A DNA stretch of 31,171 nt from Thermoanaerobaculia bacterium (lineage in GTDB: Bacteria > Acidobacteriota > Thermoanaerobaculia > Gp7-AA8): contig JBDSGC010000230.1 in assembly GCA_039919215.1 (NCBI GenBank), forward strand, positions 1-31,171. The letters are read 5' to 3'. This document shows, in pieces, positions 1-31,171 of the stretch; within the stretch, counting starts at the first letter, position 1; every line of letters begins with the position of its first letter. The translations under genes were made by a program, and so were the position numbers. Below the pieces are notes generated by a model. It did not search any database and was not told the origin of the DNA. It worked only from the letters and a program-made list of their open reading frames with translations.

Positions 1-46
1 CCAGGATGTCCAAGGACACCTGTCCAGGATGTCTATGGTCTATACA
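1..46 (-). mobile_element. Probable terminal repeat of an insertion sequence (IS481-like), with the body beyond the left edge
   Basis: Minus strand reads TGTATAGACCATAGACATCCTGGACAGGTGTCCTTGGACATCCTGG. It has a 5'-TGT terminus and an internal direct repeat (ccaggatgtc at 1-10 and 24-33, 23-bp period), as in IS481-family ends. No transposase in the window, so the family is from recall. Confidence 0.5.
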
Positions 47-197
47 CCGCAGCGGGGAGAAGGAACTCGATCGTGAGAGGCGTGGTGTGTGTCATTCGAA
101 GCGGAGTGGGTGGCGGGTGGGGCGAAGGATCTGCAATCCAAGGCTGCCGACTGAACGGGACTGAGGCCAAAATCGTTGCGGACGCTTTGCGAACCAA

Positions 198-218
198 CGC
201 CGCCGGCCGTGCCGGCTA
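198..218 (-). repeat. REP-like palindromic hairpin, copy 1
   Basis: Minus strand (G)TAGCCGGCACGGCCGGCGGCG; GCCGGC-ACG-GCCGGC stem overlapping the TAG stop of 216..1076. Confidence 0.55.
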
Positions 219-1076
219 CTTCCTGATCTGCTCGATGGCCTGCTTGGCCACGGAGCGCACGCGCAGGCTCGGATCGCTCGTGGCGATGCGCTGCAACTGC
301 GGCAACGCCTCGGCCGGAGCGAGCTTCACAAACTCCGTCATGGCCACGATCATGGTGTCTTCCTTCTGATCCTCGCGCATGTCGGCGATGGAGTTCAGCC
401 GGCCTCGATCGAGCATCTCGCGAAGCGGGCCGAGTGCATGGGAATCCCCCATTCGGGCCAGTGCGATGGCGGCGTTCCATCGCACGTCGGTCACTGCATC
501 CTCGAGTGCGTGGATGAGTGCAGGCACGGCCCGGCGGTCGCCAATCTCGCCGAGGGCAAAGAGCGCTGCCTTGCGCACATCTTTCTCGGAGTCTTGCGAG
601 GCGGCGATGACGCCAGGCAGCGAAGCAGGATCGTGAAGCTGGCCGAGAGCCATCAGCGCGTACAGCCTGTTTTCGACTTCCGCATCTTTCAATCCTTCGA
701 TCAGGACGGGAGTGGCGCGCGCATCGCCGAGCGTCCCCAGAACCATGCTCAGATAGCGGCGGATGCGGGGATCGTCACTCCGGGATCCCACGTACAGAGA
801 AGCCACCTGCTGCTCGAGATTCGGATAGCGCTTCGCCTCCCCCCGCTTGATCGACTTGGAAAGCTGATAGGCGGCCTGCCATCGCTCGTGCGAGCTGCCC
901 GAACGGATCTGGTTCAGGTAGTCGGGAATGCTCTGGTCATCCGAAGCGAGCTTGCCGAAGAGAAAGAAGATGGCCACCGCGATGCAGACCACGCCGAGCG
1001 GAAACACAACGAACTGAAACAGGATGGTGCGCGAGGACTCGCGGGGGACGTCGGTGGGAACCGTGGGATCAGCCAT
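216..1076 (-). CDS. Membrane-anchored HEAT-repeat (PBS-lyase-like) protein, 286 aa
   Basis: N-terminal hydrophobic helix (ILFQFVVFPLGVVCIAVAIFFLF), then repeats such as VRKAALFALGEIGDRRAVPALIHAL and VRWNAAIALARMGD. Confidence 0.85.
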   Translation of the reverse strand: MADPTVPTDVPRESSRTILFQFVVFPLGVVCIAVAIFFLFGKLASDDQSIPDYLNQIRSGSSHERWQAAYQLSKSIKRGEAKRYPNLEQQVASLYVGSRSDDPRIRRYLSMVLGTLGDARATPVLIEGLKDAEVENRLYALMALGQLHDPASLPGVIAASQDSEKDVRKAALFALGEIGDRRAVPALIHALEDAVTDVRWNAAIALARMGDSHALGPLREMLDRGRLNSIADMREDQKEDTMIVAMTEFVKLAPAEALPQLQRIATSDPSLRVRSVAKQAIEQIRK

Positions 1077-1162
1077 CAGGGTAGGAACTCTGGAATGGGG
1101 AGCGTCCGTCGATCAGGATCGGCAGAGTGGACAGTCTCGTTCCAGTTCAGCGACGGCAACCC

Positions 1163-1636
1163 TTACCGCCCGGTTCCCAGGACCACAAAATCCGGCAGGT
1201 AGGTCTTGAGCTGGGTGGGCGCGTCAGGCACCACGATGGCGTCCTTGTCGCAGACCGACTCACAAAGCCGGCAGGCCACGCACTTCTTGTGCTCGACGAA
1301 GGCGATCTTGTAGTGATTGGCGATGGTCTCGTCGTTCGGCTCGATCATCGTGATGCACTCGAAGGGGCAGATATCGACACAGAACTCGCACCCGGTGCAC
1401 AGATCTTTGATGACCTCGGCCTTGGGAATCTCTTTCGGCTTGACGCGAGGAATGAGGTCGCCATGCTGATTCTGGATGGCGTCGACCGGGCAGTAGATGC
1501 CGCACACCGAGCAGTCGATGCAGCGTTCCGGGTGGATGTAGTACTGGCCGCGGGTGGCACCCCAGATGGTGTTGGTGGGGCACTTCACTTCGCAGACGCC
1601 ACATCCGATGCACTTGTCGGTAATGAAATGAGGCAT
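1163..1636 (-). CDS. Polyferredoxin with four [4Fe-4S]-binding motifs, 157 aa
   Basis: Four CxxCxxCxxxC motifs: CIGCGVCEVKCP, CIDCSVCGIYCP, CTGCEFCVDICP, CVACRLCESVCD. Confidence 0.92.
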   Translation of the reverse strand: MPHFITDKCIGCGVCEVKCPTNTIWGATRGQYYIHPERCIDCSVCGIYCPVDAIQNQHGDLIPRVKPKEIPKAEVIKDLCTGCEFCVDICPFECITMIEPNDETIANHYKIAFVEHKKCVACRLCESVCDKDAIVVPDAPTQLKTYLPDFVVLGTGR

Positions 1637-1644
1637 GGACTCTC

Positions 1645-1650
1645 AGTTTA
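1645..1650 (-). promoter_or_regulatory. Candidate -10 box (TAAACT) 8 nt before the ferredoxin ATG
   Basis: ggTAAACTgagagtccATG. The box includes the TAA stop of the upstream gene, so it may be coincidental. Confidence 0.3.
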
Positions 1651-2985
1651 CCTTACGGCCGCGACGAGGGCGCGGCCATTCACGAACAGCGGTTTGACAA
1701 TTCGAGAGCGCTGGATCGTTGCAAGTTCCGGCGCCTGGCGCTCACCAATCCAGATGAACGCGCCATCGGGCAGCGGACTTCCCTCGGCGTCGTGCGGATC
1801 GGTTCGCCAGCCTGGATGCAGGGCCTGGCTCGCTGGATAGGCGATGGCCGGACGCAGGGCAACTGTCTCCAGGTAAAGGTACCCGGTGGCGACGACCGGG
1901 GTGGCCGGCGGGACGTGCCTCCCCACAAACTGCGCCGCCTGGCGATAGTCGTCTGGAGGGCGCGAAGCGTGATCGACCGCAGCCAGATCGATGGAAACCA
2001 GCCCGATGGCGATGGTGATCGAAGTGAGAGTCATCTTCCAGACTCTCGGCCATCGGTCGAGACAGGCCGCCAGAAGCAGAACGAGCGGCGGAGCGATGAC
2101 AGACTCGAAGCGCATCGGGAAATAGATCCGCCGGCCGGCCAGACCGGCCAGGAGCGCGCAGGCATACGGAGCGCCCACGGTCCATGCGGCGAACAGAGCA
2201 ATCTTTCGATCGCAGCGAATCAACGTCAGGGCAGCAACGAAGGCAGCGAGTGCGGCGAGCCACAGCGGAGCAGGCTTGAACAGCGACGGGGGAGAGTCGA
2301 ACGGGGCGAACAGGATGTCGGCGAACGAAGGTTTCCACTCCCCCATCCATCCCGTGGCCTGAACTGGTTGGTGCCGTGCGAGCCAGAGCAGGGGAATGAT
2401 TGCGGCGAGCGACGCGGCGAGGGCACGCGCCCCTTTTCGTCCGCGCAGGAGCAAGGACGGGAGAAAGAGCAGCCCGTAGTAATGACTGCAGGCGGCGGCG
2501 ACGATCGCCGCCGCTGCCAGCCATGGCTTTTCGCAAACAAGGGCGATCATCGCCAGGGTCACCAGCAGCGCGCAGAGCGCATAGGCTCGCGCGTCCGTGG
2601 CGAAGAGGGCCGCTGGCGGGTAAGCCGCGAGCAGCGCAGCGGCCAGGAATCGCGCCGGCCCCAGCCGCCGGCAACTGAGGATTGCTGCGAACGACCCCAG
2701 AGCACAGGCCAGGGAGACCAGCCGGGTGGCGAAGAGCGCCGGGTTGCCGAGCAGGTGAATGATCGCGTAATAAAGGGGAGGGCCGGAATCGGCGCGCAAC
2801 AGCCCGACCATGGTCGCCGGCGGGTGCGCAGCAAGCCAGTGCGTGAACAGCTCGTCGAAGAAGAATTCGCGGGTGACCAGCAGCGCGATGCGGGGGGCGA
2901 GAAAAAGGAGAGTCAGGGCAACGGAAACCGCGGCCACGCCCCGGCGCGAAGCGAGGAGGTCGCCCTCGTCGCGCAGCACGCTCAC
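1648..2985 (-). CDS. Polytopic membrane glycosyltransferase, GT-C fold (GT39/PMT/ArnT-like), 445 aa
   Basis: Many hydrophobic helices, FFFDELFT acidic motif after TM1, DSGPPLYY, DARAYAL and SHYY motifs. The start overlaps the cheY stop (GTGA). Confidence 0.7.
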   Translation of the reverse strand: MSVLRDEGDLLASRRGVAAVSVALTLLFLAPRIALLVTREFFFDELFTHWLAAHPPATMVGLLRADSGPPLYYAIIHLLGNPALFATRLVSLACALGSFAAILSCRRLGPARFLAAALLAAYPPAALFATDARAYALCALLVTLAMIALVCEKPWLAAAAIVAAACSHYYGLLFLPSLLLRGRKGARALAASLAAIIPLLWLARHQPVQATGWMGEWKPSFADILFAPFDSPPSLFKPAPLWLAALAAFVAALTLIRCDRKIALFAAWTVGAPYACALLAGLAGRRIYFPMRFESVIAPPLVLLLAACLDRWPRVWKMTLTSITIAIGLVSIDLAAVDHASRPPDDYRQAAQFVGRHVPPATPVVATGYLYLETVALRPAIAYPASQALHPGWRTDPHDAEGSPLPDGAFIWIGERQAPELATIQRSRIVKPLFVNGRALVAAVR

Positions 2986-3365
2986 ACCGTCAGCAGTTCG
3001 GAGATGGTCTTGATCAGGTGCGAGGACTGGATCGGCTTGGAGATGTAGGCATTGGCACCGAGGGCCAGCCCGCGCTCACGATCCTCTTCCGCACCCTCCG
3101 TGGTGATGATGATGATGGGGATGGCCTTGAGCTGTGCATTCTGGCGGACCAGGGAGACCAGCTTCAGCCCATCCATGACCGGCATATTGATGTCGGTCAG
3201 GATCAGATCGATGTGCTCCGGACCGGACAGCTTCTTCAGCGCGTCGACTCCGTCCACGGCCTCGATGATCCTGGCGTTCTTGAATCGCTTCAAGGAGAAC
3301 GAGATCAACTGGCGCATGGTCGGAGAGTCTTCGACGACCAGGAAAATTGCGTTTTCCAATCCCAC
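2982..3365 (-). CDS. cheY: CheY-like single-domain response regulator, 127 aa
   Basis: Intact receiver: VVEDS, ILTDINMPVMDG (phospho-Asp), ITT, ISKP. Confidence 0.92.
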   Translation of the reverse strand: MGLENAIFLVVEDSPTMRQLISFSLKRFKNARIIEAVDGVDALKKLSGPEHIDLILTDINMPVMDGLKLVSLVRQNAQLKAIPIIIITTEGAEEDRERGLALGANAYISKPIQSSHLIKTISELLTV

Positions 3366-3375
3366 TATCCGCCCC

Positions 3376-4185
3376 TCACGATGTGGTGGTCAGCAGATCC
3401 AGAAAGCTCTGGATCGTGTTGAGCTTCCTCTCTGACTGCGAATACAGCTTCGAAGCGAAAATCGCCGTGGCGGCGTGGGCAGCCAGCAGCGAAAACAATT
3501 CATAGTCCACAGCGGAGAACGAGTCCTTCTGCTGGAGCAGCTTGTAAATGGCGATCAGCCCGATGACGTGCTCTTTGATTTTCAGCGGAATGGCAGCCAG
3601 AGGTCTGTCGATGGTGACCTTGCCGCCGTCGACATCCTGATTGATGTAGTAGCTCTCGCCGGTCTTGGCCACCGTGCCGATGACGCCTTCGCCCAGGCGG
3701 CTGGAGAGCTGCTCGATCCCCGGCATGACGTCCTCGCCCTCGAAGGCGATGGACTTCAGCTCGTTGGTCTTTTCGTCGAGCAGCAGAATGGCGAAGGACT
3801 CCGCGCCCACCAGGTTGATCACGATCTCCTGGACGATCTGGATGACCTCCCGGAAGTCCATGGTGGAGTGCAACTGGTAACTGGCAACGTAGAGATTGGC
3901 CAGATTGTTGTTCTGGTCTTCGATCTCCACGTACCGGGAGGCGAAGTCCTTGTTCTCTTCTTCCACGGCCCGGAACTTCCGGGCAATGCGCCGGTTTTCC
4001 TCGGTCAGCTGGGACACTTCATCGCGCAACCGCTGGACCTCTTCGCCCGATCCCGTACCCGATTCGGCATCGATCGCAGCGACGCGGTACCGCAGCCTCT
4101 GGTTCTCCCGAAGAAGTTCTTCGGTGAACTCTTTTCCCTTGTTGAACAGCTCCAGAAATTTCTCTGCGCGTTGCTCTTCGCTCAT
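3376..4185 (-). CDS. Coiled-coil + GAF domain protein with no output domain, 269 aa
   Basis: Heptad-rich N-terminus (EELLRENQRLRY...EVQRLRDEVSQLTEENRRI), then a GAF signature (LHSTMDFREVIQIVQEIV...LGEGVIGTVAKTG...AIPLKIKEHVIGLIAIY...ELFSLLAAHAATAI). Confidence 0.85.
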   Translation of the reverse strand: MSEEQRAEKFLELFNKGKEFTEELLRENQRLRYRVAAIDAESGTGSGEEVQRLRDEVSQLTEENRRIARKFRAVEEENKDFASRYVEIEDQNNNLANLYVASYQLHSTMDFREVIQIVQEIVINLVGAESFAILLLDEKTNELKSIAFEGEDVMPGIEQLSSRLGEGVIGTVAKTGESYYINQDVDGGKVTIDRPLAAIPLKIKEHVIGLIAIYKLLQQKDSFSAVDYELFSLLAAHAATAIFASKLYSQSERKLNTIQSFLDLLTTTS

Positions 4186-4288
4186 CAGGATCTCTCAGAC
4201 TCGGCCCGCGTGGACTGTAGCATAAGGTGGCCGTGCCTCGAGGCCGGTCCCGCCTCGTTGGCCGCGAGGCTCTGATCCCTGGCCGCGG

Positions 4289-5329
4289 TCATCCCTGACA
4301 CAACCGATGGATCGCTGCCGGAATCTCACCGAGGGGGAGCACCTGCTCGACGGCGCCCGTCTTGATGGCCTCGTTGGGCATCCCGAAGATGATCGCGGTC
4401 TCCGCAGATTCCGCGATGGTCCGCCCACCGCGGTCCCGCAGCTGGCGGATGGAAGCGGCACCGTCATCGCCCATGCCGGTCAGGATGACGGCGATCAGTT
4501 TGTCTGCGCAGACTTCGCTGGCGCTTTGCAGCAGACGATCGACGGACGGGGCGTAGAGGTCGTTTGCACTGGCCGGCAACACCGCGATGCGGAGGCCTGC
4601 GGACCCACGCCGGATCTCCGTCTGCATTCCGCCCGGTGCCACGTAGACGACCCCGTTCTCGATGCTCTCGCCATCCATCGCTTCCTTCACCTGATACTGC
4701 GAGAGCCGGTTGACGCGCTCGGCAAAGAGCCGGGTGAAAGCCGGCGGCATGTGCTGCGCCACAACCATGGGGATGGGCAGCAGTGGCAGGGTCTGGAAGA
4801 GGAGCTGCAGAGCGGGCGGCCCTCCGGTGGAGCAACCGATGACGATCAACTCGATTCCGCCCTGACATCCCACCGCATCCACGGGCTTCAACACTTCCCC
4901 AACCTCATCGTTGACGATGCTGCGCTGCAGGTTGTCCATGCGCAGTTGGGCAACCTGAAGCACCTTGGCGATGAGATCTTTGCGGATCTCCTCCAGCCGA
5001 GGCGAAACGCGGCCGCCCGGTTTCTGGATGAAATCGAAGGCGCCGAGCTCCAGCGCCTTGAACACACTGCGGTCGCTGGCCTTCGACGATACGGCGATGA
5101 CCGGCGTGGGCCGATCGTGCATCAGCCACCGCAGGAAGGCGAAACCGTCCATGACCGGCATCTCCAGATCGAGGGTGATGACGTCGGGCCGGTGCTTGAC
5201 CACCTGCTTGATGGCGTCCTCACCGTGGACCGCCGTGGCCACCACGCGGATCTCCGGATGCGACTCCAGCATGCGCGAGATGGTCACGCGGTTGTAGGCC
5301 GAGTCATCCACCACCAGGGCGCGGATCAT
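4289..5329 (-). CDS. cheB: Chemotaxis response-regulator methylesterase CheB, 346 aa
   Basis: Receiver (VVDDS, TLDLEMP, QKP) plus methylesterase triad motifs GCSTGG, QHMP and GMGDDG. Confidence 0.96.
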   Translation of the reverse strand: MIRALVVDDSAYNRVTISRMLESHPEIRVVATAVHGEDAIKQVVKHRPDVITLDLEMPVMDGFAFLRWLMHDRPTPVIAVSSKASDRSVFKALELGAFDFIQKPGGRVSPRLEEIRKDLIAKVLQVAQLRMDNLQRSIVNDEVGEVLKPVDAVGCQGGIELIVIGCSTGGPPALQLLFQTLPLLPIPMVVAQHMPPAFTRLFAERVNRLSQYQVKEAMDGESIENGVVYVAPGGMQTEIRRGSAGLRIAVLPASANDLYAPSVDRLLQSASEVCADKLIAVILTGMGDDGAASIRQLRDRGGRTIAESAETAIIFGMPNEAIKTGAVEQVLPLGEIPAAIHRLCQG

Positions 5330-5384
5330 GCCGCGCCTGCTGCACCGTGGGCCGGCAGTGTCCGAGCTGCGTGCGCCGGGAACG

Positions 5385-6236
5385 TCACCGCTGGTACACC
5401 ATGTCGTTCTTCAGGTGACGCAGCTTGAACTGCGTGGACAGGGAGATCAGAGACTCGGAGTGCCCGAGCAGCAGATACCCTCCGTCGACCAGTCGGTTGT
5501 AGAAATTGGTCACCACCACCCGCTTGGAGGTGTCGTCGAAGTAGATGATCACGTTGCGGCAGAAGATCACGTCGAGGTGGCCCAGGAGCGACACCCGCGA
5601 CTGGTCGTAGAGATTGAGGCGCCCGAAGGACACACGGTTGCGCACGTCGTCGTGAAGGTGCCACGACCCGTCCGGCTGGCGGCTGAAGTACTTGTCCCGG
5701 AGGTTGGGGTCGGTGGCCCGGAAGGCGGTCTCCCGGTAGTGTCCGCGCCGGGCCTTGGAGAGCACCTGCTGGCTGATGTCACTGGCGAAAATCTCGAACG
5801 ATGCATGCTCGTAGTAGCCGGCCTCCTGCAGCAGCATGGCCAGTGAGTACGGCTCTTCTCCCGAGGAGCAGCCGGCCGACCAGATGCGGATCCGCTTGAC
5901 GGTCTTGCGCGACAGAATGTCCGGGATGACTTCCTCCACGAAGGCGGTGAGTTGCGCCGGCTCGCGGAAAAAGTACGTCTCGTTCGTGGTCACCATGTCG
6001 TAGATCTGGTCGAACTCGGCGTCCGCACGCGGGTCGTACTGGAGGAAGTAGAAGTATTTCTGGAAGGAGTCGAAGTTCAGCTCGCGCGCTCGAGGAGAGA
6101 GCCGCTTCTGCAACAGGTACTTGGAGGAGTCCGCGAACCACATGCCGGTACGCACATAAATCTGATCGCGCAACTGCCTGAAGACGTCATCAGGGAGTTC
6201 GAGGTGATGGTTGAGCGAGAGGCTGAACGTGGACAT
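5385..6236 (-). CDS. cheR: Protein-glutamate methyltransferase CheR, 283 aa
   Basis: TTNETYFFRE, IWSAGCSSGEEPYS, ASDIS, DVIFCRNVIIYFD, LLGHSES. Confidence 0.96.
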   Translation of the reverse strand: MSTFSLSLNHHLELPDDVFRQLRDQIYVRTGMWFADSSKYLLQKRLSPRARELNFDSFQKYFYFLQYDPRADAEFDQIYDMVTTNETYFFREPAQLTAFVEEVIPDILSRKTVKRIRIWSAGCSSGEEPYSLAMLLQEAGYYEHASFEIFASDISQQVLSKARRGHYRETAFRATDPNLRDKYFSRQPDGSWHLHDDVRNRVSFGRLNLYDQSRVSLLGHLDVIFCRNVIIYFDDTSKRVVVTNFYNRLVDGGYLLLGHSESLISLSTQFKLRHLKNDMVYQR

Positions 6237-6302
6237 GGCGGGCTGTCTGGGCGCGAGAGAAGGGGGCGGCCGGCATGGGGCCGCCGGCTCAATGACCTTC
6301 GG

Positions 6303-8525
6303 TCAACTCTTCTCCTTCATCGCCTGCAGAATCGCCGCAATCACCACCTCACGACGGCTGTCGGCGGTCCGCCACGCTTCCTCGAGCAGGTCCCGGAACA
6401 GCTGCTTGTGATGCACGAAGACATCGGACACCTCGTCGAGCACGGCGGCGTTCTCCAGGGCCTTGAACAGGACCGGAAACGAGGAGCGATCGGGGAGCTT
6501 GTCCAGAGCCAGCACAGCCGACTGCTGGACGTAGGTATCAGGGTCCTCCACCGCCCGATGGAGCGCGGGCAAGGCCACCGGATCGCCGCGCAGTCCCACC
6601 GACGCAGCCGCCGCAGCGCGGATCCGCCAGTCGTTGTCGTTGAGGGCGAACATCAGGTAATCGAAGACCTCATCGCCGGGGATCCGGGAGAGCGCCAGGA
6701 TGGCCGCGCGGCGAATCTCCAGGTCGGCGTCGTAAGCCGCGCGGAAGAGCACATCCTTGACCCGCTCGTCTTCCGATCTTCCCAGCGCCTCCAGCGCGGC
6801 GATCCGCACCGGCGGAAGGTCATGCTCCAGGTGGCGGATCAGCGGCTCCACCGCCTCGAGATGGCGGTACGCGCCCAGCGACTGCGCCGCGGCGGTGCGG
6901 ATCCAGATGTCGTGGTCCTCCAGAGAACTGATCAGCGGTTCGATTCCTTTCTCTGGGCGCAGTCGCACGATCGCGTTGATGGCTGCCAGCCTCACGCCGG
7001 TGGACTCATCGGCTAAAGAGAGGACAAGCTGGTCGGCGAAGCGTTCCTCACCAAATTTCCCCATCAGGGAGATCGCCTTCTGCCGGATGACCGGATCGCT
7101 GTCCTTCGACGCCAGCAGCAGTTCATCGTGATACCCCTCTCCCTGGATGTTCACGAAGACCGACAGGGAGTTGAGCTTCATGGGCACCGACGTCACCTGC
7201 AGCATCTTGCGGATCCTGGCCAGGACCTCCTGCTTCATCTCCGGATAGGCCGCCACCAGCGCGGAGATCGAGTTCACCGCGGCCTGCTGCGAAGCCACGT
7301 CGGAGTCGTCGAGTTTGGCCAGCAGGTAGTCGATGGACCGCGGATCGCTGATCTGTCCCAGGGTCTCGATGACCAGGCGGCGGATCATGGCCTGCTCGTG
7401 ATCGAGGAACGGAAGGATGTGCGGGATGGTCTCCGCTCCACCGATCACATTGATGATGCGGAGGAGCAGAGCCACGATCTCGTCTTCCCCGGAGTTGCGC
7501 AGGGTCTCCTCGATGACCGGCAGCGATCCCGGTCCGAAATCGATCAGGGCCTGAGCAGCGGTCTCCGCCGTGTCCGGCTGTTCGAGGTAATTGATCAGAA
7601 CAGGCAGCGCGCGCGGGTCGGCGGACCACCCGAGAAACTTGAGGATGAAGCTCCGGACGTCCCGCTTGGAAGTGCTGCGCAGATGGTCGATGAGCGGTTC
7701 CAGTTTCTCGCGGGGGAACGACTCGCGAAACTTGCGCTGCACCAGAAGACGCTCGGCCTGCTCGACAATCTTCGGCTTGTTGGCCTCGGCAATGCGCACC
7801 AGTGCGCGCAACGCCGTCAGATTGAGCTTCTCCTCTTCGGCGATGACCTTGAGCAGAAACGACACCGTCCCCACGTCCCCGATCTTGCCGACTGCCTCCA
7901 GAACCGGTTTGCGCATCGACTTCTCGGAGTAGAACGGAAGGATCGACGGCAACGCCGAGCGGTCACCGATCTCTCCCAGCGCTTCCACCACGTGAAATTT
8001 GAGCCAGAGGTCGTCCCGCTCCAGCAGCGCGATCAGGGGCGCAAGCGAAGAGGCATCGCGGTATTTGCCCAGGGAGGACACTGCAGACGAGGCGATGTTG
8101 ACGTCCTGTTCCGATGCGGCGATCTGCAGCAGAAGGCGGAAACCATCCTGATTCCTCAAATCGCCCAGCAGGTTCACCAGCGAGAGGCGGACGTCCGGAT
8201 CAGACTCGGTGCGTAGACGCTGCACGATCGGAGCGATGCCGGCCACCCCGATGCGGATCAGCGCCTCGGTGGCCGAGTTTCGCTTTCCCGCATTCTCCGG
8301 GTCGGCCAGCGAGTCCAGCAGCCCGAGGATCACTTCCTCCTGCGGGTCGCGGACGAAGCCGTCGACGATGGTCTTGCGTACACGCCAGTCCTTGTCGCCG
8401 AGCAACTCGAACATCAGCGGCAGATCCCGCTGTTCCGTCCCATGGGCCACGAGATACGCGGCCTTCTGACGGGCGTCCGGGTCAGCCGAACGGGCCTGTT
8501 CCACCAGTTGAGGATCTGCGTTCAT
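6303..8525 (-). CDS. Large cytoplasmic HEAT-repeat protein, about 740 aa
   Basis: Continuous HEAT/PBS repeats (DKDWRVRKTIV, DLWLKFHVVEALGEIGD, DIWIRTAAAQSLG, DWRIRAAAAASVG). Start moved from the track's 8624 to ATG 8525 (MNADPQL) because the extension is not repeat-like. Confidence 0.85.
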   Translation of the reverse strand: MNADPQLVEQARSADPDARQKAAYLVAHGTEQRDLPLMFELLGDKDWRVRKTIVDGFVRDPQEEVILGLLDSLADPENAGKRNSATEALIRIGVAGIAPIVQRLRTESDPDVRLSLVNLLGDLRNQDGFRLLLQIAASEQDVNIASSAVSSLGKYRDASSLAPLIALLERDDLWLKFHVVEALGEIGDRSALPSILPFYSEKSMRKPVLEAVGKIGDVGTVSFLLKVIAEEEKLNLTALRALVRIAEANKPKIVEQAERLLVQRKFRESFPREKLEPLIDHLRSTSKRDVRSFILKFLGWSADPRALPVLINYLEQPDTAETAAQALIDFGPGSLPVIEETLRNSGEDEIVALLLRIINVIGGAETIPHILPFLDHEQAMIRRLVIETLGQISDPRSIDYLLAKLDDSDVASQQAAVNSISALVAAYPEMKQEVLARIRKMLQVTSVPMKLNSLSVFVNIQGEGYHDELLLASKDSDPVIRQKAISLMGKFGEERFADQLVLSLADESTGVRLAAINAIVRLRPEKGIEPLISSLEDHDIWIRTAAAQSLGAYRHLEAVEPLIRHLEHDLPPVRIAALEALGRSEDERVKDVLFRAAYDADLEIRRAAILALSRIPGDEVFDYLMFALNDNDWRIRAAAAASVGLRGDPVALPALHRAVEDPDTYVQQSAVLALDKLPDRSSFPVLFKALENAAVLDEVSDVFVHHKQLFRDLLEEAWRTADSRREVVIAAILQAMKEKS

Positions 8526-8670
8526 GGCGTGCCGACCAGTGGGCTTCGGCGCGGTGGCAGCGCCGTTCGAGCCCTTGTCGCATTCGAAGGCAGGCCGCGC
8601 TGAGTTGCACCACCACGGGCACACGACGCGTTCTTCGCTCGCAGCGGCGAGAGGGTGCGGGGCTGCACGT

Positions 8671-9534
8671 TCATCGGGTGGCCGTCCTCAACCGGGCCAT
8701 CTCTTCGCGTTTCATCTGCACAAACTGCTGGATCGTCTCGCTGAAGATCTCTGTGTCCCGGCGCACCCGCATGGGAACGCGGGAGTCGTAATACTGGCGA
8801 CCCTCTTCGATCTCATCGCGAAGAATTTCGAAAAAACTGTTGTCCCGGATCCCCTGCTCCACTTTGGACGGGTGATAGATCACGATGTCGCTGAGGATGA
8901 GACGGGCCAGACGCCGGGCCTCATCCCACTCGCGGGACTCCACGGGAATCTCCTCCCCGGAACCGAGGTCCGGAAAGAGTTTGTGGATGATCTGCTGGAA
9001 CTCCTGCTCCGGAATCTGCTCCTCGATGTACTCGTCTGCGCCATAGAGATTGGTCGGATTGGCCCGGAAGCGGTTGGCCCGAAACAGTGCCCCGATGAGA
9101 ATGACCCGCACGTGGGTCTGGGCGGAATCGGCCTTGATCTCCTCGGAGACTTCCACGCCCAGCTTGCCCTTCAAATACACGTTCACGATGACCAGGTCGG
9201 TCCTGGTGTTCTGCACGAATTCGAGGGCCGGGTCACCAGTCTCGAAAAGTGTGACGTCAAAACCGCTGGAGCGCAGGTGATCGGCCAGAAAGGTGCGAAA
9301 CGGTCGCGGCTCATCGGCGATCACGGCGACGCGCCGTTTCGGTCCCGCAGCACCCGGGGGCACCGCCAGAGGGCGCGCCGGCACGGGGGCAGCGCCTGCC
9401 GGAGGGGCGGCCGCCGCAGGTTTCAGCACCATCGGGTTGCGGCAGGCAGGGCAAGCGACGCGGACGGGCTGGGTCAGCGGCAGCGCGATGGCAGCACGAA
9501 AACGGGCGTGACAGGATCGACAGGTCAGTTCCAT
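8671..9534 (-). CDS. Zinc-ribbon + pseudo-receiver + RomX-like C-terminal domain protein, 287 aa
   Basis: CRSC...CPAC; Pro/Ala linker; receiver fold with LVIVN at the phospho-Asp site; C-terminus EARRLARLILSDIVIY...GIRDNSFFEILRDEIEEGRQYYDSRV resembles Myxococcus RomX as I recall it. Confidence 0.75.
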   Translation of the reverse strand: MELTCRSCHARFRAAIALPLTQPVRVACPACRNPMVLKPAAAAPPAGAAPVPARPLAVPPGAAGPKRRVAVIADEPRPFRTFLADHLRSSGFDVTLFETGDPALEFVQNTRTDLVIVNVYLKGKLGVEVSEEIKADSAQTHVRVILIGALFRANRFRANPTNLYGADEYIEEQIPEQEFQQIIHKLFPDLGSGEEIPVESREWDEARRLARLILSDIVIYHPSKVEQGIRDNSFFEILRDEIEEGRQYYDSRVPMRVRRDTEIFSETIQQFVQMKREEMARLRTATR

Positions 9535-9537
9535 GGG

Positions 9538-10263
9538 TCAGGCCAGTAGCTTGTCCAAATCAAGAAGAATCGTCAATGCAGCAGCTTGACGAAAGATGCC
9601 GCGAATTGGCTCCCGCTCTTCGCTGGCGTGCACCACCGGCTGGGGCTGGATCTCCGACGCCTCCACTTTGACTACGCGCAGAACACGGTCGACCTCGAAG
9701 CCGAGCGTTTCACTCCCTCTCCCGACCACGATGATACGGGAGTCGGGTCCGGAGCCGGCGGATGGATGCCCGAGGCGGGCCCGTGCGTCCATGATGGTGA
9801 CGATGGTGCCGCGGAGGGAGATGATGCCCCGCACAGATCGTTCCGCGTTGGGGACCCGTGTCACGTCGCGGATCGGAATGATTTCCACGACGCGCTCGAT
9901 GCCGGCGGCGTAGTGCTCCCCGGCGATGGCGAAGGTCAGGACTTCGATGAGGTGGCCCTCTTCGCTGAGCGCGACCTGATGGACCAGCCCCTCCCGCCGT
10001 TTTCCGGCGATCTCCTTGAACCGTTCCAGTTTCGACGGGCCAGCGGGAAAGGCCTCCACTGCCGGCGGCGGGCTTCCTGCGTTCTTGAGCGGCTGGGCGG
10101 CGATCGACGAGTGCGGGAGGAGGACCGGCGGGAGCGGTGACGCCGGTTGCCCGACCGGCGCTTCGGTGCCCACGGCTTCCGGGGAGGTGTCCGGCTGGCG
10201 AGACGCCTCTACCCGGGCTTCCTGCTCTTTCGCTTTTTTGCGGAGCTTGACCAGATCAACCAT
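9538..10263 (-). CDS. cheW: CheW adaptor with about 100-aa N-terminal extension, 241 aa
   Basis: VLTFAIAGEHYA, VVEII, TRVPNAERSVRGIISLRGTIVTIMD, GFEVDRVLRV, ILLDLDKL. The start overlaps the ATPase stop (ATGGTTGA). Confidence 0.92.
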   Translation of the reverse strand: MVDLVKLRKKAKEQEARVEASRQPDTSPEAVGTEAPVGQPASPLPPVLLPHSSIAAQPLKNAGSPPPAVEAFPAGPSKLERFKEIAGKRREGLVHQVALSEEGHLIEVLTFAIAGEHYAAGIERVVEIIPIRDVTRVPNAERSVRGIISLRGTIVTIMDARARLGHPSAGSGPDSRIIVVGRGSETLGFEVDRVLRVVKVEASEIQPQPVVHASEEREPIRGIFRQAAALTILLDLDKLLA

Positions 10264-11116
10264 TCGGCTGGCCCTCTCGCAGCGGCGCGCGCGGCCCGGA
10301 TGGATCGGCGACTCGCTTCCTCAGCCGGTGCTCGCGCGCAGCCGCTTCAATCCGAGTCCGGTCAATCCGGGTCTCGTCGTCGCCGAATGCTTCGAGCAGA
10401 GCTGTCGTGGCCAGGGTATTGATCAATCGAGGGATGCCTCCGCTGATCTCGTGCAGTGCACGAACGGCGTCGTCATCGAAGGGATTCCGAGTGCCTCCGG
10501 CAACGGCGATGCGATGGGCCACGTAGGAAGCCACCTCCTCCTCCGAAAGCGGTCCCAGACGATAGCGGAATCCGATGCGCTGTCGCAGCGGCGCGTAGGG
10601 AGCGCGATCGAGCTTCGTTTCCAGCTCCGGCTGGCCGATCAGGAGCACCGACAGAAGATTCTGGTCGTCGAGTTGAAAGTTCGTCAGCAGTCGGATCTCA
10701 TCGAAGGTGGCCTTTCCCGGGATGAGCTGCGCTTCGTCGATGATCAGCACCGGCTCGCGCTTCTGCTCGAACAGCTCGAACAGCCGGGTGTGGATCTGGT
10801 CGAGAAGGTCGTTGCGGAATCGCGCCGGAGTCAACCCCAGCCCGGAAGCGATGGATCGCAGTAGCTGCGCCGGCGTCAGACGCGGGTTGATGAGCAGAAT
10901 GATCGGACGGGTGTCGGCGACGCGATCGATGAGGGCGCGCGAGATGGTGGTCTTCCCCGAGCCGATGTCCCCCACCAGCAGAGCGAGGTCCTTCTCCTCC
11001 ACTGCATACTCCAGCCGGGCCAGCGCCTCGCGATGCTGGTCTGATTCGAACAGGAACGCCGGGTCGGGCGTCTTTCCGAACGGCTTGCTGCGAAGACCAA
11101 AGAATGTTTCGAACAT
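10256..11116 (-). CDS. ExeA/GspA-family AAA ATPase, about 286 aa, with no peptidoglycan-binding extension
   Basis: FFGLRSKPFGKTPDP N-motif, Walker A GDIGSGKT, Walker B LIIDEAQ, LIGQPEL, SGGIPRLIN. Start placed at ATG 11116. Confidence 0.88.
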   Translation of the reverse strand: MFETFFGLRSKPFGKTPDPAFLFESDQHREALARLEYAVEEKDLALLVGDIGSGKTTISRALIDRVADTRPIILLINPRLTPAQLLRSIASGLGLTPARFRNDLLDQIHTRLFELFEQKREPVLIIDEAQLIPGKATFDEIRLLTNFQLDDQNLLSVLLIGQPELETKLDRAPYAPLRQRIGFRYRLGPLSEEEVASYVAHRIAVAGGTRNPFDDDAVRALHEISGGIPRLINTLATTALLEAFGDDETRIDRTRIEAAAREHRLRKRVADPSGPRAPLREGQPNG

Positions 11117-11266
11117 GCACCGGGGAGCGTCGCTCCGTCCTTGTCGTCGTGATTTGTGAGTGGACCGATCGTCTTTCTCCACAGCCGGAGAGTCCGGCCA
11201 GGAGATCAGGGACCACAGGTTACCGGAACCCCTGCGGTTCGCGATCCTCGCGCTCCAGAGGGTCGA

Positions 11267-13318
11267 CTACCCGACCACCTGCGCGCGCGATTCCCTCGCC
11301 CGTCCTCCGTAGGCCTCGATCAGCGTCCCCACATCGATGACCAGCACGATCTCTCCCTCTCCCACCTCGGTGGCGCCGGCGATCCCGGGGATCACATTCA
11401 ATCGTTCCCCGATCGCCTTGATCACCACCTCCTGCTGGCGTACCAGCCCATCCACGAGAATTCCGGCCACTTTCTCACCAGAACGGGTGACCACCACGAA
11501 CCACTTGGTGTCGGGCGTCTCTTCGCCTGCAGGCAGATTGAAGGCGTCCGCCAGGCGCAGCAGCGGAAGGGTGAAATCGCGGAGGGTGCTGACCTCCCGG
11601 CGCTCCACGGTCCGGATGTCCCGGGAGTAAATCCGCAGAGACTCCTCGACGGAAGTCAGCGGAATGGCGAACTGCTCCTGCCCTGCCCGCACGATCAACG
11701 CCTGGATGATGGCCAGGGTGATGGGAAGCATGATGCGGAAGGTGGTTCCTTTCCCGACGACGGAGAGGATCTCGATCGTCCCTTTGAGCTCCTGCAGGTT
11801 CTTCTTCACCACGTCCAGGCCGACGCCGCGGCCGGAGATCTCGCTCACCGCCGCGGCAGTGGAGAACCCCGCACCGAACAGCAATTCGTAGGCCCTCGCC
11901 GCATCGACGGTCTCCTCTGCTGAAATCACACCCCGGGCAATCGCTTCCTTGCGCACCACCGCCGGATCGATGCCCCCCCCGTCATCGGTCACGTCGATGA
12001 CCACCGAGTTCCCCTGCTGGTACGCGTTCAGGGTGATCCTTCCCAGCGCCGGCTTGCCTGCGGACTGGCGCTGATCGGGCGTCTCGATCCCGTGATCGAG
12101 GGCGTTGCGGATGATGTGCATGAGCGGATCGGTGAGCTCCTCGACCATGACTTTGTCCAGTTCCGTATCTTCCCCGCGGAGAACCAGCTCGATGGGCTTG
12201 TTCAGGTCCCGCGCGAGCTTGCGCACCGTCCGGGAGAGCTTGGCGTAGATCTGTCCGACCGGAACCATCCGCGTTTCGATCACCGACTTCTGCAACTCGT
12301 TGAGCTTGCGATCGAGATTGCGCGCGATCTTGTTCAGCTCATGGGCCACCAGTCGTGCCTGCTGCTGCCCCACTCCTCTGGTCAGCGTCTCCAGCTGTGT
12401 TTTCTGGATGATCAACTCGCCGACGATGTTCATGACCGCATCGAGCTTGGCGATGTCCACCCGCACCGTCTGGGAGATCGAGCGCAGTGAAAGCTCTTCT
12501 TCCGCCACGCCCTCGGGGACGACGGCAGCGCCGGCAGTGCCCGCCTTCCCCTCGATCATGGAGCTCGGGACTGCCAGCTCCGATTTTCTCAACGAAATCA
12601 CCACTGCCTCGGGCGCCATCGCGGCAACCGCGTCACGATTGAGGATCGATCCGTACAGCAGGCGGAAGGCAATGCCTGACCCGCCGCTGCCATCGATCGC
12701 CGGAAGGGTGGAGATCACCTCCCCTCCCTCGTTCAACGAGGCCGTCAGCGCGCGCAACTTCTCATCGAAGTCGGAGAAGTCGAAACGCACCTGCACCGAA
12801 AGGATCTGTTTCCCGCCGCGCACGTTCTCCAGCAGGCGGTGCTCCTCGTACTCGGTCAGCGACTTGCGGGTCTGCTCGTCCAGCGTGAGCTCGCTGAGGG
12901 TGTCCCCCGCTTTCTGCTGCGGCTGATTGCTGATGGAGTGATGAATTCTCCGCGCCAGCGCCGAGACATCGACCAGCGCGCCTACCGACGGATCGCTGAT
13001 GGCGATGACCAGACGGTTCAGGGAGTCCACCGAGTCGTACAGGAGGTCAATCAGCCCGCGATCGATCTCCACCTTTCCCATGCGCAGCCGGTCCAGCATG
13101 TCCTCCAGGCTGTGGGAGAGCTCGGAGATCTCACTGAAACCGAGCATCCCGGCGAGCCCTTTGAGCGAGTGGACTTCCCGGAAGATTTTGTTGATCACCT
13201 CCGGCCGGACGTCTTTGCCCTGCGACTCGAACTCCACCAGGTCGCGCGACAGCGTATCGAGCAGCTCTTCGGCCTCGCTGGTGAACTCCACTCGCGCTCG
13301 ATCGTCTTCTTTGGCCAT
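11267..13318 (-). CDS. cheA: Histidine kinase CheA (HPt-P2-dimerisation-HATPase-CheW), 683 aa
   Basis: FREVHSLKGLAGMLG, VRVDIAKLDAVMNIVGELII, HIIRNALDHGIE, DDGGGID, GFSTAAAVSEISGRGVGLDVV, C-terminal CheW-like P5. Confidence 0.97.
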   Translation of the reverse strand: MAKEDDRARVEFTSEAEELLDTLSRDLVEFESQGKDVRPEVINKIFREVHSLKGLAGMLGFSEISELSHSLEDMLDRLRMGKVEIDRGLIDLLYDSVDSLNRLVIAISDPSVGALVDVSALARRIHHSISNQPQQKAGDTLSELTLDEQTRKSLTEYEEHRLLENVRGGKQILSVQVRFDFSDFDEKLRALTASLNEGGEVISTLPAIDGSGGSGIAFRLLYGSILNRDAVAAMAPEAVVISLRKSELAVPSSMIEGKAGTAGAAVVPEGVAEEELSLRSISQTVRVDIAKLDAVMNIVGELIIQKTQLETLTRGVGQQQARLVAHELNKIARNLDRKLNELQKSVIETRMVPVGQIYAKLSRTVRKLARDLNKPIELVLRGEDTELDKVMVEELTDPLMHIIRNALDHGIETPDQRQSAGKPALGRITLNAYQQGNSVVIDVTDDGGGIDPAVVRKEAIARGVISAEETVDAARAYELLFGAGFSTAAAVSEISGRGVGLDVVKKNLQELKGTIEILSVVGKGTTFRIMLPITLAIIQALIVRAGQEQFAIPLTSVEESLRIYSRDIRTVERREVSTLRDFTLPLLRLADAFNLPAGEETPDTKWFVVVTRSGEKVAGILVDGLVRQQEVVIKAIGERLNVIPGIAGATEVGEGEIVLVIDVGTLIEAYGGRARESRAQVVG

Positions 13319-13419
13319 TCGTTGAGGGGAACTGCCGGAAATGGTACAGCCGCGTCAGGGCTGCGTGCGGGAGAAAGTTGTTGGCAAAGGAGATCGCGGC
13401 ACGCCTCGGGCAACCAGCA

Positions 13420-13439
13420 CCGCCGGCCGTGCCAGCCTA
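13420..13439 (-). repeat. REP-like palindromic hairpin, copy 2
   Basis: Minus strand TAGGCTGGCACGGCCGGCGG, starting at the TAG stop of cheY 13437..13817. Confidence 0.5.
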
Positions 13440-13817
13440 GGCGACTTTCAGCAGGCGCTGCAGCTTCTCCAGGAGATCGTCGGCCTGGAACGGCTTGACC
13501 AGATACTCCTCGGCGCCCAGTGCGGCGGCGCGACGACGGTCCTCGTCGCTCGCTTCGGTCGAGATGACCATGATGGGGATGGCCTTGTAGACGGGATGAC
13601 TCTTCAGAAAGCTCACCAGTTCCAGCCCGTTGATGTCCGGCATGTTGATGTCGGTGAGGATGGCGTCGAAGCGATGGTGGGGAAGCATCTTCAGGGCCTC
13701 GAATCCGCTCGCAGCCTCCACGATGTCGAGCTCCACGGGATGATTCCCCGACTCGATGACCGTGGTCAGGTAGGCCCGCATGGAGGAGGAGTCTTCCACC
13801 ACCAGAATCTTCAACAA
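13437..13817 (-). CDS. cheY: CheY-like single-domain response regulator, about 126 aa
   Basis: KILVVEDSSSMR, ILTDINMPDING, IST, LVKPF. TTG start at 13817 (or 13814) after GGGGG; the track's longer ORF overlaps the upstream gene. Confidence 0.9.
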   Translation of the reverse strand: MLKILVVEDSSSMRAYLTTVIESGNHPVELDIVEAASGFEALKMLPHHRFDAILTDINMPDINGLELVSFLKSHPVYKAIPIMVISTEASDEDRRRAAALGAEEYLVKPFQADDLLEKLQRLLKVA

Positions 13818-13911
13818 GCAGGCACCCCCACGCAGCGCACCCTGCCCCGTCGGATCCCCAGGCAGGAAGCGGCTTTCTTCGGCATCCTGCGCTCTGCGTT
13901 CTGCATCGGAC

Positions 13912-15789
13912 TCACCGCTCTCCTGCGCCACGCTCTGCAGCCGAGGCGGCATTCCCGAAGGCATATCCAGCCTGCGAGAGGAAAATCTCCAGACCGGCCA
14001 CGCTCTCGATCGGCCCACGCTGCTCGGCGTTGTCACCATACAGGATCCCGATGGCGCGCGCCCCATTCATGATCGGAAGGGCGGTCACTTCGGTAGGCAG
14101 CAGGCCGCCCATCGCGTTGATCAGCGCGACATTCGCCGGTGTCTTGCGCATCTTCCCGCGGTGGGTCTGGCCCGACTGCGCCACGTCCTCGAGCAGGGAT
14201 GGCGCTCCGCGCGGAATGCGCATTGCGCGGACGCGGGCATCCATGTCCGGAGCGTCCACGGTCATACCGAAACCGCCGAGGCCGACGAACTCCCGCTCGC
14301 GCACCACAAAAATTGCTCCTCGGTCGAGATATCCCTCCGATAGCCTCAGAATCGTCGAAGCCACCTCGCCGACATCGTTGGGGTCTGACAACTCGTTGAT
14401 GAGCTGCTTGAGCACCCCGAAGCTTCGCTCCACCGTCTCTTTCTCCGCCTCGTCGTAAAAGCGCTTGCCCGCGGTCGGATCGAATCCTCCAGCAAACTGC
14501 TCCCACTGGCCAAACGCCCGTTCTGCAAACAGAACCAGCTCCTCCGCAAAAAGCCGCAGCTCTTCCTCGGCCAGACCGGGCTGAAGGCGCGCAGAGGATG
14601 GTTTGGTGAGGTAGAGGTCAGCGCCCTTCGCCAGCAGATCGTGCCGGCGTCGCAGATCGGCCTCCTGGTCGATCACCACCACTGGAAGCCGAGGATTTCT
14701 GCGCTTGAGCTGCACCATCACCTGCTCGGCCTGGCCTGTCATTTCCAGAAAGGTGACGAAGAAGGTGTTGGTGCGAAGCAGGTTGGCAGTCGCCGAGCGC
14801 ACGTCCTCGAGCAAACCAAACTGCTCAATTTTCACTCCCTGCTTGCCGAACGCCCGTTTCGCAGCAACCCGGATCATGGGGTTGCTCTCGAACAGCACGA
14901 CATGACGCTGCAACGCCTCCGGCGACTGGACTTCGATCAACCCGCCGGCCACCTTGAACTTGCCGGACTTCGAAGAGAGGCGGGCGGCAGGCGCGGGCTC
15001 AGCAGCGCTCTCCATCGCCACGGGCGCGGCCGTCGCGGACGGGCCAGCAAACGGCGGGGCCGGGATGGGTTCAGACGTCGGGACCGGGCCGGCTTCCGCG
15101 GCGGGGAAGGGAACGACGTTGTCGACGGGCGCTGCTTTCGCATCCGGTGCGGCGGATGGTGCGGGCTTCTCTCCCTGCGAGCCGCCGAGGGACTGACCGA
15201 GGCCCAGATTCAATGAGGCGGGCGTCGACTCCGCGGGGGCCGAGCCACGCAACAGGGCCTTGCCGATTTTCAGAGACTCTTCCAACCCGCGCAGAGGCTT
15301 GAGCTTTTCGCCATCCACCGACGCGATGATTTTCTGGGGCGACAAACCGCCTTCGCGGAAGACCGTGTCGGCGTCGTATTCAACATCGAGAGGACTGGCG
15401 CGCTCGCTGAGGATGAAATTGAATTCCCCTTCACGGCTCTGCAGAAGCGGAGTGACGACATCGATGATCCTGCTCCGGATGGCCTCCGCCAGATCTTCCT
15501 GGGAAATCAGGTTCATCTCCACGGCGGCGGTTCCATACGGGATGCCGTTCTCCTCCATCTGTCGCAGGGTGACACCGGACCCCGCCGGGATCCGGGAGTC
15601 CCGCTCCAGCCATGTCACCAGGTCGGGATACTCAGGCGAGGAAGCGTTGACGATCAGTCCCTGCCGGAACAGCACCGTGTGACGGCCACCACGATCGACG
15701 ATCTCCAGAACGCCCGTGCGGCGACTGAGGTAAACGATCTGCACAATGTCGGTGAGGGAGAGGTCTTCCAGTCGCCCCAGCAGACTCAT
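13912..15789 (-). CDS. DUF4388 + Pro/Ala linker + pseudo-receiver + GAF-like protein, about 625 aa
   Basis: MSLLGRLEDLSLTDIVQIVYLSRRTGVL is a DUF4388 signature; degenerate receiver (VVLFES...TFLEM...GADLYLTKP); GAF-like tail (LLEDVAQSGQ...ALPIMNGARAIGILYGDN). GGGGA RBS before ATG 15789. Confidence 0.8.
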   Translation of the reverse strand: MSLLGRLEDLSLTDIVQIVYLSRRTGVLEIVDRGGRHTVLFRQGLIVNASSPEYPDLVTWLERDSRIPAGSGVTLRQMEENGIPYGTAAVEMNLISQEDLAEAIRSRIIDVVTPLLQSREGEFNFILSERASPLDVEYDADTVFREGGLSPQKIIASVDGEKLKPLRGLEESLKIGKALLRGSAPAESTPASLNLGLGQSLGGSQGEKPAPSAAPDAKAAPVDNVVPFPAAEAGPVPTSEPIPAPPFAGPSATAAPVAMESAAEPAPAARLSSKSGKFKVAGGLIEVQSPEALQRHVVLFESNPMIRVAAKRAFGKQGVKIEQFGLLEDVRSATANLLRTNTFFVTFLEMTGQAEQVMVQLKRRNPRLPVVVIDQEADLRRRHDLLAKGADLYLTKPSSARLQPGLAEEELRLFAEELVLFAERAFGQWEQFAGGFDPTAGKRFYDEAEKETVERSFGVLKQLINELSDPNDVGEVASTILRLSEGYLDRGAIFVVREREFVGLGGFGMTVDAPDMDARVRAMRIPRGAPSLLEDVAQSGQTHRGKMRKTPANVALINAMGGLLPTEVTALPIMNGARAIGILYGDNAEQRGPIESVAGLEIFLSQAGYAFGNAASAAERGAGER

Positions 15790-15868
15790 CGAATCCCCCG
15801 TGCCGGCCTGGGGCACGCGAGGAGCGGGAGGCGGAGAGGCGTGAACCGTCCGCGCGGCCAACGCAGGA

Positions 15869-15886
15869 GACCGCGGCAACGCGGTC
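15869..15886 (-). terminator. GC hairpin after nusB, with no clear U-tract
   Basis: GACCGCG-TTGC-CGCGGTC perfect 7-bp stem about 15 nt after the nusB stop. Confidence 0.3.
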
Positions 15887-15901
15887 GGGGAGCGGGAGTG
15901 T

Positions 15902-16315
15902 TCACGACGCCAGATTGTAGCGTTTCAGGATGCCGTCGAGGATTCCGTTGATGAACTGCGGGGACTTCACCGTCCCGAACTTCTTGGCGATCTCGATGGC
16001 CTCGTCGATGATCACCAGCTTCGGCGTGTCATTCTCGTGAAGAAATTCATAGATGGACATGCGGATGATGTTGCGATCCACCGCCGCCATCCGGGACAGC
16101 CGCCAGTTGTCGGCCTGCGCCGTGATCATCTCGTCGATTTCGGCCAGATGAATCACCGTCCCCTGGAAGATCTTGCTGGCGAACTCCCGCGTGTTGGGGT
16201 TCGCCTTCTGCAACTCCTCGAAGGTCTCCACGATGGTCTGGGGCGCATTCCCCGACATGTCGTGCTGGTAGAGCATCTGGAGCGCGAGCTCGCGCGCTTT
16301 TCGTCGAGCACCCAT
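15902..16315 (-). CDS. nusB: Transcription antitermination factor NusB, 137 aa
   Basis: RRKARELALQMLYQ, WRLSRMAAVDRNIIR, VIIDEAIEIAKKFG, FINGILD; follows ribH as is typical. Confidence 0.96.
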   Translation of the reverse strand: MGARRKARELALQMLYQHDMSGNAPQTIVETFEELQKANPNTREFASKIFQGTVIHLAEIDEMITAQADNWRLSRMAAVDRNIIRMSIYEFLHENDTPKLVIIDEAIEIAKKFGTVKSPQFINGILDGILKRYNLAS

Positions 16316-16328
16316 TGGTGAGAAGTTC

Positions 16329-16856
16329 TTATCCTTTCTTCGTGCCAAGAGTGGCAATCGGCACCGGGGGCTTCTGCAGCCGATCGTTCTTTGCATGGAG
16401 CGCGCGGAATAGCGTGGCCATCTCGATGGCGGCGAGCGCCGCTTCCCATCCCTTGTTGCCGCCCCCGGAAGAGGAGCGAGCAATGGCCTGCTCCATGGTG
16501 TTGCAGGTAATGACCCCGAAGGCCACCGGAATCTGCGTGTCCACTGCGATTCGAGACAGCTCGGCGGTCACCTGAGCGGCGAGAAAATCGAAGTGAGGCG
16601 TGTCCCCGCGGATGAGACATCCGATGGAGATGATGGCGTCCACGTTTCCGGTCCGAACGACGGCCATCACGGCCGCGGGGATCTCGAAGGCCCCAGGCAC
16701 CCGGACCAGGCTGACCGCGTCGTCGTCAACTCCATGGCTGCGGAGTGACGTGAGCGCTCCCTGCAACAACCCCTCGACGATCTCGTCGTTGAAGCGGCTG
16801 GCCACCACTGCGATGCGCAGCCCTTCACCATGAACATCGCCTTCGAAAGAACGCAT
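16329..16856 (-). CDS. ribH: 6,7-dimethyl-8-ribityllumazine synthase, 175 aa
   Basis: IAVVASRFN, VPGAFEIP, GCLIRGDTPHFD, PVAFGVIT, NKGWEAALAAIEM. Confidence 0.96.
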   Translation of the reverse strand: MRSFEGDVHGEGLRIAVVASRFNDEIVEGLLQGALTSLRSHGVDDDAVSLVRVPGAFEIPAAVMAVVRTGNVDAIISIGCLIRGDTPHFDFLAAQVTAELSRIAVDTQIPVAFGVITCNTMEQAIARSSSGGGNKGWEAALAAIEMATLFRALHAKNDRLQKPPVPIATLGTKKG

Positions 16857-16966
16857 GAGCGGGCGGATTAGAGCCACCCTCCGACGTTTCGGAAGGAAAC
16901 TCCGGCGCAGCGTCCAGAGAACGGAAACCGCCGCCGGGAGCCATGGGCCCACGTGACGCGGTGGGA

Positions 16967-18907
16967 TTACTCGCCAGCGCGCGCCACGACGGGGGCCGGC
17001 TCCTCCCGATCGGTATAGAACTCCACCAGCCCCTCATAGATCGCCTCGGCGACCTCCTGCCGGTATTTCGCCGTCTTCATCAGCCTGCGATCGTTCGCGT
17101 TTCCCAGATTGCAGATCTCCAGGAGCACGCGCGTGGGAACCAGGTTGTAGCGGATGATCGCCGGAACCCATTCGCGGCCATTGCGCACCACGTTGTCCCG
17201 CACCGGATTGAAGGGATGAACCTTCAGCGCATTGTTTTCGAACGAGTCGATGATGGACTCGGCGAGATCGCGTGACAGTCCCTCCGCAGCCAGTGATTCC
17301 CGCTCCGAATGCTGGACCACTGGATTCTCACGAACTTCCGCCCGAGCCAGATACACCCGTTCCTTTTTCTCAAACGAGCCCCGCACGTAGCGTTCGCCGG
17401 GGATGTAGGCCATGGCTCCGCGCAGAGAGGGATGCAGAGAATCTGCGTGGATCGAGAGGAAGACCACCTTTTCCTCCGGAACGCCGGTCTTGAGGGCCCG
17501 ACGGAAGATCGAGTTCGACAGGTACCAGCGGAGATTGACGCCGATGACCGGATTGCCCAGCTCGAACCTCGGCGAGGTCAGAACGAAGTGGTCGGTCTGT
17601 TCGCGCAGCACATCGCGCTCGATCACGCTGTACCCATTCTGCTTCGATCGAGTGGTGGCATACACGTTCGCGGCGGACTTCTTTTCGAGGACCCGTTTCA
17701 GGCGGCACATCACGTCGTAAACGTAGCTGGACTCCCACACGCCCTCGTGCGTCGTGCCGGCGTCGCGCCCGCCATGGCCGGCATCCAGAATGATGCGCAC
17801 ATCCCGCAGCCCTTTGGCACGGGAGCGGCGGGCAAGCTTCGCGCTCTCCCGTCTCCCCTCCTCCCGCGCCAGCCGCTGAGGATCGTCAGCAGGAAGGTAC
17901 TCCGGGAGCAGGAGGGACATGGGAATCTTCACGTGATAGCCAACGCGCATCCGCGAGACATCGCTGATGTCGTTGAACTTGACGATGCGATCGAGCACGT
18001 CGCCGACGTCTTTGGAGTAGACCCGGCCGGTGAATCGGATGGCCACCGACGAATAGAGCGCTTCCCCTTTCTGGAGTCGGTACACGGCGTACGGCTCCGG
18101 AGCGTCGCGCTCGTAGATCAGCGACGGCTGGCCGAGGGGAATCGCTTCAGGAACCGCAGGCGCTCCGTCCGCATCCGCTGCTTCCTGCTCACCCGGATCG
18201 TCTTCCGATTTCCGAACCTCGGCTGTCTTCGATGCATTCGTTCCCTCCGTACCAAGTGGTGTCGGTTCCCTGGTCAGTTCGTGGGTCGACTGCTGGATCG
18301 TTCCGGGACGAGGCGTTTCCGCCCGGTTGGCCCGATCGGTCGCCGCACTGGCGACACCATCGGCAAACGGCGCTGCCAGAAGCGCCCTGGGGATGAGGAT
18401 GACGTCGCCCTTCCGGGTCGACAGTGTCTGGGTCGGATTGGCCTTGCGGAGCTCTCCGTAGTTCTCCCCTTTCCCGGTGAACCACTCCGCGATGTTCCAG
18501 AGCGATTCGCCCTCCACGCCGCTCGACCCAACCACGACGTGCCGCCAGCCAGCGGCGTCGAGCTTGTCGTCGGGGAAAAGCGCCTTGACGACGTCGCGTT
18601 GCAGTGCGGGCCTGAGCATGGGCAGAGGAACGCGAACGAGCTGCTCGCTGGTCAGAGCATCGCCAGCGTGATTGAACGCGGCAATCTCCTTCCATCGTTC
18701 CGCATCGCCGGTCAGCCGTTTGGAGAGCCTTGTCCAGGCGTCGCCGCGATGAGGCGTCACCACGATCTCCAGCGTGTAGTCCGAGAGAAGGGAGACGGAG
18801 AGCTCGGGAGTGATCTGCGAAGGGGCGGGACCGATACGGGAGGGGGCAGCGGACAGGACCGCCGGAAAAAAAAGGACTGCGCACCACCACACCCACCCAT
18901 TCCGCAC
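16967..18907 (-). CDS. Exported N-acetylmuramoyl-L-alanine amidase (Amidase_3) with LysM-like repeats, 646 aa
   Basis: Signal peptide; three LysM-like units (GDAWTRLS...N...LVRVP; GESLWNIA...N...GDVILIP; GEALYSSVA...N...GYHVKIP); ILDAGHGG, WES, SIHAD and LLEIC catalytic motifs. Confidence 0.88.
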   Translation of the reverse strand: MRNGWVWWCAVLFFPAVLSAAPSRIGPAPSQITPELSVSLLSDYTLEIVVTPHRGDAWTRLSKRLTGDAERWKEIAAFNHAGDALTSEQLVRVPLPMLRPALQRDVVKALFPDDKLDAAGWRHVVVGSSGVEGESLWNIAEWFTGKGENYGELRKANPTQTLSTRKGDVILIPRALLAAPFADGVASAATDRANRAETPRPGTIQQSTHELTREPTPLGTEGTNASKTAEVRKSEDDPGEQEAADADGAPAVPEAIPLGQPSLIYERDAPEPYAVYRLQKGEALYSSVAIRFTGRVYSKDVGDVLDRIVKFNDISDVSRMRVGYHVKIPMSLLLPEYLPADDPQRLAREEGRRESAKLARRSRAKGLRDVRIILDAGHGGRDAGTTHEGVWESSYVYDVMCRLKRVLEKKSAANVYATTRSKQNGYSVIERDVLREQTDHFVLTSPRFELGNPVIGVNLRWYLSNSIFRRALKTGVPEEKVVFLSIHADSLHPSLRGAMAYIPGERYVRGSFEKKERVYLARAEVRENPVVQHSERESLAAEGLSRDLAESIIDSFENNALKVHPFNPVRDNVVRNGREWVPAIIRYNLVPTRVLLEICNLGNANDRRLMKTAKYRQEVAEAIYEGLVEFYTDREEPAPVVARAGE

Positions 18908-18914
18908 GCTTGAA

Positions 18915-18920
18915 ATTGTA
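18915..18920 (-). promoter_or_regulatory. -10 box (TACAAT) 7 nt before the amidase GTG
   Basis: TACAATttcaagcGTG; no Shine-Dalgarno. Confidence 0.55.
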
Positions 18921-18986
18921 ACGCACGGGGACGCAAAGCGTTGTCCCGGCAGTCTCCGGTGCCCACCACTCCCGTGCCAGATCGGT

Positions 18987-18992
18987 TAATCT
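18987..18992 (+). promoter_or_regulatory. -10 box (TAATCT) 6 nt before ATG 18999
   Basis: TAATCTcaggaaATG; the AGGA is too close to the ATG to be a normal RBS. Confidence 0.4.
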
Positions 18993-18998
18993 CAGGAA

Positions 18999-19430
18999 AT
19001 GGGCTGGTTTTCTCTCTTTCAACGGTCCGGGCCGAGGCTGCGCGTCCGCCCGAGCGTGGAGAACCTGCACGCTCTGACCAAGGATGCGCCGGCGCTGCTG
19101 ATCACCAACGTGGGGCGCGCCGCTGCGCATGACGTGGTGGTCTCCATCCGCGTCCGCCACAGTGCATTCCAGTTTGACCCGGTCGAGCTCTTGGACTCCG
19201 AGGCTGAGGCGCCGCTGCTCCACTCGTCAGCGGGAGGGCGATTCAAGCTCGAGCAGATGACCGTGAGCGCGCACTGGTTCCGCATCGCCCTGCGGGCCAT
19301 CGTGCAAGACGTCAAGGAGACCCTCCGCATTCCGCTGACCATCCGCTATCGAGACGACCAGGGCACGATCCGGACTTCCTACGCCATGCTCATCTGCGAT
19401 GAACACTTGCGCCTGCGCGTCACGGACTGA
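18999..19430 (+). CDS. Hypothetical protein, 143 aa, predicted beta-rich
   Basis: Fills the gap between amidase and gatA; normal composition (LLITNVGRAAAHDVVVSI, IPLTIRYRD). No family recognised. Confidence 0.7.
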   Translation: MGWFSLFQRSGPRLRVRPSVENLHALTKDAPALLITNVGRAAAHDVVVSIRVRHSAFQFDPVELLDSEAEAPLLHSSAGGRFKLEQMTVSAHWFRIALRAIVQDVKETLRIPLTIRYRDDQGTIRTSYAMLICDEHLRLRVTD

Positions 19431-19495
19431 CGCTCCGGAACGAGGGCCGGTAGAACTCTGTCGACGCCGGAACTTCTCCACACTTCGAGATCCCG

Positions 19496-20932
19496 TCAGG
19501 ACGAACCGTTGCGAAACTCGGGCGCGCGCTTCCAGTAACCGGTCTCCCCTTCGAAGAAGGCGCCTGCGCGAAACAACGATCGCTCGTCGAAGTGTCGTCC
19601 CATCATCTGTAACGAGAGTGGCAGGCCGTCGCGCGAGAATCCCGAGGGAATGGCGATGGCCGGGATGCCCACCAGGTTTGCCGGCGCGGTGAAGATGTCG
19701 TTCAGGTACATGGAAAGTGGATCGGCCAGTTTGGCTCCGATTGCGAACGCCGGCTCCGGCGTGGTCGGTGTGAGCAGCAGGTCGAAGCGCTGGAACGCCA
19801 GGTCGAAGTCCGCGCGAAGCCGCTCCCGCACTTCCTGAGCACGCGAGTAGTAGGCGTCGTAGTAGCCGGAGGAGAGTGCGAAGGTCCCCAGCATGATCCT
19901 GCGCTTGACCTCTTCACCGAATCCCTCACCACGCGACGAAAAGTAGACCTCCTCGATGGTGGAGGCCGCACTTCGTTTGCCGTAACGGATTCCATCGAAG
20001 CGCGCCAGATTCGCGCTGGCTTCCGCATTGGCCACCACGTAGTAAATCGCGATGGAGTAAGGGATCGACGGGATGCTCACCGTCTCGACGGACGCCCCCC
20101 CGTCCCGCAGCACCGTGAGTGCCTGCTCGAAGTTCGCCAGAACCTCGCCATCGAGGTTCTCCACCGCCTCCCTGACCACCCCGAAACGCATTCTTCGGAT
20201 GCCGGCATCCGTGCCGGAACCGTAATCCTCGACCTCCCGATCGCTCGAGGTGGAGTCCAGCGGATCCCTTCCGGCGATGACCGAGAGCAACTCCGCAGTT
20301 TCCCGCACCGTCTTGCTGATGATGCCGATCTGATCGAGCCCCGATGCGAAGGCGACCAGTCCCCTGCGGCTGATGCGACCGTAGGTGGGCTTCAATCCAA
20401 ACACGCCACAGAACGCGGCAGGCTGACGCACCGAGCCTCCCGTTTCTGAGCCCAGAGCTGCGGGCACCATGCGTGCGGCCACCGCTGCTGCCGAGCCTCC
20501 CGACGATCCACCGGGCACACGACTGAGATCCCAGGGGTTGCGCGTCGGGCCGAATGCAGAGTGCTCGGTGGAAGAGCCCATGGCGAACTCGTCGAGGTTG
20601 GTCTTTCCGAGGATCGTGGCGCCGGCAGCGCGCACCCGCGCAATGGCTGTGGCATCCCGGGGCGCAACGAAGTCGCCCAGAATGCGCGAGCCGCAGGTGG
20701 TGGGCAGCGAGGACACGTTGATGTTGTCCTTCACCCCGAGCGGCATTCGCGACAGCCGCTGCTCCTGTTTCGTTTCCTGCCCCGCGTCCACCGCCTCGGG
20801 TTCAGTGACATGCAGGAAGGCATGGACCTCCCCATTGCGACGGGCGATGACCGCACGACAGGCCGCTTCGTACTCCGCGCCGGTGCTCTGCCCCTTTCCC
20901 TCGCTCCAGGGAAGATCGAGAACGTCAGTCAC
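19496..20932 (-). CDS. gatA: Asp/Glu-tRNA amidotransferase subunit A, about 478 aa
   Basis: GVKDNI, GKTNLDEFAMGSSTE, GGSSGGSAAAV, GSETGGSVRQPAA, EVKRRIMLGTFALSSGYYDAYY. GTG 20932 overlaps the gatC stop. Confidence 0.95.
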   Translation of the reverse strand: MTDVLDLPWSEGKGQSTGAEYEAACRAVIARRNGEVHAFLHVTEPEAVDAGQETKQEQRLSRMPLGVKDNINVSSLPTTCGSRILGDFVAPRDATAIARVRAAGATILGKTNLDEFAMGSSTEHSAFGPTRNPWDLSRVPGGSSGGSAAAVAARMVPAALGSETGGSVRQPAAFCGVFGLKPTYGRISRRGLVAFASGLDQIGIISKTVRETAELLSVIAGRDPLDSTSSDREVEDYGSGTDAGIRRMRFGVVREAVENLDGEVLANFEQALTVLRDGGASVETVSIPSIPYSIAIYYVVANAEASANLARFDGIRYGKRSAASTIEEVYFSSRGEGFGEEVKRRIMLGTFALSSGYYDAYYSRAQEVRERLRADFDLAFQRFDLLLTPTTPEPAFAIGAKLADPLSMYLNDIFTAPANLVGIPAIAIPSGFSRDGLPLSLQMMGRHFDERSLFRAGAFFEGETGYWKRAPEFRNGSS

Positions 20933-21212
20933 CGAGAACCCGGGGCACGAGGAAGTAGCCCTCACCCCAACCGGATGCGTTGGCGGCCACCGTTTCGCGA
21001 TCGATCCCGCCCACCGGCACATCCTCACGGAAGGATGGCTGCGCTGAGGGCGGTGCAAAAACGGCCGCGGAGGCCGCCGGAGCCGTCGTCAGTTGTTCGA
21101 TGTAGGTCAGGATCCCGGTCATCTCCGCCGCCATACGATCGAGTCCGGCCTCATCGAAGCGAAGGTGAGCCAGGATAGCGATCCGCGCCGCCTCCTCCCG
21201 TGTGATCTGCAT
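20925..21212 (-). CDS. gatC: Asp/Glu-tRNA amidotransferase subunit C, 95 aa
   Basis: MQITREEAARIAILAHL, ILTYIEQL, FREDV, YFLVPRV; directly upstream of gatA. Confidence 0.92.
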   Translation of the reverse strand: MQITREEAARIAILAHLRFDEAGLDRMAAEMTGILTYIEQLTTAPAASAAVFAPPSAQPSFREDVPVGGIDRETVAANASGWGEGYFLVPRVLGD

Positions 21213-21218
21213 GAGAGG

Positions 21219-21224
21219 AGTGTA
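21219..21224 (-). promoter_or_regulatory. -10 box (TACACT) 6 nt before the gatC ATG
   Basis: TACACTcctctcATG; no Shine-Dalgarno. Confidence 0.55.
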
Positions 21225-21296
21225 TCGCTTGCGCCAGCGGGGAGGACTCCGCCATTCGAGAGGCCCTGAGTTCAGGCATGCGGCACCGCGGTGCGT

Positions 21297-23075
21297 TCAG
21301 CGACCGTTGCGCATCATTTCGGAGAATCGATGCACCAGTTGGGGATCGAACTGACTGCCCGCGGCGCGCTCGATGATGTCCATTGCCCGCTCGTGCGTCT
21401 CCGGAGGCTGGTAATTGTCCACGGCGATCATCGCTTCGTAGGCATCGCAGATCTGCACGATGCGGGCGGCCACGGGGATGTCCTCGCCGCGCAATTCGTT
21501 CGGATAACCGCGACCATCGAAGCGCTCATGGTGGGACAACACAGCGCGGGCCGTCTCCGGACCGAGGAGCGGCTCGACCAGAGCCGCGCCAACGGAGGGA
21601 TGCTCGCGCAGCATGCTCAACTCTTCGGGCGAGAGATTTCGCTTTCGATAGAGAAGGTCATAATCCAGCACGCGCATCCCGCAATCGTGGGTGATGGCCA
21701 CCACACGCGCGCATTCGGCTTCCGCGGGCGGGAGGGCCAGGAAGCGGGTGAACTCTTCGGTCCGGGTAACCACGGCGTCGGAGTGGCGGCGCAACTCGGG
21801 GAAGTGGTTGAAATCGGGCTCCAGCAACGCTTCGCCCACCCGCGCCCTCATGGCGTAGGTGGCGCTCCGCATCATGGAGTGCTCGATGGTGGACTGCAGC
21901 TGCGTATGCAGCGCCGCAAGCATCTCGTGCGCGGCACGGTCGGGATTTCCCGAAAACGCCACGGTCAGATACAGGCCCGTCATCGGTCCGGCATTCACCG
22001 GTGCGGTGAACACCTTCTGCATCTGCGCCGACGCGATCGGTGGAGCGGTGAGGCCGAACGGCTGTTGCACGCTGGTGCGTACCAGCGTCGAGGCCTCCCC
22101 TCGCTTGGCCAGCCACGCCGTGAGCTTGGCCTGTAGAAAACTCATCCCCTCATCGGTGATCGTCGAGCGAGAGACCACCTCCTGCAGTCCGCCCAGATGT
22201 CCGAACGCCGAAAACGAGGCCACCAGCGCTGTGGGGATGAGCAGAATCGTCCGGAGCATGTCCCGCACGGCGACCATCTCGACCTCGGTGATCCGTTCGG
22301 GGGGAGGGGGCGCGACGATGCGCTCCGCAACCGACCGCGCTTCCTGAATGATGGTGGCCGCGCGGGGCAGATGACTGTGGGCCGAGGGCATGGAGATCGT
22401 CGGCGCGGAGCTGGGCGGGGGGGCAACGGCGGAAGGGGGCGCCTTCGGCACCGCGATCTCCATCATCGGAGGCCACTCGGCGACCATCGGTGTGGGCGGC
22501 GGTGGGGGAGGTGCGGCAACTTTCGGTGCAGCAAGCGCCGGTGCCGCGGCGGCCGGCGGCGAGTTGTGCGGTGAGCCGGCCATCACCACCGCCCCGCCCG
22601 AAGTCGGCGTATCCGAAAGCGTGATGAACCGCTGCCCGAAAACATTCTTGTTTCCGAACAGGGCGACGATACGATCAGCGATCTTCTGTCCCTTCTGCAG
22701 ATCGTCATTCTCGAAGGGCTGCTTGTTGCCCTTGTCGCGCATGTCGACGACACCGACCAGCTGGCCGCGGAGATAGATCGGAGCGACCAGCAGCCGATCG
22801 GTCGACGCTTCGTAGAGCAATTCGGAAAACCGCGGCTCCACCGACAGTCCATTGACGAAGAATGCGGTACGTCCCCGGCCGCTCCGATCGATGACCGGAT
22901 CATTGCGATCGGCGACCGCGCGCAGCCCCCCTCGGAAGCCGAACTGCGTGACCATCTCATACCGCTCGTCGCCGTCCCAGAGGTACAGCGCCGCCTTGGT
23001 GGCGCGGATCTCCACCGCGCAGTCATAAAGGATTTCTTTCAGTTTTGACTGCAACTCCTGGATGTCTGGATGCAC
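21297..23075 (-). CDS. GAF + Pro-rich linker + HD-GYP domain protein, 592 aa
   Basis: GAF (LLVAPIYLRGQLVGVVDM); RRHS, THD, EHP, HHERFDGRGYP, ARIVQICDAY, GSQFDP. Confidence 0.88.
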   Translation of the reverse strand: MHPDIQELQSKLKEILYDCAVEIRATKAALYLWDGDERYEMVTQFGFRGGLRAVADRNDPVIDRSGRGRTAFFVNGLSVEPRFSELLYEASTDRLLVAPIYLRGQLVGVVDMRDKGNKQPFENDDLQKGQKIADRIVALFGNKNVFGQRFITLSDTPTSGGAVVMAGSPHNSPPAAAAPALAAPKVAAPPPPPPTPMVAEWPPMMEIAVPKAPPSAVAPPPSSAPTISMPSAHSHLPRAATIIQEARSVAERIVAPPPPERITEVEMVAVRDMLRTILLIPTALVASFSAFGHLGGLQEVVSRSTITDEGMSFLQAKLTAWLAKRGEASTLVRTSVQQPFGLTAPPIASAQMQKVFTAPVNAGPMTGLYLTVAFSGNPDRAAHEMLAALHTQLQSTIEHSMMRSATYAMRARVGEALLEPDFNHFPELRRHSDAVVTRTEEFTRFLALPPAEAECARVVAITHDCGMRVLDYDLLYRKRNLSPEELSMLREHPSVGAALVEPLLGPETARAVLSHHERFDGRGYPNELRGEDIPVAARIVQICDAYEAMIAVDNYQPPETHERAMDIIERAAGSQFDPQLVHRFSEMMRNGR

Positions 23076-23081
23076 GACCAG

Positions 23082-23087
23082 AGTGTA
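23082..23087 (-). promoter_or_regulatory. -10 box (TACACT) 6 nt before the HD-GYP GTG
   Basis: TACACTctggtcGTG; no Shine-Dalgarno. Confidence 0.55.
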
Positions 23088-23198
23088 TTACGGCCCCGCG
23101 TCCAGCCGGTCGCAGACGTGGAGGCGAGGCTTTTTCCGTCGGTGGTCGTCTCCCATCAGGAGCTCCCATCGCGGCACCGTTCTCGCTCCTCAGGTCTC

Positions 23199-23891
23199 AT
23201 GTCCCTTCGCGTCATGACCTACAACATCCAGGGTCAGGCAGCGCGGATTCGCTCCGATCACATCGAGCGGATCGCACGGCTGATCTTGGAAATCCAACCC
23301 GATGTGGTCGGGCTTCAGGAGGTCCATCGCGGAGGATGGCAGGCACGCTCCCGCGATCAGGCTTTGGAGATCGAGCGGCTGACCGGCTTGCAAATGGTCT
23401 TCGGAGCCGCTCTGACCACAGCGCGTCACGCCTTCGGAAACGCCATCCTCACCTCGGGAACAATTCTCGGCTCTCGCCTTCATCCGCTCCCCGGCCGGGG
23501 AGAACCCAGAGCGCTGCTGGCCTGTTCGGTCGAAGCCCGTGGCATCGTCTTCGACCTGAGCGTCACTCATCTTGCCGCGTGGGGGCCGATCGGTGCGCGG
23601 GCCCGTGGTCAGCAGGCAATGGAAGTGGCGCGTCTTGTGTCGGCCATGGAGGGACCGATCATTCTGACCGGCGATTTCAATGCCCATCCTTCCCGTCCCG
23701 AATTGCAGCCTCTTCACCAGGGACCGTTGATGCTCTCCTGCTTCCGCGGGGATGAGGTGTCCTACGCCAGGACGAAACAATGCCTCGATTCCATCCTCAT
23801 CGACCGGCAGTGGCGCGTCACCCAGGCGGACGTTTGCAGGGAGGGTCCCAGCGACCACTGGCCGATGGTCGCGGAACTGGAACGCCTGTGA
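23199..23891 (+). CDS. Endonuclease/exonuclease/phosphatase (EEP) family protein, about 230 aa
   Basis: MTYNIQ, DVVGLQEV, FGNAILT, VTHL, ILTGDFNA, LDSIL, SDHWP. Confidence 0.9.
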   Translation: MSLRVMTYNIQGQAARIRSDHIERIARLILEIQPDVVGLQEVHRGGWQARSRDQALEIERLTGLQMVFGAALTTARHAFGNAILTSGTILGSRLHPLPGRGEPRALLACSVEARGIVFDLSVTHLAAWGPIGARARGQQAMEVARLVSAMEGPIILTGDFNAHPSRPELQPLHQGPLMLSCFRGDEVSYARTKQCLDSILIDRQWRVTQADVCREGPSDHWPMVAELERL

Positions 23892-24011
23892 TGGGGGGAA
23901 CGGAGCGCATTCCGAGGTCCCAACGCGCGAAGGGAAAACTGGCGGGAGGAGATGCAGCCTGCGCGGCAGACCGTCTTGGAGCGCGATTATGGCGGAGCCT
24001 CGGGCGACCTG

Positions 24012-24033
24012 CGCCGCCGGCAGTGCCGGCCTA
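24012..24033 (-). repeat. REP-like palindromic hairpin, copy 3
   Basis: Minus strand TAGGCCGGCACTGCCGGCGGCG, starting at the TAG stop of the selenoprotein gene; 18/19 identical to copy 1. Confidence 0.55.
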
Positions 24034-24261
24034 GCCGGTCGCGCGCGTCATCAACGTCTCGAGGATCTCCGATTCGGTCGGAAATCTCCCTTCGTCGTGC
24101 TTGGAGAAGATTTTCTGACCGTCGACGCTGACCACGAAGACTCCGCCGCTTCCACGGACGATCTCCGACTCGATATTCAATTTCTTCTTGATCTCAGCCG
24201 CCAGACTGGAGGCTCGGGGAAGGTAGTTTCAAACGCCGCAGTAATCGATTCGAACGTGCAT
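24031..24261 (-). CDS. SelW/SelT/SelH (Rdx) family selenoprotein, 76 aa, Sec at UGA 24229-24231
   Basis: Manual translation: MHVRIDYCGV-U-NYLPRASSLAAEIKKKLNIESEIVRGSGGVFVVSVDGQKIFSKHDEGRFPTESEILETLMTRATG. CxxU motif, GxFxVxVDG and FSK...GRFP Rdx motifs, AAAGGA RBS. Absent from the ORF track. Confidence 0.92.
24196..24214 (-). promoter_or_regulatory. Bacterial SECIS-like hairpin
   Basis: AGCC-U-CCA-GUC-UGG-C-GGCU begins 14 nt after the in-frame UGA and has G at the start of the apical loop. Confidence 0.7.
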
Positions 24262-24296
24262 GGGGGCCCGATCCTTTGTGCTGATGAGACTCTCGT

Positions 24297-25061
24297 TCAG
24301 ATGGACTTCACGAGGACGGCAGTGATGTTGTCGAGACCGCCGCGCTGGTTTGCGACATCGATCAATTGCTGACAGGCGATCTCGAGGTTCGCAATGTTGT
24401 CGCTGACCAACTTCTGAATCTCATCTTCGGGAACCATGCCAGTGAGGCCATCGCTGCAGAGCAGGTAGACGTCGCCCACCTGACTCTCCACCTCGGAGGC
24501 ATCCGGGTTTACCGACAGAGCGCCGCCCAGGGCTCTGGTAATCACGTTGCGCAGCGGATGTTTCTCCGCCTCCGCTTCGGTCAGCATTCCGGCCTGAACC
24601 TGCTCGAAGACCCAGGAGTGGTCGTTGGTCAGGCGGGAGATCTTTCCTTCGCGCACCAGATAGGCGCGGGAGTCGCCGACATGGGCCACCGACATGGTCT
24701 CTCCGTCGGCCATGCAGGCCACCACCGTCGTTCCCATCCCGCGCAGCCGCGCGTCTTTACGCATGGCCTCCAGCACGCGGGTGTTGGCCATGCGCAGGGC
24801 AGCCATCAGCCGGTTGGTCGTGCGACGAAAATGTTCGTCGTAGGCGTGAGGCCAGGTGCCGTCGTCTTCTTTGGTGTGAACGATGAATTCGGTGATGGAG
24901 TCGACGGCGATGCGGGAGGCGATCTCACCGGCGGCATGCCCGCCCATGCCGTCGGCCACGACGAACAGCCGGGCGTCTTTGGACACCAGGAGCGCGTCCT
25001 CGTTGTGCTGGCGTTGCCGCCCCACGTGGGTCAGGCCATGTGCCTCGATCTGCATCCTCAC
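24297..25061 (-). CDS. PP2C/Stp1-family Ser/Thr protein phosphatase, about 254 aa
   Basis: VGRQRQHNED, VADGMGGHAAGEIAS, GMGTT, HVGDSRAY, TNDHS, RNVITRALG, LCSDGLT, GGLDNIT. Start is GTG 25061 or ATG 25055. Confidence 0.95.
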   Translation of the reverse strand: MRMQIEAHGLTHVGRQRQHNEDALLVSKDARLFVVADGMGGHAAGEIASRIAVDSITEFIVHTKEDDGTWPHAYDEHFRRTTNRLMAALRMANTRVLEAMRKDARLRGMGTTVVACMADGETMSVAHVGDSRAYLVREGKISRLTNDHSWVFEQVQAGMLTEAEAEKHPLRNVITRALGGALSVNPDASEVESQVGDVYLLCSDGLTGMVPEDEIQKLVSDNIANLEIACQQLIDVANQRGGLDNITAVLVKSI

Positions 25062-25067
25062 CGTACT

Positions 25068-25721
25068 CTAGCCTTTTTTGAAAAGGGTAAAGCCTTTTCC
25101 GTCCTTGCTCTCGCTGCGACCATGCCGGATCTCGGCAAGGGCACTCTGCACTTCGATGTTGTCGGCATCCCACTTGAGGGACTCGTCGAGGTAGCGCTCG
25201 GCCTTGGCCACCAGGCCGGCCTTCTTGCAGATCAGGCCTGCATCCTTGAGATACAGCGCATTCACTGGCTCGCGCTGCACCGCACTCTCGATGGCCTGGA
25301 CGGCCTGACGGGCATAGGAAGGAATCCGGATCGCTGCCAGGGCCAGGTAGTGGAAGGCTTTGGCGTCGTTGGGATTGTGCTTCACCGCCATGTCGAAATT
25401 CTCGTACGCGGCCCGGAGGTCTCCCTCCTTGTAGGCTTTGACTCCTTTGTTCAGGTAGGCCTTGCCGACCTGAATGAGGTCCGCTCCGCCTTTTCCCGAT
25501 GTGCTGGTCATCTCCGAATCGTGCTGCTTCCGGCGAGCGGGGTTGGTGAGCACGTTGACGGCCTCGGTCAGGGTCTGAAACTTCCGCTCCGCCTCTGCTT
25601 TGTCCGTGCCCTTGTAGCGATCGGGGTGCTGTTCGCGGGCGAGCCGCCGGAAGCGATCGCGAATCTCCTGCTCGGAAGCAGAGCGCTCCACACCGAGCAC
25701 TTCGTAGTAGTTGACCTTCAT
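25068..25721 (-). CDS. J-domain (DnaJ-type) + TPR protein, 217 aa
   Basis: NYYEVLGV...FRRLAREQHPDRY (HPD intact), followed by TPR-like helices. Start placed at ATG 25721. Confidence 0.9.
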   Translation of the reverse strand: MKVNYYEVLGVERSASEQEIRDRFRRLAREQHPDRYKGTDKAEAERKFQTLTEAVNVLTNPARRKQHDSEMTSTSGKGGADLIQVGKAYLNKGVKAYKEGDLRAAYENFDMAVKHNPNDAKAFHYLALAAIRIPSYARQAVQAIESAVQREPVNALYLKDAGLICKKAGLVAKAERYLDESLKWDADNIEVQSALAEIRHGRSESKDGKGFTLFKKG

Positions 25722-25726
25722 GCGGA

Positions 25727-26824
25727 TTATTTTTTCTGGTTTCGCTGGTCGTAAAGCTTCCGGATGATAGAACGAACGGTCTCCGGAATGCCTTTGTCGT
25801 CCTTCAAGCCCTTCAGATCTTTCAAGGTTAAACGATTGATCAACGGCAGAACAACCCCTATCGGAGTCTTGGGGTTCTTCACCAGTGCCGAGACGATGCT
25901 GTATTTCGCCATCCACTCACGTTTCATGGTGATCAGGCGCAGAACCTCGTCTTCCACGTTGCGCAGCGCGGCGATGGCCTCCGCTTCCTGATTGGTCATC
26001 CGAGGGTTGCGCATCACCGCGGAGCAAACCAGCTTGTTGTGATCGCGCACCAGAATCATGCGTTCGGTCTTTCCGCATTTGAACGCCAGCTTGACTTTCT
26101 CCGCCACTCCCATCATCAGGATCTTCGAAAAGAGCGACAGGTTCCTGGTGTCCTTCAACTCCGCCGGATCGATTTCAGGGGGGGCCTGGGGACTGGACGT
26201 CCCATCCTCCAGCGCCGCCTTTTCCAGCAGATCGGCGATCGAGTCGTCCGCCAGGGAGAGATCGATTTCCTCCTCGTCCAGCTCCGCCTGCGCCGCCGCC
26301 ACGCGAGCCCTCTTGTCGAAGAACTCTTCGCGGGCCTCGAGGGCCCGTCGCCGAACGTCGCTGGAGAGCCTGGGGTTGGCCAGCAGAGCGTCCAGAATCT
26401 CCGGAGCACGGATGATCCTTGCCTGGTTGATGACCACGATTTCCTGAATGGCAGCATCGGCGCGCGACGCCAGCTCCACGATCGAGGAGTCCGGAACGGC
26501 TCGATTCCGGATCAGCGCTTCGACCACATGCGGATCCTCGCTGGCCAGCATCAGAAGGCCGAGATGCTGCGCCGACGCACCCTCGTTGGTGGCAAAACCG
26601 TGGACGATCCGCGACGGAATGTCCCCCAGCGAGGTACGCGCGATTGCGCTCAGCTCCGCGTCGGCATGGGTGATCACGAAGGACAGCACGGCGATCAGAT
26701 CTTCCTGCGGCAGGGGGAGAAACCCGCGGGCAATCGTCTCCACCACCTCGCGCGGATACTCCCCTCCGACGATGCGCTGGATGAGAAGGGATGCCGAGAG
26801 CTCTGCCGGGGGCGGACTACTCAT
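25727..26824 (-). CDS. Conserved hypothetical alpha-helical repeat protein (paralog B), about 365 aa
   Basis: ALIRN/ALLANP/ALVKNPKTP repeat motifs and an acidic linker. ATG 26824 overlaps the RodZ-like stop (ATGA). Confidence 0.8.
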   Translation of the reverse strand: MSSPPPAELSASLLIQRIVGGEYPREVVETIARGFLPLPQEDLIAVLSFVITHADAELSAIARTSLGDIPSRIVHGFATNEGASAQHLGLLMLASEDPHVVEALIRNRAVPDSSIVELASRADAAIQEIVVINQARIIRAPEILDALLANPRLSSDVRRRALEAREEFFDKRARVAAAQAELDEEEIDLSLADDSIADLLEKAALEDGTSSPQAPPEIDPAELKDTRNLSLFSKILMMGVAEKVKLAFKCGKTERMILVRDHNKLVCSAVMRNPRMTNQEAEAIAALRNVEDEVLRLITMKREWMAKYSIVSALVKNPKTPIGVVLPLINRLTLKDLKGLKDDKGIPETVRSIIRKLYDQRNQKK

Positions 26825-27666
26825 GGATGATTCCGGCTCTCCGGCTGCTGCTCCAGCCACGCGCGATCAAAGGTCCGGTCGTGGAGGACTTCGCCGTTCT
26901 GTCCCAGCGCGGGGATACGGATCTCATTGAGAGTCAGCGCCAGGCCCGCTGCGTTGCCGATCGTCCGGAAGTGGAAGGAGTCTCTGGCCTCCAGCACGTT
27001 GTGATATCCCTTCCGGACCTCTTCGTTCAGAACGTTTTTTCCGTCGGCGTCCAGGACCACCCAGGAGCTTCCGATGGCCTCGACCGTGAGCCTCATGACG
27101 TTCGCAGGCGTCGCCGGCGCATTGGCCACCGGAGCGGCGGGGACAAGCGGCTTTTTCAGCGGCGCCGTGCGTTCCGCCCTGACCGGCTCGGCGTCATTCC
27201 TGGCCTCGCGCCGGTGGCGAAGGGCCCAGGTGCTGATCCCGATCAAGGCCACGACGATGGCCAGCAGCACGTAGATATTGCGGTCGATCCGCGCGTAAGG
27301 CGGCGGAATACCCTTGCGCGGCCGGTCCAGCGGATCCACCGTAGCCGCCGGTGGGTGGGCCAGCCGCTCCAGATGCGGCGACTGTTCGATCCGATCATCC
27401 CCCGCCGCCGCGTAGTTGTATCGATTGACCATCTCCTCGGAGCTCAAACCGAGATAGCGAGCGTACTCCCGAACGAATCCCCGCGTGAATACAGGGGCCG
27501 GAAGGGTCTTGTGATCGTTGCGCTCGATGGCGTCGAGAAACCGCTTGCTGATCTTGGTGGCGTCTGCGATCTCTTTGAGCGAGATGCCGCGGATCTCCCG
27601 CTCGCGTCGGAGCTCTTCGCCGAACGACGCCAGCTCTGAATGTGGCTGCGCATCCTGATCAGGCAT
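26821..27666 (-). CDS. RodZ-like protein (HTH_25, TM helix, DUF4115-like periplasmic domain), 281 aa
   Basis: FGEELRREREIRGISLKEIADATKISKRFLDAIE...FTRGFVREYARYLGL; TM IYVLLAIVVALIGISTWAL; SWVVLDADG...TIGNAAGLALTLN. GAAGGA RBS. Confidence 0.88.
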   Translation of the reverse strand: MPDQDAQPHSELASFGEELRREREIRGISLKEIADATKISKRFLDAIERNDHKTLPAPVFTRGFVREYARYLGLSSEEMVNRYNYAAAGDDRIEQSPHLERLAHPPAATVDPLDRPRKGIPPPYARIDRNIYVLLAIVVALIGISTWALRHRREARNDAEPVRAERTAPLKKPLVPAAPVANAPATPANVMRLTVEAIGSSWVVLDADGKNVLNEEVRKGYHNVLEARDSFHFRTIGNAAGLALTLNEIRIPALGQNGEVLHDRTFDRAWLEQQPESRNHP

Positions 27667-27725
27667 GCATGTCCTTCGCCGCTGCGCTCCACCAAACGCA
27701 CACGCGCACCGCTCCGCAGGGCCGG

Positions 27726-27731
27726 ATTCTA
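27726..27731 (-). promoter_or_regulatory. Candidate -10 box (TAGAAT) upstream of the RodZ-like gene
   Basis: ggggTAGAAT about 60 nt before the ATG; no convincing -35. Confidence 0.3.
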
Positions 27732-27772
27732 CCCCGGATCATTCGCCGCTCCATTCCAGGCCAACGGAAGGA

Positions 27773-28528
27773 TCACGCCCGCTCGCCGCGATCCGAAGCC
27801 GCCTCGACCGCAGCACCCGGGAGTCTCTCGATGCATCGGCGGATGTAGACCGACGTGGCGGGGTTTCTGTGGATCTGACGAAGATCGCGGCTGGAAAGGA
27901 ATCGCAACTGGGAAGCGGCGGCCGCGCGCGGCGTCAGCGGATTGAGCACCAGCGCCTTCCGGAGCGCGTATCGATAGGACCACTTTCCGTCGGACGCCAG
28001 CATGCGAAGCTGCTCGGGCAGCGCACGGTCGGAGCCGGCGAAGTGCAGCAGATCGTCCTCCCGCATCCGCTGGTTCTGCAGCAACGACCCGAACACCTTG
28101 GGATCGGGATCGAACAGCAGCGCCTTGATCAATGCCGAACTGCATCGCTTCGCCGCAGAAATCTTCTCCCCCAGGCTGAGTTTCGTGAGACGCTGAAGAA
28201 GCTGGGTGTCGATGGCCCGTCGCGTCGTCGAAGGAACCTGAACCTCCATCGACAACCGCAGCAGATCGGCCCAGTGAAGGTAGTGCACCAGCTTGACCGC
28301 GTGAGCCTGCGGTGTGGCCCGATGGGCGACCAGCGCCAGGCGAACCCCGTAGTAGGCAACCAGCCGGGGGGAATTGGCGACTTTCTGCAGAACCGCCGTG
28401 TTGACGAACGGATTCGCCAGAAGCGCAAGCGCTTCGTCTTCGGCAAGCGCCGCCAGCTCGTCCTCGACGAACGCCAGCAGCAGCTCGCGTGAGAACCTCC
28501 TGATCTCCTGCAGACGGGATCGGTTCAT
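27773..28528 (-). CDS. Conserved hypothetical alpha-helical repeat protein (paralog A), about 251 aa
   Basis: Internally duplicated module, aligns by eye with the C-terminus of 25727..26824. Start placed at ATG 28528. Confidence 0.78.
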   Translation of the reverse strand: MNRSRLQEIRRFSRELLLAFVEDELAALAEDEALALLANPFVNTAVLQKVANSPRLVAYYGVRLALVAHRATPQAHAVKLVHYLHWADLLRLSMEVQVPSTTRRAIDTQLLQRLTKLSLGEKISAAKRCSSALIKALLFDPDPKVFGSLLQNQRMREDDLLHFAGSDRALPEQLRMLASDGKWSYRYALRKALVLNPLTPRAAAASQLRFLSSRDLRQIHRNPATSVYIRRCIERLPGAAVEAASDRGERA

Positions 28529-28540
28529 ACCGCAACGCTG

Positions 28541-28546
28541 ATTGTA
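28541..28546 (-). promoter_or_regulatory. Candidate -10 box (TACAAT) 12 nt before ATG 28528
   Basis: TACAATcagcgttgcggtATG, implying a very short leader; no Shine-Dalgarno. Confidence 0.4.
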
Positions 28547-28609
28547 CGAGCACGAATCGTTCGGCGGTTTCGCGAGCACTGGCGGTCCACAACCAGGGGG
28601 ACCCGGACG

Positions 28610-30469
28610 TCAGAGGGTCCGGGCCCGCCAGGCCTGGAACATCAGCACACGCCAGAGGGCCACGTCGTGGCTGGCCCCGGCAAGATGCTCACGCCAGAGG
28701 CGGCGGACCTGCGATGCGTCGAACCACTCGTCGTCGCCGGGGAGCAGAGCCTCGGCCCAGTCACGCAGCGGACTGCGTAGCCATTCTCCGACCGCCGGCC
28801 CGAAACCTCTCTTGAAGGGGCTGATCCGCTTCGCCGGCAGATGGCGTCCCAGAATCCGACGCAGGATCCGCTTGCCCTCGCCTCCCCCTACCTTTTCCGC
28901 GAGCGGGAGCGACCATGCAAACTCGATCAGTCGATGATCGAGCAGCGGCTCCCGCCCTTCCAGGCTCACGGCCATGGTGGCCCGATCCACCTTGACCAGA
29001 ATGTCGTCCGGAAGGTAGGTGACAAAGTCCGCGAACATCTGTGCCTCAGTGGCTCGCAGCTGCGGCCACGCGTCCGGGGAGAGGAGCATGGTCGAAGGAA
29101 TCGAACCGTCGCGCACGGGGAAACCGTCGGTGGCCACATCGCGAAGATGCAGCCTTTGGACATCGCCGGCCAGAGCAGCGGCGTAGCGGGCGGACCGCTG
29201 CTGCGTCTGACCCGAGGCCAGAGAGGACAGAAGTCGGGCCAGAGTCGAAGCAATCGGACGAATCGAGCGCGGAACTCTACCCACGCGATTCCACATCCGC
29301 TCCGCCAGAAAGTGTCGATGGTAGCCGCCGAACAATTCGTCGCCTCCATCGCCGGAGAGCGCCACGGTGACATCCCGCCGCGCCAACCGGGAAACCAGGA
29401 AGGTGGGAATGGCCGAGGTGTCGGCAAACGGCTCGTCATAGATCGCAGCGATCTCCGGAACGACTCCGATCACCTCCTCGGAACGGAGCAGCAGCGTCCG
29501 GTGTTCTGTTCCGAAATGTGCTGCGATGCCGGCCGCTCCGTCGGACTCATCGAGGTCGCTGTCCTCGAATCCAATGGTGAAGCTGCGGATCCGCGAGCTG
29601 TGTTTCCGCATCTGCGCGACGACCAGCGAGGAGTCCACGCCGCTGGAGAGAAAGACTCCCAGGGGCACATCGGCAATCAACCGGAGAGAGACGGCGTCGG
29701 ACAGCAGCGCCTCCAGTTGGTCTTCGGCGTCCTTCGGACTGCCCTCGAAGGGCCGGATGGTCTCCGCGATCTTCCGGGCGTTCCAGTAGACGATTTCCTC
29801 TCGATCCCCGCGCTCGTTGATGCGAAGGATCGTTCCCGGGCGAAGCTTTCCGGCATGTTCGCAGATCGTCCAGGGAGCGGGCACGTAACCCAACCGCGCA
29901 TAGAGGCGCACCGCGCCCGGGCTGACCGCCGGATCAAAATCCGGGAGACGGCGAAAGGCTGTGAGCTCGGAGGCGAAGGAGATTCCGTCGGCGTCCGGCG
30001 CGTAATACAGCGGCTTCACGCCCGCCCGATCCCGCACCAGCGACAACTGCCGCTCCCGGCGATCCCACAACGCGAACGCAAACATGCCGATGAATCGATG
30101 GACGGCAGACTCCAGCCCCCAGGCGTCGATGCAGGCGAGCATCACTTCGGTGTCGCTATGGCCGCGAAGGGTCGGAAGGTCTCCGGAGCGCGCGAGGTCG
30201 TCGCGCAGACGCTGATGGTTATAGACCTCACCGTTGAAAACAATGACGTAGCGTCCACTGGCCGAATGCATCGGCTGGGCGCCGGCAGCGGTCAGATCGA
30301 TGATGGCCAGCCGGCGAAATCCGAAGGCGACGCCGGCGCCGTCATCGACCCACGTGCCGTCGTCGTCCGGACCGCGATGGGCCAGCGAATCGGCCATCGA
30401 TCGGGCCGTGGCGACGAGATCGTCCGCACGGCCGCCCCCAAAGGACCACCGTCCCGCTATTCCGCACAA
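28610..30469 (-). CDS. asnB: Asparagine synthase (glutamine-hydrolysing) family amidotransferase, about 619 aa
   Basis: TTG start giving (M)CGIAG with the N-terminal nucleophile Cys; HRGPD, RLAIID, FNGEVYN, GMFAFALWD, RDRAGVKPLYY, LSSGVDSS, SGDGGDELFGGY, KVDRATM. Confidence 0.93.
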   Translation of the reverse strand: MCGIAGRWSFGGGRADDLVATARSMADSLAHRGPDDDGTWVDDGAGVAFGFRRLAIIDLTAAGAQPMHSASGRYVIVFNGEVYNHQRLRDDLARSGDLPTLRGHSDTEVMLACIDAWGLESAVHRFIGMFAFALWDRRERQLSLVRDRAGVKPLYYAPDADGISFASELTAFRRLPDFDPAVSPGAVRLYARLGYVPAPWTICEHAGKLRPGTILRINERGDREEIVYWNARKIAETIRPFEGSPKDAEDQLEALLSDAVSLRLIADVPLGVFLSSGVDSSLVVAQMRKHSSRIRSFTIGFEDSDLDESDGAAGIAAHFGTEHRTLLLRSEEVIGVVPEIAAIYDEPFADTSAIPTFLVSRLARRDVTVALSGDGGDELFGGYHRHFLAERMWNRVGRVPRSIRPIASTLARLLSSLASGQTQQRSARYAAALAGDVQRLHLRDVATDGFPVRDGSIPSTMLLSPDAWPQLRATEAQMFADFVTYLPDDILVKVDRATMAVSLEGREPLLDHRLIEFAWSLPLAEKVGGGEGKRILRRILGRHLPAKRISPFKRGFGPAVGEWLRSPLRDWAEALLPGDDEWFDASQVRRLWREHLAGASHDVALWRVLMFQAWRARTL

Positions 30470-30662
30470 GATCGAGGCCCGGGAGACTCTGATTGCGACC
30501 GTTTCGAACGGCGCCATGGATGTCCCGGACTTGCGGCATCGGGCAGCATCCGAAGTACCATGCGTTTTGTGCCGCCGCCGGACTCACGTCGGGAGCGAAC
30601 GGCCACAATTCTTTCGCACTTCTGGAGACTCTTCATTGCAGAGTTCACGCGACAACATCGAT

Positions 30663-31171
30663 ATGCACCACGAGTTTGAGGGCGCTGACGAAGCTGGGAT
30701 ATCCGTCTCTCACATCGTACACGTCCTCCGCGCCTACCGCTTTACTGTTCTGTTCTGGCTGGGCGCGGTCGCGCTGGCGTACCTCATCGTGGCCACGGCT
30801 GTGTACCTGAGAAGCCCAGGGGAGCGGCTCACCTCTCAGCCCTTTCGGCTCGACTTCGAGGGAGCGAGCGAGGGACGCTTCCCCAACAGCACGAAGTTCA
30901 ACGCCGGCGACATCGTGGCCGGGCCGATCCTCAGCACCGTCTACACGAGAAACCACCTGAGCGACTACGCCAGTTTCGGCGATTTCAGCCGCTCGCTGTT
31001 CGTGCTGGAGTCCAATCGGGAGTACGAGAACCTGGTCGCGGATTACCAGGCCCGGCTGGCCGACCCGAAACTGTCACCGCTGGACCGGGAGCGCATCCAG
31101 AAGGAGTTCGAGCTCAAACGGTCGAGTATCTCCAAAAACGAATACGCACTGCACTACGCCAGAGCGCTGCG
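30663..31171 (+). CDS. Partial gene (3' truncated by the window): Wzz-like chain-length determinant / polysaccharide biosynthesis protein
   Basis: Manual translation, open to the edge: MHHEFEGADEAGISVSHIVHVLRAYRFTVLFWLGAVALAYLIVATAVYLRSPGE...FEGASEGRFPNSTKFNAGDIV. The acidic DEI-like patch, amphipathic helix, TM helix and Y..P pattern match Wzz N-termini. Absent from the ORF track. Confidence 0.6.
   Translation, partial: MHHEFEGADEAGISVSHIVHVLRAYRFTVLFWLGAVALAYLIVATAVYLRSPGERLTSQPFRLDFEGASEGRFPNSTKFNAGDIVAGPILSTVYTRNHLSDYASFGDFSRSLFVLESNREYENLVADYQARLADPKLSPLDRERIQKEFELKRSSISKNEYALHYARAL

Follow-up and report, generated by a model that had tools for sequence, protein, structure and literature searches.

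Previous studies have described chemosensory clusters of the beta group, in which cheA, cheW, cheR and cheB are gathered without an mcp gene (PMC2577667). Known since 2008, such clusters have a single genetic phenotype, in electrode colonisation by Geobacter, and no mechanism. In Geobacter sulfurreducens, the cluster (cluster 5/Esn) encodes a response regulator (RR; GSU2224), a CheY (GSU2223), the CheA EsnC (GSU2222), an ATPase (GSU2221) and the CheW EsnB (GSU2220), and a remotely encoded GAF-MCP, EsnA (GSU1704), binds both EsnB and EsnC (PMC5585712, PMC8242959). Electrode colonisation fails in Esn mutants, and the REC-GGDEF enzyme of the network is EsnD (PMC5585712); cluster 5 mutants had an altered extracellular matrix (PMC2577667). 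The Che8 cluster of Myxococcus xanthus (MXAN_4751-4759) is without an Mcp8, and orphan MCPs have been assigned to Che8 by phylogeny (PMC3945109). As for single modules, PilB1 and PilC are binding partners of the PATAN domain in Synechocystis (bioRxiv 10.1101/2021.06.11.447907), the M. xanthus HEAT protein Cpc7 binds CheY7 (PMC11514114), and Zn-finger-REC-RomX fusions have been noted previously (bioRxiv 10.1101/2024.02.20.581209).

Gene Content of the Operon and Comparison with Known Clusters

In the present study, we analysed a stretch of 31,171 nucleotides (the window) from the metagenome-assembled genome (MAG, 62% complete) of an uncultured acidobacterium of the Thermoanaerobaculia (Acidobacteriota). 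Pfam searches confirmed the initial annotation of eleven co-oriented genes at 2982-15789, with cheA, cheW, cheR, cheB and two cheY, and indicated an intact chemotaxis-like signalling operon on the minus strand. The operon is flanked upstream by ribH-nusB and downstream by genes for a membrane protein, a ferredoxin and a small HEAT protein. A GAF/HD-GYP-type protein is encoded elsewhere in the window, at 21297-23075.

The first gene (13912..15789, minus strand, as are all those below) starts with an ATG at 15789 behind GGGGGA and encodes a 625-aa protein in which a PATAN (DUF4388) domain, a disordered linker, a pseudo-receiver, a helical linker and a GAF domain follow one another (PF14332, E 7.8e-21; weak Response_reg match). 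It is followed by CheY-1 (13437..13817; PF00072, E 9.7e-27), a single-domain receiver with a TTG start codon whose Asp, Thr/Ser and Lys were all intact in the alignment, and by a 683-aa CheA (11267..13318) of P1-P3-P4-P5 type without P2, with Hpt, H-kinase_dim, HATPase_c and CheW domains. The stop of the next gene, for an ExeA/MshM-like AAA_22 ATPase (10256..11116; PF13401, E 2.2e-20), overlaps by 8 nt the start of cheW (9538..10263), whose product carries, ahead of the CheW domain (PF01584, E 2.2e-30, residues 107-240), an N-terminal extension of some 100 aa rich in Pro. The sixth gene (8671..9534) joins a Zn-ribbon, a pseudo-receiver and a RomX-like three-helix bundle (Pfam; RomX comparison), and the seventh (6303..8525) encodes a 740-aa HEAT-repeat solenoid of PBS-lyase type (HEAT_2, E 1.2e-78, nine stretches). 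The operon ends with the methyltransferase CheR (5385..6236; CheR, E 1.1e-60, and CheR_N), the methylesterase CheB (4289..5329; CheB_methylest, E 3.2e-59, and Response_reg) with an intact receiver whose Asp was present in the alignment, a coiled-coil and GAF protein without an output domain (ccGAF, 3376..4185; GAF_3/GAF_2, E 5e-15; coiled-coil DUF7491), and a further single-domain receiver, CheY-2 (2982..3365; PF00072, E 2e-26; receiver alignment). Profile searches of the window's contig gave no MCPsignal match, consistent with the earlier observation that cluster and window are without an MCP, and no T2SSE (PilB/PilT) match.

These results suggested that the operon is a non-flagellar chemosensory operon of the Esn/Che8 (beta-group) type known from Geobacter and Myxococcus; taken as a whole, we consider this explanation to be likely. 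The resemblance to Geobacter che5 and Myxococcus Che8 noted in the initial annotation was borne out in annotation and gene order (PMC2577667, PMC3945109, PMC5585712, PMC8242959): cheA, cheW, cheR, cheB and cheY are clustered without mcp, the order RR(PATAN)-CheY-CheA-ATPase-CheW corresponds to GSU2224-GSU2220 with the ATPase in the position of the GSU2221 'ATPase', and the far end, CheR-CheB-...-CheY, corresponds to MXAN_4753-4751, the comparison being one of published annotations and not of sequences. A remote receptor and a non-flagellar role are further points in common with Esn. The operon differs from Esn in its acidobacterial rather than delta-proteobacterial host, in its single CheW, the second lying with an MCP at a pil locus, and in a transmembrane HAMP-MCP instead of a GAF-MCP as receptor. 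Che8 is by annotation arranged alike (CheY-CheA-CheW...CheR-CheB-CheY), it too has no Mcp8, and two genes, unnamed in Che8, separate CheW from CheR. It differs in having a pair of adjacent CheWs and, at 862 aa, a longer CheA.

Conservation and Distribution of the Cluster

The order ribH-nusB-PATAN-CheY-CheA-ATPase-CheW-RomX fusion-HEAT-CheR-CheB-ccGAF-CheY was kept, as far as contigs reach, in 80 of 80 Thermoanaerobaculia species loci, all five accessory genes included, and an MCP was inserted in none of them. Because the order is identical in all these related species loci, the eleven-gene block is far beyond chance. The median identities (ccGAF 82% among 48 orthologues, ATPase 76%, HEAT protein 75%, CheA 75%, CheB 70%) indicated that the accessory proteins match the core in conservation, and within the block conservation was highest for CheY-2 (94%). 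The cluster is a fixed, strongly constrained eleven-gene unit across a family of soil and permafrost Acidobacteriota.

The same skeleton was found in Nitrospiria (loci L091 and L092) and in two other lineages. An MCP lies between the PATAN gene and cheY in the L088 cluster, and the L090 cluster contains CheW-MCP-CheW-MCP. The occurrence in Thermoanaerobaculia and Nitrospiria departs from the restriction to delta-proteobacteria in the 2008 description, which is a statement of distribution and not a mechanistic criterion. In a tree, the window CheA, for which no second CheA was detected in the MAG, clustered with its counterparts from L088, L090 and L091 and separately from a second CheA of a relative, and a CheA of the window type is the sole CheA in 15 of 28 family genomes.

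Accessory Proteins of the Operon

In the AlphaFold model of the PATAN protein (m7b9996e9cd75), the PATAN domain spans residues 1-160, a disordered segment 178-292, a receiver fold 296-400 and the GAF domain 473-623; Foldseek matched the REC-GAF dual-sensor kinase 6ob8 and GAF domains with TM values of 0.65-0.73. Both the Pfam match and the model identified an N-terminal PATAN domain preceding a receiver fold, as in the cyanobacterial PatA-type PATAN-REC regulators (PixG, PixE; Tax/Pil systems), in which PATAN serves as the output part and binds PilB/PilC; the gene likewise stands first in a che-like operon beside a plain CheY. It differs from the PatA type in its additional GAF domain and 110-aa disordered linker, and in its receiver, which in the alignment had Phe in the phospho-Asp column, where PatA-type regulators have a phosphorylatable receiver, and Asp-Gln in the Thr column.

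The C-terminal 75 aa of the sixth gene product matched RomX of PDB 8ZNA with an E value of 1.1e-12. The MglA-contact residues R11, R14 and D19 of RomX correspond to R208, R211 and D216 here and are invariant or nearly so (alignments A1 and A2), and the model of the fusion (m553dd32ee9eb) reached a pLDDT of 89.7. Sequence, predicted three-helix fold and contact residues together confirmed the RomX-like module named in the initial annotation. As in M. xanthus RomR/RomX, RomX homology occurs together with a receiver fold, and the MAG encodes both MglA and MglB. The M. xanthus GEF module, which binds MglA-GTP and stimulates nucleotide exchange, however, consists of a separate RomX and a RomR whose receiver is phosphorylatable and whose output tail is Pro-rich, whereas here a single fused protein encoded in a che operon has no such tail, and its receiver has Asn in place of the phospho-Asp and Glu in place of the Lys. 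Since the Asp site is occupied by Phe in the PATAN protein and by Asn in the RomX fusion, neither receiver can be phosphorylated.

Behind the RomX-fusion gene there is always the HEAT gene, and L088, L090 and L091 are no exception. A HEAT protein of PBS-lyase type (Cpc7) is likewise encoded in the M. xanthus Che7 cluster, which differs in having an Mcp7 of its own and a HEAT protein much shorter than the 740 aa found here, where the gene keeps its place behind the RomX fusion. The ATPase, in which a Walker A motif (GSGKT) and a Walker B motif (IIDE) are readable, scored 221.5 bits against TIGR03015 (XrtA/PEP-CTERM-associated ATPase), under the curated cut-off of 324.5, and is thus a relative of the TIGR03015/ExeA family outside that equivalog.

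Proposed Signalling Route and Output

An MCPsignal search of the genome showed that the MAG encodes at least two ordinary HAMP-MCPs, on contig C168 and on contigs C79+C109. In relatives, one MCP, of about 700 aa with three to four consensus methylation sites, is followed by a second CheW; of 39 family genomes, 29 have this conserved pair at a distance of 3.5-10 kb from pilB-pilT-pilC. The evidence supports this MCP as the main receptor and the CheW behind it as the second CheW of the system; the single CheW remarked on in the initial annotation, where two would be expected, is only that of the cluster.

By analogy with the family, the MCPs, the two CheWs and CheA would form a signalling complex, CheR and CheB would adapt the MCPs, and CheA would phosphorylate CheY-1, CheY-2 and CheB. 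The two pseudo-receiver proteins, the HEAT solenoid, ccGAF and the ExeA-like ATPase most likely serve as adaptors or scaffolds, sensing CheY~P or small ligands and relaying the signal; PATAN would act on PilB/PilC, and the RomX domain on an MglA-family GTPase. Since the receptor and the second CheW lie beside pilB-pilT-pilC, and PATAN and RomX are paired with MglA/MglB, we tentatively favour an output in which the activity of type IV pili or cell polarity, and hence surface behaviour, is controlled. The argument is one of guilt by association, however. MglA is nearly universal in the class, whether or not the cluster is present, PATAN domains number 10-15 per genome, and a second RomX-domain protein, present in all genomes and more widely distributed than the cluster, could be the real partner of MglA. 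Within the class, two lineage-specific MglA paralogues with C-terminal tails were found only in the four cluster-carrying families. A more specific and rather doubtful version would see in the Esn/Che8-type cluster a chemosensory system that steers the polarity of type IV pili in a way not covered by the Frz paradigm of myxobacteria. In this version, the pil-locus MCP would signal through CheA to CheY~P, which non-phosphorylatable adaptors would read, with PATAN engaging PilB/PilC and the pseudo-receiver-RomX protein recruiting or activating an MglA-family GTPase, possibly a tailed lineage-specific paralogue.

The main alternative, compatible with a pilus or polarity output, is that the same pathway controls matrix and biofilm through a second messenger or gene expression, on the model put forward for Geobacter Esn, whose CheA signals to a REC-GGDEF protein; the accessory proteins would then be array scaffolds or localisation factors, and neither pili nor MglA would be the target. 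The G. sulfurreducens phenotype, electrode colonisation with a REC-GGDEF output and not motility, speaks against a pilus output, and the failure of Esn mutants to colonise electrodes, EsnD itself (PMC5585712) and the matrix change in cluster 5 mutants (PMC2577667) all point to this alternative. A GGDEF gene in the MCP-CheW/pil neighbourhood, the MshE-type c-di-GMP-binding motif in PilB and the GAF/HD-GYP-type protein of the window are consistent with it. The neighbouring GGDEF protein, however, is without a detectable receiver, and a matrix output leaves the RomX and PATAN modules and the pil linkage of the receptor unexplained, so we regard it as possible but not the first choice.

Receptor Input

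The initial annotation had proposed that input might run through the accessory proteins or through MCPs encoded elsewhere, and the second possibility was borne out. All 40 family genomes searched contain ordinary HAMP-MCPs, with 2-7 MCPs per genome, and near-complete relatives with the window-type CheA as their sole CheA contain 2-4 each. Because these single-CheA genomes carry 2-4 MCPs and an MCP-linked CheW, we infer that receptors encoded elsewhere serve the window CheA and CheW. The term "receptor-less" is thus supported for the cluster alone and not for the genome, whose receptors are ordinary HAMP-MCPs. The initial annotation had stated that its reading would fall if ordinary MCPs were present and the accessory genes were not conserved with the core; the MCPs were found, but the accessory genes proved to be conserved.

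A receptor-independent pathway, in which the accessory sensors (two GAF proteins, PATAN and HEAT) control CheA and the substrate of CheR/CheB is a non-MCP protein such as ccGAF, is accordingly improbable. It would fit the absence of a cluster MCP from all 80 Thermoanaerobaculia loci, the two GAF domains conserved in the operon and the Glu-rich coiled-coil region of ccGAF. Consensus methylation sites, however, were found only in the MCPs (three to four each) and in neither ccGAF nor any other cluster protein. MCPs also persist in genomes with only this CheA, the second CheW is tied to an MCP, the cousins L088 and L090 hold MCPs inside their clusters, and the remote Geobacter MCP binds the CheW and CheA of its cluster. 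An ordinary flagellar chemotaxis operon with receptors and flagellar genes on other contigs, for which the complete cheA/W/R/B/Y core might speak, is very improbable, since Flagellin_N had no match in five near-complete relatives of 5.3-6.6 Mb while control genomes matched, CheZ, CheC and CheX are absent, and the five interleaved non-canonical genes are conserved.

Implications

Collectively, the window copy shows that this cluster type is not confined to delta-proteobacteria. The receptor and second CheW beside the pil genes, and PATAN and RomX together with MglA/MglB, make a pilus or polarity role of the five accessory proteins a concrete, testable hypothesis, which could equally be tested in Geobacter or Myxococcus.

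Gene content and order of the cluster

Pfam searches confirmed that eleven minus-strand genes occupied positions 2982-15789, exactly the interval that had been proposed for the cluster. Because the G+C content of the window is about 63%, genes were called by Pfam match and not by ORF length. The first transcribed gene encodes a PATAN/DUF4388 protein (13912-15789; ATG behind GGGGGA) and is followed by the genes for CheY-1 (13437-13817; TTG start), CheA with P1, P3, P4 and P5 (11267-13318), an AAA_22 ATPase whose TIGR03015 match begins at its start Met (10256-11116), and CheW (9538-10263), whose gene shares 8 nt with the end of the ATPase gene. A Zn-ribbon/receiver-like protein, the RomX fusion, is encoded 3 nt past cheW (8671-9534). 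The remaining genes encode a 740-aa HEAT protein (6303-8525), CheR, CheB, a coiled-coil GAF protein (ccGAF; 3376-4185) and CheY-2 (2982-3365), the last of the cluster. Neither MCPsignal nor T2SSE matches were found on this contig, and a promoter/terminator scan performed no better than shuffles.

A gene with a GTG start, which shares 4 nt with the end of cheY-2, encodes a 445-aa polytopic membrane protein without a Pfam or NCBIfam match (1648-2985, minus strand). Only some of the related loci have this gene after cheY-2. In many relatives, genes for a ferredoxin (1163-1636) and for a 286-aa HEAT protein with a membrane anchor (216-1076) come next. In addition, a GAF plus HD_5/HD (HD-GYP-like) protein that may be a cyclic-dinucleotide phosphodiesterase is encoded on the minus strand 5.5 kb upstream of the operon (21297-23075).

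Beta-group clusters were defined by the presence of cheA/W/B/R and the lack of an mcp, with examples from Geobacter, Anaeromyxobacter, Stigmatella, Plesiocystis and M. xanthus (Tran et al. 2008; PMC2577667). In G. sulfurreducens, GSU2220 (CheW), GSU2221 (ATPase), GSU2222 (CheA) and the remote GAF-MCP GSU1704 were needed for electrode colonisation, and a two-hybrid assay showed that GSU1704 binds both CheW and CheA (Chan et al. 2017; PMC5585712). GSU2223 is a CheY and GSU2224 a response regulator (PMC8242959). M. xanthus Che8 (MXAN_4751-4759) has the same outline and no Mcp8 (PMC3945109). The window order matched the published annotations of GSU2220-2224 and Che8 gene for gene, suggesting orthology; the Geobacter/Myxococcus-type order proposed in the initial annotation thus held, as judged by published annotation.

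Conservation of the cluster

The source assembly is a 2.34-Mb MAG of 376 contigs that is 62% complete. Homologues of the Zn-ribbon protein carried Thermoanaerobaculia/Acidobacteriota names, and the best 80 genome loci matching the cluster in a search with a 12-sequence query alignment all belonged to Thermoanaerobaculia MAGs. The gene order ribH-nusB-PATAN-CheY-CheA-ATPase-CheW-RomX fusion-HEAT-CheR-CheB-ccGAF-CheY was kept in 80 species-level loci, as far as contigs reach, and an MCP was inserted in none of the 80. Median identities of the core genes (CheY-2, 94%; CheR, 83%; CheY-1, 83%; CheA, 75%; CheB, 70%) were similar to those of the accessory genes (ccGAF, 82%; ATPase, 76%; HEAT, 75%; RomX fusion, 68%; PATAN, 63%), indicating equal constraint on accessory and core genes. 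The block was broken after cheR in roughly a tenth of the loci; one insert (L060:14183-20659) carries Fic, FAD-oxidoreductase (DAO) and nuclease genes, with a T2SSE ATPase gene after it.

The skeleton was also retained in four distant relatives drawn from a 50%-representative search. The two Nitrospiria loci (L091 and L092) read PATAN-CheY-CheA-MerR-CheW-CheW-REC/RomX-HEAT-CheR-CheB-GAF-CheY. L090, from another lineage, has the same order but with CheW-MCP-CheW-MCP, and L088, likewise from another lineage, encodes the ExeA-like ATPase and has its PATAN gene separated from cheY by an MCP gene. The window CheA grouped with the CheAs of these distant loci, apart from a related genome's second CheA.

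Receptors and the second CheW

The initial annotation had called the cluster receptor-less and placed its input or localisation either in the accessory proteins or in MCPs encoded elsewhere. An MCPsignal search of the genome favoured the latter, as the MAG itself encodes MCPs outside the cluster; the earlier interpretation was partly supported. Contig C168 carries a complete 842-aa HAMP-MCP, which aligned almost gaplessly to both a 44H chain (2ch7) and PcaY (6s18), so that the alignments did not separate the heptad class. A second MCP is split across the ends of contigs C79 and C109, which abut within one MCP gene (loci L006 and L007), and is followed by the gene for a 176-aa CheW.

Five near-complete relatives encode 3-6 MCPs each, none near the cluster, and in two of the five the window's CheA is the only CheA. 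Within the window's family, CheA was present in 28/28 genomes, and the window-type CheA stood alone in 15 of the 28. All 40 family genomes searched contained 2-7 MCPs (39/39 without the unpublished genome G146), whose open-frame lengths repeatedly fell near 700, 840 or 1070 aa, giving three size classes. The MCP-CheW pair was found in all five relatives examined. Within Thermoanaerobaculia, its MCP is the one most closely related to the MCPs located inside the L088 and L090 clusters (38-41% identity across some 400 residues with hardly any gaps), and it has 3-4 consensus methylation sites; none were found in the cluster proteins, ccGAF included. We also considered ccGAF as a substrate of CheR and CheB; it lacks an [ASTG]2-x2-[EQ]2-x2-[ASTG]2 site, a negative result from a weak test. 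The MCPs, their methylation sites and the MCP-linked CheW indicated that CheR, CheB and CheW have ordinary partners. The initial annotation was correct that the cluster holds one CheW, against two in the clusters it resembles; the second is not missing and sits beside the remote MCP.

Pilus genes beside the MCP-CheW pair

The MCP-CheW pair adjoins type IVa pilus motor genes. Contig C79 carries pilB (TIGR02538, 804 bits, over cut-off; L006:3438-5156, minus strand), pilT (TIGR01420, 503 bits, over cut-off), a PilC/GspF-family platform protein gene (PilC models, 399-491 bits; GspF, 368 bits; all below cut-offs) and, with the pil genes, a sensor kinase gene. The N-terminus of PilB has an MshE-type c-di-GMP-binding motif (NF053729, 73 bits against a cut-off of 38). 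The stretch that separates the pair from the pil genes codes for an FHA protein, a GGDEF protein and a lipoprotein; the FHA and GGDEF genes are located between pilB and the MCP, and the GGDEF protein has no detectable receiver.

Two relatives from other genera have MCP-CheW-pfkB-heptosyltransferase-pilB-pilT-pilC in this order on a single strand. In the window's genus, by comparison, about 8 kb between pilB and the gene that comes after the heptosyltransferase gene is inverted, and both breakpoints are accounted for. The MCP of about 700 aa and pilB were on the same contig, 3.5-10 kb apart, in 29/39 family genomes with pilB (28/38 without G146), and on different contigs in the other 10. Flagellin was not found in five relatives.

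Accessory proteins and receiver domains

In its model, the PATAN protein begins with PATAN (1-160), continues through a disordered linker of 110 aa to a receiver fold whose Asp site is occupied by Phe, and ends, after a helical linker, in a GAF domain. The PATAN/DUF4388 domain has expanded in this family, with 10-15 copies in each genome (MAG and relatives). The RomX fusion, for which the model was confident (pLDDT 89.7), has a receiver with Asn at the phospho-Asp position and Glu at the conserved Lys. CheY-1, CheY-2 and CheB retain every catalytic receiver residue; thus, the operon encodes three real phospho-acceptors and two pseudo-receivers. The cluster ATPase is an ExeA/MshM relative that scored below the TIGR03015 cut-off, and no solved structure related to it by sequence was found.

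The last approximately 75 residues of the RomX fusion are homologous to M. xanthus RomX (PDB 8ZNA, E 1.1e-12). Binding of RomX to MglA-GTP or nucleotide exchange was shown by mutagenesis to depend on R11, R14 and D19 (bioRxiv 10.1101/2024.02.20.581209); the corresponding R208, R211 and D216 were invariant or nearly so among 60 diverse fusion proteins. Zn-finger-REC-RomX fusions were already on record (bioRxiv 10.1101/2024.02.20.581209), so this architecture is not new. A predicted complex of residues 60-287 (pseudo-receiver and RomX) with the MAG's canonical MglA and GTP/Mg scored 0.01, which is evidence neither way. An AFDB-cluster fold search with the fusion returned REC proteins, an Atlas search using the RomX part yielded nothing usable, and the pseudo-receiver matched generic receivers, with no RomR-specific match.

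A second RomX-domain protein was present in every genome examined and spread more widely than the cluster, even into genomes without CheA. In the MAG it is P0276, of about 457 aa (contig C29; L106:1304-2677, minus strand; RomX, 45 bits to 8ZNA), in which the C-terminal RomX domain is preceded by a coiled N-terminus, a weak GAF-like region and a long Pro-rich linker. Four further proteins of 760-990 aa (P0126, P0127, P0129 and P0132) match the RomX-like region five or six times in tandem; the domain thus also exists as a repeat array.

An additional che cluster, unrelated to this one and including an MCP gene, occurs in some relatives (L140; G001:C1:1688000-1703000). It encodes CheY, a ccGAF-like protein (34% identity), CheA (35% identity), MCP, CheW, CheR and CheB, indicating that the GAF and CheY pair recurs in another che system.

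Distribution of MglA

The MAG encodes mglB-mglA, and its MglA matched M. xanthus MglA with an E value of 2e-97. Canonical MglA occurred in 104/121 genomes regardless of the cluster, so this co-occurrence is uninformative on the RomX link. There are five MglA-like genes per family genome, and the tree resolved five groups. The proteins of groups D and E end in Pro-rich tails of 110-170 aa (examples: G000:C229:448-1029, L119, in the MAG; L132:1501-2424 on G017:C32 and L118:1501-2595, P0278, on G017:C3, in a second genome). Group E was present in 33/33 and group D in 32/33 genomes of families f1, f2, f4 and f8, and both were absent from the 87 genomes elsewhere. The RomX fusion flanks CheA in exactly these four families. 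The four families may form one clade, and the D/E E-value thresholds were picked after the paralogue scores were known; therefore, this co-distribution is a lead rather than independent support. The class sample includes the unpublished genome G009 (D/E-negative and canonical MglA-positive), on which no claim rests.

Proposed signalling and output

Family knowledge suggests that the MCPs, CheWs and CheA would form the signalling unit, that CheR and CheB would adapt the MCPs, and that CheA would phosphorylate the two CheYs and CheB. Our tentative hypothesis for the output is pilus or polarity control. It draws on the receptor encoded at the pil locus and on reports that PATAN domains bind PilB/PilC in Synechocystis (bioRxiv 10.1101/2021.06.11.447907), that RomX binds MglA-GTP (bioRxiv 10.1101/2024.02.20.581209) and that the HEAT protein Cpc7 binds CheY7 (PMC11514114). 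The main alternative is a c-di-GMP/matrix output as in Geobacter, where cluster 5 has a preliminary matrix phenotype (PMC2577667); we consider it somewhat less likely here, and the two outputs are not mutually exclusive. Collectively, the cluster adds to a known cluster type a wider host range and, in possible pilus or polarity control, a concrete output hypothesis.

What the first reader, a model, noticed from the sequence alone, without database searches (positions are those of the whole stretch)
8671..9534. RomX-like domain fused to a pseudo-receiver and Zn-ribbon inside a che operon
Seen: the C-terminal about 85 aa (8674-8931) read ARRLARLILSDIVIY...GIRDNSFFEILRDEIEEGRQYYDSRV. The receiver lacks the phospho-Asp (LVIVN) and the conserved Lys (YIEEQ). 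Recalled knowledge: this pattern matches Myxococcus xanthus RomX, which with the receiver-containing RomR forms the GEF for the small GTPase MglA. Inference: a Rosetta-stone receiver-RomX fusion that could connect a Che pathway directly to an MglA-type polarity GTPase, a link I do not know to be described.
Basis: partly seen in the sequence, partly recalled or inferred. Interest (0 to 1): 0.72.

Follow-up and report, generated by a model that had tools for sequence, protein, structure and literature searches.

The report
RomX-domain pseudo-receiver in chemosensory operon
A conserved accessory protein of a poorly understood chemotaxis-like gene cluster ends in a true homologue of RomX, the Myxococcus protein that binds the polarity GTPase MglA. 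This suggests, but does not prove, that this cluster type signals to the cell-polarity switch.

Summary
ORF 8671-9534 (minus strand, 287 aa) has three parts:
- a 4-Cys zinc ribbon;
- a receiver-fold domain that cannot be phosphorylated (Asn118, Gly148 and Glu172 replace Asp, Thr/Ser and Lys; all invariant in 120 homologues);
- a C-terminal three-helix domain homologous to M. xanthus RomX.

The RomX match is strong: PDB 8ZNA at E 1e-12 with the single sequence, 7.5e-27 with a family profile, and TM 0.80 for the model. The RomX residues needed for MglA binding (R11, R14, D19) are kept.

The genome encodes mglB-mglA and two more MglA-like genes. In 121 Acidobacteriota genomes, RomX-like domains and MglA co-occur: 85 have both, 25 neither, 11 only one.

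The protein holds a fixed slot (CheW, this gene, HEAT, CheR) in a cluster conserved in Acidobacteriota, Nitrospirota, Geobacteraceae and Myxococcota. This is the Geobacter beta-group/Esn and Myxococcus Che8 type.

Novelty is limited. A 2024 preprint already noted zinc-finger + receiver + RomX-fold proteins. The cluster type is catalogued. This scan also reached the same reading on other DNA (e1-689415, e1-2221927). I found no paper that joins RomX to this cluster.

Binding to MglA is inferred. Co-folding gave only weak support, and RomX's GEF activity is itself disputed.

The parts
8671..9534 (-). Whole gene: 287-aa zinc ribbon + pseudo-receiver + RomX-domain protein (P0001), including the stop codon.
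   Evidence: ORF list and translation. More than 1000 homologues at E<=1e-3; the best 120 are 67-87% identical and mostly from Thermoanaerobaculia/Acidobacteriota. AlphaFold model has mean pLDDT 89.6.
9424..9534 (-). N-terminal 4-Cys zinc ribbon (residues 1-37; C5, C8, C28, C31), MJ0042 / GltJ / ZitP type.
   Evidence: Pfam Zn_ribbon_4 has E 1.9e-4, below the cut-off. The four Cys are invariant in 120 homologues. A family profile matches PDB 2NB9 at E 4e-9 and 7ZOK (AgmX/GltJ ZnR) at E 2.9e-8. GltJ ZnR has its Cys at the same positions, C5/C8/C28/C31 (PMC11135422).
9337..9423 (-). Ala/Pro-rich linker (residues 38-66), low model confidence.
   Evidence: pLDDT is 59-60 in blocks 41-60. This stretch is poorly conserved in the family.
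8965..9336 (-). Receiver-fold domain (residues 67-190) with a dead phosphorylation site.
   Evidence: Pfam Response_reg E 1.9e-10. Foldseek gives TM about 0.8 by target to DivK, CheY and others. N118 replaces the phospho-Asp, G148 the Thr/Ser and E172 the Lys; all three are invariant in 120 homologues. The model has no helix alpha4: residues 149-167 form a loop carrying the conserved motif ending LYGADEYIE.
9181..9183 (-). Codon AAC = Asn118 at the phospho-acceptor position.
   Evidence: Read directly from the sequence. N in 120 of 120 close homologues. D in 72 of 110 wider RomX-domain proteins.
8674..8943 (-). C-terminal RomX-homologous three-helix domain (residues 198-287). R208, R211 and D216 correspond to RomX R11, R14 and D19.
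   Evidence: PDB 8ZNA: E 1.1e-12, profile E 7.5e-27, model TM 0.80. R208, R211 and D216 are conserved in 104, 98 and 101 of 110 diverse RomX-domain proteins. Their mutation in RomX abolishes the MglA interaction or exchange activity (preprint).
9538..10263 (-). cheW, immediately upstream (3-nt gap to the target's ATG).
   Evidence: Pfam CheW E 2.2e-30; sequence.
10256..11182 (-). AAA_22 (ExeA-like) ATPase between cheA and cheW.
   Evidence: Pfam AAA_22 E 2.2e-20. The same slot is filled in relatives and in a Geobacteraceae MAG. This matches the published order GSU2222 CheA / GSU2221 ATPase / GSU2220 CheW.
11267..13318 (-). cheA (Hpt, dimerisation, HATPase and CheW-like domains).
   Evidence: Pfam.
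13437..13820 (-). cheY-type single-domain response regulator (start approximate; the listed ORF reaches 14066).
   Evidence: Pfam Response_reg E 9.7e-27. It is 122-132 aa in relatives.
13912..15879 (-). PATAN (DUF4388/PatA_N) protein with a weak receiver match; first gene of the cluster.
   Evidence: Pfam DUF4388 E 7.8e-21, Response_reg E 1.5e-3. It is conserved at this position in all loci examined.
6303..8624 (-). HEAT-repeat protein (about 740 aa) immediately downstream.
   Evidence: Pfam HEAT_2 E 1.2e-78. It always follows the target gene and is fused to CheR in L105. In L107 the 675-aa gene in this slot has no Pfam hit on record.
5385..6236 (-). cheR.
   Evidence: Pfam CheR E 1.1e-60.
4289..5329 (-). 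cheB (receiver + methylesterase).
   Evidence: Pfam.
3376..4185 (-). Coiled-coil + GAF protein, a conserved last member of the cluster.
   Evidence: Pfam GAF_3 E 4.8e-15, DUF7491 E 3.8e-5. It is present after cheB in L010, L105, L106, L107, L108 and L109.

Best explanation
The gene encodes a non-phosphorylatable adaptor that belongs to a chemotaxis-like signalling complex. It probably connects that complex to an MglA-family polarity GTPase.

Shown:
- It has three modules: a zinc ribbon of the GltJ/ZitP type, a receiver fold with a dead active site, and a RomX-homologous helical domain that keeps the three residues RomX needs to engage MglA-GTP.
- It holds a fixed slot (CheW, this gene, HEAT protein, CheR) in a cluster conserved across at least four phyla.
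- The genome has mglB-mglA and MglA paralogues.
- RomX-like domains track MglA across Acidobacteriota.
- Some proteins elsewhere carry an MglA-like GTPase and RomX-like domains in one chain.

Inferred:
- The C-terminal domain binds the GTP form of one of the organism's MglA-like GTPases through helix 1 (R208, R211, D216).
- The receiver-like domain and the zinc ribbon act as protein-docking modules. The receiver may dock onto the CheA/CheW/HEAT complex. By analogy with GltJ, the ribbon may dock onto MglB or a polar factor.
- The protein then either brings MglA-GTP to the signalling complex, or places the complex where MglA-GTP sits.
- Orthologues in other phyla keep the Asp, so the cluster's CheA could gate this step by phosphorylation. 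In this clade the receiver is locked, so control must come from protein contacts or from the cluster's other two response regulators (PATAN protein and CheY).
- The likely output is pilus-based surface movement or polarity.
For: RomX homology.

MglA-contact residues: kept here; in 120 of 120 close homologues; in 98-104 of 110 diverse RomX-domain proteins. Their role in RomX is described in the preprint.

Genome content: mglB at L001:669-1214 and mglA at L001:1220-1804, with E 2.4e-97 to solved MglA and 1.6e-54 to MglB. There are two further MglA-like genes.

Co-occurrence in 121 Acidobacteriota genomes: both present in 85, RomX-like only in 3, MglA only in 8, neither in 25. The count includes one unpublished genome, G023, in the 'both' class.

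True fusions: P0137, P0149 and P0156 have an N-terminal MglA-like domain (E 1e-57 to 1e-61 against the own MglA) plus 2-3 RomX-like domains.

Fixed gene slot: seen in Thermoanaerobaculia, Nitrospirota, a Geobacteraceae MAG and a Myxococcota MAG.

Zinc ribbon: the family profile matches the GltJ ZnR at E 2.9e-8. The GltJ ZnR recruits MglB (PMC11135422).

PATAN link: PATAN genes are known neighbours of mglA/mglB (PMC4316618). PATAN + CheY pairs steer type IV pili in Synechocystis (titles). The genome has seven PilB/PilT-type ATPase matches.

Co-folding of the own MglA + this domain + GTP + Mg gave weak support:
- score 0.56, best of 3 controls 0.02;
- the mark was reached by 58 of 80 solved complexes and 2 of 110 mismatched pairs;
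- at 0.60 or under, only 7 of those 80 solved complexes and both mismatches that passed;
- the runs agree in at least 93% of contacts, and the partner's pLDDT is at least 86.
Against: - No binding was measured, and the co-fold is only a weak pass.
- No mglA or mglB gene lies near the cluster in any locus examined. In a complete relative chromosome the five MglA-like genes lie at least about 430 kb from the cluster.
- The RomX helix-3 residues that hold RomR-REC (Leu-Arg pair, Trp87) are not kept at the aligned positions.
- RomX-like domains are also fused to TIR, kinase-like and other modules, so the domain may have partners other than MglA.
- Three of 88 genomes with the domain gave no MglA match. 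One of them has 45.6 kb of withheld sequence.
- Which of the three to five MglA paralogues would be the partner is unknown.
- The window's genome is a 62% complete MAG.
Confidence: 0.55

Rival explanations
1. The RomX-like bundle is a general receiver-associated output or regulatory module that binds something other than MglA. Candidates are the neighbouring HEAT protein, CheR or CheA. The MglA co-occurrence would then only reflect shared lineage.
For: - 75 of 110 RomX-domain proteins longer than 200 aa also have a receiver.
- The gene is always followed by the HEAT gene, or in L107 by a similar-sized gene with no Pfam hit.
- The domain occurs with many unrelated partners, such as TIR and kinase-like modules.
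- No mglA is linked to the cluster.
- Related genomes are not independent, so the co-occurrence count overstates the case (note).
Against: - The three residues shown to matter for the RomX-MglA interaction are almost invariant across the whole domain family.
- MglA-like GTPases are fused to RomX-like domains in three representative proteins.
- Within one family (f31) the genome with the domain has MglA, and three genomes without the domain lack it.
Confidence: 0.22
2. The protein mainly acts through its pseudo-receiver as a decoy or docking subunit for CheA/CheW. It would tune kinase output or array assembly, and the RomX domain would contribute only to stability or oligomerisation.
For: - The receiver fold is retained under strong selection although it is catalytically dead.
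- The gene is packed 3 nt after cheW.
- Pseudo-receivers that work by binding alone are well known; FrzS of M. xanthus appears among the fold matches.
Against: - The C-terminal domain is at least as conserved as the receiver, including surface residues of helix 1.
- Orthologues in other phyla keep the Asp, so a decoy role cannot be the ancestral one.
Confidence: 0.13
3. The protein is a RomR+RomX equivalent that works as a true nucleotide-exchange factor for MglA.
For: - Szadkowski et al. 2019 and the 2024 preprint report exchange stimulation by RomX.
- A receiver and RomX are in one chain here.
Against: - Dinet et al. 2026 find no GEF activity for RomRX and describe it as an effector that binds MglA-GTP.
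- The preprint itself sees binding only to the GTP form.
- The RomR-specific C-terminal region is absent.
- The helix-3 residues that contact RomR are not conserved at the aligned positions.
Confidence: 0.1

Closest known systems
RomX of Myxococcus xanthus (PDB 8ZNA), partner of RomR and binder of MglA-GTP
   Same: Same three-helix fold and clear sequence homology (34% identity over 86 columns in the Foldseek alignment). Helix-1 residues R11, R14 and D19 are conserved. Both occur in genomes with mglA/mglB.
   Different: RomX is a free-standing protein of about 89 aa that binds the receiver of a separate protein, RomR. Here the domain is the C-terminus of a 287-aa protein with its own dead receiver and a zinc ribbon. 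The helix-3 Leu-Arg pair and Trp87 that contact RomR are not kept at the aligned positions. The gene sits inside a che-like operon.
Zinc-finger + receiver + RomX-fold 'response regulators' noted by Foldseek in Chakraborty & Gayathri 2024 (bioRxiv 10.1101/2024.02.20.581209; example A0A2N6E6P0)
   Same: Same three-module architecture. All of these proteins are uncharacterised.
   Different: The preprint gives no genomic context, no statement on the phosphorylation site and no link to chemosensory clusters. This clade has lost the Asp, the Thr/Ser and the Lys.
Geobacter 'beta-group' che cluster (G. sulfurreducens cluster 5; EsnB GSU2220 CheW, GSU2221 ATPase, EsnC GSU2222 CheA) and M. xanthus Che8 (MXAN_4751-4759)
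   Same: Shared features are cheA, cheW, cheR and cheB without an mcp gene, and an ATPase between cheA and cheW. A Geobacteraceae MAG has the same gene order, with a full-length homologue of this protein in the same slot. A Myxococcota MAG has the same order, with an MCP added. In Che8, two genes not listed as che genes sit between cheW8a and cheR8.
   Different: The G. sulfurreducens and M. xanthus proteins themselves could not be fetched. Orthology to GSU and MXAN locus tags therefore rests on gene order and on MAG relatives. The proteobacterial homologues keep the phospho-Asp and have long Pro-rich linkers.
GltJ (AgmX) zinc-ribbon domain of M. xanthus (PDB 7ZOK) and ZitP of Caulobacter (2NB9)
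   Same: Same small 4-Cys ribbon, with the Cys at positions 5, 8, 28 and 31. Both known examples are protein-binding modules in polarity systems: GltJ ZnR binds MglB and ZitP ZnR binds PopZ.
   Different: The single-sequence match is not significant (E 0.27); only the family profile is (E 2.9e-8). The partner here is unknown.
Frz chemosensory system acting on the MglA/MglB/RomR-RomX polarity module in M. xanthus
   Same: A Che-type pathway coupled to an MglA switch.
   Different: Frz acts through the phosphorylated response regulators FrzX and FrzZ on separately encoded polarity proteins. Here an MglA-binding-type domain is built into a component of the che operon itself.

Membership tests
RomX family (RomX fold) | Three-helix-bundle fold superposable on 8ZNA | tested here: met
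   The model of residues 195-287 (pLDDT 93.9) matches 8ZNA with TM 0.80/0.80 and rmsd 2.0 A. It is the only significant PDB hit.
RomX family (RomX fold) | Significant sequence similarity to RomX | tested here: met
   phmmer E 1.1e-12; profile E 7.5e-27 over RomX residues 3-83.
RomX family (RomX fold) | Helix-1 residues R11, R14 and D19, needed for the MglA interaction and exchange activity | tested here: met
   They align to R208, R211 and D216. These are invariant in 120 close homologues. Their role in RomX is described.
RomX family (RomX fold) | Helix-3 residues that bind RomR-REC (Leu-Arg pair, Trp87) | tested here: not met
   The aligned positions read Gln-Met, followed by Lys-Arg. There is no Trp in the C-terminal tail.
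RomX family (RomX fold) | Free-standing small protein that works with a separate RomR | tested here: not met
   The domain is fused to a zinc ribbon and a receiver in one 287-aa chain.
RomX family (RomX fold) | Binds MglA-GTP | not testable with these tools
   There is only an in-silico hint: co-fold score 0.56 against a best control of 0.02, rated weak support.
RomX family (RomX fold) | Co-occurrence with mglA/mglB in the genome | tested here: met
   The own genome has mglB-mglA. 85 of 88 Acidobacteriota genomes with the domain have MglA, against 8 of 33 without it.
Phosphorylatable response-regulator receiver | Receiver (CheY-like) fold | tested here: met
   Pfam E 1.9e-10, above the cut-off. 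Foldseek TM by target is about 0.8. Helix alpha4 is missing in the model.
Phosphorylatable response-regulator receiver | Phospho-acceptor Asp at the end of strand 3 | tested here: not met
   Asn118, codon AAC at 9181-9183; N in 120 of 120.
Phosphorylatable response-regulator receiver | Conserved Thr/Ser (strand 4) and Lys (strand 5) | tested here: not met
   Gly148 and Glu172, both invariant in the clade. Wider relatives have Ser and Arg/Lys at these positions.
MJ0042-type zinc ribbon (Pfam Zn_ribbon_4/5; GltJ and ZitP ZnR) | Two CxxC pairs about 20 residues apart at the N-terminus, and a match to the family model | tested here: inconclusive
   The four Cys are invariant. The Pfam score of 21.7 bits is below the cut-off of 30.3. 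The family profile matches 2NB9 at E 4e-9 and 7ZOK at E 2.9e-8, and many orthologues pass Pfam.
Geobacter beta-group / Esn / Myxococcus Che8 chemosensory cluster | cheA, cheW, cheR and cheB together, with no mcp in the cluster | tested here: met
   Pfam on the window genes. The MCP signalling domain is found only on other contigs. The definition is in Tran 2008.
Geobacter beta-group / Esn / Myxococcus Che8 chemosensory cluster | ATPase gene between cheA and cheW (GSU2222-2221-2220) | tested here: met
   AAA_22 gene at 10256-11182. Same arrangement in Geobacteraceae locus L108. Published order.
Geobacter beta-group / Esn / Myxococcus Che8 chemosensory cluster | Orthology of this protein to the G. 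sulfurreducens and M. xanthus cluster members | tested here: inconclusive
   Full-length homologues sit in the same slot in a Geobacteraceae MAG (BLASTP E 2e-36) and a Myxococcota MAG (E 6e-15 and 2e-11). The type-strain proteins themselves were not available.
RomR | Receiver + Pro-rich region + conserved C-terminal region that binds MglC/MglB | tested here: not met
   There is no region after the RomX domain, and the only linker lies before the receiver. Orthology of the receiver to RomR-REC could not be tested because no RomR receiver is in the PDB sequence set.

The most novel reading that the evidence does not exclude
The whole Che8/Esn/beta-group class of chemosensory clusters is found in Acidobacteriota, Nitrospirota, Geobacteraceae and Myxococcota. 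Its output may run through a built-in RomX-type adaptor that physically couples the CheA/CheW complex to an MglA-family Ras-like GTPase. In most lineages the coupling would be gated by phosphorylation of the adaptor's receiver. In Thermoanaerobaculia the receiver has been converted to a constitutive, phosphorylation-independent form. That would be a direct chemosensory-array-to-small-GTPase connection, and it would give these long-orphan clusters a function.
Probability: 0.35. Interest if true: 0.7.

Novelty: new variant of a known kind. Interest (0 to 1): 0.55.

Why it matters
The Geobacter beta-group/Esn and Myxococcus Che8 clusters have been catalogued since 2008. In Geobacter they are needed for electrode colonisation, yet their output is unknown.

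This accessory protein carries a bona fide RomX domain, and probably a GltJ-type ribbon as well. That gives a concrete, cheap hypothesis to test: the cluster talks to the MglA/MglB polarity switch.

Two further points follow:
- RomX is one member of a large, unannotated domain family. A search of 1.84 billion representatives gave 1729 clusters, and Pfam has no model for it.
- The family provides a natural pair of states, phosphorylatable versus locked receiver, for dissecting how a receiver controls a RomX domain.

The value is tempered. The architecture was already noted in a preprint, and everything about binding and output is still inference.

Tried and rejected
1. Pfam and NCBIfam on the C-terminal 103 aa found no family. 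The domain could only be named through the PDB sequence search.
2. Foldseek searches with the whole-protein model against PDB, AFDB Swiss-Prot and AFDB clusters were swamped by receiver domains. They gave no organism names and added nothing beyond confirming the receiver fold. Folding the C-terminal domain alone solved this.
It could not show Geobacter or Myxococcus. These were reached instead through a protein search started from a distant homologue.
4. Full-text searches for MXAN_4755, MXAN_4754, GSU2219 and GSU2218 found nothing. The identity of those genes is therefore not verified.
5. Testing whether the receiver is specifically RomR-like was not possible, because no RomR receiver chain was among the matches.
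6. Searching the genomes behind the Nitrospirota and L105 loci for MglA failed because those genomes are not held. Co-occurrence outside Acidobacteriota is untested.
7. I considered that the frame might be a decayed response regulator. I rejected this because the substituted residues are invariant across 120 homologues and the whole protein is highly conserved.
8. I considered physical linkage to mglA and rejected it. None of the five MglA-like genes of a complete relative lies near the cluster.
Full report
**What is there**

The minus strand of 8671-9534 holds one open frame of 287 codons. Its ATG lies 3 nt after the stop of cheW, and the HEAT-repeat gene follows soon after its own stop.

Pfam finds a receiver domain at residues 71-183 (E 1.9e-10, above the curated cut-off). 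It also finds a sub-threshold Zn_ribbon_4 match at residues 1-34. Neither Pfam nor NCBIfam has a model for the last 100 residues.

The 120 nearest homologues are 67-87% identical and come almost entirely from Thermoanaerobaculia and other Acidobacteriota metagenome bins. The four Cys, Asn118, Gly148, Glu172, Arg208, Arg211 and Asp216 are invariant in all of them. The frame is therefore a conserved, functional gene.

**The C-terminal domain is RomX**

A sequence search of all PDB chains with residues 185-287 gives one significant hit. It is M. xanthus RomX (8ZNA), at E 1.1e-12, over 73 residues without a gap. A profile of 71 family members raises this to E 7.5e-27 over RomX residues 3-83.

An AlphaFold model of residues 195-287 (pLDDT 93.9) has 8ZNA as its only significant structural match in the PDB. 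The values are TM 0.80 both ways, rmsd 2.0 A and 34% identity.

The paper that solved RomX showed that R11 and R14 are needed to bind MglA-GTP, and that D19 is needed for exchange stimulation. These residues align with R208, R211 and D216. They are kept in 104, 98 and 101 of 110 diverse RomX-domain proteins.

The helix-3 residues that hold the RomR receiver (a Leu-Arg pair and Trp87) are not kept at the aligned positions. The protein reads Gln-Met-Lys-Arg there and has no Trp in its tail.

**The receiver is dead, but only in this clade**

The phospho-acceptor position is Asn118 (codon AAC at 9181-9183). The Thr/Ser position is Gly148 and the Lys position is Glu172.

In the wider set of zinc-ribbon + receiver + RomX proteins these positions are mostly Asp, Ser and Arg/Lys. 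This includes the Geobacteraceae and Myxococcota homologues. The Asn/Gly/Glu state is shared only with a few deeper relatives (P0163, P0255, P0242).

The full-length model (pLDDT 89.6, pTM 0.56) gives a receiver without helix alpha4. Residues 149-167 form a loop that carries a motif conserved in the whole family and ends in LYGAD-D/E-YIE.

**The zinc ribbon**

The single sequence gives only weak hits. A profile of 44 family ribbons matches two solved domains:
- 2NB9 at E 4e-9;
- 7ZOK, 'adventurous gliding motility protein X' (GltJ), at E 2.9e-8.

The GltJ paper places its zinc-binding Cys at 5, 8, 28 and 31, exactly as here. It says the fold resembles the ZitP ribbon, which binds PopZ. It also shows that the GltJ ribbon recruits MglB. 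This is a lead, not a demonstration, for the ribbon's partner.

**The GTPase is present**

The window's assembly is a 62% complete MAG of 376 contigs. Contig C314 carries mglB (181 aa, E 1.6e-54 to solved MglB). It is followed 6 nt later by mglA (194 aa, E 2.4e-97 to solved M. xanthus MglA). Two more MglA-like genes (58-59% identity) lie on C229 and C64, and family relatives have five each.

The genome also holds:
- a second RomX-domain protein of 457 aa, with a weak GAF match, a Pro/Ala-rich linker and the RomX domain;
- MCP genes on other contigs;
- seven PilB/PilT-type ATPase matches.

**Co-occurrence**

I searched the same 120 high-quality Acidobacteriota genomes plus the window's own with the RomX-like domain and with MglA. 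Cross-tabulating by handle gives:

| | MglA found | MglA not found |
|---|---|---|
| RomX-like domain found | 85 | 3 |
| RomX-like domain not found | 8 | 25 |

One of the three 'domain only' genomes has 45.6 kb of withheld sequence. One genome in the 'both' class (G023) is unpublished; dropping it does not change the picture. Related genomes are not independent, so this is supportive and not a statistic.

A sharper argument comes from fusions. Three representative proteins (P0137, P0149, P0156; 805-1005 aa) start with an MglA-like GTPase domain (E 1e-57 to 1e-61 against the own MglA). They continue with two or three RomX-like domains.

**Co-folding**

I co-folded the own MglA (11-row alignment), the RomX-like domain (71-row alignment), GTP and Mg. 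The verdict was weak support:
- score 0.56, best of three controls 0.02;
- the mark was reached by 58 of 80 solved complexes and 2 of 110 mismatched pairs;
- at 0.60 or below, only 7 of those 80 solved complexes and both mismatches that passed;
- the runs agree in at least 93% of contacts, and the partner's pLDDT is at least 86.

I treat this as a small increment only.

**The operon and its relatives**

The window's cluster reads, on the minus strand: PATAN protein with a weak receiver match, CheY, CheA, AAA_22 ATPase, CheW, this protein, a HEAT protein of about 740 aa, CheR, CheB, and a coiled-coil/GAF protein. There is no MCP.

The same order is found in:
- close and distant Acidobacteriota relatives;
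- a contig of unknown taxon (L105, where HEAT and CheR are one fused protein);
- Nitrospirota, where a receiver-GGDEF gene or MCP genes fill the slot of the ATPase;
- a Geobacteraceae MAG with the AAA_22 ATPase;
- a Myxococcota MAG with MCPs.

The Geobacteraceae and Myxococcota proteins align with this one over all three modules.

This agrees with published descriptions:
- Tran et al. [quoted passage not shown] It is conserved in Geobacter, Anaeromyxobacter, Stigmatella and M. xanthus.
- Chan et al. 2017 list GSU2222 CheA, GSU2221 ATPase and GSU2220 CheW as the Esn electrode-colonisation genes.
- Moine et al. 2014 number Che8 as MXAN_4759 CheY, 4758 CheA, 4757 and 4756 CheW, then two genes not listed as che genes, then 4753 CheR, 4752 CheB and 4751 CheY.

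I could not fetch the type-strain proteins. The assignment of this protein to those two unlisted or unnamed genes is therefore an inference from gene order and from the MAG homologues.

**What is already known**

[quoted passage not shown] They also report that a zinc-finger domain is associated with these hits, and they point to GltJ. They give no gene context and no comment on the phosphorylation site.

No paper in the searchable library contains RomX together with Che8 or Geobacter.

The Frz system of M. xanthus already shows that a Che pathway can drive the MglA switch. PATAN genes are known neighbours of mglA/mglB. Whether RomR/RomX is a GEF is contested: Dinet et al. 2026 find it to be an effector that binds MglA-GTP.

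Earlier follow-ups in this scan, on other genomes, reached the same reading of this cluster type (e1-689415, e1-2221927). I used them as a lead to the Geobacter and Che8 papers and checked that lead as described above.

**Most likely mechanism**

Shown: the module composition, the dead receiver, the conserved MglA-contact residues, the fixed operon slot, the presence of MglA/MglB, and their co-occurrence with the domain.

Inferred:
- The C-terminal domain binds the GTP form of an MglA-family GTPase.
- The receiver-like domain and the ribbon dock the protein to the CheA/CheW/HEAT complex and perhaps to MglB or a polar factor.
- The chemosensory complex and the polarity switch are thereby tied together.
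- In Asp-bearing orthologues this could be gated by CheA. Here it cannot, so signal flow would go through the PATAN protein and CheY, with this protein as a constitutive tether.

I put about 0.55 on 'binds an MglA-family GTPase and links the cluster to it'. I put about 0.22 on a different partner for the RomX-like bundle, and about 0.13 on a mainly receiver-based decoy or docking role. I put about 0.10 on a true exchange factor, a variant that itself assumes MglA binding and so overlaps the first figure.

**Verdict**

It is a new variant of a known kind: an already noted but uncharacterised architecture, in a catalogued but unexplained cluster type. It is of moderate interest because it yields a direct, testable hypothesis for the output of Che8/Esn-type systems.

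Noticed in passing
P0137, P0149, P0156 (representative proteins): Each is a single polypeptide of 805-1005 aa. It starts with an MglA-like GTPase domain (E 1e-57 to 1e-61 against the window genome's MglA) and continues with 2-3 RomX-like domains. This is a real GTPase-RomX fusion, and I did not find it mentioned in the papers read.
   Followed up: partly
P0121-P0127: Proteins of about 600-990 aa with 3-5 tandem RomX-like domains. P0121-P0126 also have an N-terminal CxxC...CxxC ribbon. Their function and context are unknown.
   Followed up: no
L007:1304-2677 (minus strand; G000 contig C29): A second RomX-domain protein of the same genome, 457 aa: a weak GAF-like N-terminal domain, a long Pro/Ala-rich linker and a C-terminal RomX-like domain. 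Many RomX-like matches in other Acidobacteriota genomes lie in frames of a similar size (about 420-520 aa). It may be the housekeeping MglA partner of the phylum.
   Followed up: partly
L105:9929-11890: In this relative the HEAT-repeat protein and CheR are one fused 653-aa product. This supports a functional HEAT-CheR partnership in this cluster type (see the first-reader note e1-5304090).
   Followed up: no
window 10256-11182; L106:6874-7839; L108:7491-8291: The slot between cheA and cheW holds an AAA_22 (ExeA-like) ATPase here and in a Geobacteraceae MAG. In Nitrospirota it holds a receiver-GGDEF diguanylate cyclase. This is of interest because the Geobacter Esn network includes a diguanylate cyclase.
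   Followed up: no
window 8965-9336 (residues 149-167 of P0001): The receiver of the whole zinc-ribbon/receiver/RomX family appears to lack helix alpha4. In its place is a conserved loop motif (R-Y/F-x-R-x-P-x-x-L-Y-G-A-D-D/E-Y-I-E). This rests on one AlphaFold model and the alignments.
   Followed up: partly
G000 contigs C314, C229, C64; G121 (OY970284.1): This lineage has an unusually large set of MglA-like GTPases: three in the 62% complete MAG and five in complete relatives. Four of them sit in longer frames (346-517 aa). The one read through, on C229, continues into an acidic, low-complexity C-terminal extension.
   Followed up: partly
alignment A1: RomX-like domains also occur with a TIR domain (1 protein) and with actin-fragmin-kinase-like catalytic domains (7 proteins).
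   Followed up: no
window 1648-2985 (minus strand): A 445-aa ORF downstream of the GAF gene has no Pfam match. It is followed by a 4Fe-4S ferredoxin (1163-1636) and a second, shorter HEAT-repeat protein (216-1076).
   Followed up: no
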